Assembly (NCBI GenBank): GCA_902168185.1
Contig: CABHOV010000037.1
Location: 12,930-76,929 of the forward strand
Origin: an uncultured Bacteroides sp.
Lineage (GTDB): Bacteria > Bacteroidota > Bacteroidia > Cytophagales > Cyclobacteriaceae
DNA: 64,000 bases
Reading direction: 5' to 3'
Shown here: positions 1 to 64,000 of the stretch, in pieces
Position numbering within the stretch: the first letter of the stretch is position 1
Layout of the letters: each line of letters starts with the position of its first letter
Translations under genes and position numbers: made by a program
The notes under the pieces: model-generated
Seen by the model: only the letters and a program-made list of their open reading frames with translations
The model's database searches: none
Told to the model about the DNA's origin: nothing

Positions 1-1042
1 GCAACCAGCGCCAGCGTTCCAGTAGATCCGAGTCATCTATACTCTTGATGTCGCGCTCCATACGCACCATGCAATCAAACGCATCACGCTGCATGTCATT
101 TCCAAGCCACGCAGAGAGATCGCGCTCACGGTCTGCCCATGAAATATAGTGCGGCACTGAAAGTATATCGCGTGGCTTCAGATTCATAATAGCTTCCGAG
201 GCCGTTGCCATTACAATTCTATCTTGCTTAGCCAATGCCTTCAATAAACCTTCGAAGAAATTAAGTATGCCACTGTTTTGTTTCTGATGTTCTCCAAAGG
301 TTTCATAATCCATTGCCAGCGTAATCAGATCTTCATGTGCCGGTATGCCTTGTAGCCACGACATATAGCGCTCTACAGTTAACGGGCCATGGTGTGCAAA
401 TCGGAATGCTATATCATCACTCAGATTATAGTTCCGTGTAAATATCTTCAACCCTTGCTGATCAGGATGCTGGTATAAATGATGCGGGCTTCTTCCATGC
501 AGCACACGATCAACGCCATCGATGAAGACGCCATTGAATCCAAGTGCTTCCACACGCTTGCCAATCTCGTCATTATATATTAACTCAGTATTGCGAAAGA
601 CTGAAGGCCGTACACCGAAGTGTTCATGCAATTTTGCAGTATGGTCAAGCACCTGAATTTCAAATTCATCACCCGGCATCATGCAGGCGAGAGAATGGTG
701 ATCTGTCTCGGACAAAAATTCAACGTTACCGGTATTTGCCAGTGCGCGGAAACTTTCCAATACCTCAGGAGTATATTCTTTAAACTGATCGATTGCTACA
801 CCGGATACAGAAAACACCACTTTGATCTGTGGATATTTCTTGATCAATTTTAATAGTATAGCATTGGCCGGCAGATAACTTTGTCGTGCTACGCGTTCAA
901 CGATTTCCTTATTTTGCTTATCATCAAAATACTCACCGCGTGATCCTATATCAAAAAAACGGAACGGGCGCAATCTGCGTGGTTGGTGCACCTGAAGATA
1001 CAATACCAGGTGCTGTTTGGTTGTAGTGTCAGATAAGTTCAT
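1..1042 (-). CDS. Glycoside hydrolase family 57 (alpha-amylase-like alpha-glucan enzyme); 5' part only, the ORF runs off the window start
   Basis: Absent from the ORF track because it has no stop in the window. My own translation from the ATG at 1040-1042 gives MNLSDTTTKQHLVLYLQVHQPRRLRPFRFFDIGSRGEYFDD...FRNTELIYNDEIG...AMDYETFGEHQKQ. I checked codon by codon down to about 540 and the frame is open. GH57-type signature regions are present (HQP, TEL.., DYETFGEH). The start overlaps the stop of the upstream GT gene by 14 nt. Confidence 0.8.
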   Translation of the reverse strand, partial: MNLSDTTTKQHLVLYLQVHQPRRLRPFRFFDIGSRGEYFDDKQNKEIVERVARQSYLPANAILLKLIKKYPQIKVVFSVSGVAIDQFKEYTPEVLESFRALANTGNVEFLSETDHHSLACMMPGDEFEIQVLDHTAKLHEHFGVRPSVFRNTELIYNDEIGKRVEALGFNGVFIDGVDRVLHGRSPHHLYQHPDQQGLKIFTRNYNLSDDIAFRFAHHGPLTVERYMSWLQGIPAHEDLITLAMDYETFGEHQKQNSGILNFFEGLLKALAKQDRIVMATASEAIMNLKPRDILSVPHYISWADRERDLSAWLGNDMQRDAFDCMVRMERDIKSIDDSDLLERWRWL

Positions 1043-2372
1043 GATATATATTCTTTATTTTTTTTGCTACTTTATCCCAGGTAATGTTCTTAATCTCGTT
1101 CAGGCTGTTCTTCTTCAAAGTAGTTGATAAACTTTCGTACGCAAGTACATTGCAGATTGCATCAGCAAGCACATCGGTTTCCCAGAAGTCTACTTTTATA
1201 GCATGCGGCATTACCTCCGCTACACCGGATTGATTGGACACAATTACGGGTACACCCGCTTGTATAGCTTCCAAAGGCGTAATGCCGAAGGGTTCTGATA
1301 CAGAAGGCATCACATATACACTTGATACCGACCATACTTTATCGATATTATCACCCTTTAAAAATCCGGTAAAGTGAAATCTCGAAGAGAGTTTTAACTG
1401 TGCCACCCGTTCAACAACCTGCGGAAAAAGGTCCCCCGAGCCTGCTACAATAAAATGAGCATCCGGAAATTTCTCAAGTACTTTACGCGCTGCTTCAACA
1501 AAGTAAAACGGCCCTTTCTGAAAAGTAAGTCTTCCCAAAAAAGTTACAACATGAGAGCCTATCGATGGAATAACAGGGAGATCTTTCAAATCTTTCGGAA
1601 CAATTCCATTATAGGCAACACTGATTTTATCAGCCTCAATTTTATAGCGCGACACCAGTATATCTTTTGTCCATTTACTGACGGCAAGAATATGATCGGA
1701 TTTTTCTACGCCTTCTTTCTCGATATTATATACTCTTGGATCTATATTCTCTCCGGAGCGATCGAACTCCGTGGAATGTACATGTACTATAAGGGGTTTA
1801 CCACTGGCTTCCTGCGCAGCAATGCCTGCAGGAAATGTCATCCAGTCGTGCACGTGAATTATATCAAAGGCAAGTTCACGCGTAAGCGCTGCTGCTACCT
1901 CTGCATAGCGTTTCGTCTCTTCTATGAGATCGGGACCGTATGTTCCTGAAAATTTATGCGTAAAAGTATCGCTTACTTCTACTTCCGTAGTTACTTCACT
2001 GGTTGTGGGGTCTAATGTATAACTCCAGCTTTCCATGTGAAGCACAGGCGATTGATAGCTCGTCGACCGATACGGTGATAGATTGGACTCAACTTCAATC
2101 GTAGTGATGGACACCTCCACTTCTGTACGCTCCTCACCCGGTATTTCGATTTGCTGAGTAATTATTTCTTTTCGTTGATTGATTTTAATGGGCACTTTTC
2201 CCGCGTCAATAAAATCAACACGCGGAAGATTTTCTCCTCCGAACAATTTTGGTACAACAAACAGAATCTCTACATTTTCTTTTGTTAACGATTTGGTCAA
2301 TCCATAGCAAGCTGTTCCCAGACCTCCTGAAATATGTGGAGGAAATTCCCAGCCGAACATTAATACTCTCAT
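1029..2372 (-). CDS. GT-B glycosyltransferase, family 4 / glycogen-synthase-like, paired with the GH57 gene
   Basis: 447-aa ORF. It has the N-terminal glycine loop MRVLMFGWEFPPHISGGLGTACYGL and the C-terminal E-x7-E region EPFGITPLEAIQAGVPVIVSNQSGVAEV. It also carries a T/E/V-rich insert of about 85 aa (residues ~63-150). Confidence 0.8.
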   Translation of the reverse strand: MRVLMFGWEFPPHISGGLGTACYGLTKSLTKENVEILFVVPKLFGGENLPRVDFIDAGKVPIKINQRKEIITQQIEIPGEERTEVEVSITTIEVESNLSPYRSTSYQSPVLHMESWSYTLDPTTSEVTTEVEVSDTFTHKFSGTYGPDLIEETKRYAEVAAALTRELAFDIIHVHDWMTFPAGIAAQEASGKPLIVHVHSTEFDRSGENIDPRVYNIEKEGVEKSDHILAVSKWTKDILVSRYKIEADKISVAYNGIVPKDLKDLPVIPSIGSHVVTFLGRLTFQKGPFYFVEAARKVLEKFPDAHFIVAGSGDLFPQVVERVAQLKLSSRFHFTGFLKGDNIDKVWSVSSVYVMPSVSEPFGITPLEAIQAGVPVIVSNQSGVAEVMPHAIKVDFWETDVLADAICNVLAYESLSTTLKKNSLNEIKNITWDKVAKKIKNIYHELI

Positions 2373-2652
2373 ATTAAACCCCTCTGTATTTACGATAATC
2401 AGCAGAATAGATAGTTAAAGTAACTTGGCAGTGTATAGCATTTAAATTTTATGCCAACGGTTTGAGCACACTTTTCTATGTTTGTTATAACATTTACTAT
2501 AAGGGGACTTATATATACTTTAGCTTGAACAGCAGATAAAAAAAGTATAACCATCCCATAAAATATTGAGATGGTCATGCCGCTAAATGATCTTTACTGT
2601 ATATATGGATCTTGATGTTGGTGACACTACATATTTATAGTGACATCTACAA

Positions 2653-3396
2653 TTACGTTGTTGGTGCAGGAGTTTTCTGCAATACTTTCATTAATTCATT
2701 TTCATTGGTAAGATCCAAGCGCAATGGTGTGACTGATACATAATTATTCTCTACCGCCCATCTATCGGTTCCTTCTTCTGCCGGCTCTAGTGGTATAACT
2801 GTAAACCAATAATGTTTTCTTCCCATGGGATCTGTTCCGGGAACAATCTTACCATCGTATTGCCGAACAGACTGACGGGTCCATTTTATACCGACAGGAT
2901 TTGGTGGAAAGTTTACGTTCACCAATGAAAGATTCGGATTGTCCAATAGGAGTGCTAAAGCTTTTTCGACAAACGGTTCGAGTGTTTCAAAGTCTGGTTC
3001 TGATTTACCGGCCGGTGTACTCAATGCTATACCTTTCATGCCCAGCAATACAGCTTGCTTTGCACCCGCCAATGTTCCAGAGTGCCACATGGAGTTGCCC
3101 AGGTTTGATCCCATATTTATACCTGACAGGACTACATCTGTCTGCGCCCACAAGTGTGACCCTAACGCGACACAATCAGCAGGGGTACCGTTGACGCGGT
3201 ATGCATCTATATCTCCAAAATTTACCGGTGACTTTTTATAGAATAAAGGTCGCGATGCTGTGATTGCGTGTCCCATTGAAGACTGTTCAACGTCTGGAGC
3301 TACCACGCGTACTTCGCCAAAACGGGCTGCTATTTTCGCAAGACTTGCTATACCAGGGCTATAGATACCATCATCGTTTGTGATCAGAATTCTCAT
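2653..3396 (-). CDS. surE: 5'/3'-nucleotidase SurE
   Basis: The N-terminus MRILITNDDGIYSPGI is the classic SurE DDG motif. GINMGSNLG and SGTLAGA motifs are present. 247 aa. Confidence 0.9.
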   Translation of the reverse strand: MRILITNDDGIYSPGIASLAKIAARFGEVRVVAPDVEQSSMGHAITASRPLFYKKSPVNFGDIDAYRVNGTPADCVALGSHLWAQTDVVLSGINMGSNLGNSMWHSGTLAGAKQAVLLGMKGIALSTPAGKSEPDFETLEPFVEKALALLLDNPNLSLVNVNFPPNPVGIKWTRQSVRQYDGKIVPGTDPMGRKHYWFTVIPLEPAEEGTDRWAVENNYVSVTPLRLDLTNENELMKVLQKTPAPTT

Positions 3397-3482
3397 GTGA
3401 TGTTTATTTAATCCTGGCTTAAAACCTTAATAATTCATACCAGGCATATATTTATCCTGCAAGCATTGTAGAAACATACTCT

Positions 3483-4373
3483 ATGAAATCTGCTAAGTTG
3501 ATTTACAACCCAAAAGCCGGAGAAGGGGCTGATCCTACTCAAAATATAATTGCAATTTTAAAAAAGGCCGGTTACGAGTGTAGCTTATCTTCTACAAAAG
3601 AAGAAGGCTGGGAAAAATTAGATGCGAAGGAAACAGACTTAATTATTGTTGCTGGTGGTGACGGTACCGTTCGGAAAGTGGCTTTCGAATTCCTCGATAA
3701 ACGTTTACCGATTGGTTTACTTCCACTGGGTACTGCGAATAATATAGCGAAGACTTTGGAGCTTGAAGAAGAACCGGAAGATATTATAGCGCAGTGGGAT
3801 CTAAAGAAAATAAAGCGCTTCGATGTAGGACGCATCTATAATCTGAAAGATCAAAAGTTTTTTATTGAGGGATTGGGCTTTGGTGTTTTTCCGCGACTCA
3901 TGAAAGAGATGCAAAAAATAACTACACGAAAAGATGCATCCACGGATAAAAAAATAAAAACAGCGCTGGAGATACTTCATGATATCGTATTGGATTATGA
4001 AGCGCGTAAATGTACTATACAAATTGACGATGCCGAACACTCCGGAAATTACCTGATGGCTGAGGTGATGAATACACGTTCGATCGGACCTAATCTTAAT
4101 CTTGTCCCTTTTTCAGATCCTGGTGACGGACAGTTTGAAGTTGTATTGATTGCAGAATCACAACGCGAACAGTTTGCAAACTATATTTTAAGCAAGATCA
4201 TGGGAAAGGAAGAGCCTGCATTCTTCAGTATCCTGAAAGCTAAAAAATTAAAGATATATTGGGAGGGTGTACACCTGCATGTTGATGATGAGTATATCAA
4301 GTTTGATAAAGCTACTGAAATCAAAATAGAGCTACAGGAAGATGCTGTTCATTTTTTAACAACCAGAGATTAG
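3483..4373 (+). CDS. Diacylglycerol/lipid kinase family protein (YegS/BmrU-like, DAGK catalytic domain)
   Basis: LIYNPKAGEG start, VAGGDGTVRKV nucleotide loop and LPLGTANN motif. 296 aa. Confidence 0.8.
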   Translation: MKSAKLIYNPKAGEGADPTQNIIAILKKAGYECSLSSTKEEGWEKLDAKETDLIIVAGGDGTVRKVAFEFLDKRLPIGLLPLGTANNIAKTLELEEEPEDIIAQWDLKKIKRFDVGRIYNLKDQKFFIEGLGFGVFPRLMKEMQKITTRKDASTDKKIKTALEILHDIVLDYEARKCTIQIDDAEHSGNYLMAEVMNTRSIGPNLNLVPFSDPGDGQFEVVLIAESQREQFANYILSKIMGKEEPAFFSILKAKKLKIYWEGVHLHVDDEYIKFDKATEIKIELQEDAVHFLTTRD

Positions 4374-4422
4374 GATTACCAAAACGGTATGCGCTTATAT
4401 AGGCATAGATCGAAGAATGGTG

Positions 4423-4836
4423 TTACGATTTGGGACTCTGAAAATGAGCCAGCCACTGCAACGCATCATCCTGGTTATTGAAAAGTTTTGTGACAATTGG
4501 AAATTTGTTTACAGCAGACAGGATGATGTTAATATAGTATAGCTTGAATGCATTGCCGTTGGTAACTATAGCGGCATGCTTCAGCCCTGCCTGGGCGGCA
4601 CGTGGCATCATGTCTTTTTCAAACCACTTGCGGCTATCGGGACTGATAATACCTTGCTTGGAGATATTGGACAGCATATTATCAACGGGATGCTTCTTGC
4701 TATATTCGATCATAGCCAAGAATGGTTGTTGGTACTCTTCTTTGGATGGACTTCCGTCCCATACCAATACCAGTAGTCGCTTCTCAGGATAGTAGGTTAC
4801 CGAAGCGAAGGGCGCCTCAAAAACTTTAGGATTCAT
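4423..4836 (-). CDS. Small SpoIIAA/STAS-like protein, a divergent outlier of the paralog family clustered at 12-17 kb
   Basis: The ORF-track start at 4845 is a TTG; the first ATG is at 4834-4836 (MNPKVFEAPF...). It shares the family pattern: ..VW..SPSKEEY.., ..SPDSRKW.., AGLKHAAIV, and a C-terminal DDALQWL. Confidence 0.6.
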   Translation of the reverse strand: MNPKVFEAPFASVTYYPEKRLLVLVWDGSPSKEEYQQPFLAMIEYSKKHPVDNMLSNISKQGIISPDSRKWFEKDMMPRAAQAGLKHAAIVTNGNAFKLYYINIILSAVNKFPIVTKLFNNQDDALQWLAHFQSPKS

Positions 4837-4906
4837 CGATACCAAGCTACAAAATAAATTGAATCGATGTCAGTACTTAGTGTGTTAAGATTTAGGTACA
4901 TTTTAC

Positions 4907-5902
4907 CTATTGGTGCACTTCCTCGGTAAGCAGAACAATCTTCCCTATATGTTCGCTGCTTTCCATTAATGCATGTGCCTCAGCAGCATCCGACAAGGAA
5001 AACGTTTTGTAAACAACCGGCTTTACTTTCCCGGACTGAAGCCAAGGCCAAACATGTTTTTCAAGTTGTGCAGCTATCGCAGATTTAAATGTAGTATCAC
5101 GCGCCCGAAGCGTTGATCCAGTAACCGTTAACCGCTTCTTCATGATGGTTGAAAGTTTAACCTGTGCTACATCTCCCTGCATTACATTGATCAGAACAAG
5201 TCGTCCTTCTTCGGCAAGTATATCCAGGTTATCAGATATATAATCACCTCCGATCATATCCAGAATTACATCAACACCTCTGCCTTTTGTCTCCTGACTG
5301 AGGACGTCACTAAATTTTTCTGTTTTATAGTTGATCGCTTTCTCAGCTCCCAGTGTTTCGCAGTACAAACATTTCTCTTTTGTACCTGCCGTAACATATA
5401 CAGTTGATCCCCACGCTGTGGCCAGCTGAATTGCAGCTACACCTATACCGCTTGATCCACCATGAACCAATACCGTCTCCGTTGGTTGCAATCTCCCGCG
5501 ATCAAATACATTGCTCCACACCGTGAAAAAAGTTTCAGGTAAAGATGCCGCCTCGGCAAAACTCAGATTGGCCGGTATAGGGAGCGCCTGTCCTTCCGGA
5601 ACAACGCAGTATTCAGCGTATCCTCCCCCGGTAACCAGCGCACATACCTTGTCGCCAATTCTCCAACGACTTACATTTGCACCAACCGCTACTATAGTTC
5701 CCGCGATTTCGAGGCCTGGTATATCTGGAGATGCACCTGGTGGTGGTGGATAGTGACCTTTACGCTGCGCAACGTCTGGTCTATTGATTCCGGCTGCTGC
5801 CACCTTCACTAGTACTTCCTGTGCAGCCGGCTCTGGCTTTGGTTTCTCCCTCAGTTGCAATACTTCAGGATTTCCTGGCTTGTCGATTACAATGGCTTTC
5901 AT
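4907..5902 (-). CDS. NAD(P)H:quinone oxidoreductase (zeta-crystallin/PIG3-type MDR)
   Basis: [19 protein letters not shown]..., [27 protein letters not shown]-like motif, and [18 protein letters not shown] Rossmann loop. The likely start is the ATG at 5900-5902, because the 10 upstream codons of the track ORF are atypical. Confidence 0.85.
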   Translation of the reverse strand: [331 protein letters not shown]

Positions 5903-5991
5903 AATAACAATGATAGTAAAACTCACGCTCAAGCTAAAGCCTTGGCCAAAGACACTTTATAAAATCAAAAATGTTGTGCAAGCCTATATAG

Positions 5992-6023
5992 AAAGCGCGC
6001 GCAACTTTCGTTGCGCGCGCTTT
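5992..6023 (-). terminator. Rho-independent terminator downstream of osmC
   Basis: Perfect 12-bp GC-rich stem AGCGCGCGCAAC / GTTGCGCGCGCT with a tttc loop, flanked by A/T runs, 26 nt after the osmC stop. Confidence 0.75.
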
Positions 6024-6048
6024 ACATCTCCTATACTATTTCTAAGAC

Positions 6049-6459
6049 TTAGACTAAAGACGCATCCAGTGTTATGGATGTATTCAATAGTATAGAGATA
6101 GGGCAATTTAATTTTGCATCGGTCGTGCATTCGTTAAATTTCTCAACACTTATACCCGGAACCTTCGCTGTTAACACCAGGTGTGATTGGGTTATAATGC
6201 CGTTCTCAAATGTTATCGAGCAATCAGTGGACAGTTGCTCCGGTGTAAAACCTGCGTCTCCCAATACAAAGCTCAACTTCATTGTAAAGCAACCAGCGTG
6301 TGCAGCCGCTATTAATTCTTCAGGATTTGTACCAACTCCTTCTGCGAAACGTGAGTTGAATGAATATTGAGTTTTTTGCAGCACGGTACTTTGTGTTGTC
6401 AGGTTACCGTTACCTTCTTTACCGGAACCATTCCAAACTGCTGTTGCTTTTCTTTTCAT
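6049..6459 (-). CDS. osmC: OsmC family peroxiredoxin
   Basis: MKRKATAVWNGSGKEGNGNL...GTNPEELIAAAHAGCFTMKLSF... The two-Cys OsmC pattern is present. 136 aa. Confidence 0.85.
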   Translation of the reverse strand: MKRKATAVWNGSGKEGNGNLTTQSTVLQKTQYSFNSRFAEGVGTNPEELIAAAHAGCFTMKLSFVLGDAGFTPEQLSTDCSITFENGIITQSHLVLTAKVPGISVEKFNECTTDAKLNCPISILLNTSITLDASLV

Positions 6460-6498
6460 GACGATATACTATTTATACTTATGATTTTATTAACAATA

Positions 6499-7419
6499 CT
6501 ACTTGGCGAATTTGATAAGCTCTGCGTTGAACTTTTCAAGTTCCTCAATAAAAAGACCATGACCGCTGTTTTCAAAAGTTACAATCGTAGATCCTTTGAT
6601 ACCAGCATTCATTTGCTTTGCAAGATCAAAAGAACAGATCTTATCTTTTGTGCCATGGAAGATTACAGTAGGGATTTTTATTTTCGCTAATTCAGGACGA
6701 AGATCAGTATCCCGTAAGGCAATTAAACTTTGTGTAGTAGCATATGGAGATGCTTCAAGGTTGATACCGCCAAGCCAGTTGCCAAGACCTTTTGATACAG
6801 ATGTTTCAGATGCTGCAAAGATCCCACCGAAATTTTCAAGCAATTGTGGGCGATTTGTTTCGCTTAAGGCAATCAAACCATTTACAGCCTCAACGGTGAA
6901 ACCGTATGGATAGTCACTGCGTTGTGTCCACATTGGAGCAGCAGCACCGAAGAGCGCTAACTTAGCAACGTGCGCACTATTATGACGAGCCACATAGTGA
7001 ATCGAAATCGCACCACCCATGGAGAAACCTCCTAATGTTGCTTTTTCTATTCTAAGTTTATCAAGTACAGCCTTGATGTCATCAGCATATACATCATAAT
7101 TATACTTACCATAAGGTTTATCTGATTTACCAAATCCACGCAATGTGATACCAATCACGCGGAAGCCATTCTTCACAAGTTCGTTATACTGATACTCATA
7201 CATGGCATTGCTTAACGGCCAGCCATGAATCAATACTACAGGTTTGCCCTCACCAAGATCCGTAACGTGCAACTTTACATTTGGCTCTACTTCTATATAT
7301 TCGCTTCTGCCTAATGAAGCGTTAACGCGCGGTTGCGCTGCTGCAAGGTGTACTAAATTTGTAACAGCAAATACAATCAGCCAGATTGATTTTGAGAAGA
7401 TGTTCATTCGTGTTTTCAT
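6499..7419 (-). CDS. Secreted alpha/beta hydrolase (non-haem haloperoxidase/arylesterase-like)
   Basis: VVLIHGWPLS, RGFGKSDKP and the nucleophile elbow GFSMGG. The N-terminus MKTRMNIFSKSIWLIVFAVTNLVHLAAAQ looks like a signal peptide. Start chosen at the ATG at 7417-7419. Confidence 0.8.
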   Translation of the reverse strand: MKTRMNIFSKSIWLIVFAVTNLVHLAAAQPRVNASLGRSEYIEVEPNVKLHVTDLGEGKPVVLIHGWPLSNAMYEYQYNELVKNGFRVIGITLRGFGKSDKPYGKYNYDVYADDIKAVLDKLRIEKATLGGFSMGGAISIHYVARHNSAHVAKLALFGAAAPMWTQRSDYPYGFTVEAVNGLIALSETNRPQLLENFGGIFAASETSVSKGLGNWLGGINLEASPYATTQSLIALRDTDLRPELAKIKIPTVIFHGTKDKICSFDLAKQMNAGIKGSTIVTFENSGHGLFIEELEKFNAELIKFAK

Positions 7420-7448
7420 TTTGTGATGTTGTTTAATTATCAACGACA

Positions 7449-7456
7449 CAAAAGTA
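7449..7456 (-). promoter_or_regulatory. Candidate Bacteroidota -7 box (TACTTTTG = TAnnTTTG) for the hydrolase gene
   Basis: The minus strand reads TACTTTTG, 30 nt upstream of the ATG at 7419. This 8-mer pattern is expected by chance about once per 4 kb per strand, so only its position supports the call. Confidence 0.35.
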
Positions 7457-7490
7457 TACGAAGGGAATCACCTGGGGGATAGACAAAAGA

Positions 7491-8354
7491 CTACTTGTGT
7501 TGGACGTTTTTCCCCGAAGCGCTATAATAGTTCTTTTTGAATTCGGCAGGCGATGCCTCGGAAGCCTTCGTAAAGAGCCTTGTAAAGTAAGCGGGATCCT
7601 CATAACCAAGGTTATACGCTATCTCCTTTACACTATATTCTGTGTGAACCAGCAGCCGTTTTGCCTCAAGCACAATTCTGTTTTTAATGATCTCGTTGGG
7701 CGTAAGCTTTCCATATTTATGAATGCGCTTATTCAATGCCTTCGGTGTAATATTGAGAATCGCTGCATAGTCCGAGACACTATGGTATTCTCTGAAATGT
7801 AATTCAACAAGCCTGCTAAACTGCCGAAGAAATTCTATCTCCTGCGTTTCGTCATCTGCTTTATTTGATTCCTTCCAGATGCGAGTCGAGCGGATAATTA
7901 TTTCCTTTAATAGAATCCGGAGCATTTCCTCTTGTGCCGAATCATTATTCTGTAACTCGATCTCCAGTTCATTGAACACTCTCTCCATTACTGGTGCATT
8001 TTCTTTCGAGAGAAAAATCACGGGTATATCATATACATTATTATAGAGAATGCCATCGCATGAAACTTCTTTATCGTGAATCTCAACACAATAAAAATCG
8101 CGGTTATAGTAAATCAATCCATTACTGCCTTTGCCTGCCTTCTTTACCTCGTACCATTGGTTTATAGTTATAAAAAACAATGCATCCGTCTTCAGGTCAT
8201 AGCGATTGAAATCGATCTGAATAGAGGAGCCTGCCTTTAGATAGAGAATTTTTATGAAAGGATTGAATTCCTGTTGATTGACCCCACCTACGGAAGCAGC
8301 GTCAAAATTTAAAAGGCCAAATTTCTTATAGATAAACTGTTTGAACTGGTTCAT
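7491..8354 (-). CDS. AraC family transcriptional regulator
   Basis: C-terminal double HTH (DYAAILNITPKALNKRIHKYGKLTPNEIIKNRIVLEAKRLL...EIAYNLGYEDPAYFTRLFTK). The likely start is MNQFKQFIYKK, ATG at 8352-8354. Confidence 0.85.
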   Translation of the reverse strand: MNQFKQFIYKKFGLLNFDAASVGGVNQQEFNPFIKILYLKAGSSIQIDFNRYDLKTDALFFITINQWYEVKKAGKGSNGLIYYNRDFYCVEIHDKEVSCDGILYNNVYDIPVIFLSKENAPVMERVFNELEIELQNNDSAQEEMLRILLKEIIIRSTRIWKESNKADDETQEIEFLRQFSRLVELHFREYHSVSDYAAILNITPKALNKRIHKYGKLTPNEIIKNRIVLEAKRLLVHTEYSVKEIAYNLGYEDPAYFTRLFTKASEASPAEFKKNYYSASGKNVQHK

Positions 8355-8599
8355 GCCACAGGTAATAATCCACAGAAGTAGGGAAAAAAAACTATAAAGT
8401 AAAATTACTTCATTGGCACCGTTTAATATCAAGTCAACTTCAACACCAGCAACCTGTTCGCGTTTTAATCCGTCAAAAATATACTGGGGAACCGTTTCTA
8501 TTTGAAAACATATTCCGGTATTCTAACTGGATCTTCAATGCTTTACAGAAAATAGACACATTTAATTGAAGAGTATTCCTAAATCAGTTTAGGCGTTTA

Positions 8600-8607
8600 T
8601 ATTTTTG
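8600..8607 (+). promoter_or_regulatory. Candidate -7 box TATTTTTG (TAnnTTTG) for the GAF kinase gene
   Basis: Matches the Bacteroidota sigma-A -7 consensus, 21 nt upstream of the ATG at 8628. A perfect 6-4-6 palindrome lies just upstream at 8578-8593. Confidence 0.3.
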
Positions 8608-8627
8608 TATATCATCTGCAACCAGTT

Positions 8628-9881
8628 ATGAATAGCACGATCATGGATTCCGGCATGGAGCTCCTGGCAAAAACCGGGCAAGCGTTATTGTTGGCACGTG
8701 ATCTAAGCAGTGCAACGTGCATTGTAAGTTCTGTCGCACGAAAAATTGCCGAGGCCGATGGTGCTACATTTATTTTACGTGAAGGAAACTATAGTTTCTA
8801 TGCGGATGAAGATGCCATGAGTCCTTTGTGGAAAGGAAGTCGCTTCCCTATAGATTCTTGTCTGGGCGGCTGGTCTATGACACATGGAAAGATGGCTATC
8901 ATTGAAGATGTTTATGCAGACGATCGGGTGTCACCAGATATATACCATCCTACATTTGTAAAAAGCCTTGCGATCGTACCCATTGGTACAGACCATGCGG
9001 CAGGCGCGCTAGGTGTATATTGGGCGGAACACCGTGTGATTTCACATGAAGAGATAGCGCTACTGCAATCACTGGCAGATCTGGCAGCAGGCGCGCTCGA
9101 AAGCATCAAAATATATACTGACCTGGAACAACGCGCTAAAGATGCTGCCGGGCAACATGAACTGGTAAGTAAAGAGCTTGCACTGATTACGAAAGAGTTT
9201 GAGTCCTTTTCCTATTCTATATCGCACGATCTTCGTGCTCCGCTTCGTGCGATCATTGGCTTTTCGAAGATGTTAGAGGAAGACTATAGCAAGACGCTTG
9301 ACATGGAGGGGCAACGTGTACTCGGTGTCATTCAGAGGAACGCAGGAAAAATGGACACGCTGATCAATGACCTGCTAAAATTTTCACGTCTTGCGCGAAA
9401 GGAATTACAAAGAACTACCATTGATACCTACAAACTCCTGCAGAGCACGATCAATGAAATCAACCAATCCACTGTACATAAAAGCACGATCCAGATAGGT
9501 ACGTTGTTACCATCCTATGCAGACTATTCTTTGCTTAGCCAGGTGTGGGCAAACTTGATATCGAATGCAATTAAATTTTCCTCCAGGAAAGAAAGACCTT
9601 TTATTGAAATAGGCTCGTATAAAAAGGACAATGAAATTATTTATTTCATCAAAGACAACGGTGCAGGCTTTAACATGGCGTACGCTGACAAGTTGTTCGG
9701 TGTCTTTCAACGATTGCATAAGCCAACGGAATTTGAAGGAACCGGAGTAGGACTCGCCATTGTGCACCGGATCGTTACCAAGCATGGTGGCACGGTGTGG
9801 GCTGATGCGATGCTATCTGAAGGTGCAACGTTTTACTTTTCATTACCGGATCATGAAAATCAGGCTATCAAGAATATATAA
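8628..9881 (+). CDS. GAF-domain sensor histidine kinase (GAF-HisKA-HATPase)
   Basis: N-terminal GAF pattern, H-box [17 protein letters not shown]-box NLISNAIKFS and G-boxes DNGAGF / GTGVGLAIV. 417 aa. Confidence 0.9.
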   Translation: MNSTIMDSGMELLAKTGQALLLARDLSSATCIVSSVARKIAEADGATFILREGNYSFYADEDAMSPLWKGSRFPIDSCLGGWSMTHGKMAIIEDVYADDRVSPDIYHPTFVKSLAIVPIGTDHAAGALGVYWAEHRVISHEEIALLQSLADLAAGALESIKIYTDLEQRAKDAAGQHELVSKELALITKEFESFSYSISHDLRAPLRAIIGFSKMLEEDYSKTLDMEGQRVLGVIQRNAGKMDTLINDLLKFSRLARKELQRTTIDTYKLLQSTINEINQSTVHKSTIQIGTLLPSYADYSLLSQVWANLISNAIKFSSRKERPFIEIGSYKKDNEIIYFIKDNGAGFNMAYADKLFGVFQRLHKPTEFEGTGVGLAIVHRIVTKHGGTVWADAMLSEGATFYFSLPDHENQAIKNI

Positions 9882-9904
9882 AAGGTATATATAGTTTATT
9901 CCGT

Positions 9905-10918
9905 CTAGACCTTGTCCGTCCGCGACTTTCCAGTATATAGATCATCCTTTTTTACAATGAGTGCTGTGATCAAAGTATAATAATCTTCTTTCGAAGAAAT
10001 TGAAGTATTTGTTTGCAGCAAATCTTTTGTCTCTTCATCCAGAAGTTTAGTGATGGTTTTAATTACATCGTCAAGCTCTGTAGCACACACATCCATCATA
10101 TTTATATGCTCCACCAGTTCATGATCATAATTATCCTGCGATGAAACAGTAATGCGTTTCATCAGGTATATGAGCCCGAGAATACGCGCCAGCGGCCCCC
10201 TCACCTTGTGCGAGTTAAAGAATGCGTATTCAATCAGTTTCCTGTTCAAGATCTGGATATCCTTCATTCGCTCCTCCACCAGCACCTCAAGTCTTTTATT
10301 ATAGGTTGCAATCGCTTCATTCTGAGTCGAAATTTCAATGCTGGTTTGCTCCAATTGTTCATGGGCATCAAAAACCCGAACTCGCTCCTTTTCAAATTCG
10401 CATTTATAGAGGTAATTAATATATACTGTATTGCCGATGCATGCTATTATCTCAAAGATATTCATGAGAACAGTATCGTCTTTACCATCATCTATTATCC
10501 ATTCAGAATGACATAACTGAACATATGCCATCATACTCAGCACAAAAAAATATATCGCTATAAATGCATTTCGATCGCGCCCTGAAAAAATGGTAAGGAG
10601 AACAATGATGAGTCCAAACATATACAGAGAGTTTATACCAAATATCCCTCCTTGAAAAAAGAATCCGCCTATAATGGAAAGTATGAATATACACATCACA
10701 AACACGGTGCTCCCATACGAACCACGGGTATAGATGATCAATCCATAGCATGAACCGTAGACTACTACACTTACGGCTGCCTTTAGGGCGGCATCGTAAC
10801 TAGATTTGTATAAATCAAAAGTTAAATACAGGAGAATAATAAGAATCGTACTCCGTACAAAACGCAGTAAGATGTTAATCTCCAATGTTCGCTGATGCGC
10901 AGGATATAGGTCGATCAT
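9905..10918 (-). CDS. Polytopic membrane protein with a C-terminal DHp (HisKA-like) domain but no ATPase domain
   Basis: About 5-6 hydrophobic helices in the first ~170 aa, then a coiled coil, then the H-box-like FNSHKVRGPLARILGLIYLMK. The remaining ~80 aa contain no N/G1/G2 boxes. The ORF-track start at 10930 is a TTG; the first ATG is at 10916-10918. Confidence 0.7.
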   Translation of the reverse strand: MIDLYPAHQRTLEINILLRFVRSTILIILLYLTFDLYKSSYDAALKAAVSVVVYGSCYGLIIYTRGSYGSTVFVMCIFILSIIGGFFFQGGIFGINSLYMFGLIIVLLTIFSGRDRNAFIAIYFFVLSMMAYVQLCHSEWIIDDGKDDTVLMNIFEIIACIGNTVYINYLYKCEFEKERVRVFDAHEQLEQTSIEISTQNEAIATYNKRLEVLVEERMKDIQILNRKLIEYAFFNSHKVRGPLARILGLIYLMKRITVSSQDNYDHELVEHINMMDVCATELDDVIKTITKLLDEETKDLLQTNTSISSKEDYYTLITALIVKKDDLYTGKSRTDKV

Positions 10919-10930
10919 CTCATTTAGCAA

Positions 10931-11040
10931 TTACCGTTCACTCTGGCGCTGCAAAGTTTGCAACTCAAATACGTGATATACTTCCTCCATATCCCGAATA
11001 ATAATTATTTCTTCCCTTGACTCGGACGGAAGCCATTCTT
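10931..11040 (-). pseudogene. 3'-terminal fragment (~35 codons plus stop) of a STAS-like gene, paralogous to 12050-12520
   Basis: The minus strand translates to ..SESREEIIIIRDMEEVYHVFELQTLQRQSER*. Compare the intact C-terminus ..SESRVETIVLRDMEEVYRVFELQTFQRQSER*. No upstream coding continuation exists; similarity ends near 11040. Confidence 0.8.
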
Positions 11041-11054
11041 TACCAGTTTGTTAC

Positions 11055-11497
11055 ACGGATACTCATGGCATCGATTAACGGTCAACCATGAATCAATACC
11101 ACAGGTTTGCCTCACCAAGATCAGTAACGTGCAACTCTACATTCGGCTTTACGTCTATATATTCGCTTCTGCCCAATAATGCATTAACGCGGTTGCGCAC
11201 CGTAAGGTGTACTAAAATTTATAACAGCAGATACAATCGGCCAGATTGATTTTGAAAAGATGTTTTTTCATTCGTATTTCATTTGGTGTTTTTTAATTAT
11301 CATCAACACAAAAGTATACGAAGGGAATCGCCTTAGGAATAGACAAAAGACTACTGGTGTTGGACGTTTTCCCCTGGAACGGTATAATAGTTCATCTTGA
11401 ACTCTGCAGGCGACTCCTCTGAAGCCTTCATGAAGAGCTTTGTAAAGTAGCGAGATCCTCAGCAGCCGTTTCACTTCGAGCACAATTCTGTTTTTTT
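11055..11497 (-). pseudogene. Degenerate copy of 7187-7685 (5' end of the hydrolase gene, its intergenic promoter region and the 3' end of the AraC gene)
   Basis: Aligned by eye at roughly 85% identity, with small indels and a ~50-bp deletion corresponding to 7600-7650. The start-codon remnant is at 11280-11282. The -7 box TACTTTTG is conserved at 11309-11316. Frames are broken; track ORF 11268-11504 is the AraC C-terminal remnant. Confidence 0.85.
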
Positions 11498-12037
11498 GCT
11501 CCAATCACTCATTGACATCAAAACCCCCAAACCCGCTCGTTTTAAAAATTCGCATTTGTGGAAGTAATTAATATATACCGTATTGCCTATGATATTCATG
11601 AGAACAGTATCGTCTTTACCGTCATCTATTATCCATTCGAACAATACAGATGAAGGAGAACCATCATCCCCAAGTACCAGAAATATACATTTTGGTCGCT
11701 TCAAGAAAAAAATGATGGAGAACAATAATGAGACCGAATATGTTCAGGGAGTTTATACCAAACATCCCACCCTGAAAAAAGAATCCTCCTGTAATTGAAA
11801 GTATAAATATACACATCACAAACCTGGTGCTCCAACGCGAACCGCTGGTATAGATGATCAATCCATAGCATGCACCATATAATGCTATGCTTACCGCTGC
11901 CTTTAGGGCGGCATCGTAATTAGATTTGTATAAATCAAAAGTTAAGTAAAGGAGAATAATAAGAATCGTACTCAGTATAAACGCAGTAAGATGTTAATCT
12001 CCAATGTTCGCTGATGCGCAGAATATCGGCCGATCAT
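11498..12037 (-). pseudogene. Decayed copy of the 5' ~580 bp of the DHp-membrane gene (copy of 10347-10918)
   Basis: Track fragments 11471-11725 (..EWIIDDGKDDTVLMNIIGNTVYINYFHKCEF..) and 11664-11861 (..MIIYTSGSRWSTRFVMCIFILSITGGFFFQGGMFGINSL..) match residues of the 9905-10918 protein but lie in different frames and carry deletions. The ATG remnant is at 12035-12037. Confidence 0.85.
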
Positions 12038-12049
12038 CTCATTTAGCTA

Positions 12050-12520
12050 TTACCGTTCGCTCTGGCGCTGGAAAGTTTGCAACTCGAATACGCGGTATAC
12101 TTCCTCCATATCCCGCAGAACAATTGTTTCCACTCTTGACTCGGACAATCGCAAGAAGTATCCACCGGGCTGATCCTCGGCTTCCGGAAGTACTACATCA
12201 TCCGGGGCCACGATAACACGCTTGAATCGCTGCCGTGAAATAGTTCTAACGAAATATTTCTTAACGTACTCGAGCGTGGCAGCAGTCGCATAGCGTTGTG
12301 ACTCTTTGCTGATACTTTTATGATCCAGTATATTAAATATTATTCCCGCGGGATGATGCTTAACCATCAGGTCCGCGATAGTATCAATACCTGCTTTGAA
12401 TATAAGCTCTGGAGTAAAGCCTTGCCATATTATTTCCATAATCTCGTCATCCACCATATTGACGATCAAATATGTTCGCCCCGTAGTGGTCGTGAGCCTG
12501 AGCAATTCTATTGTATTCAT
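12050..12520 (-). CDS. SpoIIAA/STAS-like protein, divergent long member (P6)
   Basis: Likely start MNTIELLRL (ATG 12518-12520). It shares the beta-alpha pattern and position with the neighbouring paralogs. Its 3' end is duplicated at 10931-11040. Confidence 0.6.
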   Translation of the reverse strand: MNTIELLRLTTTTGRTYLIVNMVDDEIMEIIWQGFTPELIFKAGIDTIADLMVKHHPAGIIFNILDHKSISKESQRYATAATLEYVKKYFVRTISRQRFKRVIVAPDDVVLPEAEDQPGGYFLRLSESRVETIVLRDMEEVYRVFELQTFQRQSER

Positions 12521-12613
12521 AGACGTTGATTCATAAACGGTGTTGCAGTATGATGCTTGCATCTTACTTGTTGTACACCGATAAACAACTTTGTTAATTC
12601 TTGCTATATATAT

Positions 12614-13006
12614 TTACTGTTGTTTGATCCAGACAATGGCTGCATCCATACTTTCGAAGTAAGAAAATCTTAAAATCTCCGTTACCTGGCCCATCGTTTC
12701 TTCTACAGACATCTTGGTAAAAATCTCCGTTGGCAGAACAATAGCGAGATGAGAATACCCCGCGCTAATAGCCTTTATTGTCCATTCTGTAACAGACCAC
12801 GTCTGATCATCCGGATGGATTGTGCCCAGATGCGTTGTATCTGCAATGACTTTACCAGTCTTAAAGTCCTCTATCGCGGCAAGCAACGCATTCAAAGCGG
12901 CCCTGTATTCTTCCGAAGTAGAAGCAGCTTTCCAGCGCATAACCACAGCATTCGCTTCTGCACTATAATAAACTACCACATAGTCTTGATCGAAATATAT
13001 TTCCAT
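12614..13006 (-). CDS. Small SpoIIAA/STAS-like protein, array paralog P1 (130 aa)
   Basis: Aligns without gaps to P2-P5, with 16 invariant residues: F5, S31, E33, R35, A44, T50, G51, G61, D67, W70, G83, A88, F96, F117, A123, W126. Confidence 0.7.
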   Translation of the reverse strand: MEIYFDQDYVVVYYSAEANAVVMRWKAASTSEEYRAALNALLAAIEDFKTGKVIADTTHLGTIHPDDQTWSVTEWTIKAISAGYSHLAIVLPTEIFTKMSVEETMGQVTEILRFSYFESMDAAIVWIKQQ

Positions 13007-13291
13007 AGTATTGGGTATATATAGTATTTGAACAGATAAGGTTTAATCACATCGAGCAATTGAAATTTTACAGCCACTCTTTGGCTGACTCGACACTCGA
13101 TGACGTTTTCATTTTAAAAATCGCTTCAGATTATTAACACCCATTTTTGAAGTGTCGCCTGTAACTATAATGCAAGGCACTGCTGAATCAAAATCTATCG
13201 TGCCGCTTTCCAGTGTGTGTAATCTTGTAACCATTCTATATCTTTTACTCTCAACAATGACGCATTATTAATTATAGTATAGCGTATAGCA

Positions 13292-13684
13292 TTACTGCTT
13301 TACAATCCAATCGCAGGCATCTTTTAAGTTATCAAAATAACAGTCTGTGAAAGATCTACTTGCATCTACTTTAAGTGACTCGATACTCATTTGAGCAAAA
13401 ATATCGGCAGGCATAATAATGGCAGCATGAGTCAGGCCTGCCTTCCCCGCTGCAGGAAACCAACTCGCTATAGCCCACTCGGTATCATCCGGATGGAGGG
13501 CCCCAACATTTTGAATATTGAAAATAACTTTTCCAGTTCTGAATTTATCGATAGCAACAAGAAGGCTATTCAAGCCTTCCCTATATTCCACTGACATCGG
13601 AGACATTATCCATTTCATGATCAGCATACCATTATCCTTATCAAAGTGGATGCTGGCGTACTCTTTTTCAAAATAAAGTTCCAT
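13292..13684 (-). CDS. Small SpoIIAA/STAS-like protein, array paralog P2 (130 aa)
   Basis: Same gap-free family alignment (MELYFEKEY...KWIMSPMSVEYR...RTGKVI...HPDDTEW...AG..HAAIIMP..IF...DWIVKQ). Confidence 0.7.
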   Translation of the reverse strand: MELYFEKEYASIHFDKDNGMLIMKWIMSPMSVEYREGLNSLLVAIDKFRTGKVIFNIQNVGALHPDDTEWAIASWFPAAGKAGLTHAAIIMPADIFAQMSIESLKVDASRSFTDCYFDNLKDACDWIVKQ

Positions 13685-13713
13685 GTCTATAATTAATTTA
13701 TACTATATGTGCA

Positions 13714-14151
13714 TTATTTATCCGCACGTTCGCTTTTCAAAACTTCATCACCATGAATGAAACCTTCGTTTATCCAGTCGTATGCCTCTTGTTCCGTACC
13801 AAAGTAACCTGTTGGTATTCTCTTTTTTACCATGGTTGTTGCGCCTGTTACACTGAACTGAGCAAATGTTCCTTCAGGAATTATGAAAGCAACTTTTTCA
13901 TACCCTGCATTTATAGCCAGTTCATACCAATATTCTGCAATCCATTGCTGGTCTTCCAGAAACAATGCACCAAGCCCACTGGTCTCGAAGATTACCCTGC
14001 CGGTTTTAAAATGCTGCATAGCACCAATGAGAACCAGCATTCCGTCACGGAACTCCTTGGATAACGATGGTTTTATAAACGTAGTAACCAACGCACAATT
14101 CGTTTCATCGTACTGAATCGTGATATAGTCTTCCTTAAAAAAAATTCGCAT
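13714..14151 (-). CDS. Small SpoIIAA/STAS-like protein, array paralog P3 (145 aa, C-terminal extension)
   Basis: Same family alignment (MRIFFKEDY...SLSKEFR...KTGRVI...LEDQQW...AG...AFIIP...DWI) plus an extra acidic tail of 18 aa. Confidence 0.7.
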   Translation of the reverse strand: MRIFFKEDYITIQYDETNCALVTTFIKPSLSKEFRDGMLVLIGAMQHFKTGRVIFETSGLGALFLEDQQWIAEYWYELAINAGYEKVAFIIPEGTFAQFSVTGATTMVKKRIPTGYFGTEQEAYDWINEGFIHGDEVLKSERADK

Positions 14152-14173
14152 ATATATACTTGCTTAAACTTAC

Positions 14174-14566
14174 TTAGCGATTAATCAACCACTCCAATGC
14201 CAAATCAATATTACTAAAGTAGGCAAACGGTACTAAGTCGGCACCCTGGCTGATCGTATCTTCTACCGAGAATTGTGTAAAAATATCCTGTGGTATAATA
14301 AAAGCTGCATATGAGCCACCAGCGCTTTTAAACTCCAGCGCGTATTCTGTAGATGCCCATTTCTGATCGTCTGGATGTATAGTACCCAGATGTGTAGTGT
14401 CCCACACAATTTTACCAGTTCCATATTCTTTAACCGCATCGATAGCTTTATACGACCCTGCACGCAGTTCTTCTGACGTTGGAGGTACAAGCCATTGTGC
14501 TATTATAACTCTCCGTATCACATCGAAGCTGATCAACATATAGTCGACTTGAAAGTATGTTTCCAT
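14174..14566 (-). CDS. Small SpoIIAA/STAS-like protein, array paralog P4 (130 aa)
   Basis: Same family alignment (METYFQVDY...QWLVPPTSEELR...GTGKIV...HPDDQKW...AG...AFIIP..IF...EWLINR). Confidence 0.7.
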   Translation of the reverse strand: METYFQVDYMLISFDVIRRVIIAQWLVPPTSEELRAGSYKAIDAVKEYGTGKIVWDTTHLGTIHPDDQKWASTEYALEFKSAGGSYAAFIIPQDIFTQFSVEDTISQGADLVPFAYFSNIDLALEWLINR

Positions 14567-14649
14567 CGTATCTTTAATTTTAGATATTCTTCACGCGTTG
14601 TTCACTGACATGATACCTACACGGTGCACTGATATATATACTATACCGG

Positions 14650-16329
14650 TTATGCCATTTTAAATTTCCGTAGCTCTTCTTCTGTGGCCTTAAGCTTTTC
14701 AATGATCTTGTTTGTCGCCTGTCTGTTACTTTCAGAAGCAATTCGCGCACGTTCTGCGTCCGCTGCCTGTACACGATCAAGCTCATGTTGTTTTCGAACC
14801 ATTTCTTCTTGTGTCGCCTGAAGCTCTTCAAGATTTTGCCGCATCTCTTCTTCTGTTGAACGCATCTCCTCTGCCTGGCGCTGTGATGACTCTAACAAGC
14901 TTTGCATTTTCTCAGTAGTTCGTACACTCTGCAATGCAGACGCAACAAACTCTCCGGCTTTCTCGAGGAAGGCTAATTGATAATCTTCGAATTCTTCAAG
15001 GCTTGCAAGTTCAATGATCGCTTCGGTTTTATCATTGTATTTCATCGGCACGATCACAACAGAGCGAGGCGTAGCTTCACCCATTCCAGAAGTTATATAG
15101 GTATATCCTTGGGGTACCTTCGTAAGAAATGTAGTTTGCCCTTCCAGGTATGCCTGACCAATCAGGCCGACACCAATTTCGATTCGCCGTTCAACGAATT
15201 TCTTTCTATCAAAAGCGTAACACGCAGTAAGTTCAAGGTAAGGTTCTGTTTCGTCTTCTTTTAATACGAAAAGTCCAGCCTGCTGGGCACCCATATATTT
15301 CGTTAGGAATCGTACAACTTCATTCGACAAGTCCAAAAAGTTATTCTGATGATTGCGAACCGTCTCTGAAAATTTGGTCAATCCTTCATTCGTCCACAAT
15401 CTGCGCTCTTCTTCTTTTTTCATTTGCTTCAACTGATCACGCATATTGACAAGTCTTCCTGCCAGGTTAACTTCGTTGAGACTTCTGTTTGCATCGTTCA
15501 GCGCAGCCCACTCGGTATCATATTTACCGACAGAGATATCCTCAATAAATCCACTTGCCTGCTGGAGATTACTGATGGATCGCTCGATCATTTCTTTAGG
15601 GTTTTCAAAATATACTTCCGACCCAGGATTGAATACATATTTACGATTGTTCTCTTCCAGCGAAGCCAACAGAGAGAGACGTGAACGATCATCACTCTTA
15701 ATTTTATACACTATAAAACCTAACGTTGGAAGGCTTACGACCAAAATAAAAATCTGCAAGTATATATTACCATCGATCGCAGCCTGATAGCTGTCCTCTG
15801 CCTTCCACAGCATCGCATCTTCAAAAATCTGCACCTTTACCCCAACATCATTCCAATGCATGAATACCTTTAATCCACGATCCTCTACCAACATCTTTTG
15901 AAATGTATGCATACTGTCGACATCTACCATATGTTCCATCTGCGTTACAAATTCACCATATTCTACAAATGTTTTTTTAAGATCTCTCAGCCCAGATATA
16001 TCATAGGATTGCGCCAACAGTCTTGTTTCAAGCTCGCTAAACATTGCATCAAGCCCTTTGATCGCTGACGTTGTAGGGCCCAACATCTCTTTATTCTTTG
16101 TAACGCCATACGCCCGTATACCCAGATCCATGTTATGGAGTGTATAGCTTATCAATTGTTCTACTTTAAAGCTGATGGCCTTTGCCTCCTGCTTGATGTT
16201 ATTATTCTTTACGATGGTCTTCTTATATTGAAAAATGAGGGCAACATTCATGATCAGGAGTCCGGCAATCAATACAACAGCCATGAGAATTATATTCCTT
16301 GCAAAAAAATTCTTAATCCGTTTTTTCAT
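14650..16329 (-). CDS. Membrane sensor without enzymatic output: TM, helical extracytoplasmic domain (CHASE3-like), TM, HAMP-like linker, GAF, C-terminal coiled coil
   Basis: Two hydrophobic helices (residues ~12-34 and ~190-210). GAF pattern (..GAQQAGLFVL...GVGLIGQAYLEGQ...SVVIVPM...IIELASLE). The tail carries EEEMRQNLEELQATQEEM at 14800-14853. No kinase, cyclase, PP2C or HTH motif is seen. Confidence 0.75.
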   Translation of the reverse strand: MKKRIKNFFARNIILMAVVLIAGLLIMNVALIFQYKKTIVKNNNIKQEAKAISFKVEQLISYTLHNMDLGIRAYGVTKNKEMLGPTTSAIKGLDAMFSELETRLLAQSYDISGLRDLKKTFVEYGEFVTQMEHMVDVDSMHTFQKMLVEDRGLKVFMHWNDVGVKVQIFEDAMLWKAEDSYQAAIDGNIYLQIFILVVSLPTLGFIVYKIKSDDRSRLSLLASLEENNRKYVFNPGSEVYFENPKEMIERSISNLQQASGFIEDISVGKYDTEWAALNDANRSLNEVNLAGRLVNMRDQLKQMKKEEERRLWTNEGLTKFSETVRNHQNNFLDLSNEVVRFLTKYMGAQQAGLFVLKEDETEPYLELTACYAFDRKKFVERRIEIGVGLIGQAYLEGQTTFLTKVPQGYTYITSGMGEATPRSVVIVPMKYNDKTEAIIELASLEEFEDYQLAFLEKAGEFVASALQSVRTTEKMQSLLESSQRQAEEMRSTEEEMRQNLEELQATQEEMVRKQHELDRVQAADAERARIASESNRQATNKIIEKLKATEEELRKFKMA

Positions 16330-16380
16330 TCTGGTATATTCGGTGAAGAGTTAAGTATATAATTGAATATTCCTGTTGCC

Positions 16381-16794
16381 TTAGATTGATTCTGTGCGCT
16401 TATATTCAGTGTTCATCCAGTCATGTGCTGCCTGGTGATTATCGAAAGTGGCAAAGAGGAGTATACCAACTTCTTTACTGACTACATCATCTGATGGCAG
16501 TTTTAAAAAATCGTCCGTGGATATAATCGTAGCTTGATGAGAGTAACCCGATCGCACCGCCATATTGGTCCAGGTTGTAGCAGACCATTGCCGGTCTTCA
16601 GATGCAATTTCACCTAGCTGTACTGTGTCCATTATAACTTTACCGGTTTTAAATTGCTGCATGGCAAAAAGCAAAGTATTAAGTCCCAGCCTATATTCTT
16701 CCGAAGTGGGATTACTCTTCCATTTCATCACAACGATTGCATTACGCTTGTCATGTTCGATACTCACAAATTCCTTTTCAAAGTAGGGCTGCAT
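16381..16794 (-). CDS. Small SpoIIAA/STAS-like protein, array paralog P5 (137 aa)
   Basis: Same family alignment (MQPYFEKEF...KWKSNPTSEEYR...KTGKVI...SEDRQW...SG...DWMNTE). It sits between the two GAF sensor genes. Confidence 0.7.
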   Translation of the reverse strand: MQPYFEKEFVSIEHDKRNAIVVMKWKSNPTSEEYRLGLNTLLFAMQQFKTGKVIMDTVQLGEIASEDRQWSATTWTNMAVRSGYSHQATIISTDDFLKLPSDDVVSKEVGILLFATFDNHQAAHDWMNTEYKRTESI

Positions 16795-16927
16795 ACTAAT
16801 TATCTATTATATAGGTATATACTTTTCGGTGTCATTGTCACCGCTACATCACTTTTGGATCCGTCTAATACATAAAGTGTATTCAAATTCTATACATACA
16901 GAATCTATAGCGCTTCTGTATCTCGTT

Positions 16928-19324
16928 TTACTTTTTGGCTTCGGGTGACGTTCCCAATTCTTCCATCATTTGGCGAAGCACTTGTTCCTGTGCAAGAAGC
17001 TGTTCTTCTTTTTGCTTGATCTGTTCTGATTGAGCACGCGTTTCACTTTCCTTTTCTTTCAGTTTCTCAATCGTCTTCAACATCATTTGCTTTTGTGCCT
17101 CCATTTGCGAAGCACTGCGTTCCAGTTCCTTGTTACGCCTGGATTCCGATTCCATGGTAGCTTGCAATTCCTCCATCGCCTGGCGTAACTCTTCTTCCTG
17201 TGCGAGTGATTCCTTTTCTTTTTCCTTTAGCTTTTCGATTGTGCGGAACATCATCTGCTTCTGAGCATCGAGTTGTCCGGAAGTTCGTTCAAGTTCTCTG
17301 GCGCGTTTCGCTTCGCTCTCTGATGTCGCTTGCAACTCTTCCATAGTCTGACGCAATTCTTCCTCTTGTGCCTGACTTTCAGCAAGCAAACGGTCAACTT
17401 CGAGTTTTGCTTTTTTGATACTTGTTACGTCCTTCGCAAAAATGGCAACAGCAAATACTTCACCGCGGTCATTGCGCATAGGTACGTGTTGAATTGAGAA
17501 GTGCATCCCACTATATTCAGTTTCCAACTGAACAGTTTCCCCGGCCAATGCACGATCATATATAGGCTTAATCTCTCTACCTGAGGAGGAAGCCAACTTT
17601 AGCAAGTCTGCATTTACCTCCAGTTTACTACCACCAGCCTGAAAAGATTTTTGCGCTACGGTATTATAGTTTAATACTTTATATTCAGCATTAAATGTCA
17701 GAATGGAATCTGTTGAAGCATTCATCATATCACGGAGGTAACGTTCTTTATTCTGCGTTTCTATCAACACGCGCTGCATCTCTTCCTGTGTAGCCGCCAA
17801 CTCTTCCATATTCTGACGCATCTCTTCCTCCTGTGCGTGCAGATTTTCCGTCTGTTGTCTGCTCAATGATAACAACCGATTAGTTTGCTCGGAGTTTCGT
17901 GCAGAAGATATAGCGGACGCTATATTTTCACAGACTTTAACTATAAACTCCATTTTATACTTCTGATATGGCTCAAAAGATGCAAGCTCCAATACTCCGT
18001 AAACAGATTCATTTACTTTCAGCGGAACGATAAAAATCGAACGTGGTGTAGCATATCCCAACCCGGAAGTAATATTCACATAGTTATCAGGAACCTGCTT
18101 CATAAAAATTGGTTCGCGCTCTTCCCAACACTGACCAATGAGTCCCTGACCCCGATATATAATCTTCTCTTCAAACTTCTTTTTATCCCAAGCATAGCAC
18201 GCCTGAAGCTTCAGATATACTTCACTTTCTTCACCATCATCACTGATAATAAAAAGGCTCCCTTGATTAGAATTGGTATATTTTACGATGTTGCGGATGA
18301 TCGCATCCCCCAACATTTGAAGATCGTTCTGATTACGAATAATATCAGCGAATTCAGCAAGACCTGTAACGGCCCAGTTTCGCTGACGCTCTACTTCTGT
18401 GTTATGTTTTAGGTTGTCGCGCATTTCCAGCAACGCCTTTCCCATAGCGTCACGCTCGCTTAGCAATTGAAAATCGGCAGTGTACTCACCTTTACCAATC
18501 TGTTCTGCAAAAATCAGCTTTCCATTTATACCATCCATCAGGTTGGTAAGCGCTTGTGTGATTTGACCGATCTCGTCTTTTCGCTTCTCAAAAGTCGCTT
18601 TCACCATACTTCCCTCCCCGATCTCACGAATCACATCTTTCAATTGTATAATAGGTTTTACTAATCGAGTGACTGATAAAAAATAAGCTATAGCAGATGT
18701 GCCTATAAATAGTACCAGCATAATTACCAGTACAAACGTTATGATGTTATTCGAATGCTGCTTGTCGCTTCGCGCGGTTTCGATTTTAGTATATAACAGC
18801 TTTACACGCGCATCTAATTTGATTTTAAAATCTTTGGTTTGAGGCACCACCACACGATCCCATCTCCGAATCGCGCTGTTGAGCAATTCCCCGCCTGCAT
18901 AAGACGAATCATTCTTCAACGTATTCATCAACTTTGTTTCTTCCATCAGAATGAGCTGAAACTCCTCCAGCATATTCAGTATACTCTTCTTCTCACTCTG
19001 TTGAGGCAAATTTTGCAGTACTTCTGTCAGTTCCTGTTTCAGTTCCTGATAGCGCGTCCTATAGATCACTTCCTGATCCTTTTTCTCCTGTCGCTCCGCT
19101 GGATTGTGTATCCAACGATTTGTTAACCGCACAGAATTATTCTGCAGCGTACTCAGCTCTTTCAATGAAGCAAAGAGTGGTGTATATACCTGATCGATCT
19201 GATTATCCAGCTCTGCATTCTTCCTTAGCGCCAGAAAACAGGAGAGTACAGCAGCTATAGCTACCACTAGTATAACCAGGTATCCAATGGATATCTGATG
19301 CGAAAGATTAAATTTCAATTTCAT
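16928..19324 (-). CDS. Membrane sensor without enzymatic output: TM, helical domain, TM, HAMP, GAF, coiled coil, PAS, repeated coiled-coil tail
   Basis: HAMP (VKPIIQLKDVIREIGEG...ITQALTNLM). The GAF domain is paralogous to that of 14650-16329. A PAS segment is present (SILTFNAEYKVLNYN...). There are four copies of the EE[LM]RQxMEEL[QA]AT motif. No HisKA/HATPase or other output domain is seen. Confidence 0.75.
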   Translation of the reverse strand: MKLKFNLSHQISIGYLVILVVAIAAVLSCFLALRKNAELDNQIDQVYTPLFASLKELSTLQNNSVRLTNRWIHNPAERQEKKDQEVIYRTRYQELKQELTEVLQNLPQQSEKKSILNMLEEFQLILMEETKLMNTLKNDSSYAGGELLNSAIRRWDRVVVPQTKDFKIKLDARVKLLYTKIETARSDKQHSNNIITFVLVIMLVLFIGTSAIAYFLSVTRLVKPIIQLKDVIREIGEGSMVKATFEKRKDEIGQITQALTNLMDGINGKLIFAEQIGKGEYTADFQLLSERDAMGKALLEMRDNLKHNTEVERQRNWAVTGLAEFADIIRNQNDLQMLGDAIIRNIVKYTNSNQGSLFIISDDGEESEVYLKLQACYAWDKKKFEEKIIYRGQGLIGQCWEEREPIFMKQVPDNYVNITSGLGYATPRSIFIVPLKVNESVYGVLELASFEPYQKYKMEFIVKVCENIASAISSARNSEQTNRLLSLSRQQTENLHAQEEEMRQNMEELAATQEEMQRVLIETQNKERYLRDMMNASTDSILTFNAEYKVLNYNTVAQKSFQAGGSKLEVNADLLKLASSSGREIKPIYDRALAGETVQLETEYSGMHFSIQHVPMRNDRGEVFAVAIFAKDVTSIKKAKLEVDRLLAESQAQEEELRQTMEELQATSESEAKRARELERTSGQLDAQKQMMFRTIEKLKEKEKESLAQEEELRQAMEELQATMESESRRNKELERSASQMEAQKQMMLKTIEKLKEKESETRAQSEQIKQKEEQLLAQEQVLRQMMEELGTSPEAKK
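17036..17371 (-). repeat. In-frame tandem duplication, 2 x 168 bp (2 x 56 aa), inside the coiled-coil tail
   Basis: Unit 1 is AQEEELRQTMEELQATSESEAKRARELERTSGQLDAQKQMMFRTIEKLKEKEKESL. Unit 2 is AQEEELRQAMEELQATMESESRRNKELERSASQMEAQKQMMLKTIEKLKEKESETR. DNA units are 17204-17371 and 17036-17203, about 70% identical by eye. Confidence 0.9.
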
Positions 19325-19653
19325 AAAAAATGCGCTTTTCTTCGTTTAAATGATACATGAACAGGCTTGGGGCGGATGTATTAAATTGTATTTATTCTGA
19401 TTTTTTCGTTTCGATAAGGCAAAAGCTATACATGGTGAAAACCATTTCCACTTCAATGCATACATGAAATTTTATAGCGGTCATACTTACCATATACTTA
19501 TGCAGGAGTAAGCCTGCCTGGTAACAAAAGTATATTCTTCGCAAAGGAATTGATGTCTGTTTTAATGCTTACCAAACGATCTTTATTTACTGAAAATGAC
19601 CTCAGTATTTTTACTGACATAACGCTAGATCGTGTGTATCAATCGATCGTTGC

Positions 19654-22401
19654 TCATTCCGTTTTTCCGGAAAGAAACTTCCTGAGAATTTTCTCTATAG
19701 GATATACCAGCAAGGCAATGACGGCCTGAACAAAAAAGTTAATGACAGGCGATGTATTGGTAGTCCAATAGCTTTCTGCCAGATTCTGTATTAGTTCAAT
19801 GATCAAAATCAATGTTAGAAATGTGAGTATGCGGGTTACGAATTCGTAGCGGCTTTCTTTCCGGTTGAGTCTGAATGTTATACCGAGCAACGCGCCGAAG
19901 AAGATGATCTCAAGCAAATAAAACCATGAAGTTTTCCAATATGGAGGCACGACATTAAAATGGATAAGCTGTTCTTCGGAGACCGATCCCAATGCATCGC
20001 GAATACGGACGTGAAGATCATACGAACCTGCAGGAAGAAGTTGATACGAGAGTGAGGCATTGGGAGTCCATGCTGTCCATTGATCCGAGAGACCATTTAG
20101 TTTATACTGATATTGTGTTCCCAACAACCCGCGATAATCAGGATGTACAAATTCGAACGCTAGCGAACTGTTATCCTGGTCCACCTGTAAATCACGCACC
20201 GGCAAAAGCTCTCCGCCTTTGCTCCTGACTTCTTTCAAGAGTACTCTATGTGATACAGGCGCTTCGCTATATTTCGAAGACGATATACGATACAGTTCGT
20301 TCGTGCCGGTTGTTACCCAGAACTCTCCTGCATGTTGCACATATAGTGATTGAATCTGTTTGAAAAACCCAAGTACATTCAGGCCTTCATGCTGCATAGC
20401 ATCATCGGAAAGACACATCCATTGATCACCATTAAAGACCCAGATGTTTTCATTGCTGAGTATAACACGTTCAATTTTACCAAGCTGCTTAACAATTTCG
20501 CGGTCATGCAAAAGCACTTTACGTCCAGCATCATAGTAGAAACAGTCATGCGAGGCTATAAAATATACTTTACCATTGCGAACGAATGAATAAACCTCAT
20601 CATTGAAAGGATTTTCGATAGGCAACGTCTGTGCTATACTATATTGATTATCAGAACCACACTTCAATTGATATACTGCACTTCTGCCGGTGAGCCATAC
20701 TTCCTTTTCATTTGTACGATTGATATGCACTATATCATCTTCAATTTTTAGCGAAGACGATATTGCCCACTGTCCTTTGGCTCCTTGGCGGGAGAACACT
20801 TTTAACACATGACCATCTGTAAATGAAAATATATTGATTGAAGAAACATCGCATGTAAATACAAGTGTATTATCGCCATCGAGTTGAGAAGCCTTACCTT
20901 CCTTTATTTCAAACAAACCTCCGGTTCCGCCGGAAAGCAAACTGCCTTTAAGTTGTTTGATACTTATACTCTTTCCGGAAAAACCGACAACAGGTTTATA
21001 GGTATAGCGGATAGACTTCAGTTCGCGGTGACGTTCAAATACTTTTTTTGGTTTCCTTGAAAAGATTCTTCTTAGTAATCCTTCTTTTTGTTTTTTTTCT
21101 TCAATCGGCTTCTTCGCTTCAACAGGTTCCTTGACTTCAGCAGCCTGCTGTAATGCTTCTTCTTTTTTCTTTTTTGATCGCAGAAAAGAAAAAGGTTTTC
21201 GTTTACTCTTCGCACTCTTGTCTTCTACCGGTTGGTTTACGGCCGTAGTCGGTTTTTTTTGTTTAACCGCAGGCTTATTTACTTTCGGATATCCTTTGAT
21301 GATGACCTGCTTCAATGTAGTTTGATAGTCCTTTACCTCGTTGAGAAAATACATTCCTGTACTCGTGCCTACATATAGTGTATTTTCAAAAGGCATCACC
21401 GCCAGAAGATTTCCTTCCATACCAGGGAAGTTGGAATAACAGCGAAACGGCAGATCAGGTGCAATGCGTGTGAAACCATATGCATGCGCTACCCACACTC
21501 CCAGGTCACGATCATTCCCCAGTGCATATACTTCATTATCGGGTAAGCCCGTGCGATAATTAACAATTTTATCAATCGCGCCTGTGGTGGCGTTCAGAAA
21601 AACAACGCCTCCGCGAAGCGTCCCTATAGCAATCAGATTATTGCTGATCCAGCGACATGATGTTAATTCGGATTGTTCTATATAGCCATCATCTTTTGTA
21701 TTTACTTTCGTGGCCTTTCCATTGCGCATCCAGTACAATTCATTCTGATCTGTTCCAATCAGAGAAACGGATTTATTCGTGGGATGAGTGGCTGTAAAAA
21801 GAATCCAGGTATCTTTTGGAAAACCGGCATGAACAGGCCTTAACTTTCCTTTGCGATATGTATATATAGTTTTGTCTTGTGTTTGAAGTAACAACGAACC
21901 CGACAAAAAAAACATATTGGTAAACTCATTGCTTTCCGGGGCACGTATTGACCGCACAGTTTTGGTTGACTCCAGGTATAGGTATAGTGTTTGATTGCTT
22001 AGAAAAAAGATACTATCGTTACGTTGTTCCGCCTTCAGAATACCATCGGGACCAACTTTACTGAACAGCGGAATATAGGAGGCGTTGGCCAGGCCGGTTG
22101 TATACTGCAAATATCCAAAGCCCATTTTACCGGCAACATATACCTGGTTCTTCGGTGTGATCAATACGTCATAAACGGAACCTGGACATCGAACGAGATC
22201 CCAGCTTCTTCCGTCATAGCGCAGTACGCCCCCCTTGTTTGCTATATAGATCAGTCCATTACTATCTTGCTCTACATCGAAATTTTCCGGATCATACCGG
22301 TTATCATCGTATGTATGATGTGTTAAAAAATAATCGCCTTCCTGTGCAGAGCACATGAAAGTATAAATCATCAATACGAAAAATGCGCTTGCGTACTTCA
22401 T
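19654..22401 (-). CDS. Beta-propeller / Y_Y_Y ('two-component regulator propeller') sensor-like protein with a C-terminal membrane anchor but no kinase
   Basis: Signal peptide; propeller-type repeats (..GGVLRYDG.., ..GTLRGGVVFLN.., ..GLPDNEVYALG..). Y_Y_Y module (YQYKLNGLSDQWTAWTP...SYDLHVRIRD). About 3 TM helices follow, and the protein ends 60 aa later. A K-rich insert spans residues ~372-453. Confidence 0.75.
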   Translation of the reverse strand: MKYASAFFVLMIYTFMCSAQEGDYFLTHHTYDDNRYDPENFDVEQDSNGLIYIANKGGVLRYDGRSWDLVRCPGSVYDVLITPKNQVYVAGKMGFGYLQYTTGLANASYIPLFSKVGPDGILKAEQRNDSIFFLSNQTLYLYLESTKTVRSIRAPESNEFTNMFFLSGSLLLQTQDKTIYTYRKGKLRPVHAGFPKDTWILFTATHPTNKSVSLIGTDQNELYWMRNGKATKVNTKDDGYIEQSELTSCRWISNNLIAIGTLRGGVVFLNATTGAIDKIVNYRTGLPDNEVYALGNDRDLGVWVAHAYGFTRIAPDLPFRCYSNFPGMEGNLLAVMPFENTLYVGTSTGMYFLNEVKDYQTTLKQVIIKGYPKVNKPAVKQKKPTTAVNQPVEDKSAKSKRKPFSFLRSKKKKEEALQQAAEVKEPVEAKKPIEEKKQKEGLLRRIFSRKPKKVFERHRELKSIRYTYKPVVGFSGKSISIKQLKGSLLSGGTGGLFEIKEGKASQLDGDNTLVFTCDVSSINIFSFTDGHVLKVFSRQGAKGQWAISSSLKIEDDIVHINRTNEKEVWLTGRSAVYQLKCGSDNQYSIAQTLPIENPFNDEVYSFVRNGKVYFIASHDCFYYDAGRKVLLHDREIVKQLGKIERVILSNENIWVFNGDQWMCLSDDAMQHEGLNVLGFFKQIQSLYVQHAGEFWVTTGTNELYRISSSKYSEAPVSHRVLLKEVRSKGGELLPVRDLQVDQDNSSLAFEFVHPDYRGLLGTQYQYKLNGLSDQWTAWTPNASLSYQLLPAGSYDLHVRIRDALGSVSEEQLIHFNVVPPYWKTSWFYLLEIIFFGALLGITFRLNRKESRYEFVTRILTFLTLILIIELIQNLAESYWTTNTSPVINFFVQAVIALLVYPIEKILRKFLSGKTE

Positions 22402-22822
22402 TTCAATCTCTTTTTCTCCCCGAATGGCTATTTACCGGATCACGTTATATCACTACCCTATTGACTAATAAGAGGTGATGTCAGCAAAATGCCATGAAGT
22501 CAAAAGTAGTGTTTGTCGAAAAAAGAGCTTGCCCGAAAACTTCGCTAGGAATGTGCACATTTAATGCTGAATTCAGCGTCCGTATTTATACTTACCTTCT
22601 GTGCGTTGCAAATCGGTCTATATTGTTCGTTACGCTATAAAGAATCTGTAATTACTGCCTCTTACATTTGGATTAATTAACGCAGACTGTTAATTTAAAT
22701 GTAGATTCCCCCTCCCTCCTGATCTCGTTTGATCACAACGCCCATCGGGAATCAAATAGTTGCTTTAATTTATCTGCACAGTGCAGCAGGAATTTTTCTG
22801 ATACTAATCGCTTGTCCTAATA

Positions 22823-24676
22823 ATGAACCCGTTCGCTACCAAACAACCCGAAGATTACCAAGCATTGCTGGCTTCTATTGTTGACTGTACAGATGATGCC
22901 ATTTATAGCAGTTCACTTGACGGAACAATTACAAGTTGGAACAGAGGAGCAGAGAAACTCTTCGGCTTCACAAAACAAGAAACTTTAGGGAAACATAACT
23001 CACTATTTCTTCCTCCGGATCGATTCAATGAGGAATCTCAATTACTCGAGCGATTGCAAAAAGGAGAATATATAGAGCATTTCGAAACTGAAAGACTGCA
23101 AAAAGACCACAAGCTTATCTATATATCATTAACTATATCGCCTCTTAGAAATCAACAAGGCAGTATTATAGGCTACGCTAAAATTGCGCGCGACTATAGT
23201 AAACAACGCAAATCGCGCGAAACGTTTAAAGCATTACTGGAGTCTGCTCCGGATGCTATGGTGATTGTGCGCAACGATGGAAAAATCCATATGGTAAACG
23301 CTCAAACCGAAAGGCTTTTCCTGTATAATCGAGAAGAAATTCTGGATCAGAGTGTTGAGATGCTCATACCACAACGGTATCACGGGCATCATCCGCATCA
23401 TCGCTCAAACTTTTTTGCTGACCCGCGCGTGCGCAGCATGGGTATAGGCCTTGAGTTGTATGGTAAACGTAAAGATGAAACTGAGTTTCCGTTAGAGATC
23501 AGTCTGAGTCCTTTGGAAACAGAAGAAGGAACACTGGCACTCGCAGCTATACGCGATATAACAGAAAGAAAAAAATCTGAAGAAAAATTCAAGGGCTTAC
23601 TGGAATCCGCTCCCGATGCGATGGTGATTGTAGGACAAGACGGAAAAATTCAAATGGTGAATGCGCAGATCCATAACATTTTTCAATTTGAAAGAAATGA
23701 GATTGAAGGTATGCCGATTGAAAAACTTATACCGGAACGCTTTCATCATGCACACCCGAAACATCGTCAGAATTTTTTTCAGGATCCGCGTGTACGTGGT
23801 ATGGGTATAGGCCTCGAGTTGTTCGGTAAACGAAAAGACGGAACTGAATTTCCTATAGAGATAAGTTTAAGTCCTTTGGAAACTGAAGACGGTACGCTGG
23901 CACTTGCGGCCATTCGTGATATCACGGCACGCAAAAGATCAGAGCAACAGATTCAACAACTAAACCGTGAACTCGAAGAACATATAGTTGAGCTCGAATC
24001 ATTTTCATATTCGGTATCACATGATCTGCGCGCACCGTTGCGGGCGGTAGATGGATTTATAGCGATCTTCCTGGATAAATATCACAGCACTGTTGATGCC
24101 GAAGGGAAACGCTTACTCGACAACATCCGGAGAAATGTTATCAAGATGGGCAACCTCATCGATGATCTTCTTATGCTCTCGCGCATTGGCATGAAAGATA
24201 TAGAGCTCACTCCCATCGATATGAATGCCCTTGTGAATTCTGTGCTGGAAGAATTCAAAGAAGCCAAGACTACAGCGCAGGTAGATGTGCAGGTTGGCAA
24301 GCTGCCGGAAACGAACGGAGATCTTGCACTTATGAAACAAGTGTTTCTCAATCTTATTTCTAATGCTGTTAAATACTCCGCTAAAAAAGAACAACCGGTC
24401 ATTGAAATCGGAGCAACAAAACAAGATTCTGAAATACACTATTTCATTAAAGATAATGGTGTGGGCTTCGACATGGAATACTATAATAAACTGTTTGGAG
24501 TTTTTCAACGACTGCACAATCCACATGAATATAGCGGCACTGGTGTAGGCTTGGCTATAGTCAAGCGAATTATAGCACGGCACGGTGGTCGTGTTTGGGC
24601 CGAAGGAGAAGAAAATATAGGTGCCGTTTTTTATTTTTCATTAACTATAAATTCGCAAACGAATGGAACAAGCTGA
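22823..24676 (+). CDS. Cytoplasmic PAS-PAS-PAS histidine kinase
   Basis: Three PAS modules, of which the last two are a tandem duplicate. H-box [16 protein letters not shown] and HATPase boxes ([25 protein letters not shown]). The kinase core is paralogous to 8628-9881. Confidence 0.9.
23225..23950 (+). repeat. In-frame tandem duplication of a PAS module, 2 x 363 bp (2 x 121 aa)
   Basis: Unit 1 is 23225-23587 ([27 protein letters not shown]...[15 protein letters not shown]). Unit 2 is 23588-23950 ([27 protein letters not shown]...[15 protein letters not shown]). About 70% aa identity by eye. Confidence 0.9.
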
Positions 24677-25106
24677 TCGTGTAGAGATATTGTTGGTAGA
24701 AGACAATCCGGATGATGCAGAGTTGACGATACACGCCTTAAAGCAAGGCAACAGCAACGTAAACTTCCTGCATATAAACGATGGTGTAGAGGCGCTCAAT
24801 TTTGTATTTGAGAAAAAGAGCTATGAGAACAAGCGAATACAAAAAGATCTGAGACTTGTATTGCTGGATTTAAAGCTTCCTAAAATCGATGGACTCGAGA
24901 TTCTTAAAAAAATCCGCGAAAATGATAGCACCAAATCTTTACCTGTTGTTATCCTTACATCTTCAAGAGAAAAGAAAGATATCATTACAGCGTATAGCCT
25001 CGGTGTGAATAGTTATGTAGTGAAGCCGGTAGAGTTCGAGTTTTATGTTCATGTAGTGAAGACGATAACATTGTATTGGAATACAATAAATGAAAAGCCT
25101 ATATAG
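24663..25106 (+). CDS. Single-domain response regulator (CheY/Rcp1-like receiver)
   Basis: [33 protein letters not shown] and SYVVKPVEF give canonical D-D-T/S-K receiver residues. The start overlaps the kinase stop by 14 nt. Confidence 0.9.
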
Positions 25107-25117
25107 GCAGATCTAAA

Positions 25118-27028
25118 ATGAATACTACAGCCAGCCGGGATACTGACATTATTCTTGTTGAGAGCAATGATCAGGATTCAGAATTGATTACCAGGACGCT
25201 TGCTAAAAATAGTATCCTGAACAAAACTATACGCCTCAAAAACGGTGGAGAACTACTGGACTATCTTTTCGAAAAAGGAAGTTCCGAACCGGCAACACTG
25301 AAACATCTTCCCAAAGTAATTTTAATAGATGTAAATCTTCCGGATGATGTCCGTGAACTGGAAACATTAAAACAACTACGAAGTAACAAGGCTACCCGGA
25401 ATATACCGGTCATAATCCTTACCGCCAGTGAAGGTGATACAAAACTGTTTGAGCAATACAAACTTCGTATCACGGCCTATATTCACAAAAACCTTGAATT
25501 TGAAAGATTCGAAGAAGCACTGCTACAAGTACAACTATATTTAAAAACGTATCGCATTTTAATCCTGGAAGACAACCCTGACGATGCCGAGCTCCTGCTC
25601 TATGAAATCGCATCCTTTAACATTCAGCTTGTCTCTAAAATTGCGAGCAACAAAGAAGAATATATACATGCACTGGAGAGTTTTGATCCGGATGTTGTTA
25701 TTGCTGACTTTAATATACCCCCTAACTTCGATGCCATACAAGCCATTCGACTTCTACGCAAGAAAAGTCCACGGGTTCCATTTATTCTGATCTCCGGAGG
25801 ATTAACAGAGGAATTCGCAGCCGGCTGTCTGAGTGAAGGTATAGATGATTATCTTTTGAAGTCAAACCTGAAACGCTTTCCGATCAGTTTGACGAATATG
25901 CTTCGCAAAAAGAAAACCGAGGACGAAAAGGATCTTGCGTTGCAAATGCTGAAGGAAAGCGAAGAGCGTTATCGGAAGATCATTGAAACCGCGCAGGAAG
26001 GTATATGGGTATTGGATGCACAGAACCAGACTATATTTGTTAACAAGCGATTGGCCGAGATGCTTGAGTTTACGGAAGAGGAAATGATGACGAGGTCTTT
26101 CTTTGAATTTATGGATGAAGAAGACCGCGCACATTCGATTGGACATTTCAAAAAACTTGAGAAAGGAAAAAAGATATCCCTCGGAATAAAGTTGAATTCA
26201 AAGACGGGCAAGAAAGTATGGACGTCTATATCCGGAAATCCTTTATATAGCAAAGAAGGACAATATACCGGAGCCTTTGGCATGATCACCGATATTACTG
26301 CATTGAAAACCGTGCAGTTCAACCTGGAGTCGAAGATTACTGAACTGAATGCTTTTCTATATCACACTTCGCATGTACTGCGTGGGCCGGTATCTTCTGC
26401 GCGTGGATTGATCAATGTGTTAAAAATGGTTTCACAAGACAGCGAAGAGCAGGATTTTTTAAAGATGCTGGATGATTGCAACGTGGAGATGATAACGATG
26501 CTGGAAGAGCTCACACGAATCTCTACGCTATACTATAAACCTGTCGTCCACGACCGTATTGATTTTGAAGAACTCGTTCGCGAGGTAGTTCATGATCTGC
26601 GTGAATATCCGAAAAGCGAAAAGACAACGTATACCGTATATGCTGACAAGGATATATCTTTTTACAGCGATCCATTTATAATCAAACCTATATTTATATG
26701 CCTCTTTAAGAATTCCATTACCTATTCGGATGACTCCCGGGAATGCGAAATTACGGTAAACGTACAACGTGAAAATAAAACAGTTAAAATAGAAGTGATG
26801 GACAATGGTGACGGCATTCCTCCGGAATTTCAATCACGTGTATTTGATATGTTTTACCGTGCACATAAAAAAGCGCGCGGTCCCGGACTAGGTCTATATA
26901 TAGTACGGCATATCATTGAAAGGCTGAATGGAAAAATTAGTCTTCAGAGCGAAAAAAATATTGGAACCACAATAACGCTAATGATTCCCGTTCCCTCGGT
27001 ACTACCAGCCGTGGTGAAACATGTTTGA
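25118..27028 (+). CDS. REC-REC-PAS-DHp-HATPase hybrid kinase with N-terminal receivers
   Basis: Two receiver modules, the first with deviant acidic-pocket and K-P residues. PAS (YRKIIETAQEGIWVLD...). Variant H-box YHTSHVLRGPVSSARGLINVLK. HATPase (DNGDGIPPEF, GPGLGLYIV). Confidence 0.85.
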   Translation: MNTTASRDTDIILVESNDQDSELITRTLAKNSILNKTIRLKNGGELLDYLFEKGSSEPATLKHLPKVILIDVNLPDDVRELETLKQLRSNKATRNIPVIILTASEGDTKLFEQYKLRITAYIHKNLEFERFEEALLQVQLYLKTYRILILEDNPDDAELLLYEIASFNIQLVSKIASNKEEYIHALESFDPDVVIADFNIPPNFDAIQAIRLLRKKSPRVPFILISGGLTEEFAAGCLSEGIDDYLLKSNLKRFPISLTNMLRKKKTEDEKDLALQMLKESEERYRKIIETAQEGIWVLDAQNQTIFVNKRLAEMLEFTEEEMMTRSFFEFMDEEDRAHSIGHFKKLEKGKKISLGIKLNSKTGKKVWTSISGNPLYSKEGQYTGAFGMITDITALKTVQFNLESKITELNAFLYHTSHVLRGPVSSARGLINVLKMVSQDSEEQDFLKMLDDCNVEMITMLEELTRISTLYYKPVVHDRIDFEELVREVVHDLREYPKSEKTTYTVYADKDISFYSDPFIIKPIFICLFKNSITYSDDSRECEITVNVQRENKTVKIEVMDNGDGIPPEFQSRVFDMFYRAHKKARGPGLGLYIVRHIIERLNGKISLQSEKNIGTTITLMIPVPSVLPAVVKHV

Positions 27029-27049
27029 CGCTTGTGCCGCTATACTATT

Positions 27050-29986
27050 TCAGGCACTCAATTTCGCGGGAGTAAATTTAGCAACCTTCAGACGGAGTTC
27101 TTCAGGGTCGAATGGTTTACTGATGAAGTCGTTCATGCCCATCTCCATTACTTTATCGCGCATGCCACTCATGGCCGCAGCCGTAAGCGCAATGATAGGT
27201 ATATCTTTGAAGTAAGGATCTTCCATTGAGCGGATCTTGCGTGAAGCCTCATAGCCATCCATACCTGGCATCTGAAGATCCATGAATACCATATTATAGG
27301 ATTTACTGCCAATCATTGTTAACGCCTCGAGTCCGTCATTGGCTATATCTACTGCTACGCCCCATTGCTCCATAAAGTTAGAAGCCACCAACTGGTTGAT
27401 ACGATTATCTTCTACGAGAAGAACACTAATTGTTTTATCATTTACAAGCTTACCGGAGACAGCACGTTTTTCTAAAACACGTACACCCTTACTTTTCTCC
27501 ATGAGCAATACAAACGAGAATGTAGAACCATATCCGGGAACACTTTCTAATTCAATCTTGCTACCCATTAAATGAAGTAATCCCTTCGTGATGGTTAGGC
27601 CAAGCCCTGTGCCACCAAACCTGCGGGTGATATCATTATCAGCTTGAGAAAAGTGGTCAAATATAGTATCAAGCTTGTCGGCATCTATACCGATACCGGT
27701 ATCTTTCACCGCGAAAAGCACTTTACATTTACCGTTCTCTTCACCCAGTGATGTAACCGAAAATTCAACATAGCCTCGCTCGGTAAATTTGATAGCGTTG
27801 CTCAACAGGTTTGTAACAATCTGAGAAATACGTACCGTGTCGCCCTTTACAAATTCAGGCAAACGCTCATCGTACCTCATATATAGGGCGATGTTCTTTT
27901 CTTTCGCGCGCTGCTCCAACATTTGCTTCGTGTCTGATAACAGCGAGTTCAAATTAATATCAATGGATTCGAGTACGATCTTACCGGCTTCGATCTTGCT
28001 GAAATCAAGAATGTCGTTGATAATGGTTAACAGGTTATGGCCTGAGAACTTCAATAAGTGAAGACGCTCGCGTTGATCTTCACGCGGGTCATTCTGCAAC
28101 ATCAGATTGGTAAGACCTATAATAGCGTTCATCGGTGTCCGTATCTCGTGACTCATCATCGAGAGGAACAAACTCTTGGCACGCGTAGCTTCTTCTGCTT
28201 TTTCTTTTGCAATTTGAAGAGATGCTTCAAACTCTTTCCGCTTGGATATATCCCGGGCAGAAGTCTGGAAGCCGATCATATCACCTTTATCATCATAAAA
28301 AGGATGAGCATTCGATTCGAACCAAATATAGGAGCCATCTTTTCTACGCATCCTGTATTCAATAGTAGCGGATTTCCCTTCGAAGACTACAGACTGCATG
28401 ATCTCCCGCACATACGCTTCATCGTCTGCATGTACATTATCGTACGGAGAGTTGCCTACAAGTTCATCAGGAGTATATCCCAATATTTCTTCCACCGAAG
28501 GTGATATGAATGTGCGGGTAGTCTCCGCATCGGTTTTGTATAGCGTAATAAGATCTTTCGAGTTGCTGGACAGAAGCCTATAGAGTTCTTCACTATCTCT
28601 TAACTTCTGATGAACTTCTTTTATTTCGGTGATGTCATGTGTAGTACCTATATAGCCAATAACGTTTCCATTGGCATCCATCATCTGTGTGCCTTCGCTG
28701 ATGATCCAGCGAACACCACGGACCGCATTCATAAAACGGAACGCAAGCTTAAGTTCACGTTTACTTTCAACTGCTTTATACCATTCTCTTAATACACGAT
28801 GGCGATCTTCTATATAGATTGCATGCAACCATCCTTCATGGAGTGCCTGTTCCTCGGTTAAGCCAGTAATTTCACACCAGCGCTTGTTCACATAGGTACA
28901 TGCACCCGTGGCATCAGTTTGAAAAATACCAACCGGTGCATTTCCGGCAAGCAAGCGAAATCGCTGCTCGCTTTCGGTGCGCTCGATCTCTATATTCTTT
29001 AATGCAGTTATATCGCGGGATATAACACTTACTTTCAATACTTGACCGTCACTTGAAAATTGCATATTCACGCTCTGGCCAAGCCAACGCTCTTCGCCAT
29101 TCTTGTTAAGCATGACGAGCTGAAAGTATGTATTACTTTCCTTTGACTTTCGTTGCGCTTTGTAGAACTCGACTACTTCCCGTTGATAATCCGGGTGTAC
29201 AAGTTCCCAATACTGTTTGGAAAGTAACTCCTCACGGGTATATCCACAGGCACGCTCCATTACCGGGTTCACAAAACAGAAGTAACCATTAAGGTCCAGT
29301 TCGTAGATCAGGTCGGTAGCGTTCTCCACCATTTCTCTATACTGGCGTTCGCGAACTTCCAGTTGCTCTTGCAGCGTCTGAATCTGCTCGATATTACTGC
29401 GGATCTCTTCTTCCGAAGCTTGTAATTCATTGTTGAGTACACTGAGTTGGAGATTGGAATCATGCAAGGTCTTCGCCTTGTCATTCATCTGGCTTGCTAT
29501 ATACTTTAGCTCGATCTGTTTAACAACGTTGTTTGCCAGTGTACGCAAACTTGAATATTGAATTTCGGTTAGCGCTTTTGGTGAAGTATCCATTACACAC
29601 AGCGTACCGATCTTATACCCATCGGATGTAATCAGCGGCATGCCTGCATAAAACTGAATTCCCAGTTCACCTGTAACCAAAGGACTGCTTGCAAAGCGAT
29701 TGTCTTTTCGTGCATCTGGCACGATCATCATATCATCTTGTTGAATGGCATATGCGCAAAACGCATGCTCACGGGGAGTCTCCTGTATATCTAGTCCTAC
29801 CTTTGCCTTAAACCATTGCCTGCGTGCATCTACTAAACTGATCACGGATATCGAGGCATCACAAATAGCAGCAGCAAGCTTCACAATGTCGTTCAGGTCC
29901 TCTTCATCTTTTGTATCAAGAACCTGAAGTTTACGAAGTGTTTCAAGCCGGTCTTCTTCTGAAGCGTTCGGGAGGGGACAGTTCAT
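27050..29986 (-). CDS. Hybrid sensor histidine kinase: GAF, coiled coil, ~4 PAS, HisKA, HATPase, REC
   Basis: N-terminal GAF; H-box FLSMMSHEIRTPMNAIIG; HATPase (NLLSNAIKFT, DTGIGI, GTGLGLTI). C-terminal receiver (VLLVEDNRINQ...MVFMDLQMPGMDG...IIALTAAA...FISKPF). 978 aa. Confidence 0.9.
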   Translation of the reverse strand: MNCPLPNASEEDRLETLRKLQVLDTKDEEDLNDIVKLAAAICDASISVISLVDARRQWFKAKVGLDIQETPREHAFCAYAIQQDDMMIVPDARKDNRFASSPLVTGELGIQFYAGMPLITSDGYKIGTLCVMDTSPKALTEIQYSSLRTLANNVVKQIELKYIASQMNDKAKTLHDSNLQLSVLNNELQASEEEIRSNIEQIQTLQEQLEVRERQYREMVENATDLIYELDLNGYFCFVNPVMERACGYTREELLSKQYWELVHPDYQREVVEFYKAQRKSKESNTYFQLVMLNKNGEERWLGQSVNMQFSSDGQVLKVSVISRDITALKNIEIERTESEQRFRLLAGNAPVGIFQTDATGACTYVNKRWCEITGLTEEQALHEGWLHAIYIEDRHRVLREWYKAVESKRELKLAFRFMNAVRGVRWIISEGTQMMDANGNVIGYIGTTHDITEIKEVHQKLRDSEELYRLLSSNSKDLITLYKTDAETTRTFISPSVEEILGYTPDELVGNSPYDNVHADDEAYVREIMQSVVFEGKSATIEYRMRRKDGSYIWFESNAHPFYDDKGDMIGFQTSARDISKRKEFEASLQIAKEKAEEATRAKSLFLSMMSHEIRTPMNAIIGLTNLMLQNDPREDQRERLHLLKFSGHNLLTIINDILDFSKIEAGKIVLESIDINLNSLLSDTKQMLEQRAKEKNIALYMRYDERLPEFVKGDTVRISQIVTNLLSNAIKFTERGYVEFSVTSLGEENGKCKVLFAVKDTGIGIDADKLDTIFDHFSQADNDITRRFGGTGLGLTITKGLLHLMGSKIELESVPGYGSTFSFVLLMEKSKGVRVLEKRAVSGKLVNDKTISVLLVEDNRINQLVASNFMEQWGVAVDIANDGLEALTMIGSKSYNMVFMDLQMPGMDGYEASRKIRSMEDPYFKDIPIIALTAAAMSGMRDKVMEMGMNDFISKPFDPEELRLKVAKFTPAKLSA

Positions 29987-30015
29987 AGGTTAGGGTATAT
30001 AGAAATATAGTATAC

Positions 30016-30501
30016 TTAGGATGATAGAATTTTCTGCATGGCCCTTGCTTCGTCCATCAATACCTCATGTGAAGCGATGAGCTTAACAATCCGGTCTTTA
30101 TACTCGGAGCCATGTATAGTATTAGAAGTTTCTTCCAAATGAATAATTTCGGCATATAGTACATCGGTACACAACAGCGATGTGGAAGACTTCAATTTAT
30201 GAAGTATACGTGCAGCGTCTTCAGCATTGTTTGAAGACACTATATACTTGAGTTCTTCCAATAACACCGGTGTAAATTCGAGGAAAGCACCGAGTAGTTC
30301 TTCTTGTATTTTATCATAGCCCCCGGTGAGCTTATTAAATTTATCAACATCAAAAAAGCGCTCAGCAGGTTTATTTTTAGCCGCTACATCACGCTCCTGA
30401 ACAGATACTTCCACAAAGGTCTGGTTCTTCAAAAGAATTTGATTCATTGATCTGTTCGTATTCATACTTTTAAAATTTAAGATTTCAGCCTGAGAATTCA
30501 T
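30016..30501 (-). CDS. Histidine phosphotransfer (Hpt) domain protein
   Basis: AEDAARILHKLKSSTSLLCTDVLYAEI is an Hpt-type HxLK[GS]S motif in a four-helix-length protein. The ORF-track start at 30507 is a TTG; the first ATG is at 30499-30501. Confidence 0.7.
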   Translation of the reverse strand: MNSQAEILNFKSMNTNRSMNQILLKNQTFVEVSVQERDVAAKNKPAERFFDVDKFNKLTGGYDKIQEELLGAFLEFTPVLLEELKYIVSSNNAEDAARILHKLKSSTSLLCTDVLYAEIIHLEETSNTIHGSEYKDRIVKLIASHEVLMDEARAMQKILSS

Positions 30502-30530
30502 GTACAAAAATGCATTGAAAAGCCGCTTTA

Positions 30531-30566
30531 AAAATCAGCATATGGCTGATTTTTAGTAAAATCAGG
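30531..30566. promoter_or_regulatory. Palindromic operator-like site: AAAATCAGC-atatg-GCTGATTTT-tagt-AAAATCAGG
   Basis: Three alternating half-sites of the motif TGATTTT/AAAATCA, centred about 55 nt upstream of the Hpt start. The same inverted repeat recurs at 31449-31467 and 32063-32078. Confidence 0.5.
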
Positions 30567-30632
30567 AAGTGTAGAATGATCTAAGTTTTTCACTTAAACA
30601 ATCCGTAAAATGCGCACAGGAAAGGATGATTT

Positions 30633-31385
30633 TTATGCCTTTAAGTTTGGAATCCACACGAAGAAGCTGGACCCGCAACCTTCCTCGGAATTAACCGTTA
30701 TACTGCCACTCATTTTGCGCAACACTTCATTTACAATATAGAGGCCGATACCCGCACCTTGCGACTGCTGTGAACCCCTATAAAAAAGCTGGAATATATT
30801 CTTCTGAATATCGGCAGATATACCGATACCGTTGTCCAGTACTTTAATGTGACAGCCATTACTGTTTACGCGCACGAATATATCTACATAACGATCCTCC
30901 TTAGAGGAATCATTAAAAACAAGTGCATTTAATATCAGCTGCGAAAATACCATTACAAGTCGCTCCTGATCGGTATAGAATGGAACGGTCTGCACTACAT
31001 TTTTGGACAGTCTGATGTTCTTATCTTCTGCTTCCTTTTTATGCTCTACCAATATAGTGTCCAGAACTTCATTCATGGAAACTGATTCGATCACCAGTTC
31101 CTTCCTGGAGTTCGCGAGAAACTGTTCAAGCTCACTCAGAATGGTTTCCATTTTGTTTACCGTCTTTTGAATCAATTCAAGGTGTTGTGGCAACTGAATA
31201 GTATCAGCCGGTTGATTTTTCAATAACGTCACCAATCCTGTTATGGATTTAAGTGGACCACGCATCGAGTGGGAGCAATTATATAGGAACTTGTCGATAA
31301 CGTTCTTCGCTTTTGCAAGTTCTTTACCAATAGATTGTTCTTCCCGCTCTTTTTCTTCCATTACAATAACTTTACTGGATAGCAT
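30633..31385 (-). CDS. Small cytoplasmic histidine kinase (DHp + HATPase only)
   Basis: Variant H-box FLYNCSHSMRGPLKSITGLVTLLK and HATPase boxes (LILNALVFN, DNGIGIS, GAGIGLYIV). 250 aa with no sensor domain. Confidence 0.85.
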   Translation of the reverse strand: MLSSKVIVMEEKEREEQSIGKELAKAKNVIDKFLYNCSHSMRGPLKSITGLVTLLKNQPADTIQLPQHLELIQKTVNKMETILSELEQFLANSRKELVIESVSMNEVLDTILVEHKKEAEDKNIRLSKNVVQTVPFYTDQERLVMVFSQLILNALVFNDSSKEDRYVDIFVRVNSNGCHIKVLDNGIGISADIQKNIFQLFYRGSQQSQGAGIGLYIVNEVLRKMSGSITVNSEEGCGSSFFVWIPNLKA

Positions 31386-31448
31386 ACTAACTGTGAATTG
31401 ATGATAACAAAATTGGTAAATAGAGATCTATATCGAATGCGCCACCCA

Positions 31449-31467
31449 CTGATTTTGAAAAAATCAG
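31449..31467. promoter_or_regulatory. Palindromic operator-like site CTGATTTT-gaa-AAAATCAG
   Basis: Perfect 8-3-8 inverted repeat about 73 nt upstream of the mini-kinase start. Two extra AAATCA half-sites follow at 31475-31480 and 31486-31491. Confidence 0.5.
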
Positions 31468-31516
31468 GGCGCAGAAATCATCAGGAAATCACCTGAGTAA
31501 AACACTTAACTTAAAA

Positions 31517-32002
31517 TTATTTACTCATTTCCAGGTGCGTGGAAATGATTCGGCTGAGAATGCCTAATGATTGAATTTGTTCGCCTGAAAATTTACGAGG
31601 CTTGTTGTCTGCCAATCCGATAGTACCCAACACAATGCCATCTGCTGTAACGATTGGCATACCGGCAAGGAAACGAATAACAGGTTGATCGAACACACGG
31701 GAATCGAATTTAAATATAGCTTCCTTCAGCGTGTCTTCTATTTCAGTATAGTGATGATCGCGTATGATAGACTCCCACAGCTGAACACGCTCCTCGGTAA
31801 CAGCATTTCCTGCAGAAGCAAAAGCTTGCAACGTATTATCAACAAAAAAACAGATGGACACTGAAGTGGTTCTGCTGATAATAATGGCGAGTTGTGCGAG
31901 TTCTTTCCAAAAACGTTCATTGGCCACGTTGTCAACAAAATCCGGCAACAAGCTTTTCAGCTTTTCTTCTGGAATTTGATCAGCATCTGCCTTTGTCGTC
32001 AT
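31517..32002 (-). CDS. Stand-alone GAF domain protein
   Basis: 161 aa, similar to the N-terminal GAF of the hybrid kinase 27050-29986 (..FLAGMPIVTADGIVLGTIGLADNKPRKFSGEQIQSL..). Confidence 0.75.
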   Translation of the reverse strand: MTTKADADQIPEEKLKSLLPDFVDNVANERFWKELAQLAIIISRTTSVSICFFVDNTLQAFASAGNAVTEERVQLWESIIRDHHYTEIEDTLKEAIFKFDSRVFDQPVIRFLAGMPIVTADGIVLGTIGLADNKPRKFSGEQIQSLGILSRIISTHLEMSK

Positions 32003-32062
32003 GTCCTTTCGTTAACGACACAAAGATGTCGCTACTCCCCCTATATTTAGACAGGGAGAAAA

Positions 32063-32078
32063 TGATTTTACAAAATCA
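32063..32078. promoter_or_regulatory. Palindromic operator-like site TGATTTT-ac-AAAATCA (7-2-7)
   Basis: Perfect 7-bp arms with a 2-nt spacer, about 68 nt upstream of the GAF gene start and 32 nt downstream of the LuxR-type regulator stop. Confidence 0.5.
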
Positions 32079-32109
32079 GGGTATGACTTAGGAGTTCTAA
32101 GTAAAACAC

Positions 32110-32781
32110 TTAGGACCGCGGTACTTTCCTTTCCAACGCATATCGTACAAGCTGTGCAGTACCCGAAAGACCGAGCTTATCCTGTATATGTAGCTTATGC
32201 GTCTCTACCGTTTTTACACTGATGAATAACTCTTCTCCAATTTGCTTTAGGCTTTTACCCTCTGCTATGAGCATGAGTACTTCTTCCTCACGTTTTGAAA
32301 GAATGCTACTCTTCAGTTGATCGCCTTTATTTGAATCACGTTGTGCGGATTTCACTGGCGATGAAAAATCATCGAGCACCAGGGAAGTAACATCAGCACT
32401 AAAATACTTCTCTCCTTTTACAACACTTCGTATAGCTTTGACGAGAACCTCCGATGTACTGTTCTTATTCAGGTACCCATCCATTCCGCTGCGAAGCCCG
32501 GCCCGTATAAAATCTTTATTCACTTCGCTGGACACCAGTATAACTTTCGTTTGAGGATTCTGCTCTTTGATCCAGCGCGTAGCTTCTATACCCGTCATAC
32601 CTTTCATGACTATATCCATGATCACAACATCCGGAGCAAGCTCGGTTGCGCTATTCACGGCTTCCTCTCCGCTTTCAAGACTTCTCAGAATTTCAACTTC
32701 GCCTGTTTCGCGCAGCAACGAAACTATACCCTGGCGTACCAATCCATGATCATCAACGACTATAACTTTTACTGTATCCAT
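32110..32781 (-). CDS. NarL/LuxR (FixJ) family response regulator (REC + LuxR-type HTH)
   Basis: VIVVDDHGLVRQG, DVVIMDIVM, VILVSS and the C-terminal LSKREEEVLMLIAEGKSLKQIGEELFISVKTVETHKLHIQDKLG. Confidence 0.9.
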   Translation of the reverse strand: MDTVKVIVVDDHGLVRQGIVSLLRETGEVEILRSLESGEEAVNSATELAPDVVIMDIVMKGMTGIEATRWIKEQNPQTKVILVSSEVNKDFIRAGLRSGMDGYLNKNSTSEVLVKAIRSVVKGEKYFSADVTSLVLDDFSSPVKSAQRDSNKGDQLKSSILSKREEEVLMLIAEGKSLKQIGEELFISVKTVETHKLHIQDKLGLSGTAQLVRYALERKVPRS

Positions 32782-32790
32782 ACGGTCATT

Positions 32791-33159
32791 TTATTTATCC
32801 AGTATACTTTTTATTACTTCGTGCAAATCATCCAGCGAGCAAGGCTTTTTTATAAATGCCCTTACATTCAAGCTTAATGCTCTTGCCTCATTTTGATGCG
32901 GTGGCTTCGCCGAAAAAATAGCGATCGGTATATTTCGCATCATTTTGTCTTGCGCGATCTTTTCGATCAAAGCAAATCCATCGAGCTTCGGCATCAGCAG
33001 ATCAGTAATGATCAGGTCAGGTATACTATAAACAAGTCTTTTATACGCTTCATGTCCGTTGGCACAAGGCTCAACATCATACCCCTCCATCGTTAAGAAG
33101 TCCGTTACATGCTGAAGTAAATCAGGTGTATCTTCAACTACCATTATCTTTTTAGGCAT
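32791..33159 (-). CDS. Single-domain response regulator
   Basis: IMVVEDTPDL, DLIITDLLMPKLDG, IAIFSA and FIKKP. The start overlaps the upstream kinase stop by 8 nt (ATGCCTAA). Confidence 0.9.
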   Translation of the reverse strand: MPKKIMVVEDTPDLLQHVTDFLTMEGYDVEPCANGHEAYKRLVYSIPDLIITDLLMPKLDGFALIEKIAQDKMMRNIPIAIFSAKPPHQNEARALSLNVRAFIKKPCSLDDLHEVIKSILDK

Positions 33160-36100
33160 GCGCTAACGGAATTACAATAGTGATCTCTGTACCTTTTCCA
33201 AGGGTACTCTTAATATCAATATAGCCTCTCAGCAAATCAAGGGCCTTGCGTATAATCGACAAGCCCAACCCGGTGCCTTCTACATCATTCGCATTGCTCG
33301 CCCTATAAAAAGGTTCAAAGAGATTCTTTATATCCTCTTCCGGTATACCAATGCCATTGTCCTTCACACGAATGGTTAACTTATTGGGCGCAGCGGTAAC
33401 GAACAAATCAACGTACCCACTACCGGGCGAAAACTTGATTGCATTCGTCAATACATTTATCACCATGGTTCTGATCAGTTTCTCATCCGTACTGATTGTA
33501 CCTGTAACTCCGTTGACATGAAGTTTTACAGTGTGTGTATTGCCAGTACTCTGCTCGATCTCATTTTTTAATTTTTCGAATGTCTCAAAAACATCAACCT
33601 GCGATACATGCACCACCAGTTTACCAGCTTCAGTTTTGCCGATCAGCAACACATCGTCCAGTAAGTGCGTCATGTGTCCAACTTGCTTTTCTATATTGTC
33701 CAATCGCTTGTCTACCTCTTCAGGCGTTATCTTCTGTTTATACTTCTTTATAAAACCGGATGCCAGCGAAATTGATGACAATGGTGTTCTGAATTCATGC
33801 GAGGCTATAGATACAAACCTGCTCTTCATCTCCACCAATTCTTTTTCCTTTTGCAACGCCTCGTTCAATTCGCGTGTACGATCATATACCATGCGCTCCA
33901 GGTTCTGCTTATATTCGATCAACTCCGTTATATTCTGACCAACGATGGTTGCGCCTACAATTTTATTTTCGGCATCTCTGCGAGGAGAAATGCTGAGCAG
34001 CAAGGACAGCTTTTGTTTTTTCTTGGAGAGCAATGGTAATTCAAAGTTGCTTACGGGAACACCATTCAGTGCATCCTTCATAATTGCCGTAACCACTTCG
34101 TGATACTCTGGTTCCAGCAGGTTGCTTACCCAATTTCTGCCGATCATTTCGGTTCTCGAAAAACCGGTGAGCTCAAATGAAACTCTGTTCCATTCGTTGA
34201 TCTTGCCATGCTGATCGATACCAAATATAGGTACATTTGCATTTTCGATTAAGCTTGACAACTCCCGGGCTATTGCCGTTAACGTACCTTCAAATTCTTT
34301 TTGCTCGGTTATATCATGTGCCTCGATGCAGTACCCTATAAACTTACCTTCCTCTGATTTCACAGGGCTAATTGTAGTCTTGAACCAGGCAGCTTCCAAC
34401 CCTCCGTTCTGAAGGTTGGCATCGTACGAAATCATCTCGCCATTCTCGACACGTTCCAGTAAATTGACAAACGCATTTTTTCGGTCATCACTTATATAGT
34501 CCAGTAAGTTTACACCTGTTTTAAGTTCCTGGTTGGTACGCAGCAATACATTCCTATAGTTGGATTTATTGAAGGCTATAATTTTATAATCCGGTGATAC
34601 CAGGGTAAAGGAGTCACGTGTGTTATCGAAAATAGCCTTCAGGTTTGCTTCCGATTCGCGAACTATATATTCCTGTTCTTTCTGCTGCGTGATATCAAAT
34701 GCAATAATAGCCACATGGGTAGTTTTTCCATCAGCCAACACAGGTTCGTAGCGTAGCGAATGATATACCGTTCCCGACTTTACATGAAAAGCCGCTGTGG
34801 TTTTAATGAACTTACCTTCGAGAGCTTCCTGGAACAATTGCTGCGAAGTTTCCTGGCGCTCCTTTACGGTAATATCCCATATATGCTTCCCGATAGCAGG
34901 CTTTACACCCGATGCATCCTCCATGAAATTTTCAAAGGCTTTGTTAAAGAGCAGTACCCTTCCATCGACATCGAGCAAAGCGATCATCTCCTGGGTGTTT
35001 GAAAATATAATATCCAGTTGCTGTTGATACCGTAGTATTATCTCTTCTGCTTTTTTCTGGTTGGTAATATCAACGATCAGACCCTCCTGCCGGAGAGGCC
35101 GCTCCTGCTCATCGTATACAATCCTGATCTTTTCAAAGAGCCAATGATAATTTTCACCACTTGTCTTAATGCGATAAGTACATTCCGCATAGCCCTCCCG
35201 TAGTACAGCTTGCAACGCTTCCTCTTTCAAAGTCCAATCATCTTCAGGTATATGCTCGCGCCAGTAATACGCATCGTTCATCATTTCGCTTTTTACCTGT
35301 TTACCTAACAACCGCCTAGCAGAGCGACTGAGGTAGTTCTTCCCTGTACGCGAAAGGTCTATAGACCAAATTATATCATTGGAGGAATCGAGTACCCGAT
35401 TCAGTTGCTCATCTTTTTGCCGGAGGATTGTTTGTGTCTGCTCGGAAATCTTTCGGTGAGCATCTTCTAATTTATTGTTCGTAGATTTTAGTTGCTCATT
35501 GATGGTAAGAATCTCCTCATTGCGAACGGCAAGCGCCTGATACGCATCACGTTTCTTTCGCCAGGATATAATGGCAATAACACTTGTCCACAACATCACC
35601 GCAAGGCTCGCCAGCAAAATATAGATATATAGCTGTTGCTGATCAAAACGCTGCCCTTGTGAATTTACATTCTGCTGAAGGCGCACGATATCATTTCGCT
35701 GCTCCTCCATTTTCATTTGTTGCAATTGCATTACTTTCACATTCCGGCTGTCAATGGGAGTTGTTTGCAGTATATTATCTTTTATATAGGGCTGGCCGTG
35801 TAAAATATTACTGGCTGTACGAATGGCTTCTTCGCCTCCTGTGGGATATAAAAATGTTGCTGTCAGTATTTTATCTTCCACCAGCTGCAGGCCACCACCG
35901 GGACCGGAAAGTCCATCAACGCCAATGAATTTGATGCTATCGGCACGCCCTTGTTTCTGACACAAGGTATATACGGAGTAGGCCATCACATCATTGTGTG
36001 CATATACTATATTAAAAGAAGGAAGAATACTTGCACTTTCACGGAATCTGTGTGCTGCAGTATCCTGCTCCCATTGCCCGTCTAACGAAGCAACTATTTT

Positions 36101-36649
36101 CAAATTCGGATATGGTGCAATGGCATCGCTAAAACCACGGTGTCTTTCAAGGGCAGGCGAAGATTCGCGCAAGCCCCATACTTCGAGTATAGTTCCATTC
36201 CCTTCGGATATCTCCGCAGCGAGCGCTCCGGCCAGCTTGCCGATCTCATAATTATCAGCTCCTATATATGCAGTATATTGCTCAGAATTGATTTTGCGAT
36301 CTACCATTACTACAGGTATACCTTTTTTATAGGCAAGCTCCACGGATGGTGTGATGGCATCAGCTTCATTAGGCGTAACGATAAGCAAATCGACTTTATC
36401 ATCAATAAAGCCCTCGATGTCCCTTCGTTGTTTTTCAGTATCGTTTTGAGCATCACGATACTCTAATTCGATGTCGGGGTGAAACAACAGCTCTGCATGC
36501 ATCGCAGCCAGCATCTGCTTCCGCCATAGATCGCTACCTGTACATTGCGCAAATCCAATCCTGAATTTTTTACTGCTGTTCTTCGGAGCGCAGCAAATCA
36601 AAAATCCAAAACATATTACTAATAGATAAATCCAATGGTGTATCCGCAT
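33152..36649 (-). CDS. Sensor histidine kinase with a periplasmic sugar-binding-protein (PBP type 1) domain, TM, ~4 PAS, HisKA, HATPase
   Basis: Signal/lipobox-like N-terminus (LVICFGFLICC). PBP1 pattern (FRIGFAQCTGSDLWRKQ...VDLLIVTPNEADA...IPVVMVDRK...GADNYEIGK). One TM at about residue 345. H-box FVSIASHEFRTPLSSI and HATPase (NVLTNAIKFS, DNGIGIP, GTGLGLSI). Confidence 0.85.
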   Translation of the reverse strand: MRIHHWIYLLVICFGFLICCAPKNSSKKFRIGFAQCTGSDLWRKQMLAAMHAELLFHPDIELEYRDAQNDTEKQRRDIEGFIDDKVDLLIVTPNEADAITPSVELAYKKGIPVVMVDRKINSEQYTAYIGADNYEIGKLAGALAAEISEGNGTILEVWGLRESSPALERHRGFSDAIAPYPNLKIVASLDGQWEQDTAAHRFRESASILPSFNIVYAHNDVMAYSVYTLCQKQGRADSIKFIGVDGLSGPGGGLQLVEDKILTATFLYPTGGEEAIRTASNILHGQPYIKDNILQTTPIDSRNVKVMQLQQMKMEEQRNDIVRLQQNVNSQGQRFDQQQLYIYILLASLAVMLWTSVIAIISWRKKRDAYQALAVRNEEILTINEQLKSTNNKLEDAHRKISEQTQTILRQKDEQLNRVLDSSNDIIWSIDLSRTGKNYLSRSARRLLGKQVKSEMMNDAYYWREHIPEDDWTLKEEALQAVLREGYAECTYRIKTSGENYHWLFEKIRIVYDEQERPLRQEGLIVDITNQKKAEEIILRYQQQLDIIFSNTQEMIALLDVDGRVLLFNKAFENFMEDASGVKPAIGKHIWDITVKERQETSQQLFQEALEGKFIKTTAAFHVKSGTVYHSLRYEPVLADGKTTHVAIIAFDITQQKEQEYIVRESEANLKAIFDNTRDSFTLVSPDYKIIAFNKSNYRNVLLRTNQELKTGVNLLDYISDDRKNAFVNLLERVENGEMISYDANLQNGGLEAAWFKTTISPVKSEEGKFIGYCIEAHDITEQKEFEGTLTAIARELSSLIENANVPIFGIDQHGKINEWNRVSFELTGFSRTEMIGRNWVSNLLEPEYHEVVTAIMKDALNGVPVSNFELPLLSKKKQKLSLLLSISPRRDAENKIVGATIVGQNITELIEYKQNLERMVYDRTRELNEALQKEKELVEMKSRFVSIASHEFRTPLSSISLASGFIKKYKQKITPEEVDKRLDNIEKQVGHMTHLLDDVLLIGKTEAGKLVVHVSQVDVFETFEKLKNEIEQSTGNTHTVKLHVNGVTGTISTDEKLIRTMVINVLTNAIKFSPGSGYVDLFVTAAPNKLTIRVKDNGIGIPEEDIKNLFEPFYRASNANDVEGTGLGLSIIRKALDLLRGYIDIKSTLGKGTEITIVIPLAHA

Positions 36650-37055
36650 CTTATATAAATTCAGATCAACATCAACGTATTTTTATAACTGATCAAAACA
36701 TTAATAGAATTATATAATCAGGAATGAATAGTGGATAGCTACTATTCATTTTCGTTCGATCAAATTACTCTAGAAAGTAGTGATTTATCAGATATAAAAA
36801 AAATATATCAGCAGGCACTTTATGAAAAGGTATAAAAAACTGTAGCCAAGTAGTTAGATGTATAAAAGCATACCAGACGCATTCAAATAAGTGTCATGCT
36901 ATCACTTTTTGAATTCATGATCAATGTTTAACCTTTCATTTATGACACTTCAAAAGATGCATATGTATGTGCAACAAAAATGTATAACGCGCGGGCTTAA
37001 GTCAATATATATACCGATACGCAGCTTGAATTGCTATTTTTGACTTAATGTGGTT

Positions 37056-37544
37056 CTATTTCTCTCCTCTTACACGGAGTTCGTCTTCTTCCTCCATTTT
37101 ATCAATCTTCTCTTCGTGGAGTTCTTCTGCTTCTTCTATGGAATGCGTCTGTTGCATATTTATTTCCTGCTTACTCATGGTGGCGAGCTTAGCATAAAAT
37201 TTCTGCAATACCTTTAACTCTTCTTCGGTAAGATCTTCCACGGACACAAGCCTATTACTGGCTTTACTATGTGCCGCTACGAGTTCGTTTAGTTTTAAAT
37301 GAATGGCTATCGATTCTTTATTCTGACTCCGCTGAATGAGAAAGACCATCAGAAAAGTAATGATCGTTGTGCCTGTGTTAATAACCAGTTGCCACGTATC
37401 CGAGTAGTTAAATATGGGGCCGGTAATCAACCACATCAATATTAGCGAAACTGCTACAAGAAAAGCTGTAGAACTTCCTGCTGCGTACGTTACTACAGAA
37501 GAAAACTTTTCGAGTGGGGTAATTTTTTTACATGTTGTGTTCAT
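37056..37544 (-). CDS. Low-affinity iron permease family (Fet4-like small membrane protein)
   Basis: The hallmark stretch FNYSDTWQLVINTGTTIITFLMVFLIQRSQNKES is typical of this family. Confidence 0.75.
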   Translation of the reverse strand: MNTTCKKITPLEKFSSVVTYAAGSSTAFLVAVSLILMWLITGPIFNYSDTWQLVINTGTTIITFLMVFLIQRSQNKESIAIHLKLNELVAAHSKASNRLVSVEDLTEEELKVLQKFYAKLATMSKQEINMQQTHSIEEAEELHEEKIDKMEEEDELRVRGEK

Positions 37545-37676
37545 GACGGTTCTGTTTACTTCATTTTTCTGTCATAACAAGTGTTTAAAATTCTATTCCC
37601 GTTTTTATATACACTTCCACAAGTAAGCGCGGCACCATTTTTTTACTTGTTTCATTCAGATAAACTGAATATCCAT

Positions 37677-37859
37677 ATGAAACAGCAAACAAAATCGGAT
37701 TCTCAGAATGCGAAGAAATCCACCACTAAAAAAGATCAGCCAAATGCGAAGCAAGGAACGGGATCTGATATCTCTACGAACTCTTCCAAAGAAGACAAGA
37801 ACAAACCTAAGCGACTAGGCGAATCAGAAACCGAAATTACGGACGAGACAACGATCTAA
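37677..37859 (+). CDS. Small (60 aa) highly hydrophilic K/S/T/D-rich protein, hypothetical
   Basis: The ATG at 37677 gives MKQQTKSDSQNAKKSTTKKDQPNAKQGTGSD...GESETEITDETTI, with no hydrophobic core. It lies 50 nt upstream of the DUF748-like gene. The upstream part of track ORF 37581-37859 looks non-coding. Confidence 0.4.
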   Translation: MKQQTKSDSQNAKKSTTKKDQPNAKQGTGSDISTNSSKEDKNKPKRLGESETEITDETTI

Positions 37860-37908
37860 TTCTCAACCTACTATATATAGTACCTAAAATACTATACAAA
37901 CTATATTC

Positions 37909-39117
37909 ATGACATCGAAGAAAAAAAAAATTATCTGGTTTTTTATTATTGCTCTCGGACTGCTGGTGATTGTTCGTGTGATACTGCCGTATGTGGTGCT
38001 GCACTATTTAAATAAGACACTGGCAACCATGGAAGGCTATTACGGCCATGCCGATGATATTGATATAGCTTTAATACGGGGTGCCTATACTATTGACAGT
38101 ATATACCTGAATAAACTCGACAGCACTACTGAGAAGCAGACACCATTTTTTGGAGCTTCAGAAATTGACCTTTCCGTAGAATGGAAAGCGTTGTTCCATG
38201 GTTCTATCGTTGGAGAGCTTGTATTCGAAGATGCGCTGTTGCGTTTTACGAAAGATAAAGTTGAACCCAAAGAAATACAAAGTGATTCGAGTAGTTTCAA
38301 GGACTTGCTGGATGATTTTATGCCGCTGCAGGTAAACCGTGTTGAAATAAACAACGGCAGCATTCAGTATATAGATAAAACTTCGAAACCTCCTGTAGAT
38401 ATCCAACTTAGCAATGCATATCTCTTAGCCCAAAATCTCCGGAACAGTTATGACTCTTCGGTTGTGTTGCCTGCATCGCTAACGGCTCATGCCAATATAT
38501 ATGAAGGTGAGCTTGCGTTGAATGTAAAGTTAAATCCGCTGGCAGATGACCCTACATTCGATATGAACGCTGAAATAAAAAATACAAACTTGGTAAAGCT
38601 TAATGACTTTTTTAAAGCGTATGCTAAAATAGATGTAAACAAAGGAAGGTTTGGTCTCTATACAGAAGTAGCCGCGAAAGAAGGAAAATTTGCCGGGTAT
38701 GTAAAGCCTTTGATACAAGACCTGGATGTATTAGGTAAAGAAGATCGAAAGGACAATGTTCTTCGAAAAATATGGGAAGGATTAGCGGGTACAGCAGGTG
38801 AAATTTTCGAAAATCAAGGTAAAGATCAAGTAGCAACTAAAGTTCCTTTTGAGGGTAACCTGAAAAACCCGGATACAAATGTATGGTATGCGTTAAGTAG
38901 CATTCTTCAAAATGCATTTATCCGTGCTATACAACCTTCCATTGACCAAGAGATAAACATTGCTACTGTAGATACGCAGAAAGACGAAAAGAAAAATATC
39001 CTGCAAAAAATCTTCGGAAAGAAAGACGATAAGGACAAGAGTAAGGAAGAAGAAAAAGGGAAAGACAAGAAAAAAGAGGATGACAATAAAGATGACAATA
39101 AAGACAAGAAAAGCTAA
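37909..39117 (+). CDS. DUF748-like (AsmA-related) membrane-anchored protein with a K/D/E-rich tail
   Basis: N-terminal TM (IIWFFIIALGLLVIVRVIL) followed by a DUF748-like start (YLNKTLATMEGYYGHADDIDIALIRGAYTIDSIYLNK). The C-terminal 60 aa are low complexity (KDDKDKSKEEEKGKDKKKEDDNKDDNKDKKS). Confidence 0.55.
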   Translation: MTSKKKKIIWFFIIALGLLVIVRVILPYVVLHYLNKTLATMEGYYGHADDIDIALIRGAYTIDSIYLNKLDSTTEKQTPFFGASEIDLSVEWKALFHGSIVGELVFEDALLRFTKDKVEPKEIQSDSSSFKDLLDDFMPLQVNRVEINNGSIQYIDKTSKPPVDIQLSNAYLLAQNLRNSYDSSVVLPASLTAHANIYEGELALNVKLNPLADDPTFDMNAEIKNTNLVKLNDFFKAYAKIDVNKGRFGLYTEVAAKEGKFAGYVKPLIQDLDVLGKEDRKDNVLRKIWEGLAGTAGEIFENQGKDQVATKVPFEGNLKNPDTNVWYALSSILQNAFIRAIQPSIDQEINIATVDTQKDEKKNILQKIFGKKDDKDKSKEEEKGKDKKKEDDNKDDNKDKKS

Positions 39118-39159
39118 CTCTTGCATTTACTCCACTCCAACCAGATATACACCACCAGT

Positions 39160-40989
39160 CTACATCGTTTTATATACCAGAACCTGTAAAGGTTCTACCT
39201 GCATATTTTTACCAGCATTGATCTGTACTGCAGAAATAGCTTGTGAATTTCCATCGACACTCCACTCCCCTTCTCTTGAATCAAGTATCCGCTCCCAGCG
39301 CTCGCCATACGCAGGCATAGTATATAAAAAACCTTGCTCCGAAAAATTAAACAGGCAGAGTATATTCTCATGTTCACGCTTTCGATGAAGTGATATACCT
39401 TTCTCTCCCACAACGTGCGCCAGCGTATCCTTCTTATCCATGTTCTGCAATGCTTCATAGGTAGTTCGCAGGGAAATCAGTTTTTTATGCCATCGCAGAA
39501 TGGCAGCATGCTTCCCTTCATTTCGCTTTTGCCATTTTAACTTGGAATCATGAAACGTTTCTGGCGCATAGGCATCCGGTGGTTCTCCCTCTGATTTAAA
39601 AGGAGCAAACTCTTTCTTTCTGCCTTCGCGCACAGCCTCGATCAACTTCGGATCTTCATGACTGATAAAATAAAAAAAAGGCGATTCATCTGCATACTCC
39701 TCTCCCATAAACAACATCGGTATATAGGGAGAAAGCAGGAATGCTGCTGCCGCTAATTTCAGTCTTTCAAAATCAAGTAAAGAACACAATCGTTCGCCAC
39801 GCACGCGGTTTCCTACCTGGTCGTGATTCATTGTAAAAACTACAAAACGATTGCCAGGCACTCCTTCAGAAGACGACCCGTATCTTCTCTTTCTGAATTT
39901 TACAAATTCACCGCTCAATACGAAACCTTCGTTATAGGCTTTTTGTAATTGTTCGATTGAACCAAAATCTTCATATCGGCTTTTACCGTTTTTATCCAGC
40001 AATACATATAGTGCATGGTGGAAATCATCCAGCCATTGAGCATCGAATCCATACCCTCCGTCTTCTGGTGACTTGATTACTTTCGTACTATTCAAATCGC
40101 TTTCGGCAATCATATATAGCGGGCGTGCTATCTTTTTCTCGAGGGTCTTTACTTTCGTATTTACCTGTTCCCAGAAATGTACAGCACTGGTATCAAATAC
40201 CGTATGGATAGCATCGACACGCAGTGCATCAAAGTGGAATTGCGAAAACCAATATATAGGGTTGCTGGAAAAATAATCACGAACCCCATCCGACCATTCA
40301 CCATCATAATTTATAGCCTGACCCCACGGAGTTCTATAGGTGTCCGTAAAGTACTGTGCGTATTCACTGAAGCAGTTTCCTTCGGGGCCTATATGATTAT
40401 ATACAACATCCAGTATTACAGCCATGCCTTTTTTATGACACGCGTTCACGAGCTTCTTTAATCCTTCCGGCCCACCGTATGAATTCTGTACGGCATACGG
40501 AAATACGCCATCATATCCCCAATTACGCTCCCCGGAAAATTGTGACACCGGCATGATCTGTATAGCATTTATTCCGGTATCCAGAAGATCATCGAGTTGT
40601 TGCATAGCGGCTTCAAACGTACCTGCCTGGGTAAATGTGCCGATATGCATTTCGTAAATAATATAGTCTTGCAAAGGTATACCACGCCACGCCTGGTCCT
40701 CCCACTCAAACGCATAATGATCTACTACTTCAGAAGGACCTTTAACACCCAGGGGTTGATAATGTGAAGCTGGATCCGGAACATCCTTTTTTCCATCGGG
40801 CATAAAAAAATAACGTGTGCCGGGGTCTATATTTTTTAATGTAGTATAAAAATATCCCGAGGCATCCTTTTCCATTTCAACGGTTCGCTCCTCCGGTGAA
40901 ACGATGTGCAACAACATCGTTTTCTTTTCCGGAGCCCATACCGAAAAAGCACATTTATGAGTCGAAAACTCAGAACCGAAAATTCTCAT
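39160..40989 (-). CDS. treZ: Malto-oligosyltrehalose trehalohydrolase (GH13)
   Basis: N-terminal E-set (FSVWAPEKKTMLLHIV), GH13 regions (DVVYNHIGPEGN, FDALRVDAIH, MIAESDLN, NHDQVGNR), and a TreZ-typical length of 609 aa. Confidence 0.8.
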   Translation of the reverse strand: MRIFGSEFSTHKCAFSVWAPEKKTMLLHIVSPEERTVEMEKDASGYFYTTLKNIDPGTRYFFMPDGKKDVPDPASHYQPLGVKGPSEVVDHYAFEWEDQAWRGIPLQDYIIYEMHIGTFTQAGTFEAAMQQLDDLLDTGINAIQIMPVSQFSGERNWGYDGVFPYAVQNSYGGPEGLKKLVNACHKKGMAVILDVVYNHIGPEGNCFSEYAQYFTDTYRTPWGQAINYDGEWSDGVRDYFSSNPIYWFSQFHFDALRVDAIHTVFDTSAVHFWEQVNTKVKTLEKKIARPLYMIAESDLNSTKVIKSPEDGGYGFDAQWLDDFHHALYVLLDKNGKSRYEDFGSIEQLQKAYNEGFVLSGEFVKFRKRRYGSSSEGVPGNRFVVFTMNHDQVGNRVRGERLCSLLDFERLKLAAAAFLLSPYIPMLFMGEEYADESPFFYFISHEDPKLIEAVREGRKKEFAPFKSEGEPPDAYAPETFHDSKLKWQKRNEGKHAAILRWHKKLISLRTTYEALQNMDKKDTLAHVVGEKGISLHRKREHENILCLFNFSEQGFLYTMPAYGERWERILDSREGEWSVDGNSQAISAVQINAGKNMQVEPLQVLVYKTM

Positions 40990-41025
40990 ATTCTATATAT
41001 GCCAAGACCGTTTAGACGCTGTATA

Positions 41026-42651
41026 TTAATTATCAAGTTTAACCACTATGCCTTCGTCTCCACTGAGACTGATTGTATTTTCAACGACTATATTTTCCAG
41101 CTCCGGAGATGTTGACACTAGGATGACGCCTTTCATAGGCTCACTACCCTGTCTGAAATAGCATGGACGGTGGCTGAGATTTAACAGTATAAGCAATCGC
41201 GGCGATCCTTCACGATGGCGAATATAGGCGATCATCTGGTGATCAGAATATACCGGTATATAACTTCCATCGATGAGTGATGGCTCTTCATCGCGCAAGC
41301 GAATCAGCTTTCGGTACAATGAAAGCATAGAATATATATCTTCACGCTGCGACTGAACGTTTACTGTCAGGAAATTCCGATCGAGTCGCAACCAGGGTTT
41401 ACCGGTGGTAAATCCACCTTGCTCACTGTTGTTCCACTGCATCGGTGTTCGTGCAGGATCACGACTTAAATTTTTATCGGGCATGTTCAATCCTTGTGGA
41501 TCTTGTATTTCGTCAACCGGAATTGGTACATCACGCATTCCGATTTCATCACCATAATATATAGTTGGCGTACCGCGCAAGGTCAATAATAACATCGCGG
41601 CTACACGTGCCTGTTGTGAACCGATACGGCTGGCAATACGTGGTTGATCGTGATTGCCCAGTACCCAGTTTGGCCAACCTTGTGAAGGTAAAGCCCCTTC
41701 ATATTCTCCTATAGCAGCAGAAATTTTTCGAGCTTCCCAAGGGAGTGTTAACAATTGAAAATTGAATGGCAGATGTGCGCCCTGGTTATCTTTACCATAG
41801 TAGGTTACCAGTTTATGGATTGGCAAGTATATTTCACCAATCAGCATACGCTCGTGATACTTGTCGAGCAACGCCCGCATGTCCCGTACGATGTCGTGTA
41901 CTTCCGGTTGATCGGTTGAATATACCGGCAACAACTGATCATACGTTGCCATATAGGGTTGGTAATCCTGGTTCACAGGATTGTCGCGTAACTTTTCATC
42001 TTTGATCATGTGCCACATCACATCCACCCGGAAGCCGTCCACTCCTTTGTCAAGCCAGAAGCGCATTGCCTCAAGCATTGCTTTTTGTACTTCCGGATTA
42101 CGCCAATTCAAATCGGGTTGCTCTTTGAGAAAAGCATGATAATAATATTGTTGAGTCGATTCATCCCATTCCCATGCTGTGCCACCAAAGGCAGCAAGCC
42201 AGTTGTTGGGAGGGCTGCCATCTGCACGAGCATCCTTCCATATATACCAGTCTCGTTTGGGATTATTGCGTGAAGAGCGGGATTCGATAAACCACGGATG
42301 CTGATCGGAAGTATGATTGGGCACGAAGTCTAAAATAAGTTTCATGCCGCGTGCATGAATTTCTTTTAGCAATTGATCGAAATCCTGAAGCGTGCCAAAG
42401 AGCGGATGTACATTCGTGTAATCGGAAATGTCATATCCGAAGTCTGCCATCGGTGACGGGTATATTGGGGAAATCCACACAGCGCGTATTCCCAGCCACT
42501 TGAGATAATCAAGCCGGGCAATTATACCTTGCAGATCGCCAACGCCATCACCATTACCGTCCTGAAATGAACGCGGGTATATTTGGTAAACTACTCCGCT
42601 CTGCCACCATAACTTTTTAGACTGATCATTTTCCATTGTCATACCGATCAT
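41026..42651 (-). CDS. GH13 alpha-glucosidase / oligo-1,6-glucosidase-like
   Basis: WWQSGVVYQIYPRSFQDGNGDGVGDLQGI, DFVPNHTS, GFRVDVMWH, IGEIY and GNHDQPR. There are three in-frame ATGs in the first six codons, so the start is uncertain by up to 15 nt. Confidence 0.85.
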   Translation of the reverse strand: MIGMTMENDQSKKLWWQSGVVYQIYPRSFQDGNGDGVGDLQGIIARLDYLKWLGIRAVWISPIYPSPMADFGYDISDYTNVHPLFGTLQDFDQLLKEIHARGMKLILDFVPNHTSDQHPWFIESRSSRNNPKRDWYIWKDARADGSPPNNWLAAFGGTAWEWDESTQQYYYHAFLKEQPDLNWRNPEVQKAMLEAMRFWLDKGVDGFRVDVMWHMIKDEKLRDNPVNQDYQPYMATYDQLLPVYSTDQPEVHDIVRDMRALLDKYHERMLIGEIYLPIHKLVTYYGKDNQGAHLPFNFQLLTLPWEARKISAAIGEYEGALPSQGWPNWVLGNHDQPRIASRIGSQQARVAAMLLLTLRGTPTIYYGDEIGMRDVPIPVDEIQDPQGLNMPDKNLSRDPARTPMQWNNSEQGGFTTGKPWLRLDRNFLTVNVQSQREDIYSMLSLYRKLIRLRDEEPSLIDGSYIPVYSDHQMIAYIRHREGSPRLLILLNLSHRPCYFRQGSEPMKGVILVSTSPELENIVVENTISLSGDEGIVVKLDN

Positions 42652-42776
42652 TCAGCAAAAAGCTGTGCCTTGTCAGATTGATTAATTTCTGTGGAGTTTT
42701 ATAAACGGAAAAAAAATTGAAGCGGAAAAAATTGTGCCTGCAGGCGCTGTATAGAAGTGAACAAAAACTGAGTCAA

Positions 42777-42811
42777 AGAAAAAAGCTTTGATATGTTGCC
42801 ACACCAAAGCT
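42777..42811 (-). terminator. Rho-independent terminator after the aldo/keto reductase gene
   Basis: On the minus strand, the stem AGCTTTG/CAAAGCT (14-nt loop) is followed by TTTTTTCTTT, 28 nt after the stop at 42839. Confidence 0.6.
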
Positions 42812-42838
42812 CCTTATAAATTGTAATGACGGATTTGA

Positions 42839-43699
42839 CTAAGATACAGGAGATATATTGTTCAGTTCTTGTATATCCTGATCCGTGAAATCAATAGAGA
42901 TTGCTTTCATATTTTCTTCGAGATGGCTCACACGTGAAGTACCGGGGATTAACAGAATGTTATCAGCGTGATGCAGTAACCAACTCAATGCTACCTGGTG
43001 TACGGTTGCTTTGTGCGCGTCTGCAATGGTTTTCAAAGTTTTTTGTGCCACTACATTTCCGGCATTCAGCGGGTACCAGGGTATAAATGCAATGTTATTC
43101 TGACGGGTATATTCCAACACAGGTTCCCATTTACGATTATCAACACTATACATGTTTTGCACGGAGACAACCTTAAAGAATTCCTGCGCGTGTTTTACAT
43201 TTTCAACACTTACTTCCGATAAACCTATGTGTTTGATCTTTCCTTCTTCCTGCGCTTTGCTTAAAAATTCAAATGTCTTTTCAGCAGGAACTTTAGGATC
43301 AATTCTGTGCAACTGGTATAGATCAATACGATCCAACTTCAAACGTTTCAGGCTTCCTTCAAGAGCTTTTTTTAAATGATCCGGGTGTGCATCTACCGGC
43401 CAGGCATTCGGTCCTGTCCTTAACAATCCACCTTTCGTGCCGATCACAAGATCTTTTGGATATGGATATAGCGCTTCAGCAATTAACTCTTCCGATATAT
43501 TCGGGCCATAGCTATCGGCAGTGTCAATAAAATTTACACCGAGTTCGATGGCACGTTTCAACACACGTAACGCTTCTGCTTTATCTGCAGGGGGTCCCCA
43601 GATTCCATCACCCGTAATACGCATGGCTCCATAGCCTAATCGTTTAACAGTCAATTCATCACCTATGGAAAAAGTCTCGCTAATAGTTTTAGTACTCAT
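42839..43699 (-). CDS. Aldo/keto reductase
   Basis: LGYGAMRITG, GVNFIDTADSYG, IDLYQLHR and IPGTSRVSHLEEN are typical AKR motifs. 286 aa. Confidence 0.9.
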   Translation of the reverse strand: MSTKTISETFSIGDELTVKRLGYGAMRITGDGIWGPPADKAEALRVLKRAIELGVNFIDTADSYGPNISEELIAEALYPYPKDLVIGTKGGLLRTGPNAWPVDAHPDHLKKALEGSLKRLKLDRIDLYQLHRIDPKVPAEKTFEFLSKAQEEGKIKHIGLSEVSVENVKHAQEFFKVVSVQNMYSVDNRKWEPVLEYTRQNNIAFIPWYPLNAGNVVAQKTLKTIADAHKATVHQVALSWLLHHADNILLIPGTSRVSHLEENMKAISIDFTDQDIQELNNISPVS

Positions 43700-44026
43700 A
43701 ATATTTTTGGTTAATCTTTAGTTTGTGGATTTCGGTACAACACTACAGAAACCAAAAACATTTCAACACCTGTCTGTTTTTTTATACTAATCATCTCAAA
43801 TCGGATTATTCCCTCGGGGATCTTTTCAGAAGTATACCGATGATGTACAATAAACGATACTATACCTATGGGATACGCCGCAAAAATAACAAACGCACTA
43901 AAATACATTTATGCACAGAATACTATTGGTCTGCAAAGGCAAGAATCGATTGATCCATTATCTCCCCGATCATTTACGATGAAGCCAGATTCTTCCGTCT
44001 CCGCAGTATATATAGCCTTGACAGCT

Positions 44027-46387
44027 CTATTCGTCACGAAGGCACTTTGCAGGATTAACATAGGCTGCTTTGATGGCCTGCACTCCTACCGTTAACCACG
44101 AGATTAACAAGGCTATACATCCGCCACTCACGAAATACCACCATGACAATGGTATTTTGTATGCAAAGTTATTTAGCCAGAAAGTCGAGAGAATATAGCT
44201 TGCCGGTAAGGCTATAACAATGGCAATGAGCACAATTTTAGTAAAGTCAGCAGATAAAAGATATACTATATTCAGTGCGCTGGATCCTAAAACTTTACGG
44301 ATACCAATTTCTTTGATTCTACGCTCTGCGGTGAAGGTGGCCAGGCCAAACAATCCAAGACACGATATGAGGATGGCGAGTACTGCAAAGTAGCGGGATA
44401 ATGTACCGACTCGTTCTTCGGATGCATATTGTGCATGGTAGTCTTCATCTATAAATCTATAGTCGAGATCAAATCCGGGATTATAGGCTTTATAGAATTT
44501 CTGAAGCCTCGCGATTGTCTCACGTTCCGTGCCGGAAGCAAGTTTTGCAATTACCCTCTGCGTATGAACAGGAGCTAATATAAAAAACATAGGACTAACT
44601 GAGGTATGAAGGGACTCAAAATGAAAATCTTTTGCTATACCTACAATTTCTGCTTCAAACTTTCCATCCCCTAGTTTTACGATTTTACCAATAGGATCTT
44701 CCAATCCCATAACATCGATGGCCTTTTCATTAAATATAGCTTTGAAGCCGGTTACATCGTTGTGCGAGAAAGAGCGCCCAGCCTTGATTTCTATATTTAG
44801 CATCTCAATAACATCATAGTTTACCGGTCGTATAGCAAACGGAACAATCGTGCCTTCGGGTTTTCCCTCCCATTCCAGGTTCGTCGTGTTTCCACCACCA
44901 ACCATACTTTGTGCGATGCTGGAAGCATTTACAACTCCAGGGATCCGTTTCATCTCCGTCAGAAAAGTTTCGAGGTTCTCCTTTACTCGCCCCTCCATTG
45001 GGAAGTATATAACATTCTCTTTGTTATAGCCAACGTTTCGCGATTGTAGAAAATCAATTTGCTTGTAGATTATCAGAACCGTTACTATAAACACAACTGA
45101 CAGCGTAAATTGAAATATAACTAATCCTTTACGAGCCCAAAGTTCACCTATGGATGTATTCAGTTTACCTTTTAGAACGGTAGCCGGACTAAAACCGGAA
45201 AGATATAGGGCTGGATAACTCCCTGCAATCACACCGGTAACAATCGTTATGGCGAGCGATGCTAACAGTATATTTGAATCAAACGTAAGAGCGATCTGTT
45301 TTCCCGTTATGATATTGAATTTTGGCAGAAAAATATCGACAATAAGAATGGAAAGAAATAACGAAAGGAAGCTCATGAACATCGACTCACCAAGGTATTG
45401 TACGATCAACGCTTTGCGTCCTGCTCCAACCGCTTTCTTTATCCCAACTTCTTTTATACGCCTTGAAGCTTTCGCAGTGGACAGGTTCATAAAGTTTATG
45501 CAGGCAATCATCAGTATAAAAAGTGCAATCACAGAAAACAGGATCACGTACTCAATTCTTCCGCCTGCCTGAACACCATTTTCATAACGACCGTGAAGAT
45601 AGCACTGTGAATATTGCTGAAGAATCAATGTACGATGCGTATCATCTGTTTTTGTCTTAATGATACCAGCGATCTTCTGTTCAAAAAGCGAAGCATTGGT
45701 TCCTTCCTTCAAGACTATAAATGTCATTGGTCCGGAATTGCTCCAATTCAAAACACCTTCATTTATATCCTTCATTATATCGAAGGATAACACGAAATCG
45801 AAATGCTCCGATGAATGGGAAGGTATATCTTTAAAAATACCACTGATAAAATATTGCTGCTGGTGCTGAAACTCAATAGGCTTTCCGATCAGATTATCGG
45901 TTGTATTAAACAAATTTTTAGCTATACTCTCCGAAATTACTATGGAGTTTTTATCGGTGAGCACGCGGCTCGCATCGCCTTGCAGAAGATCATAAGAGAA
46001 GACGTTGAAATAATTTTTTCCTGCATATATACCGGACGCTTTGATATTTTTTTCCTTTATTGAAAGTGTAAATTTATCATACCAATGAGAAGGCGTTGCT
46101 ACCACAGCATACTCCACTTCCGCCATTTCTTCCGCAAGCGTTTCAGCCAGTAGCCCAGGCGTTGATTCCGTAACGCCAATGTTACCGGAGCGCTGCTGTT
46201 TCTCCAGCACCCTGAAAAGGTGTTTATCTTTTACGTGAAATGCATCTATTTGCAATTCATCATTTACCCAGAGGTAAATCAAAAGTGTACACGCAAGGCC
46301 GGCTGACAGACCAACCAGGTTGATCAGGAAAGAGCTCTTGAATCGCCTGATGTTTCTGTAGAGGAGTATAAAATTATGTCTAAGCAT
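44027..46387 (-). CDS. FtsX-family ABC transporter permease (double FtsX/MacB-like, ~786 aa)
   Basis: Typical N-terminus MLRHNFILLYRNIRRFKSSFLINLVGLSAGLAC. There are two 4-TM FtsX modules, each preceded by a large extracytoplasmic domain. The track ORF extends to 46495, but the extra 36 codons are atypical and contain the sigma-54 motif. Confidence 0.85.
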   Translation of the reverse strand: MLRHNFILLYRNIRRFKSSFLINLVGLSAGLACTLLIYLWVNDELQIDAFHVKDKHLFRVLEKQQRSGNIGVTESTPGLLAETLAEEMAEVEYAVVATPSHWYDKFTLSIKEKNIKASGIYAGKNYFNVFSYDLLQGDASRVLTDKNSIVISESIAKNLFNTTDNLIGKPIEFQHQQQYFISGIFKDIPSHSSEHFDFVLSFDIMKDINEGVLNWSNSGPMTFIVLKEGTNASLFEQKIAGIIKTKTDDTHRTLILQQYSQCYLHGRYENGVQAGGRIEYVILFSVIALFILMIACINFMNLSTAKASRRIKEVGIKKAVGAGRKALIVQYLGESMFMSFLSLFLSILIVDIFLPKFNIITGKQIALTFDSNILLASLAITIVTGVIAGSYPALYLSGFSPATVLKGKLNTSIGELWARKGLVIFQFTLSVVFIVTVLIIYKQIDFLQSRNVGYNKENVIYFPMEGRVKENLETFLTEMKRIPGVVNASSIAQSMVGGGNTTNLEWEGKPEGTIVPFAIRPVNYDVIEMLNIEIKAGRSFSHNDVTGFKAIFNEKAIDVMGLEDPIGKIVKLGDGKFEAEIVGIAKDFHFESLHTSVSPMFFILAPVHTQRVIAKLASGTERETIARLQKFYKAYNPGFDLDYRFIDEDYHAQYASEERVGTLSRYFAVLAILISCLGLFGLATFTAERRIKEIGIRKVLGSSALNIVYLLSADFTKIVLIAIVIALPASYILSTFWLNNFAYKIPLSWWYFVSGGCIALLISWLTVGVQAIKAAYVNPAKCLRDE

Positions 46388-46412
46388 ACTACATGTTCTT
46401 TGACTTTGCTTT

Positions 46413-46428
46413 TGCCAATGGAATGCCA
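46413..46428 (-). promoter_or_regulatory. Candidate sigma-54 (-24/-12) promoter TGGCATTCCATTGGCA
   Basis: The minus strand reads TGGCAT-N5-TGGCA, against the consensus TGGCAC-N5-TTGCW. GG and GC are correctly spaced and there is one mismatch in the -12 element. It lies 26-41 nt upstream of the permease ATG (46385-46387), next to a divergent sigma-54 activator gene. Confidence 0.55.
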
Positions 46429-46597
46429 CAAACAATATGTTTGTTTTTTCGCAAAATACAGCGCCTCGGCTGTCACTAAAATATCGAGTGACCATCCATA
46501 GAAATAAAACTGTCCATTATTGGGCACTTTTCATTGATTTCAATTCGGTGATCTATACCTTTAACCATCTATACAATCTCTTACACCTCTATAGATA

Positions 46598-47968
46598 ATG
46601 ACAAAGGCTCCCGGAAATATACTACTCGTTGATGATGACGAATTTGTTCTCCTGTCTATCAAGCTCTTGTTGGAGCCACATTTTGCATCTGTAAAAACAA
46701 TTAATAACCCTGAGCGGATACAGGCACTACTCGATCGCGAGCAATTCGATGTAATTGTACTCGATATGAACTTCAGGCATGGTGATACAACTGGCAACCA
46801 GGGACGCTTTTGGCTGAAGAAGATCAAAAGTATTTCACTGGATACACAAGTTATACTGGTGACTGCGTATGGAGATATACAGGTCGCTGTAGAATCGATG
46901 AAGGAAGGTGCACTTGATTTTATTGTGAAACCGTGGCAGAATGAAAAACTATTGGCCACCGTAAAAACTGCAAACCTGCTAAGTCTCGAAAAAAGGAAAG
47001 TAAAGCAGTTAAAGTCGCAGCAAAAATCTATTGTGTCTTCATTGCATCGGTATGAACCACTGATCGGAGTATCCGAAGGTATATCTTCCATTCGCAAGAC
47101 GATCGAGAAGGTAGCTCCTACCGAAGCAGAGGTATTGATCCTCGGACAAAACGGAACTGGTAAAGAAGTTATCGCTCGCGAAATTCACAGGCTTTCGAAA
47201 CGTGCTGAAGATATATTTATGACCGTGGATGTAGGGGCACTGAGTGAAAACTTATTTGAAAGTGAGTTATTCGGACATCGCAAGGGTGCATTTACCGATG
47301 CGAAAGAAGATCGCATCGGGAGATTTGAAGCTGCTGCGGGTGGTACACTATTCTTAGATGAAATTGCAAACTTGTCACTTTCTTTACAGGCAAAACTGCT
47401 CACTGTATTGCAGCATAAAAAAGTGGTGCGCCTGGGTACCAACGAACCTATTGATCTTGACGTACGCATTGTCTGTGCTACAAACGGCAACCTCAGGGCT
47501 ATGGTACAGGAAGGAAAATTCAGAGAAGACTTATTTTATCGAATCAATACAGTGGAGATAACCGTTGCGCCTTTGCATGACAGGCCTGAAGATATACCAT
47601 TGCTCGCAGATCATTTTCTCAGCAGGTTCAGTCATAAATATCAAAAGCCATATTTGAAATTGTCGGACACGGTAATGACGCATCTTCAGAAATACAGATG
47701 GCCTGGCAACATCCGTGAATTGCAACATGCCGTAGAGAGAGCTGTGATCATGTGCGAGGGACAGGAAATTCAAATGCACGATCTCGGGGCTTTGCAAAAA
47801 CAATTATCCAGTGATTTTTCCTTTGACTCTTTTAACCTCGAAAAGCTGGAGGCTTGGGCGATTCGTAAAGCTATAGCGAAGCACCAGGGAAATATCAGTC
47901 ATGCAGCGGACGAGCTGGGTTTATCGCGAGGCGCTTTATACAGGAGAATGCAATTGTATGGTATTTAA
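46598..47968 (+). CDS. Sigma-54-dependent response regulator (NtrC family: REC, AAA+, Fis-type HTH)
   Basis: ILLVDDDEFV..VIVLDMNF receiver; Walker A GQNGTGKEVIAREIH; ESELFGHRKGAFTDA (GAFTGA-type loop); C-terminal HTH NISHAADELGLSRGALYRRM. Confidence 0.9.
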   Translation: MTKAPGNILLVDDDEFVLLSIKLLLEPHFASVKTINNPERIQALLDREQFDVIVLDMNFRHGDTTGNQGRFWLKKIKSISLDTQVILVTAYGDIQVAVESMKEGALDFIVKPWQNEKLLATVKTANLLSLEKRKVKQLKSQQKSIVSSLHRYEPLIGVSEGISSIRKTIEKVAPTEAEVLILGQNGTGKEVIAREIHRLSKRAEDIFMTVDVGALSENLFESELFGHRKGAFTDAKEDRIGRFEAAAGGTLFLDEIANLSLSLQAKLLTVLQHKKVVRLGTNEPIDLDVRIVCATNGNLRAMVQEGKFREDLFYRINTVEITVAPLHDRPEDIPLLADHFLSRFSHKYQKPYLKLSDTVMTHLQKYRWPGNIRELQHAVERAVIMCEGQEIQMHDLGALQKQLSSDFSFDSFNLEKLEAWAIRKAIAKHQGNISHAADELGLSRGALYRRMQLYGI

Positions 47969-49295
47969 AAATTTCAGACTTCAGGTTATCCTTCGGATAA
48001 TTATACTTACGGCCGGTATAGCTTTGTTGGCATGGTGCCTGCTGCACGACTTTTACCTGCGAAGTGTATACCTTGGAGTAGGACTCATTATATTATTAAT
48101 TGAACTGGTCTGGTATATGGATCGGTTTAACCGGAATCTAAAAACGCTGATGATCAGTTTGCTGCAAAATGATTTCACGACACACTTCAATACTTCCGGC
48201 AATGGCAAACATATCGATGAACTCTATGCGGTTCTCAACCGGATTTCAGCCGCTTTCCGGGAAATCAGCGTTCAGAAAGAAGTTCAGTACCGATACCTGG
48301 AAATGCTCTTCGAGCATGTACGCGTAGGGATTCTAAGTGTCGATGCTACAGGAAAAGTACAACACGCAAACCAAGCCTTGAAAGATATGTTTCATAAAAA
48401 TATACTTTCCGACCTAAATTCCTTCAAGGTTATAGATACTTCCCTGGTAACAGCGATTAGAGAAATCCGTACAGGAGAAACGCGACTTGTAAAGCTTCGG
48501 GTGAATAACGACCTGCTGCAACTGTCCATTCATGCCTCTGAGTTTAAGCTTGAGAATATGTACTATAAATTGATCTCCATGCAAAACATACGGCAGGAGC
48601 TTGATATACATGAAATGGACGCCTGGCAAAAACTGATCCATGTGATGAGCCACGAGATCATGAATTCCGTGGCCCCAATCATTTCTCTGAGTGGCACCCT
48701 GCATGGACTGGTAGCACAGGAAAACAAGACAGCGCAACCTTCCGAAAATAGTATATATGATCCGCTGGAAAGAGGCCTGGATGCTATACGCATCAGAAGC
48801 GAAGGACTGTATAATTTCACGAAAACATATCGTAAGCTGGCCACGATTCCGAATCACGCGCCTATCCAAACGAATCTCAAAGATATAATCAGCCGTGTAG
48901 AGATTTTGATGGCGACAAAAATAGCAGAGCAAAATATAGCATTACAAATCTCCAACGTTGATCAGAATATTATAGTTGACCCTGCGTTGATCGAACATGT
49001 CATCATTAATATCCTGCTGAACGCGATCGATGCACTGGCAGGAAAAGAACAGCCCGTCATTCATATTCATGCGCAAAGGCTTCAGAAAGGAAATGTAAGT
49101 ATTCATATCCGAGACAATGGCGAAGGAATGGATGAAAGTACGCTTGAAAAAATCTTTATTCCGTTTTATACAACTAAAAAGAATGGATCCGGTATAGGCC
49201 TGGCGATTACCAAACAGATTCTTCAACTTCATCACGCTGACATCCAGGTGATCAGTGCACCGCAGCAGGGCGCTGAATTTATCATTACATTATAG
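47958..49295 (+). CDS. Membrane sensor histidine kinase, partner of the sigma-54 activator
   Basis: The likely start MVFKNFRLQV (ATG 47958) overlaps the regulator stop by 11 nt. Two TM helices, a PAS-like segment, H-box LIHVMSHEIMNSVAPI and HATPase (NILLNAIDAL, DNGEGM, GSGIGLAI). Confidence 0.85.
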   Translation: MVFKNFRLQVILRIIILTAGIALLAWCLLHDFYLRSVYLGVGLIILLIELVWYMDRFNRNLKTLMISLLQNDFTTHFNTSGNGKHIDELYAVLNRISAAFREISVQKEVQYRYLEMLFEHVRVGILSVDATGKVQHANQALKDMFHKNILSDLNSFKVIDTSLVTAIREIRTGETRLVKLRVNNDLLQLSIHASEFKLENMYYKLISMQNIRQELDIHEMDAWQKLIHVMSHEIMNSVAPIISLSGTLHGLVAQENKTAQPSENSIYDPLERGLDAIRIRSEGLYNFTKTYRKLATIPNHAPIQTNLKDIISRVEILMATKIAEQNIALQISNVDQNIIVDPALIEHVIINILLNAIDALAGKEQPVIHIHAQRLQKGNVSIHIRDNGEGMDESTLEKIFIPFYTTKKNGSGIGLAITKQILQLHHADIQVISAPQQGAEFIITL

Positions 49296-49340
49296 CGTGT
49301 AGTCAGAGTTGCCCTATATAAAACTTCATGATGTTAAAAT

Positions 49341-49378
49341 AAAAAAGTGAGCTTCCCGAATGAGAAACTCACTTTTAC
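49341..49378. terminator. Hairpin between convergent genes (possible bidirectional terminator)
   Basis: 9-bp stem AAAAGTGAG/CTCACTTTT with a 16-nt loop and A/T runs on both sides, between the stops at 49295 (+) and 49418 (-). Confidence 0.5.
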
Positions 49379-49417
49379 TATACTATATTTCCTAAGCAAG
49401 TGTCAAACTACGGACTA

Positions 49418-51832
49418 TTACTCGTGTTTCAGTGAATCAACCGGGTTTGTTCTGGCTGTTCGCAGGGAATGAAAGGCCACAGTCATGAATGTAAAGAGCA
49501 ACGCGACTAATGCCACCAGTGCAAAAAGCATATAATTAATATTGGCTTTGTAAGCAAAGTTACCCAGCCACTGTGTAATGCTATAGTAGGCCACGGGAAC
49601 GATAATGATTGCGGCAATGATCACCAGGTACATTACATCTTTATAGAGCAGATAGATGATATTCGAAATTGAAGCACCGTGCACTTTACGAATTCCGATT
49701 TCCTTGGTGCGCTGCGCTGCCGTGAAAGCAGAGAGTCCTAACAAACCAAGTAATGAAATAAAGATACAGATATAGGAAAGTCCTGACAGAAGCTTGTATT
49801 GAATTTCATCGGCACGATATTGTTCATTAAAGCGTTGATCGAGGAAGAAGTATTCATAAGGATGATTCGGATCAAGCGATGTCCATTTTTCCTGTATATA
49901 TTTCATCGTCTCGGGCAACCGGTCGCCCTTTATTTTGAGATGTAAAAATCCTCCCTCATTGCCAGCACGCACCATGAGCAACGGTTCCACTTTATTATGC
50001 AGCGAGTTGAAATTAAAATCTTTCACCACGCCCAATATGTGTTTATCATCTTTATCATGAAAGAATTTTACTTTCTTACCGATAGGATCTTTGTCCCATC
50101 CCATCAGCTTTACTGCTGCTTCATTTGCAATAAAGCCTTTTTGAGCATCGCCGTTGCCCGCCACAAAATCACGACCGGCAATAAGTTCCATACCCATCGA
50201 TTCGATATAGTCATCGCCGACAAACATCAATGAGAAGGCTTGCTGCTTCATACCGGTTTCGCTTTCAACCATCATCACGGTGCTGCCACCGACATTCATT
50301 CCCAAGACGTTATACGATGTAGTAGCCTCCAGTATATTCGGGTTCTGCAGAAAATCACTTTTTATACTTCCAATCTGTTTTTCAATAATAGTGTCCTGGA
50401 TCGGTAACAATAACATGTTCTCCTTATTAAATCCCAGTTCAGTGTTTCGCACATAATCGATCTGGTGCTGCATAAAAAGTGTACAGACCACCACAAATAT
50501 AGATATAGCGAATTGTGTCGTGATCAAAACTTTGCGTAACACCAGACTTGACTTTTGATTTTTAAAAGCACCTTTCAATGCTTGGATGGTAGGAATGCCT
50601 GGCAGGTAAAAGGCAGGGTATAAACCCGATACTATACCAATACCCAACGTAAGTCCTATGGCACCAAACAACAACAGTGGATTGTGCACAAAGTCGAGCG
50701 TAAGTTTCTTATCGATGAGGCTATTGAAAGAAGTAGCTCCCAGAACAGTATATACCATACCTATGGCGAGGACCAACGCTATACATGAGAGGAATATAGA
50801 TTCTCCGAGGAATGCAAAGACAAGATCGCGCTTGCTGGAGCCCAAAGTTTTCTTCATGGCAATCTCCGCTGCACGGTTCACTGATTTAGCGGTGGAGAGA
50901 TTCATATAGTTAATGCATGCCAGCAGAATAATAAAGAAGCCTATACCTGTAAATGCATAGAGGTACGACAAGTTACCATGTGGCTCATCGGCTTCCAGGG
51001 TAGAATGCAAATGAATTTTATCCAGACGTTCCAATACGGGTTCGTACTTCCCTCCTACCTGGTCGCCAAATGATTTAAAATACTTAGTAAAGATTGGAGT
51101 GAACTTGGCGTTAAAATCCTCGGGATTATAATTCTCAGGCATCAACAGATACGTATATACATCGGGGTTCCAGAAGGCTTCTGATTTCAGTTGTCCATTT
51201 TCAATTACCCATTCGCGATCGACAAGCTGTGATAGAAGTATATCAAATTTAAGATGTGTATTCTCTGGTACATCCTTAATAACACCCGTTACTTTATACT
51301 GCTGGTCGCCTACGATAACACTTTTATCGAGCGCATTTTCATTTCCAAAATACCGCTTCGCGGTTGACTCGGACATTACCATTGTATTCAAATCCACAAG
51401 ACAAGTCTTTGGATTACCCGCTATAAACTCATGTGTAAAAATCTGAAAGTAATTAGAGTCTGTACGTACTATATTCTCTTCGTAAAAAGCTTTCTCTTCG
51501 CCCCCTGCTTCATACTTCACCAACGTCCTGTCCCAGCTGTTCGCCCTGACACACGATTCTACTTCCGGTAACTCATCCTGTAAAATCTTACCAAGCTCAC
51601 GCGCAGAACGTGCTACTCGTATATCTATACCCGTTGCTGAAAGATGTCCACCCAAGCGATAAATGCGTGCGTGCTTTTCATGATACTGATCATAGGTTAA
51701 ATCATTTTGCAAGATGAGCAACAAAATAATACTCACTGCTATACCCAATGCAAGGCCAAGAATATTGAGGGTAGAAAAGAACTTGTCTTTGAGAAAGACG
51801 CGTGTGGAAAATTTTAAATGAGTTTTTAACAT
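49418..51832 (-). CDS. FtsX-family ABC transporter permease (double FtsX/MacB-like, ~804 aa), paralog of 44027-46387
   Basis: Typical N-terminus MLKTHLKFSTRVFLKDKFFSTLNILGLALGIAVS from the ATG at 51830-51832. The domain order matches the other permease. The 69 extra codons in the track ORF look non-coding. Confidence 0.85.
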   Translation of the reverse strand: MLKTHLKFSTRVFLKDKFFSTLNILGLALGIAVSIILLLILQNDLTYDQYHEKHARIYRLGGHLSATGIDIRVARSARELGKILQDELPEVESCVRANSWDRTLVKYEAGGEEKAFYEENIVRTDSNYFQIFTHEFIAGNPKTCLVDLNTMVMSESTAKRYFGNENALDKSVIVGDQQYKVTGVIKDVPENTHLKFDILLSQLVDREWVIENGQLKSEAFWNPDVYTYLLMPENYNPEDFNAKFTPIFTKYFKSFGDQVGGKYEPVLERLDKIHLHSTLEADEPHGNLSYLYAFTGIGFFIILLACINYMNLSTAKSVNRAAEIAMKKTLGSSKRDLVFAFLGESIFLSCIALVLAIGMVYTVLGATSFNSLIDKKLTLDFVHNPLLLFGAIGLTLGIGIVSGLYPAFYLPGIPTIQALKGAFKNQKSSLVLRKVLITTQFAISIFVVVCTLFMQHQIDYVRNTELGFNKENMLLLPIQDTIIEKQIGSIKSDFLQNPNILEATTSYNVLGMNVGGSTVMMVESETGMKQQAFSLMFVGDDYIESMGMELIAGRDFVAGNGDAQKGFIANEAAVKLMGWDKDPIGKKVKFFHDKDDKHILGVVKDFNFNSLHNKVEPLLMVRAGNEGGFLHLKIKGDRLPETMKYIQEKWTSLDPNHPYEYFFLDQRFNEQYRADEIQYKLLSGLSYICIFISLLGLLGLSAFTAAQRTKEIGIRKVHGASISNIIYLLYKDVMYLVIIAAIIIVPVAYYSITQWLGNFAYKANINYMLFALVALVALLFTFMTVAFHSLRTARTNPVDSLKHE

Positions 51833-51923
51833 AGTCGGTTTGGGGATTTGATAACCTTTCCAACCATTCAAGAACAATGCCGTTGTTGTGAATCGCCTGT
51901 CCAGAACAAGAGATGCATTTTTT

Positions 51924-51939
51924 ATCAAGCCCGTTGCCA
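51924..51939 (-). promoter_or_regulatory. Weak sigma-54-like motif TGGCAACGGGCTTGAT
   Basis: The -24 element (TGGCAA) and the spacing are correct, but the -12 element reads TTGA instead of TTGC. It lies 92 nt upstream of the second permease start and downstream of the ADH terminator. Confidence 0.25.
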
Positions 51940-52013
51940 GTAAAGTGAGCGGATGCGAACAGTAGTTGTACATATATGTCCACCGACACCAATATATTAA
52001 CGGTTCGTTAACA

Positions 52014-52047
52014 TAAAAAAAGCCTCCCCGCATGAGCAAGGAGGCTT
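52014..52047 (-). terminator. Rho-independent terminator after the alcohol dehydrogenase gene
   Basis: On the minus strand, the stem AGCCTCC/GGAGGCT (12-nt loop) is followed by TTTTTTT, 23 nt after the stop at 52070. Confidence 0.7.
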
Positions 52048-52069
52048 TCGAAACTATATATACTTATAA

Positions 52070-53113
52070 TTATAGCGTTGCCATGTCGATCACGAAACGA
52101 TACCGCACATCGCCTTTCACCATACGGTCGAAGGCTTGCTTGATGTTCTTTATATCGATCATTTCAATATCTGATACTATATTATGTTCAGCACAGAAAT
52201 CCAGCATCTCCTGTGTTTCAGGTAAACCACCAATCATGGATCCTGCCAGACTCTTACGTCCTCCGAGGAGACTAAAGGCATGCACGGCCGAAGCCTCTGG
52301 CGGAACGCCAACACAAATGTGTGTACCATTCGTTCTCAGCAGCGATAAGTACTGATTGAAATCATGTGGAGCGGATACTGTATCGAGTGTGAAATCGAAA
52401 TAGCCCATTACACTTTTGAATTGCTTCTCGTCTGATGTTACAACAAATTTATGTGCTCCCAATTTCTTCGCGTCTGCTTCTTTAGAAGCTGATGTGCTTA
52501 ACACAGTAACTTCAGCACCCAAAGCAACACCGAACTTAACACCCATGTGTCCTAATCCTCCAAGGCCGAGAACAGCAAGTTTATGTCCTTTCCCAACTTT
52601 CCAATATTTCAGTGGAGAGTATGTTGTAATACCAGCGCACAGCAGCGGAGCAACAGCGGCAAGTGAAAGTTTTTCAGAGATCTGTAATACAAAATCTTCA
52701 TGCACTACAATCGTGTTTGAATAACCTCCGTATGTCGGTGTCTTCTTATCCTGCTCATAGCCGTTATAGGTATATGAACTTCCTGTGAGACAATATTGCT
52801 CCAATCCTTCCTTACAGTTGTCGCATGTTCTACAAGAGTCTACAAGACAACCTACACCCGCCAGATCGCCTACTTTAAATTTCTTTACATGCGCGCCTAC
52901 CTTTACTACTTTACCTACTATCTCATGACCTGGTACCATGGGGTAAATCGCGCCGCCCCATTCATCTTTCATCTGGTGTAAATCAGAATGGCAAATGCCA
53001 CAGTATAAAATATCAAATTGTACATCGTGTGGTCCTACTTCACGTCTTTCAAAATTCCAGGGTGCTAAATCTGTCTTAGCATTTTGTGCTGCATATCCTT
53101 TTACTTGTATCAT
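52070..53113 (-). CDS. Zn-dependent NAD(P)-alcohol dehydrogenase (cinnamyl-alcohol-DH/YahK-like)
   Basis: ILYCGICHSDLH, GHEIVGKV, the structural Zn site CRTCDNCKEGLEQYC and the GLGGLGH Rossmann loop. The likely start is MIQVKGYAAQ (ATG 53111-53113). Confidence 0.9.
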   Translation of the reverse strand: MIQVKGYAAQNAKTDLAPWNFERREVGPHDVQFDILYCGICHSDLHQMKDEWGGAIYPMVPGHEIVGKVVKVGAHVKKFKVGDLAGVGCLVDSCRTCDNCKEGLEQYCLTGSSYTYNGYEQDKKTPTYGGYSNTIVVHEDFVLQISEKLSLAAVAPLLCAGITTYSPLKYWKVGKGHKLAVLGLGGLGHMGVKFGVALGAEVTVLSTSASKEADAKKLGAHKFVVTSDEKQFKSVMGYFDFTLDTVSAPHDFNQYLSLLRTNGTHICVGVPPEASAVHAFSLLGGRKSLAGSMIGGLPETQEMLDFCAEHNIVSDIEMIDIKNIKQAFDRMVKGDVRYRFVIDMATL

Positions 53114-53275
53114 AGATCCTTTAAATTTAAAAATCAAAAGTCGGAAGAAACCATTTACCCGAATAACAATATTCAAACATATAATTACAAAATTCAAAGA
53201 ATTTTATGGACCCTTTGTTCATATTGACTTAAAGTAAGGTATAGTTTTTTAACACACACTAAAAATAATCCCCCC

Positions 53276-53635
53276 ATGACAACTCAAGAGATCGCTAATC
53301 GTCTTGCCGCCTTGTGTCGCGAAGAGAAATACGAACAAGCACAAAAAGAGCTTTTTGCCGATGATGCCATCAGCATAGAACCCGAGGCTTCAAACGGATT
53401 TGAAAAAGAAACAAAAGGCCTTGCTGCTATAATTGAAAAAGGAAAGAAGTTTGAATCCATGGTTGAGAAGTCGCACGAAGTAACTATATCTGAGCCGATT
53501 ATAGCTGGCAATGCAATCGCATTCATCCTTACCATGGATATGACCATGAAAGGGCAGAAACGCATGAAGATGAGTGAGCTTTGCGTTTACCAGCTAAAAA
53601 ATGGAAAAATCGTCTCCGAACAATTCTTCATGTAG
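53276..53635 (+). CDS. SnoaL-like / NTF2-fold small protein
   Basis: 119 aa with the pattern LCREEKYEQAQKELFADDAISIEP...CVYQLKNGKIVSEQFF, typical of the NTF2-like superfamily. The assignment rests on pattern only. Confidence 0.5.
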   Translation: MTTQEIANRLAALCREEKYEQAQKELFADDAISIEPEASNGFEKETKGLAAIIEKGKKFESMVEKSHEVTISEPIIAGNAIAFILTMDMTMKGQKRMKMSELCVYQLKNGKIVSEQFFM

Positions 53636-53644
53636 TATAGTATA

Positions 53645-53673
53645 TTTGCCGGAGTGACAAGTTCTCCGGCAAA
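53645..53673. terminator. 10-bp perfect hairpin between convergent genes
   Basis: TTTGCCGGAG-(9 nt)-CTCCGGCAAA between the stops at 53635 (+) and 53723 (-). The flanking T-runs are weak. Confidence 0.45.
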
Positions 53674-53722
53674 TCTTATAACCGTTACATTTGCTATATA
53701 TACATTTCGGGAATTACGTGAT

Positions 53723-54676
53723 CTATTTCAGAAGAAGTTCCATCTGAATATTGCATCGCTCATAGGGCGTAGCATGACCCACTACTTTTTGAAAACCAAG
53801 TTTGTGATACAGGTTGATTGCAGGCGCCAGGATCGTGTTACTTTCCAGATAAAGTTTCGAAGCTCCCAACAACTTTGCTTTTTTGATAACGGCTTGTCCT
53901 AACAACCACCCTATATTCTTGCCCTGTGCTAGTGGAGACACGGCCATCTTAGCCAATTCAAAATCATATACCGGGTCGTCCATTTTAATTAACGCGCACA
54001 CTCCTACCGGAACATCATCGTATAGCGCCACATAAATATGCCCGCCATTCTTTAGTATATATCCTTTCGGATTATCAAGCGCTTTATAATCTGCTTCCTC
54101 CATTTTAAAATATTTGGAGATCCACTCCTCATTCAAGTCACGGAAAGCTTTTTGATATTTAGGCTGATAGTCAACAATCTTCACCTTGCGACTTTCTCTT
54201 TTCTTTTTTTGCTCTTGTACTCTGCGCAGCAAGTTTTTCTGCTCAAGCAAAAATTCCCATTCTTCAATAGCCTGCCAAAGGTCATGCCGGGTCTGCGCCA
54301 AAACTTCTTCAATAGCATTATTTACATCCGTATACTGAACTGCTATCTTATCAGTTATCGTTTTACCTTTCGGTGATAGCGACACTATATTTGTTCGTCC
54401 ATCCGCTTTATCCTTCCGCTCGGTTACGTACCCTTTGTCCGACATTTCTGTGATGATCTTGCTAACGGAAGGATGTGAGTGACCGATCTCTTTGGCAATA
54501 GCGGTAATCGTTTTATTCTCTCCCTGTGATAGTACATAGAACACAGGAAACCACTTGGGCTGCAACTCTATATCATATAGCTTGTAGATCTGTGCGGCAT
54601 CATCTGTGATTCGCTCCGTCAGCATTCGAAGCCGACTTCCCAAAGCCAGTTTGCCAACACGGTTGAAAAATCCCAT
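53723..54676 (-). CDS. MarR-type HTH fused to a GNAT N-acetyltransferase
   Basis: N-terminal winged helix (KTITAIAKEIGHSHPSVSKIITEMSDKGYVTERKDKADGR). C-terminal GNAT motif A (MAVSPLAQGKNIGWLLGQAVIKKAKLLGA..LYLESN). Confidence 0.8.
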   Translation of the reverse strand: MGFFNRVGKLALGSRLRMLTERITDDAAQIYKLYDIELQPKWFPVFYVLSQGENKTITAIAKEIGHSHPSVSKIITEMSDKGYVTERKDKADGRTNIVSLSPKGKTITDKIAVQYTDVNNAIEEVLAQTRHDLWQAIEEWEFLLEQKNLLRRVQEQKKKRESRKVKIVDYQPKYQKAFRDLNEEWISKYFKMEEADYKALDNPKGYILKNGGHIYVALYDDVPVGVCALIKMDDPVYDFELAKMAVSPLAQGKNIGWLLGQAVIKKAKLLGASKLYLESNTILAPAINLYHKLGFQKVVGHATPYERCNIQMELLLK

Positions 54677-54785
54677 ACGTCATTAATTATGTAACCAATT
54701 ACGTAAATAGTTAACAAATACACAAAAACAAGATTAAATTAATTTCGAAGTGTTGATTATGCGGTGATTCCCCTATGAAAATTAA

Positions 54786-56600
54786 TCACAGATCAGTTTC
54801 ATCCTCAAGGTATCGCTTTGCCTGCATGGTAAACAGCGCTTCATATTGGCCCCGCAAAAGCATCAGTTCTTTATGCGACCCTTGTTCGATGATCCTGCCA
54901 TGCTCCAGCATCAGAATCTTGTCTGCATTCTTTACAGTACTGAAACGATGGGTTATGAGTATAACCGTTTTACCTTCCATATGCTTTTCAAGAGAGTTGA
55001 AAATCTTTTCCTCCGTTACAGCATCTATAGAGGCTGTGGGTTCATCAAGAATTGTGACCAGTGCATTTCTATAAAACATGCGTGCTACTGCAAGTCGCTG
55101 ATGCTGCCCTTTGGAAAGATCAACGCCATCTTTGAATTCTTTCCAGATGAGTTGATCATAGCTGGTGATAAATTCATCGGCTCCAGAGAAATGTGCCGCC
55201 TGACGAAGCCGTTCTTCTTGAGTAGCATCCGCAGCTTCTGTAATTCGCCCAACTCCAATCGATTCACGGACGGTCAGGTTATATACCGGAAAATCCTGAA
55301 ACAAAATGCCAATGGCACTCTGCCAGTCTTCGAGGTATATATCACGCAGATCGGTTCCGTTAATATATATGTTGCCTTCGGCAGGATCATATATCCTGCA
55401 GAGTAGTTTTATCAATGTAGTCTTACCCGAACCGTTAATACCAACGATGGCGATCTTTTCGCCTGGCCGTATAGTGAAAGAAAGATTCTGCAACACCAGC
55501 GGAGTCTCGCCTTCTTCAGTAGGGTAACGAAATGAAACATTCTTAAATTCAATGAGCGGTGCTGTGGTGAACGAAACGTGTACAGCATCCTGATGAGAAC
55601 GAATCTTAGGCTCCGTTTCGAATAGTTCAAACCAACGGGCGGCATACCGGGCTGCCTCTTCCGTAAATGATATCGATTCTATATACCCGTTGATCGTTTG
55701 ATAAAAACGCGTATATGTATTGAATGCCAACAGCAAGCCACCAACTGCAATACTTCCAGCAAGTGCCTCTTTCGTCATCAGTGCAATCGCTGCAAAAAGA
55801 AAAAGTAAATACCACAAACTCAACACAGCATAAGAAAGTGATTTCTTTTGTTCGGCGGCTATGATTTTCTCATTGAAAGAAACTTTACGATCCCTAATCT
55901 GTTCTTTGAACCAGTCTTTTAATTTCAGAAGTATAACATCGACTGCCTTTTGAAGTTCTTCAAAATGTGAAATGCGATTACCAATGACACGGTGGTCGTC
56001 CAGGGAGAGATAGCGAATTCTAAAAACTTCCATGCTATATTTCTTATAAAAGAAATATACCGGTGCCGCTGCGAGTGCAGCAAATAAAACCAGCCAGCGA
56101 TTGAGCGCCCAGAGAATACCAATGGATGTTATAATACCAGCAAAACTTGTAGCGGATGTAAAGATGAAATCCTGGAGGTTCAATACACTTCCACTCCCCC
56201 ACTCTTTTGCACCACGCAATAAGTTCTGATACGAGCTGCTTTCTATCGTGCCTATATCCAGGGTACTTTGCTTTTCAATCTTATAAAGCTCAAGCTGCAC
56301 ACCTTGCTGAAGACGAAATTTATTTCTGTAAAACGATACAATGTTTCCTACAACGGTTGGGACAAGAAAAGATAATCCTAATATAACTGCCGACTGGATC
56401 AATTCACGTGTGCTGCTGACTCCCTGCTTGATGCGGATGATTTCATCTACAATCGCAGAGAAGCTGGTAAACTGGAGATATACTACCGATCCCTGGAAAA
56501 GGTTGAGAAAGATCAACAGTAATAATACTTTCCGGTTTGTTTGCCAGGCAAAAGCAATGGATCTGATTGAAACTGTAAATATATTCCGATTGCTTTTCAT
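54786..56600 (-). CDS. ABC exporter, fused permease + ATPase (type I half-transporter)
   Basis: Six-TM N-terminal half; Walker A GINGSGKTT; signature LSKGQHQRLAVAR; Walker B VTILDEPT. 604 aa. Confidence 0.9.
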   Translation of the reverse strand: MKSNRNIFTVSIRSIAFAWQTNRKVLLLLIFLNLFQGSVVYLQFTSFSAIVDEIIRIKQGVSSTRELIQSAVILGLSFLVPTVVGNIVSFYRNKFRLQQGVQLELYKIEKQSTLDIGTIESSSYQNLLRGAKEWGSGSVLNLQDFIFTSATSFAGIITSIGILWALNRWLVLFAALAAAPVYFFYKKYSMEVFRIRYLSLDDHRVIGNRISHFEELQKAVDVILLKLKDWFKEQIRDRKVSFNEKIIAAEQKKSLSYAVLSLWYLLFLFAAIALMTKEALAGSIAVGGLLLAFNTYTRFYQTINGYIESISFTEEAARYAARWFELFETEPKIRSHQDAVHVSFTTAPLIEFKNVSFRYPTEEGETPLVLQNLSFTIRPGEKIAIVGINGSGKTTLIKLLCRIYDPAEGNIYINGTDLRDIYLEDWQSAIGILFQDFPVYNLTVRESIGVGRITEAADATQEERLRQAAHFSGADEFITSYDQLIWKEFKDGVDLSKGQHQRLAVARMFYRNALVTILDEPTASIDAVTEEKIFNSLEKHMEGKTVILITHRFSTVKNADKILMLEHGRIIEQGSHKELMLLRGQYEALFTMQAKRYLEDETDL

Positions 56601-56765
56601 ATAGTCCGCCCCACAAAAAAAATAATATAGAATTTAGAAGTTGCAATACACTCCTCTAAATCTATAAAATTTTAAACATACATCGTGTAGAGAACTATGA
56701 ATCAAAAGAACACAACGTAAAAAAATCTATCGGCTTTATATTTTACGCCAAGGACACCGCTATGG

Positions 56766-57494
56766 CTATAGTCCCTGTTTACCTTCAACCCAATACGCTT
56801 GTGCGCGTATCTTATCGGGTGCCACTCCTTTTGTGAGCAATACCTTACGAACTTTCTTTATTGCGTTTGCATTACCTGTCAGGTAAAATGTACCCTTCCT
56901 CCATACGTCCCATAACTTACCCTGAAGGCCGTCTAAATATAGTACTGAATTATCATACGGCTCAGCGGAGCCAGTGGACACTACATCCAACATCAGATCA
57001 AGCTTGTCGGGCAGTTCACGGAGTTCTTCATTGAACGCCAATAATCCAAGATACTCCTGCTGACGGGTATGGATAATTTCCCTGAGACTATTGAACACGC
57101 CGATGGAAGTTTCATCTCCATAGAAAAAGTGATATTTACTTTCCGGTTCATACAGGCATTTACCTCGCGGGCCAATCATCTTAAGTTTGTCTCCGATCTG
57201 CAACCGTGAAGCAAAACGACTCCCCGGTCCGTTGCCGTGCAAATAAAAATATATAGTACAGAGGCCTTGATCTCCATCAAAAAAAGCGGGCGTATAGTTT
57301 CGATAATGTACATCATCCACACGAAAGGCAACAGCCTGCGTAAGTCTGAACGATACATCTGTAAAGTCTCCGTGAAAGGTTATCTTTTTTAAATTCGGGT
57401 GGATATAGTCTACTTCTGTTACCGTCACGTCATGAATAAATCTTTTGAAGACTGTCTCAACAGCGTTTCCGATCCATTTTGGCATGTGTGGCAT
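56766..57494 (-). CDS. Siderophore-interacting / FAD-binding ferric-reductase-like protein
   Basis: VTEVDYIHPNLKKITFHGD...RNYTP...GPGSRFASRLQIGDKLKMIGPRG resembles the FAD_binding_9/SIP architecture. The assignment is from pattern only. Confidence 0.55.
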   Translation of the reverse strand: MPHMPKWIGNAVETVFKRFIHDVTVTEVDYIHPNLKKITFHGDFTDVSFRLTQAVAFRVDDVHYRNYTPAFFDGDQGLCTIYFYLHGNGPGSRFASRLQIGDKLKMIGPRGKCLYEPESKYHFFYGDETSIGVFNSLREIIHTRQQEYLGLLAFNEELRELPDKLDLMLDVVSTGSAEPYDNSVLYLDGLQGKLWDVWRKGTFYLTGNANAIKKVRKVLLTKGVAPDKIRAQAYWVEGKQGL

Positions 57495-57597
57495 AAATTA
57501 AATATTATGTTATTAGTTTAGTCGCAAAGATCCGGGTGTACGTTAAGGGTCTTGTACCGTAAAGGGATTTTGTTTTACGCTTAAAGGATTATTGACT

Positions 57598-58587
57598 ATG
57601 ATTTTTCGAATAACGGATTCAGACCTTAATGAGATTATCTGCGAACGGAATCTTCCTCCTGATTTCAAGTGTGATCATGGGATCGTTGAAAATACCTCCG
57701 AGATCAATCACCGGTTTGGAAAAGCTACTTTAAATGAAGTTTGGTTCGAAGGTATACATCTGAACTATGGAGCCGGAATACTCCACAATGGAATCTCCCT
57801 CAAGCTCGAAAGCGATACTCCGGTCATTGAAATGCATTTTAATCTTGTCGGCAGTCAGCAAGCATATTTAAAGGGAAGTAGTCAAAGGTTTTCCTTTAGT
57901 AGTCGTCAGCATAATCTTTTTTACATGCCTGAGTTTGAGGGCTACTTTGAGTCAACACCACAGGAGCAAATCTCCCAAATGATAGAAGTACATTTCACAG
58001 AAACATACTTTCAACGGCTTGCAGGTGCAGAATCAACCTCTCTTGATGCGTTCATGAAAAAGATACAACGTAAAGAGCTTTCGGCTATGAGCAAGCATAA
58101 CATGTCCATTACTCCCTATATGGAGATATTGCTTCAGCAAATTACAAATTGTAACAAACAAGGTGTACTCAAGCGGCTTTTTCTGGAATCCAAGGTCATG
58201 GAGTTATTCATGTTACAGATGGAGCAGTTCGAATGCGTTACAACGGAACAGGCCACGTCCTTGAAAGCAAATGATATTGAAAAGATCCATCATGCACGGT
58301 TTCTCCTGGAGCAGAATATAAGCAGTCCTTACTCACTCGTAGAACTGGCGCGGGCCGTGGGTATAAATGACTTCAAACTAAAAAAAGGATTTAAGGAAGT
58401 CTTCGGCAATACTGTGTTTGGCTACCTTCACGAAATCCGAATGCAGGAAGCTAAAAAACTTCTGATGGACGATCACAAATCCATTCACGAGGTATCAGAG
58501 TATTGTGGCTATCAATATGTGCAGCATTTTTCTACTGCGTTTAAGAAAAAATTCGGTGTTACACCGGGAGGCATGAGAATCGTCTAA
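57598..58587 (+). CDS. AraC family transcriptional regulator
   Basis: C-terminal HTH pair (YSLVELARAVGINDFKLKKGFKEVFGNTVFGYLHEIRMQEAKKLL...VSEYCGYQYVQHFSTAFKKKFG). The track start at 57592 is a TTG; the first ATG is at 57598. Confidence 0.85.
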   Translation: MIFRITDSDLNEIICERNLPPDFKCDHGIVENTSEINHRFGKATLNEVWFEGIHLNYGAGILHNGISLKLESDTPVIEMHFNLVGSQQAYLKGSSQRFSFSSRQHNLFYMPEFEGYFESTPQEQISQMIEVHFTETYFQRLAGAESTSLDAFMKKIQRKELSAMSKHNMSITPYMEILLQQITNCNKQGVLKRLFLESKVMELFMLQMEQFECVTTEQATSLKANDIEKIHHARFLLEQNISSPYSLVELARAVGINDFKLKKGFKEVFGNTVFGYLHEIRMQEAKKLLMDDHKSIHEVSEYCGYQYVQHFSTAFKKKFGVTPGGMRIV

Positions 58588-58636
58588 GCCGTACAAGATA
58601 TACTGTACAGCCTAGACGGTATATATATGGTAGATA

Positions 58637-60832
58637 TTATTTACCCGCCTTTTGGTCAAGCTGCAGAATGACACTCGTTCTTCGATTATTTACCTGGGGA
58701 TTAAACCCAACCTTCATCAGAAAATCGCCTGAATATACTTTCGCAGCATCGCTGCGGCTTTCCGTTCCGGGATATATATTGAGTTCTTTCACGGTATATA
58801 GTTTGGATGGATCCAATCCCTTGAGTTTCACCGGAAATTTACTGCCTTCACCATACCGGTTGTTCACCAGGTAATTGAACACGATCGCAGAAGCCCGGTC
58901 CTTTCCCACATACATCAGCGATGCTATACTTTCTTTTTTCGGATCAGAAAGTCTATAGAGTTCCCCCTGCCAAACAATAGGTTTTATACGGTTATAGTTT
59001 TCAATGGCGAGTTTGCAAAACGCAAGGTCCTTTTCCGCCAGATCATGAACAACGATATCGAATCCAAGTTTTCCCATCATCGCTACATCTACCCGAAACT
59101 TTAAAGGTTGTTTGCCCCACTCCGTAACATGGTTCGACACACTGATGGCAGGATAGAAATGAGAATACTCCCATTGCATATATATCCTTTCCAACGGATC
59201 AGTATTATCGCTAGGCCAGAACTCTGTAAAGTATGCGAGCGCTGCATAGTCCACACGTCCACCACCACCAGAGCATAACATCATCGGCACTTTCGGATAA
59301 CGTGCGCGAATTCTCTGAAGCACAGAATATAGTCCCTTTACATAGTCAATATAAAAATGTGATTGATCTTTCAGGTATGACGAATGTGCATTATAGATTA
59401 CCGCATTGCAATCCCACTTTATATAGGCCAGCGCTGGATTCTCCTTAAATAAATCATCTACTACTTTAAAAACAAAATCCTGTACACTCGGATTTGTAAG
59501 ATCAAGTACGAGTTGATTTCTGAAATAATGTTCATCACGCTTCGGTTGCTTGACAACCCATTCCGGATGTTTTTCATATAGTTCACTCTTTGGATTTACC
59601 ATTTCAGGTTCAACCCAAATTCCAAACTTCACATTATTTTTATCAGCTTCTTTTACCAGCGAAGATATACCGTTGGGAAGCTTGGTTCGATTTACTTCCC
59701 AATCTCCTAAACCAGCAGTGTCACCGTTGCGCGGATATTTATTCGCAAACCATCCATCATCCAGCAAAAACAAATCTACACCCAGATTCTTTGTATCCTT
59801 CAATAACTGAAACAGTTTACTTTCATTAAAGTCAAAATAGGTAGCCTCCCAGTTGTTGAGCAACGTTAACCGATTTCCGTTACCATCGAGTATCTTATAG
59901 TTGCGCGCCCATTGATGCATCTTTCTGCTGGCATCCCCTTTACCATGCTGCGACAACAGAAATACAAATGCAGGAGTCACAAATTCTTCCTTCGGTTTGA
60001 GTGTATAGGCTGATGCATAATTATTCATACCGGCAAGAATGCGCAGGTTGTCCTGGTAATCGAGCTCGAGGTCAACTCTAAAATTTCCACTCCACTCCAT
60101 TGCACCGTATAGCACTGTACCTGATTCCTCTTCTGCAGGTTTATCCAGCGACACCATGAATACTGAAGGCTGAAAAAGATTAGCACGTGTTCCTAACTTT
60201 GAATCCAGCGTTTTAATACCGTGTGTGATCCGTGATTCTTCTGGCTGCATTTCCTTAGCCCAGTCTCCATGGTATTGTGTTAACCAGAATGCTTTTGACT
60301 TCAGATGTAAATTTGCAGAAGCAAACTTATGCAGTGTAATATTGCCTTTCTCCTGGTGACTGATTACGCTCCATTGTTCGATCACATCTTCCTGCTGATA
60401 TACTTTGTAAAACAACTGAACCGTAAAGGGATATACCGGATCTTTCAACAGAACGGTATATAGCACTATATTTTCTTGCAATGTTTTCACGGTGTGGCTC
60501 ACATAGCGCAAGTCCAGCGAATTATTTCCATCTGCATGTGTTACAGTAATGGCAGGCTCCACCAGATTTTGTGAACCGGACGAAGTATAGGCTGCATTCA
60601 GTACTTCCGTATAGTCTTCCGTTTGACGGTATATACCAGGAACGGCCTCGTACTCCTTTTTATCGGCAAGTTTTTCCCCGGCATAAATAATATTAACACT
60701 CTTCTCTGCATTGACTTCCAACACAAAGGCATTGCTTGCTGTCTCTATCGGGATAATGGTATTCTGAGCATATACCGATGATACACACAGCATTAAAATA
60801 AAAGTAAACCGTATATGTGGGTGTGACTTCAT
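58637..60832 (-). CDS. Secreted GH36 alpha-galactosidase
   Basis: Signal peptide; NNWEATYFDFNE, the LFLLDDGWF hallmark, IWVEPEMVNP and YIKWDCN. 731 aa. Confidence 0.85.
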   Translation of the reverse strand: MKSHPHIRFTFILMLCVSSVYAQNTIIPIETASNAFVLEVNAEKSVNIIYAGEKLADKKEYEAVPGIYRQTEDYTEVLNAAYTSSGSQNLVEPAITVTHADGNNSLDLRYVSHTVKTLQENIVLYTVLLKDPVYPFTVQLFYKVYQQEDVIEQWSVISHQEKGNITLHKFASANLHLKSKAFWLTQYHGDWAKEMQPEESRITHGIKTLDSKLGTRANLFQPSVFMVSLDKPAEEESGTVLYGAMEWSGNFRVDLELDYQDNLRILAGMNNYASAYTLKPKEEFVTPAFVFLLSQHGKGDASRKMHQWARNYKILDGNGNRLTLLNNWEATYFDFNESKLFQLLKDTKNLGVDLFLLDDGWFANKYPRNGDTAGLGDWEVNRTKLPNGISSLVKEADKNNVKFGIWVEPEMVNPKSELYEKHPEWVVKQPKRDEHYFRNQLVLDLTNPSVQDFVFKVVDDLFKENPALAYIKWDCNAVIYNAHSSYLKDQSHFYIDYVKGLYSVLQRIRARYPKVPMMLCSGGGGRVDYAALAYFTEFWPSDNTDPLERIYMQWEYSHFYPAISVSNHVTEWGKQPLKFRVDVAMMGKLGFDIVVHDLAEKDLAFCKLAIENYNRIKPIVWQGELYRLSDPKKESIASLMYVGKDRASAIVFNYLVNNRYGEGSKFPVKLKGLDPSKLYTVKELNIYPGTESRSDAAKVYSGDFLMKVGFNPQVNNRRTSVILQLDQKAGK

Positions 60833-61314
60833 TATTAAAATCAGTTTGTGATATTTATAAAAATAGCATGTATCTTGAATGGATAGCTATATTTTTGTTT
60901 TTTTATTCTGAACGACCACAATAGCCTGAATGGACAGGGTTGTTACTACATGGCTATTTCTCCTTTAAGTTGTGTTTTCAAGTCCATAGAACTTACTGCC
61001 ATATTATAGAGGGACGTCAACAATTTCTACGGTAAAAAAACCGAGGTTGTGCAAATGGAAAAGAGGACATAATTACCCACTATGCCTGTTCATCACCGCT
61101 TAACGAAAAAATGAGATGGTCTACTGTTAAAGGATCAATTATCACGGTTAATGGATTTATTCCAATAGCAATAGTTTGTATATTAGGAACAGTATCGGGT
61201 ATTGGCAGCGATGCTATAAACGCTTTCATACTGGCATGAGAAAAACAATTCATCATGCCTGACAGCTCAGGGCTGTTCCGTGTTTTAATATTCTTTCGCT
61301 AAACAAGCGCGTTT

Positions 61315-64000
61315 ATGAGTTATCGTTATTTTGTATGGATATGTCTATTGTTGATTTACAAAGTTGGATTCTCTCAAAACCAAAAACTCACGTTTACACA
61401 CCTGAATACATCGCATGGTCTCTCACAAGATCACGTCAATGCAATCCTGAAAGATCATAAGGGATTTATGTGGTTTGCTACCGATGAAGGTATTAACAAA
61501 TATGATGGTTATACCTTTTCAACCTATCGGCATGATCCTTCGATCGCTACCACCATCAGTAATAATTATGTATATGATATCATCGAGGATGAAAATAATA
61601 CAATGTGGGTCGCCACAGGAAGCGGGCTTGATAAATTCGATCGAAGCAAAGATATATTTACGCGCTTTAGTCCTTCTACCGCAACGCTCTCTGTGCGGGA
61701 TATACTCCTGGATAAAAAGAAAATCATTTGGCTCGGTACAACGGACGGGCTATATCGTTTTGATAAAAGTAACGGGAATTTTAAACTCTACCAGCATGAC
61801 GAGCAGGATCCGCATAGCCTGAGCAACAACTACATCTACCGCATCACCCAAGACTTAAAGGGTAACCTTTGGATTGCCACAAAAGAAGGACTTAACCGGT
61901 TTGATCCTGATCAGGGAAAATTCGAACGCTATATGCATAATCCAAAGGACATGAACAGCATTGGCGCGAACTGGATAAAAAGTGTATACACGGACTCGAA
62001 CGGGGATGTATGGGCAGGATCACAAGGGGGTGGTATATCTTTGTTTAATCCGGGATTTAATTACTTTACAAACTTCAGGCATGACCCCACAGACCCGACT
62101 ACCATCGGGTATAATGATATACTCTCTTTTGCCGAAGATAACCGGGGAAGACTATGGATCGGTACTGAGAATGGTGGCATTAGTATTTTAGATGAAAAGA
62201 ACTTTACGTTCACAACGTACCGGTATGATCTTCTCGATGAAACCAGCCTTAGCAACAATTCGGTCTATAGCCTATATAAAGATGACATCGGGAACATGTG
62301 GGTGGGCACCTGGTCCGGTGGTATTAATTTCATTGCGCGGTATGGAAAGAAGTTTGATCTATATAAACAACTACCAAATCAAAAGAATAGTCTCAGTAAT
62401 AACATTGTCTTATCTGTTACCCATGACATCAACGGCAATGTATGGATTGGTACGGATGGTGGCGGGCTTAATCGCATAGACCGAAAAACCAAGGTTGTTT
62501 CACATTATCGTCATGATCCACAGAATACCAATAGCCCGGCCAGCGATTATGTATTATCAGTGGTTGAAGCCATGCCTGGTATATTAGCCCTCGCATATCA
62601 TCGGGGAGGCTTCGATCTGTTCAATACTCGCACAGGGAAATTCACACATCATATGCCCGAAGAAGGCAATCCCCGGAGCCTTTCTACAACCTCTATCACC
62701 ATCGTATATAAAGACCGAGATTCAACCTTATGGATTGGCAGCTGGGGTGGCGGTGTTGGTATATATCATCCGGAGAAAAAAGAGTTTACATGGTATCAGC
62801 AAAAGGCTCATGACCAGAGCAGTCTCACGGATAATTTTATTCATTGTATAGGAGAAGACAAGAGTGGAAATTTATGGGTTGGTACAAACTCGGGATTGAA
62901 CCGGCTTAACAAGGCAACCGGAAAGATCACGCACTTTACCAATAACAAATCGGACTCCACGAGTCTGGCGCATGATGTTGTAGAGACAATCCTAAAAGAT
63001 CATTCAGGAAATTTATGGTTCGGCACTGCAGGAGGCCTAAGCCTATATCATCCGGAGACACAAAGTTTCACATCCTATACGGAACGCGATGGTCTCCCGA
63101 ATGATATGATACGAAGTATTCTGGAAGATCAGCATGGGAATTTATGGATCAGTTCTAATAAAGGAATTTCCAGATTCAACCCCAAGACCAGGCGTATACG
63201 AAACTATAGCAGTGCTGATGGCCTGCAAGGAAGCGAGTTCAAATCACATGCATGCTATAAAGCAAGCGATGGAGAAATGTTCTTCGGTGGACCGAATGGC
63301 CTTAACGCGTTTTATCCCGACAGTCTCAAAGACAACACCTTTATTCCACCTATATACTTTACAGGTTTTCAAATCTTCAACAAGTCAATTTCCATTCACA
63401 ATAACGACTCTATTCTTCACGAGCATATCCATGTGGCGAAGGAGATTACACTCTCGCACGATCAATCTGTTTTCACCCTGGAATTTGCCGCACTCAATTA
63501 TACCCTACCGGAAAAAAATCAATACGCTTATAAGCTCGATGGATTTGATAAAGAGTGGAACTACGTTGGTAATAAACGAACCGCCACCTATACTAACCTC
63601 GATCCGGGCAGGTATATATTTCATGTAAAGGGTTCCAATAATGATGGGCTTTGGAATGAACAAGGCACCAGCATTGCAATCATTATTACACCGCCATTCT
63701 GGCTCACATGGTGGTTCAAGCTATTGGGTGTCCTTCTTGTTGCAGGTGCTATATTTCTATTTATCAGAATTCGCATCCGTGCTATTGACAATAAAAAGAT
63801 AGAGCTTGAAAGATTAGTAAAATGGCACACGGCTGAAGCGATCGAACAAAAAGAAGTGCTGGAAGCCCAAGCCGAAAATATGCAGACGCTAAACGAACAG
63901 CTTCAGTCGCAAACGGATTTTCTACAATCGATCAATGACGAAATCCAGCAGCAACGCGAAGAAGCCGAAGCCGCGCGTCTCGAAGCAGAACGTGCGAACC
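61315..64000 (+). CDS. Beta-propeller / Y_Y_Y two-component sensor (probable histidine kinase or hybrid system); 3' end beyond the window
   Basis: Absent from the ORF track because it has no stop in the window. My translation from the ATG at 61315 gives MSYRYFVWICLLLIYKVGFSQNQKLTFTHLNTSHGLSQDHVNAILKDHKGFMWFATDEGINKYDG... It continues through many propeller repeats, a Y_Y_Y module (YAYKLDGFDKEWNYVGNKRTATYTNLDPGRYIFHVKG), a TM helix (WWFKLLGVLLVAGAIFLFI) and a coiled coil ending ..EAARLEAERAN, as usually precedes a HisKA H-box. Confidence 0.8.
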   Translation, partial: MSYRYFVWICLLLIYKVGFSQNQKLTFTHLNTSHGLSQDHVNAILKDHKGFMWFATDEGINKYDGYTFSTYRHDPSIATTISNNYVYDIIEDENNTMWVATGSGLDKFDRSKDIFTRFSPSTATLSVRDILLDKKKIIWLGTTDGLYRFDKSNGNFKLYQHDEQDPHSLSNNYIYRITQDLKGNLWIATKEGLNRFDPDQGKFERYMHNPKDMNSIGANWIKSVYTDSNGDVWAGSQGGGISLFNPGFNYFTNFRHDPTDPTTIGYNDILSFAEDNRGRLWIGTENGGISILDEKNFTFTTYRYDLLDETSLSNNSVYSLYKDDIGNMWVGTWSGGINFIARYGKKFDLYKQLPNQKNSLSNNIVLSVTHDINGNVWIGTDGGGLNRIDRKTKVVSHYRHDPQNTNSPASDYVLSVVEAMPGILALAYHRGGFDLFNTRTGKFTHHMPEEGNPRSLSTTSITIVYKDRDSTLWIGSWGGGVGIYHPEKKEFTWYQQKAHDQSSLTDNFIHCIGEDKSGNLWVGTNSGLNRLNKATGKITHFTNNKSDSTSLAHDVVETILKDHSGNLWFGTAGGLSLYHPETQSFTSYTERDGLPNDMIRSILEDQHGNLWISSNKGISRFNPKTRRIRNYSSADGLQGSEFKSHACYKASDGEMFFGGPNGLNAFYPDSLKDNTFIPPIYFTGFQIFNKSISIHNNDSILHEHIHVAKEITLSHDQSVFTLEFAALNYTLPEKNQYAYKLDGFDKEWNYVGNKRTATYTNLDPGRYIFHVKGSNNDGLWNEQGTSIAIIITPPFWLTWWFKLLGVLLVAGAIFLFIRIRIRAIDNKKIELERLVKWHTAEAIEQKEVLEAQAENMQTLNEQLQSQTDFLQSINDEIQQQREEAEAARLEAERAN

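Follow-up and report, generated by a model that had tools for sequence, protein, structure and literature searches.

How two membrane sensors without a catalytic output domain might pass on a signal, and whether the small STAS-like proteins encoded beside them take part, is the question raised by a region at 9.9-22.4 kb of the window (the whole 64-kb stretch of DNA that was analysed, from the genome of a soil Bacteroidota). This region forms a gene cluster for signalling that is conserved chiefly in Cytophagales (Ohtaekwangia, Chryseolinea and related MAGs). The ORFs of the first-pass annotation were all recovered at their stated coordinates on the minus strand; the cluster has the order Y_Y_Y protein, 798-aa sensor, STAS, 559-aa sensor, STAS array and DHp protein (Table 1). 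Recomputing the intergenic gaps from the ORF coordinates gave 133, 51, 83, 22, 29, 285 and 51 nt, in agreement with the range of 22-133 nt and single gap of 285 nt reported before. Every cluster gene was found to be under purifying selection, as judged by dN/dS. Promoter and terminator scans gave background-level signals only, and the operon structure is putative.

Table 1. Features of the cluster and its surroundings, in window coordinates.
Feature	Position	Strand	Evidence	dN/dS
Propeller/Y_Y_Y membrane protein, 915 aa; first cluster gene	19654..22401	-	Pfam Y_Y_Y E = 2.7e-8	0.04
798-aa sensor	16928..19324	-	Pfam GAF_2 1.9e-14, HAMP 6.3e-7, PAS_4 1.3e-6	
137-aa STAS-fold (PF11964-like) paralog, next gene after 798-aa sensor	16381..16794	-	Family HMM E = 4e-53	0.08
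559-aa sensor	14650..16329	-	Pfam GAF_2 3.7e-12, CHASE3 0.0031	
STAS-fold paralog, 130 aa	14174..14566	-	Family HMM E = 5e-54, gapless alignment	0.10
STAS-fold paralog, 145 aa, C-terminal tail	13714..14151	-	Family HMM E = 5e-53	0.06
STAS-fold paralog, 130 aa	13292..13684	-	Family HMM E = 5e-58	0.27
STAS-fold paralog, 130 aa, the one modelled	12614..13006	-	PF11964 24.0 bits (cut-off 25), AlphaFold	
Narrow-family protein, 156-170 aa, fold unassigned	12050..12562	-	Ten clusters; orthologs in L005, L020	0.03
Duplication scar	10931..12049	-	blastn of window with itself and with O. koreensis	
DHp-like membrane protein, last cluster gene	9905..10930	-	Weak HisKA match; His box	
Seventh STAS-like gene, outside cluster	4423..4845	-	PF11964 27.6 bits (cut-off 25), family HMM 3.7e-20	

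The 798-aa sensor consists of a TM segment (predicted at residues 15-33), a helical ectodomain, a second TM segment (194-212), HAMP, a HAMP-like segment, GAF, a conserved helix motif, PAS and a coiled coil with two tandem repeats of about 56 aa. The 559-aa sensor, also with two predicted TM segments, carries a CHASE3-like ectodomain, a HAMP-like segment, GAF, the conserved helix motif and a short coiled coil. The two are paralogous, as had been proposed, with 43% identity over 254 residues of the cytoplasmic core. The domain layout of the first-pass annotation was borne out with respect to the TM segments, the GAF domain of both proteins and the HAMP and PAS_4 domains of the larger one. Pfam, however, did not detect HAMP in the 559-aa sensor; it is recognised there solely on visual inspection and because the segment is homologous to the stretch after the Pfam HAMP domain of the 798-aa protein. 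The CHASE3 match of the 559-aa ectodomain is weak; many homologs of this sensor already have CHASE3 in their annotation.

The claimed lack of a catalytic output was upheld: kinase, cyclase, phosphodiesterase, PP2C and DNA-binding domains were not found in either sensor at E <= 1, and more than 100 sensor homologs contained no output domain, only CHASE3, GAF, HAMP or PAS. The N-terminal sensory architecture is shared with CHASE3-HAMP-GAF sensor histidine kinases and cyclases; those proteins end in HisKA/HATPase, GGDEF or another output domain, whereas the window sensors end in the conserved helix and a coiled coil, or in PAS and a coiled coil. The post-GAF helix motif, QEEEMRQNMEELxATQEEM, was kept in 107 of 120 sensor homologs and is present at residues 499, 654, 710 and 780 of the 798-aa sensor; its copy number per sensor bears no relation to how many small genes there are. 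As most CHASE3-GAF paralogs have no STAS-like neighbour, the motif characterises the sensor family in general, STAS-linked or not. The first-pass proposal that the coiled-coil tails bind the STAS-like adaptors is speculative.

Realignment of the five small STAS-fold paralogs (130-145 aa, 33-42% identity) introduced no internal gaps and reproduced exactly the 16 invariant residues described previously (F5, S31, E33, R35, A44, T50, G51, G61, D67, W70, G83, A88, F96, F117, A123 and W126), together with M1. When all six frames of the window were scanned, a family HMM matched the five with E-values between 1e-53 and 1e-59, far above chance. As their dN/dS values against Ohtaekwangia koreensis orthologs lie between 0.06 and 0.27, they are maintained genes. 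Every window paralog sides with different genes in other genera and not with its array neighbours: 16381..16794 groups with the same-position gene in locus L020, 13714..14151 with Niabella copies, and 13292..13684 with the first genes after the sensor in L001, L022 and L023. Judged by these sequence groupings, the five are ancient, specialised duplicates. Variation between them is concentrated in α3 and in the C-terminal half of α2.

By the first-pass annotation's own admission, the STAS/SpoIIAA-like fold had been assigned on a weak basis. Among the three STAS-type profiles considered, PF01740 and PF13466 were not matched by the small proteins at E <= 1, and PF11964 was approached by one paralog (Table 1). 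It was matched by 10 of 27 family members, reaching 48 bits in tandem-fused relatives, and was the only recurrent Pfam match. An AlphaFold model of the same paralog had a pLDDT of 90 and a pTM of 0.85, confidence being lowest near α3 (72-76 at residues 100-120). The best Foldseek matches to it were RsbS, the DUF3478 protein 2q3l, SpoIIAA, further STAS proteins and SiaC, with TM values of 0.6-0.75 to STAS proteins. On the strength of the profile, model and structural matches, the fold assignment is correct. SpoIIAA has two β-strands before α1, whereas the window model has an extra N-terminal strand and hence three.

The small proteins belong, as a divergent branch, to PF11964 (DUF3478), a large family that had been catalogued before; 4015 representative proteins were collected at E <= 1e-3. 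A new fold family was ruled out by this membership, and UniRef already names the O. koreensis orthologs 'SpoIIAA-like'. They share the fold of the Shewanella members YP_749275.1 and YP_001095227.1 (PDB 2ook and 2q3l; TM 0.61-0.65 to 2q3l), and also their size, stand-alone architecture, profile scores that reach the Pfam cut-off or narrowly miss it, and C-terminal A, F, A..W cluster, in which A88, F117, A123 and W126 correspond to the conserved A88, F114, A120 and W123 of PF11964 (PMC2954212). They differ in that the array paralogs stay slightly under the PF11964 gathering score (24 against 25 bits), and in being encoded in tandem arrays of old paralogs linked to output-less sensors, whereas the Shewanella genes are single, with a link, if any, to UspA (PMC2954212). 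The seventh STAS-like gene of the window is a bona fide PF11964 member and adjoins the gene of a DAGK-type lipid kinase.

The D-S-[ST]-G phospho-site was absent from the alignment, as had been noted before, and Asp-Asp (Pro-Asp-Asp) occupies the SpoIIAA phospho-serine position at the start of α2; in the Shewanella proteins, and in most PF11964 members, this position is likewise acidic (Asp/Glu) (PMC2954212). The two enzymes of partner switching, which the locus had been said to lack, were not found either: a scan of ORFs 150 aa or longer throughout the 64-kb window returned neither a PP2C nor a SpoIIAB/RsbW-type kinase, and SpoIIAB-type kinases and PP2C were also absent among the called genes of related loci. 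Output-less sensors combined with a STAS array that has no such kinase and phosphatase point to a candidate signal-relay route not previously described.

The most likely reading, put forward tentatively, is that the cluster is a signalling module in which the small proteins serve the sensors as switch or adaptor subunits that need no phosphorylation, and we infer that the two bind directly. As Asp-Asp stands in place of the phospho-serine, switching would occur by conformational change or ligand binding and not through a kinase/phosphatase pair. The site of switching may be the α2/α3 'switch region', with the open and closed forms of the PF11964 crystal structures as its states. Through its cytoplasmic GAF domain and the helix behind it, which is strictly conserved, a sensor would recruit or let go of particular paralogs; these, bound or released, would act on downstream partners. 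The most plausible route would lead through the DHp-only membrane protein to orphan histidine kinases encoded in the signalling island around the cluster.

The α2/α3 region might, alternatively, hold a ligand. A CRAL-TRIO/Sec14-like role has been proposed for PF11964, whose crystal structures include, besides the closed form, an open form with a non-polar cavity of 1743 Å³ between α2 and α3 (PMC2954212). The small proteins might thus carry or bind small hydrophobic molecules, a different one for each paralog, and their link to the sensors might reflect shared regulation or ligand hand-off to GAF/PAS in place of adaptor-type signalling between proteins. Hydrophobic and aromatic residues are retained in these helices, W70 and F96 invariably and W75 and M99 commonly, and both the lowest model confidence and the variation between paralogs are located there. 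Arrays without sensors, the TonB-dependent receptors adjoining arrays in L001 and L012, and the lipid kinase next to the seventh copy would also fit. However, PF11964 members have no known ligand, the cavity is not directly evident in the AlphaFold model, and genes that recur in close sequence after output-less sensors, accompanied by a DHp-only protein, would more typically encode signalling partners. A carrier function was regarded as possible but rather doubtful.

The pairing of GAF sensors with small genes speaks for the adaptor reading. Adjacency was found in about nine loci (window/L005, L020, L001/L009, L006, L007/L024, L008, L013, L022 and L023) of Ohtaekwangia, Chryseolinea, other Cytophagales ('Cyclobacteriaceae') MAGs and one Sphingobacteriales MAG (L013). 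In these, a CHASE3-GAF sensor, in other genera usually of the 798-aa type, is followed directly, on its own strand, by 1-10 STAS-like genes, with gaps of 11-133 nt; between the sensor and the first small gene the gap is 11-41 nt in five loci. The DHp-only protein accompanies arrays in six loci (L005, L008, L020, L023, L025 and L016) and the Y_Y_Y protein in five (all of these except L008), in gene orders unlike that of the window. L023, for example, has the order sensor-array-DHp-YYY, against YYY-sensor-STAS-sensor-array-DHp in the window, with the same four components together. As gene order differs between loci, selection on co-location is favoured over mere inherited synteny, but the linked loci are not fully independent because many come from related genera. 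The claimed pairing thus recurs, but is not obligatory: sensorless arrays, with unrelated genes as neighbours, occur in Fulvivirga (14 copies), Niabella (three), L014, L015 and, as singletons, O. kribbensis, and the majority of CHASE3-GAF paralogs, two further ones of O. koreensis among them, have no STAS-like gene beside them.

These exceptions could also mean that the adjacency has no function, the small proteins doing an unrelated job (for example in stress response, or in an immunity-like role of the kind usual for tandem paralog arrays) and the synteny having been inherited in one lineage. About seven same-subfamily loci, including the largest array (that of Fulvivirga), have no sensor, the linked loci belong mostly to related genera, and each linked genome holds several CHASE3-GAF paralogs. 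This explanation was nevertheless judged unlikely, as the same four components stay together while order and copy number vary, the pair extends to the Sphingobacteriales MAG, the sensor-to-array gaps are short in five loci, and PADLOC matched no defence model.

The genes of a partner-switching system can be scattered in a genome. Conventional partner switching, with a serine kinase/anti-sigma factor and a PP2C phosphatase encoded elsewhere, would agree with the STAS fold and with RsbS, SpoIIAA and RsbV being among the best structural matches, but is very improbable in view of Pro-Asp-Asp at a position where PF11964 generally has Asp/Glu in place of serine (PMC2954212), the unmatched PF01740 and PF13466 profiles, and the missing kinase and phosphatase genes. 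Like SpoIIAA, RsbV and RsbS, the window proteins are small, stand-alone and cytoplasmic, with genes beside those of sensory proteins (RsbS 6jhk was the top match, TMq 0.68; SpoIIAA 1h4y, 0.59); unlike them, they have no phosphorylatable serine, cognate GHKL serine kinase, PP2C phosphatase or sequence-profile match. The SiaABCD system of Pseudomonas aeruginosa also pairs a STAS-like adaptor with a HAMP-containing membrane sensor, and SiaC (DUF1987) is matched structurally at TM 0.5-0.55. SiaC, however, depends for its switching on a kinase, SiaB, and a PP2C phosphatase, SiaA, and activates the diguanylate cyclase SiaD as output, and enzymes of all three types are absent here.

Six paralogs had been proposed, of which only five are demonstrable in the array. 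The protein at 12050-12562 has 13% identity to the first paralog, was missed by the family HMM at E <= 1e-3 (E = 0.31 with filters off) and gave hhalign probabilities of 12.8% with three sequences and 2.6% with nine, so that kinship is unproven; its AlphaFold model (pLDDT 48) is unreliable. It belongs to a separate, narrow family, with orthologs at the same position in O. koreensis- and O. kribbensis-type loci.

The remaining cluster genes encode membrane proteins. The 915-aa protein has a periplasmic propeller/Y_Y_Y sensor region (with a weak Pfam Reg_prop match), three C-terminal TM segments (825-902) and no cytoplasmic domain. The DHp-like protein, which probably starts at the ATG at 10918, has at least four TM segments and a coiled coil, and its DHp-like His box (NSHKVRGPLARILGL) is invariant in six intact homologs; it has no ATPase domain, and its weak HisKA match is stronger in homologs, all of which likewise have no HATPase_c. 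In the scar beside it, the DHp gene is present as a truncated copy of its 5' part, and 97 bp from the 3' end of the 170-aa gene are repeated; the scar also contains 436 bp of translocated sequence. An 84-aa ORF within the scar (11471-11725) matches the DHp protein at 1.6e-13.

The five small genes of the array and their neighbours form a compact cluster in the window. Every gene named in the first-pass annotation, which had been drawn up from the sequence alone, was recovered in the ORF list on the minus strand, with intergenic distances (133, 51, 83, 22, 29, 285 and 51 nt) that match those it reported. The five small proteins aligned without an internal gap, their identity to the first ranging from 33 to 42%, and the 16 residues previously listed as shared were exactly the invariant columns, together with the initiator Met. 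When the whole window was scanned in six frames with a profile built from their family, each of the five gave E values of 1e-53 to 1e-59, and outside the array a single further significant match was obtained, to a 140-aa ORF at E values of about 1e-19 to 4e-20. This seventh STAS-like gene lies outside the signalling cluster, between a lipid kinase and an alcohol dehydrogenase gene, and its product scored 27.6 bits against PF11964 (cut-off 25) and also touched DUF7793.

Coordinates of the cluster genes and neighbouring features in the window
Position	Strand	Feature
3483-4373		DAGK-type lipid kinase
4423-4845	-	Seventh STAS-like gene
4907-5932		Zinc alcohol dehydrogenase
8628-9881		GAF histidine kinase, converging on the cluster 3' end
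9905-10930	-	DHp protein, 341 aa (probable start 10918)
10931-12049		Duplication scar
about 11495-12047		Truncated 5' copy of the DHp gene, within the scar
12050-12562	-	170-aa protein
12614-13006	-	Array paralog
13007-13291		Sole long gap of the array
13292-13684	-	Array paralog
13714-14151	-	Array paralog
14174-14566	-	Array paralog
14650-16329	-	559-aa sensor
16381-16794	-	Array paralog
16928-19324	-	798-aa sensor
19654-22401	-	Y_Y_Y protein, 915 aa
22823-24676		PAS histidine kinase, diverging from the cluster 5' end
22823-36649		Dense two-component island: PAS kinase, REC-PAS kinase, GAF-PAS hybrid kinase, 250-aa bare HisKA-HATPase protein, 161-aa GAF-only protein, LuxR-type response regulator, periplasmic-binding-protein-PAS kinase
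61315-64000	+	Second, more distant Y_Y_Y-type ORF, running past the window end

Comparison with the counterpart cluster of Ohtaekwangia koreensis DSM 25262 (locus L005) revealed DNA that is about 91% identical across the cluster and dN/dS values of 0.03-0.27 for every cluster gene. Every cluster gene is under purifying selection, which identifies all five paralogs as genuine genes that are being maintained. A rough neighbour-joining tree, without support values, placed the window paralogs with different genes of other genera and not with their own neighbours: the paralog at 16381 paired with the small gene of an O. kribbensis-type locus (L020), which likewise directly follows a 798-type sensor, and the paralog at 13292 joined the first-after-sensor genes of three further loci (L001, L022 and L023). 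This grouping indicates that the paralogs are old and that each is conserved in its own right. The 285-nt gap measures 280 nt in O. koreensis, where its conservation is only partial, blocks at either end being well conserved and the middle divergent; an internal promoter may lie within it. No degraded paralog was recognisable in this gap with the family profile, and no Rfam match to a structured RNA or riboswitch was obtained in the cluster, the gap included. Scans for sigma-70-type promoters and terminators, meant to place operon boundaries but of a type unsuited to Bacteroidota, remained at background level.

The two large proteins encoded in the array had been described as membrane sensors built of TM segment, ectodomain, TM segment, HAMP and GAF, with a PAS domain in the larger. 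Two hydrophobic or TM segments around a region of about 160 residues outside the membrane were predicted in both; GAF was strongly detected in each and PAS_4 in the 798-aa protein, whereas HAMP passed its cut-off only in the latter and was evident in the 559-aa protein only by homology to it and by eye. The 559-aa ectodomain reached a sub-threshold 17.8 bits against CHASE3 (cut-off 28), and CHASE3 is recorded for many homologs of this protein and for array-linked sensors of other genera; both large proteins thus have the architecture of a CHASE3-HAMP-GAF sensory module. Their paralogy was borne out by 43% identity over 254 residues spanning the HAMP-like segment, the GAF domain and the next helix. 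Also as first described, they lack an output domain: Pfam and NCBIfam searches at E <= 1 returned solely GAF, HAMP, PAS and CHASE3, and nothing catalytic or DNA-binding. No HisKA with HATPase_c, MCPsignal, GGDEF/EAL or other output domain was found in the two sensors, in 120 listed homologs or in the array-linked sensors elsewhere. There were 572 homologs at E <= 1e-10, and the 120 listed (315-823 aa) carry only CHASE3, GAF and PAS in precomputed Pfam assignments.

The helix that follows the GAF domain has the consensus QEEE[ML]RQN[ML]EELxATQEEM, present in 107 of the 120 listed homologs, and R43, Q44, N45, E47, E48, T52 and Q53 were invariant in a 17-sequence sample. A hidden output in the sensor tails was sought by searching all PDB sequences with a profile of this helix, and only designed helical bundles or proteins and coiled coils were matched, so that neither a DHp nor an MCP module can be recognised in the helix. 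In the window sensors the motif (residues about 490-515) includes E-E-x-x-A-T, which resembles the classical chemoreceptor methylation consensus. The 798-aa sensor contains four motif copies and two tandem tail units of about 56 aa (residues about 650-761), each initiated by the motif, and this coiled-coil repeat unit is also kept in sensors of Chryseolinea and related MAGs. A correspondence of one tail motif per STAS-like protein was considered and rejected: the window has five motifs and five genes, yet other loci disagree, a metagenome locus (L023) having one strict match (about three looser units by eye) versus 10 small genes, and the O. kribbensis-type locus three to four motifs versus one.

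The first-pass proposal of a STAS/SpoIIAA-like fold for the small proteins, made on slender grounds, turned out to be right. An AlphaFold model of a paralog, built on a 27-sequence alignment (mean pLDDT 90, pTM 0.85), is an alpha/beta fold with a central beta-sheet and four helices in the order bbb-a-b-a-b-a-b-a, and the best Foldseek matches in the PDB were RsbS (6jhk), the DUF3478 protein 2q3l, SpoIIAA, RsbV, TM1081, SLC26 STAS and SiaC, at TM 0.5-0.75 overall, and at TM 0.6-0.75 with a probability of 1.00 for RsbS, SpoIIAA, RsbV, TM1081 and SLC26 STAS. PF11964 ('SpoIIAA-like', formerly DUF3478) was the only recurring model: the paralog at 12614 scored 24.0 bits against a gathering cut-off of 25, the other four array paralogs had no match to it at E <= 1, 10 of the 27 family members matched at E <= 0.1, and relatives found with the family profile exceeded the cut-off at 26-48 bits, with up to 48.5 in a tandem-fused protein. 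The small proteins are probably a divergent branch of this catalogued family, and their O. koreensis orthologs are labelled 'SpoIIAA-like' in UniRef. A direct search of the array proteins against sequences of solved structures gave no match at E <= 10. An exhaustive profile search returned 4015 representative proteins at E <= 1e-3, of which 1048 reached E <= 1e-10; nearly all of the best 150 matches were stand-alone proteins of about 100-170 aa, and 15 were tandem two-domain fusions of 257-347 aa.

Features of PF11964 were also found at the residue level. The report on two Shewanella proteins of the family describes a conserved cluster, A88, F114, A120 and W123, in beta4, beta5 and alpha4 (PMC2954212); in the present proteins A88, F117, A123 and W126 show little or no variation and have the same spacing. 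Most PF11964 members have Asp or Glu at the start of alpha2, where SpoIIAA has its phosphorylatable serine (PMC2954212), and alpha2 of the array proteins starts P65-D66-D67 and is likewise acidic there, the positions being equated by secondary-structure register and by that report. The canonical D-S-[ST]-G phospho-serine motif, already said to be missing, is indeed absent from the alpha2 N-terminus, where the alignment has LGxIHPDDQxW without a conserved Ser or Thr. The alpha2/alpha3 switch region varies among the paralogs and is modelled with the lowest confidence. We tentatively favour the reading, which falls somewhat short of an even chance, that the small proteins may act as phosphorylation-independent switch or adaptor subunits binding the sensors' cytoplasmic part, the DHp protein or both, in which case conformation, or a ligand in the alpha2/alpha3 switch region, would determine their state. 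Its main rival, that they are carriers of hydrophobic ligands tied to the sensors only via the ligand or through regulation, is less probable and on the whole unlikely; such a role has already been proposed for PF11964. The adaptor and carrier readings are compatible and not mutually exclusive.

Adjacency to HAMP-GAF proteins, on which the first-pass annotation had staked its proposed module, recurred in other genomes. Protein look-ups, together with pattern scans across genomes and metagenomes, yielded 29 loci, the ORFs of which were searched with the family profile and the window's large proteins; this context search used a narrower alignment and so sampled the close subfamily only. A sensor lies directly upstream of the STAS-like genes in about nine loci, on the same strand and usually of the 798-aa, PAS-containing type, and in five of these loci 11-41 nt separate it from the first small gene. 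The array is accompanied by a membrane DHp-only protein in six loci and by a Y_Y_Y membrane protein in five.

Loci with a CHASE3-GAF sensor directly upstream of STAS-like genes
Locus	Source	STAS-like genes	Further components
Window/L005	O. koreensis lineage	5	Second sensor, 170-aa protein, DHp, Y_Y_Y
L020	O. kribbensis-type	1	Second sensor, 170-aa protein, DHp, Y_Y_Y
L001/L009	Chryseolinea MAG	8	
L023	Metagenome	10	DHp, Y_Y_Y
L022	Metagenome	at least 6	
L024/L007	Cyclobacteriaceae MAG and metagenome	3	
L006	Cyclobacteriaceae MAG	3	
L008	Chryseolinea	1	DHp
L013	Sphingobacteriales MAG	1	

At two loci (L023 and L025) the order differs from that of the window, with the DHp gene and then the Y_Y_Y gene downstream of the array. 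The principal argument for a functional link is that the same four components persist in spite of rearrangement; coincidental synteny is weakened by this persistence and seems distinctly improbable. STAS-like genes without a nearby sensor also occur: three copies amid housekeeping genes in Niabella, singletons in O. kribbensis, two copies and one copy at two further loci (L014 and L015), and a 14-copy tandem array in Fulvivirga kasyanovii JCM 16186 (L012 4424-13006); Pfam scans identified their neighbours as unrelated genes. Conversely, no STAS-like neighbour was found beside three distant CHASE3-GAF homologs (L018, L019 and L021) or two further O. koreensis CHASE3-GAF paralogs (L028 and L029), and the post-GAF helix is therefore a feature of the whole sensor family and not specific to the array-linked subset. 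The pairing of sensor and array is lineage-restricted and not obligatory. Several side observations were made at these loci. The Fulvivirga array has a TonB-dependent receptor gene upstream and an Mrr-cat/ATP-cone gene downstream, and the eight-copy Chryseolinea array is interrupted by a TonB-dependent receptor; a STRING link of PF11964 to such receptors has been reported (PMC2954212). In O. koreensis (L028 1-4230), a further CHASE3-GAF paralog is encoded about 2 kb from a CheR gene that adjoins the gene of a NIT-HAMP-GAF hybrid kinase.

None of the products of the conserved cluster has a recognisable catalytic domain. In the 341-aa protein four or more TM segments and a coiled coil are combined with a His box, NSHK[VI]RGPLAR[IV]LGL in its family, which is invariant in six intact homologs. 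HisKA was detected only below threshold in this protein and its homologs, which end about 50 residues past the DHp, and HATPase_c was found neither in it nor in its homologs of 322-403 aa, so that they do not qualify as histidine kinases. The 915-aa protein consists of a Y_Y_Y/propeller region followed by three TM segments at its C-terminus, without a cytoplasmic part. Hybrid two-component sensors are the usual carriers of a Y_Y_Y ectodomain, but this protein has no kinase or regulator part. The histidine kinase genes on either side belong to flanks that are conserved in both Ohtaekwangia loci (L005 and L020). The ten cluster proteins gave no PADLOC match, and a role in anti-phage defence was discarded. 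The partner-switching enzymes are missing from the locus, as had been claimed: no PP2C phosphatase and no GHKL kinase of the SpoIIAB/RsbW type was present among the window ORFs that were scanned, nor among genes called at related loci with Pfam families on record. A conventional partner switch with its enzymes encoded remotely is very unlikely, being weakened by the acidic phospho-site and by the lack of similarity to PF01740 and PF13466, neither of which matched any of the six small proteins at E <= 1.

The gene-neighbourhood and fold observations are well supported, and from them we infer a mechanism. If the adaptor reading is extended to all parts jointly, the cluster would form an enzyme-free partner-switching network, a rather unlikely proposition as a whole. 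Membrane sensors devoid of catalysis would signal purely through binding and release of a diversified STAS-fold set, kept constitutively 'pseudo-phosphorylated' by Asp-Asp at the phospho-site; either the conformation of the sensor or a small ligand in the alpha2/alpha3 cavity would set the switch, and the free STAS pool would gate the kinase-less membrane DHp protein, which would swap phosphoryl groups with orphan histidine kinases. The fold family and the sensory domains are already known. Literature searches returned no paper connecting CHASE3/GAF proteins with PF11964-type proteins, and a structural-genomics report (PMC2954212) as the sole characterisation of PF11964 proteins; a conserved module joining this STAS-fold family and these sensors without any enzyme appears to be undescribed. 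Two widespread kinds of protein without known function are concerned, PF11964/DUF3478, with about 4000 representative clusters matching the subfamily profile, and the output-less CHASE3-GAF proteins, of which Cytophagales genomes have several copies each. By uniting both with a DHp protein lacking a catalytic domain and a tail-less propeller sensor, the cluster provides a testable hypothesis for both, namely STAS-type switching without kinase or phosphatase. If confirmed, partner switching would reach past the phosphorylation paradigm, and signal transmission by 'output-less' receptors would become clearer; the full network, if true, would give the large PF11964 family its first function and the abundant output-less CHASE3-GAF proteins of Cytophagales an output mechanism.

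One claim about the array did not hold. The 170-aa protein had been counted as a sixth, longer relative of the paralogs, but it shares only 13% identity with the first of them, was missed by the family profile at E <= 1e-3 (E = 0.31 with filters off), gave hhalign probabilities of 12.8% and 2.6% against the family and yielded an unreliable AlphaFold model (pLDDT 48). Because neither the family HMM, the two hhalign runs nor the model supported it as a sixth paralog, it was treated as a separate family, a narrow one of ten clusters. It is a conserved cluster member, since its ortholog in O. koreensis, like that in the O. kribbensis-type locus, also lies between array and DHp gene; a very remote STAS kinship is conceivable. 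Between this gene and the DHp gene the window contains a duplication scar that is missing from O. koreensis. The scar comprises the truncated DHp-gene copy, 80% identical to the intact one, a 436-bp piece whose match in O. koreensis lies about 3 kb further downstream, and 97 bp repeated from the 3' end of the 170-aa gene; in O. koreensis, 12 nt separate the two genes.

Follow-up and report, generated by a model that had tools for sequence, protein, structure and literature searches.

The question raised by this locus is why one palindrome recurs in three consecutive intergenic gaps of a phosphorelay operon, next to the gene of a response regulator, and which protein would recognize it. The window (the whole stretch of DNA analyzed, 64,000 nucleotides) belongs to the genome of an Ohtaekwangia (Cytophagales), a soil bacterium with 7,765,104 bases and 42% G+C. 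An earlier note had interpreted the palindromes as plausible operators for the adjacent regulator that provide internal promoters, and had described the genes involved as a LuxR/NarL-type regulator, a GAF gene, a mini-kinase and an Hpt gene, assignments that were all borne out with Pfam (REC+GerE, GAF, HisKA+HATPase and a weak Hpt match, respectively). The genes of the operon are the following:

32791-36649, minus strand, upstream operon genes: PBP-PAS histidine kinase (33152-36649) and REC-only protein (32791-33159), both from Pfam
32110-32781, minus strand, NarL/FixJ-type response regulator, the candidate binder (Pfam Response_reg 1.2e-26, residues 6-118; GerE helix-turn-helix 3.2e-18, residues 160-215)
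31517-32002, minus strand, stand-alone GAF protein, first predicted target (Pfam GAF 4.2e-05; synteny in 7 genomes)
30633-31385, minus strand, sensor-less histidine kinase of 250 aa (mini-kinase), second predicted target (Pfam HisKA and HATPase_c)
30016-30465, minus strand, Hpt protein, third predicted target (weak Pfam Hpt match, 4.8e-4)
27050-29986, minus strand, hybrid kinase, after a 29-nt gap that follows the Hpt gene

The three sites claimed in the earlier note were all found, and exact TGATTTT-N2/3/4-AAAATCA palindromes were read at window positions 32063, 31450 and 30547. The sites are listed below with their accompanying half-sites and predicted promoter boxes, and with their occurrence in seven orthologous loci (L001-L007):

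32063-32080 (palindrome 32063-32078), minus strand, site 1, TGATTTT-ac-AAAATCA; on the minus strand CCTGATTTT-gt-AAAATCA, 7-2-7
32049-32054, minus strand, degenerate third half-site CTGTCT of site 1, 8 nt past the proximal half-site, at the -33 position
32021-32028, minus strand, predicted -7 box CATCTTTG of the GAF gene, 34 nt past the proximal half-site; nAnnTTTG in 7/7 loci
31475-31491, minus strand, two extra TGATTT-type half-sites distal to site 2, the first kept in 5/7 loci and the second not
31449-31468, minus strand, site 2, CTGATTTT-gaa-AAAATCAG; on the minus strand CCTGATTTT-ttc-AAAATCAG, 7-3-7
31408-31415, minus strand, predicted -7 box CAATTTTG of the mini-kinase gene, 34 nt past the proximal half-site, in 7/7 loci
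30531-30566, minus strand, site 3, AAAATCAGC-atatg-GCTGATTTT-tagt-AAAATCAGG, three half-sites in alternating orientation; on the minus strand CCTGATTTT-acta-AAAATCAGC-catat-GCTGATTTT, with a 7-4-7 palindrome
30505-30512, minus strand, predicted -7 box CATTTTTG of the Hpt and hybrid-kinase genes, 34 nt past the proximal half-site, in 6/7 loci (L007 stops at a contig end)

A scan of the whole genome, as the earlier note had proposed, revealed that the motif is rare, with 4 exact copies in 7.77 Mb, three of them clustered in this operon. The half-sites TGATTTT and AAAATCA occur 2087 and 2019 times, respectively, and about 1.6 palindromes with spacers of 2-4 nt would be expected genome-wide; the palindromes are therefore far above chance, since four are present and three of these lie within 1.5 kb. 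The fourth exact copy (C72:95058), at the 3' end of a 141-aa open reading frame beside phage-tail-like genes, may be a chance match. This copy, together with A/T-rich arms in a genome of such base composition, could suggest that the three sites are also chance matches, or functionless relics of a local intergenic duplication, but this explanation is hardly credible given their clustering, the lack of any alignable common sequence among the three gaps beyond motif and box, and the retention of the sites at about 70% nucleotide identity and in other genera. When one mismatch was allowed, 45 additional palindromes were found genome-wide, only 13 of them intergenic and most in coding DNA, and therefore a large regulon was rejected. 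Genomes of Ohtaekwangia with the operon contain 3-7 exact palindromes, and those without it 0-3.

Phylogenetic footprinting, also put forward in the earlier note, revealed that the sites are conserved in orthologous operons. In six of these, conservation within the three intergenic gaps is highest in the palindromes, and among lineages at about 70% nucleotide identity the columns of motif and box had identities of 0.86, 0.89 and 0.64, versus 0.57, 0.49 and 0.45 in the other intergenic columns of the respective gaps. The site 1 palindrome is exact in the seven orthologous loci, and the CTGTC of its third half-site is kept in all of them. L001-L005 retain site 2, and L006 and L007 have a degenerate version of it. 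At site 3, L003-L007 retain the proximal and third half-sites, with the distal one degenerate in L003-L005.

In all three gaps the distance from the proximal AAAATCA to a conserved nAnnTTTG (mostly CAnnTTTG) is exactly 34 nt, and this box precedes the start codons by 14-35 nt. The proximal half-site is thus fixed relative to the promoter, and the distal one shifts with a spacer of 2, 3 or 4 bp. Because of their conservation and their fixed distance to promoter elements, the palindromes are most likely binding sites for the regulator. Transcription is predicted from the position of the boxes to start near 32016 for the GAF gene (ATG 32002), near 31403 for the mini-kinase gene (ATG 31385) and near 30500 for the Hpt and hybrid-kinase genes. 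The proximal half-site of site 1 would then end at about -47 from the predicted GAF transcript start, with the palindrome centered near -55, a position that follows from the match of CAnnTTTG with the TTTG core of the sigma-A -7 box. According to the earlier note, each site was centered 55-75 nt upstream of the next start codon. This holds for the GAF gene (68.5 nt) and the mini-kinase gene (73 nt) and fails for the Hpt gene, whose start was corrected by comparison with L003 and L006 to ATG 30465 (149 aa), so that the center of site 3 is about 90 nt upstream of it and not 55.

In Bacteroidota, the -7 box of sigma-A promoters is preceded by a -33 TTTG, at a distance of about 19-21 nt. This -33 TTTG was not found at the sites, where the position holds CTGAT(TT) or unconserved sequence. 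The replacement of the -33 element by a CTGAT half-site fits an activator-dependent promoter. The -7 box itself, TAnnTTTG, spans -12 to -5 (PMC9723704), and an nAnnTTTG is found at that position in the three gaps and, at fixed offset, in 24 of 29 homologous sites. The box mostly begins with C and not T (consensus CAnnTTTG), which counts against the operator interpretation. Promoters of the sigma-70 type were also considered and discarded, because the matches of the scan were no more numerous than in shuffled sequences and promoters in this phylum are of another kind.

The regulator is the only DNA-binding protein encoded in the conserved cluster. Its receiver residues D10, D11, D56 and K106, representing the acidic pocket, the phospho-acceptor Asp (D56) and the conserved Lys, are invariant in 11 members of the subfamily. 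All paralogs of the genus have the same DNA-contacting helix, KTVETHK, and the recognition helix is common to three paralogous regulators, so that any of these could be the binder. No equivalog model of NCBIfam reached its cut-off for this protein. The best matches among solved structures were VraR/LiaR-type proteins from Firmicutes (5hev, 4gvp), VraR 5hev being the closest (E = 7e-38), followed by NarL 1a04 (1.6e-24), with alignments over the full length to both. Regulators of the VraR/LiaR type, which belong to the NarL family, control their own operon. The protein described here differs in its identity of about 35-40%, in unrelated recognition sequences, and in an operon that is a phosphorelay with GAF, mini-kinase and Hpt proteins.

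Autoregulation through the first promoter of the operon was considered and rejected, as the motif is absent there and the half-site and repeat found in this region are poorly conserved. The region upstream of the first kinase gene contains no palindrome; a 10-bp inverted repeat is kept in the 95%-identical genome only, and the half-site ATAATCAGG at 36714, which the earlier note had related to the motif, is kept only in that same genome and not in the relatives at about 70%. The lack of the motif at this first promoter argues against the operator interpretation. A lone CTGATTTT at 19397, also singled out in the earlier note, lacks both a partner and a correctly spaced TTTG, and CTGATTTT/AAAATCAG occur 956 times in the genome (about 1 per 8 kb), a frequency expected by chance, so it was not retained as a site.

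The association of the motif with this regulator extends beyond the genus. Among 76 loci of Bacteroidota with a regulator of the same subfamily, 31 have a site within 320 nt past the regulator stop codon, whereas shuffled controls averaged 0.71 and never exceeded 4, and the density of sites past the regulator is 1 per 772 bp, versus 1 per 8082 bp in the rest of these loci. On the other side, about 45 of the 76 loci lack a site at the stringency used, which weighs against an operator. The pattern used to collect the homologous loci included the recognition helix, and therefore the conservation of this helix in the set arises by construction; a comparison of helices between loci with and without sites is uninformative for the same reason. 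In 29 sites located by homologous regulator genes in other genera, the TTTG was found 38 nt (18 sites) or 39 nt (6 sites) past the proximal half-site, and CTGA was present at offset 8 in about 19. Across genera, the 3-bp spacer was the commonest. The order regulator-site-mini-kinase recurs at many Cytophagales loci. A scan of the order with AAAATCA-N8-CTGA-N26-27-TTTG, designed to reveal whether the element co-occurs with the regulator, proved too noisy, with 47 matches versus 8 in the reversed control; at least 7 of the matches were one near-identical sequence resembling a conserved coding region, and others were unrelated.

Within the host genome, only this regulator and its closest paralog, among 25 of the NarL type, have a site (with up to one mismatch) within 2.5 kb. 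The paralogous operon, in contig C29, contains in this order a kinase, a REC protein, the regulator (52% identical), a site and a mini-kinase (43% identical), and the site, CCCTGATTTT-tt-AAAATCC, is followed by TTTG at offset 39. An Hpt-like gene is also preceded by a site of the same geometry, which is exact in O. kribbensis and has one mismatch in the host genome.

Alternatively, the palindromes might be operators recognized by some other DNA-binding protein encoded elsewhere, for example a global regulator, and the adjacent regulator gene would then be just a conserved feature of the operon. A related inverted repeat, ATCAGGGA-T-TCCCTGAT, precedes unrelated genes in a member of another family (G030), where its distance to TTTG is the same and no homologous regulator gene is nearby, and some sites of the host genome adjoin genes that are not involved in signaling (C46:102454 and C73:~339870). 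This explanation is nevertheless considered unlikely, as the motif accompanies the regulator subfamily in many genera and in paralogous operons, is missing near the 22 more distant NarL-type regulators, and has too few sites genome-wide for a global regulator, and as the cluster encodes no other DNA-binding protein.

A function in RNA was also evaluated, in which read-through transcripts would form mutually exclusive hairpins (distal/proximal or proximal/third) between the cistrons, serving in attenuation, weak termination or processing. The variable loop with conserved arms is hairpin-like, the proximal and third half-sites of site 3 pair at -11.6 kcal/mol (z = -3.7) in a fold ending in a T-run, and the same energy was obtained for site 2 folded together with its flanks. 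In contrast, the most conserved of the three, site 1, reaches only -2.3 kcal/mol, a value matched by 20 of 200 shuffled sequences, which bears out for this site the remark of the earlier note on poor terminators. The arms are kept without compensatory change, including a single G-to-T change of site 2 in L004 and L005 that is uncompensated, and a model based on RNA would have no use for the fixed distance of 38-39 nt to TTTG. A scan for intrinsic terminators (G+C-rich stem plus T-run) revealed none at the three sites, with only site 3 coming near through its second hairpin, and no known RNA family was matched in Rfam at E up to 1. In other genera a T-run seldom follows the third half-site. An RNA element is thus regarded as very improbable.

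The operator interpretation of the earlier note is supported by the footprints, the geometry, the association with the subfamily and its specificity, with the adjacent regulator as the candidate binder. The palindromes probably form the upstream portion of a composite operator, from which this regulator, or a close paralog with the same recognition helix, would activate three internal sigma-A-type promoters of the phosphorelay operon. In the direction of transcription, the element would consist of CCTGATTTT-N2-4-AAAATCAG, often followed 8 nt on by CTGAT(TT), and of CAnnTTTG 34 nt past the proximal half-site, with the third half-site, at -38 to -32, taking the place of the usual -33 TTTG. With this third half-site, the element is larger than the earlier note had described. 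The regulator is regarded as the likely binder from its co-location and co-conservation with the sites. Once phosphorylated by the kinase of the operon, the regulator would bind the half-sites and recruit RNA polymerase to promoters devoid of a -33 element, and the genes of the GAF protein, the sensor-less kinase, the Hpt protein and the hybrid kinase would be expressed more strongly. The effect of binding would presumably be activation rather than repression.

The NarL/NarP operators of Escherichia coli consist of inverted TACYYMT heptamers in a 7-2-7 arrangement, with half-sites in varied arrangements upstream of promoters. The system described here is similar in its REC + GerE architecture, its inverted heptamers, the 7-2-7 spacing of site 1 and the presence of several half-sites. 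It differs in the heptamer (TGATTTT instead of TACYYMT), in the additional spacings of 3 and 4 bp and in the -33/-7 promoter of Bacteroidota. The element may work like a NarL operator and yet it contains no NarL box. Both the divergence from the NarL consensus and the variable spacing, which is awkward for a rigid dimer, count against the operator interpretation. StyR from Pseudomonas fluorescens is a phosphorylated NarL-family activator with a high-affinity site near -40 that overlaps the -35 region and further sites upstream (PMC2442086), an arrangement resembling that of the third half-site and the palindrome near -55. The StyR system belongs to another phylum, uses a sigma-70 promoter and another motif, and has been studied experimentally, whereas the operator described here is predicted.

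A search of the literature on the motif and the promoter consensus yielded no transcription-factor motif for Cytophagales and nothing relevant on this motif. To our knowledge, very few transcription-factor motifs are available for Bacteroidota beyond gut Bacteroides and Flavobacterium. The regulator subfamily is widespread and uncharacterized, and the predicted operator, CCTGATTTT-N2-4-AAAATCAG-N7-CTGAT with CAnnTTTG 19 nt on, is testable. Three internal promoters, with starts predicted to the nearest few bases, are proposed in an operon otherwise read as a single unit. The putative regulon is small and composed almost entirely of signaling proteins, and it could provide a simple system for the study of activators at the unusual -33/-7 promoters of Bacteroidota.

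A more speculative proposal, put forward as a tentative possibility, is that the three sites constitute a graded set of promoters, fired by one regulator at different phosphorylation thresholds, so that a first two-component system would license the parts of a second phosphorelay in order (GAF protein, sensor-less kinase, Hpt protein plus hybrid kinase). We know of no transcriptionally staged signaling cascade of this kind, conserved across Cytophagales, described for Bacteroidota. Such a gradation is suggested by the shifting distal half-site and by the third half-site, which is strong in site 3 (at the -33 position), degenerate in site 1 and absent from site 2. The extra half-sites at 31475-31491 may act as auxiliary sites.

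The operon genes around the palindromes correspond to the content stated by the earlier note, with agreeing domain assignments, and its three sites were present exactly as described in sequence and coordinates.

33152-36649, minus strand: PBP-PAS histidine kinase, first in operon order
32791-33159, minus strand: REC-only protein
32110-32781, minus strand: REC+GerE response regulator (the regulator)
32063-32078: site 1, TGATTTT-ac-AAAATCA
31517-32002, minus strand: stand-alone GAF protein
31449-31467: site 2, CTGATTTT-gaa-AAAATCAG
30633-31385, minus strand: 250-aa kinase with HisKA and HATPase domains only (mini-kinase)
30531-30566: site 3, AAAATCAGC-atatg-GCTGATTTT-tagt-AAAATCAGG
30016-30507 as listed, minus strand: weak Hpt match
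27050-29986, minus strand: GAF-PAS hybrid kinase, last in order

The heptamers TGATTTT and AAAATCA occur 2087 and 2019 times in the whole genome (7,765,104 bases, G+C 42%), so that chance alone predicts about 1.6 palindromes genome-wide with spacers of 2-4 bp. Four exact palindromes were observed, three of them inside 1.5 kb of the window. Allowing one mismatch added 45 genome sites (13 intergenic) and allowing two gave 508 sites, and these counts indicate a local motif and no large regulon. The fourth exact palindrome (contig C72, 95058-95075) is located at the 3' end of a 141-aa ORF, beside genes with products that resemble phage tail tube and sheath proteins at the N-terminus, with a TTTG 39 nt downstream; it may be a chance occurrence or a further target.

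The operon is syntenic in 6 other genomes of the genus, including Ohtaekwangia kribbensis. Phylogenetic footprinting, a check proposed by the earlier note, revealed the palindromes as the most conserved blocks in the alignments of all three intergenic gaps. Site 1 is an exact 7-2-7 repeat in 7/7 loci, site 2 is exact or one base off in 5 loci, and site 3 keeps its gene-proximal AAAATCA and a third, CTGAT-type half-site in all of them. In the three gaps, pairwise identity was 0.86, 0.89 and 0.64 for the columns of motif and box, and 0.57, 0.49 and 0.45 for the remaining intergenic columns. Across the genus, genomes with the operon carry 3-7 exact palindromes and those without it 0-3. The 2-bp spacer of site 1 (window 32070-32071; 2630-2631 in operon locus L002) is GT here and its reverse complement, AC, in the 95%-identical genome G012, either by two adjacent substitutions or by a spacer flip between the inverted arms.

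Every gap also contains a conserved nAnnTTTG (CATCTTTG, CAATTTTG and CATTTTTG), the first base of which lies exactly 34 nt past the proximal AAAATCA in 3/3 gaps. In Bacteroidota the sigma-A -7 box has the sequence TAnnTTTG and covers -12 to -5 (PMC9723704). Because nAnnTTTG was equated with this box, the proximal half-site is predicted to end at -47, the palindrome centres to lie near -55 and transcription to start near 32016, 31403 and 30500. The listed start of the Hpt ORF, TTG 30507, falls within the predicted -7 box, and in relatives a stop codon lies upstream and the frame starts at the counterpart of ATG 30465. Since TTG and an ATG farther upstream overlap the -7 box, the start codon is moved to ATG 30465, with a predicted protein of 149 aa and a leader of 35 nt.

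Searching with a profile built from the regulator and its paralogs yielded 80 loci, 76 of them from Bacteroidota and mostly from Cytophagales (Chryseolinea, Chryseosolibacter, Dawidia, Parachryseolinea, Fulvivirga and many MAGs). A site with up to 2 mismatches within 320 nt past the regulator stop codon was found in 31 of the 76 Bacteroidota loci, against 0.71 on average, and never more than 4, in shuffled windows; site density was 1 per 772 bp in this zone and 1 per 8082 bp elsewhere in those loci. The gene most commonly found downstream of the site in the surveyed loci encodes a mini-kinase homolog. TTTG is placed 38 nt (18 sites) or 39 nt (6 sites) from the proximal half-site in 24/29 cases, whatever the spacer length, and therefore this half-site is the promoter-anchored one. 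The third half-site, CTGA(TTT), begins 8 nt past the proximal one in about 19/29 sites and spans -38 to -32, the place of an otherwise expected -33 box. Forty-one sites gave the consensus tcCtgatTTTTT.aAAATCAG..tt.ccCTGAt, followed by 17 unconserved positions and CA..TTTG.

Three half-sites in alternating orientation would also allow mutually exclusive hairpins in RNA, and a folding energy of -11.6 kcal/mol was obtained for site 2 plus flanking sequence as well as for the second site 3 hairpin, but just -2.3 kcal/mol for site 1. Compensatory changes in the palindrome arms were not seen in the aligned orthologous gaps, where conservation is of the arm sequence, and a G-to-T arm change in two genomes is uncompensated; an RNA model leaves these features and the fixed TTTG distance unexplained. 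The terminator scan called none at the three sites, and no Rfam family matched.

The genome encodes two paralogs of the regulator (52% identity), each in a kinase-REC-regulator operon. On contig C29, CCCTGATTTT-tt-AAAATCC (TTTG at offset 39) lies between the paralog gene and a mini-kinase paralog downstream of it; on C46 a 9-2-9 variant without the promoter geometry lies upstream of the kinase gene. Among the 25 NarL-type regulators of the genome, a site (up to 1 mismatch) lies within 2.5 kb of just two, the regulator in the window and its C29 paralog. Further candidate sites, with proximal and third half-sites and a TTTG 37 nt (C73 site) or 38-39 nt (the others) past the proximal half-site, were found at four positions:

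C20:8392-8450, upstream of an Hpt-like gene, then hybrid kinases (exact palindrome in the O. kribbensis ortholog)
C73:~339870, upstream of a secreted 187-aa protein (exact palindromes in orthologs)
C20:529-589, upstream of a secreted protein
C46:102454, upstream of an 820-aa Peptidase_S74-domain protein

The two outlying half-sites that the earlier note had linked to the motif found no support. A different DNA-binding protein is a possible binder, as a related 8-1-8 repeat, ATCAGGGA-T-TCCCTGAT, occurs at the same TTTG distance upstream of unrelated genes without such a regulator nearby. Genome G030, from another family of the order, contains at least 5 copies of a promoter-like element of about 60 nt, each with a perfect ATCAGGGA-T-TCCCTGAT (locus L107 at 3264 and 6817, L108 at 3292, L109 at 3745, L110 at 3335), upstream of genes for a lectin-like protein, HsdM and others.

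The regulator belongs to the NarL/FixJ family and is typical of it, with VraR (7e-38) and NarL (1.6e-24) as closest solved structures; no NCBIfam equivalog was obtained at cut-off, so its subfamily is considered uncharacterised. The comparative evidence supports the earlier note's proposal of regulator operators at internal promoters, and we infer from it that the palindromes are the predicted operator of a small regulon of this unstudied subfamily, where the regulator would bind and activate transcription. The predicted operator would work like NarL-type heptamer operators, and site 1 shares their 7-2-7 form, whereas the heptamer has another sequence and the spacer can also be 3 or 4 bp long. 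With its palindrome near -55 and a half-site at -33, the arrangement resembles activator sites of other NarL-family regulators, StyR among them (PMC2442086).

Upstream of the first kinase gene, the block CTGATAAATCACTACTTTCTAGAGTAATTTGATCGAA (window 36755-36791, minus-strand reading) is kept in orthologous loci L013-L016 with diverging flanks; it is distinct from the TGATTTT palindrome and probably represents the principal promoter of the operon or a further operator. The periplasmic-binding-protein domain of this kinase (about 330 aa; window 35650-36649) is missing in L014, L015 and L016 (genomes G003, G010 and G006), and thus sensor input varies by species in an otherwise conserved operon. 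A second small palindrome, TTTGAT-NN-ATCAAA (consensus TTTG....atcAAa), spans the -7 box and predicted start in many homologous promoters (L030, L034, L077, L081, L084 and others) and may be either a repressor site or a transcript-leader feature; the second gap of the window carries TTTTGTTATCATCAA at this position (31396-31411).
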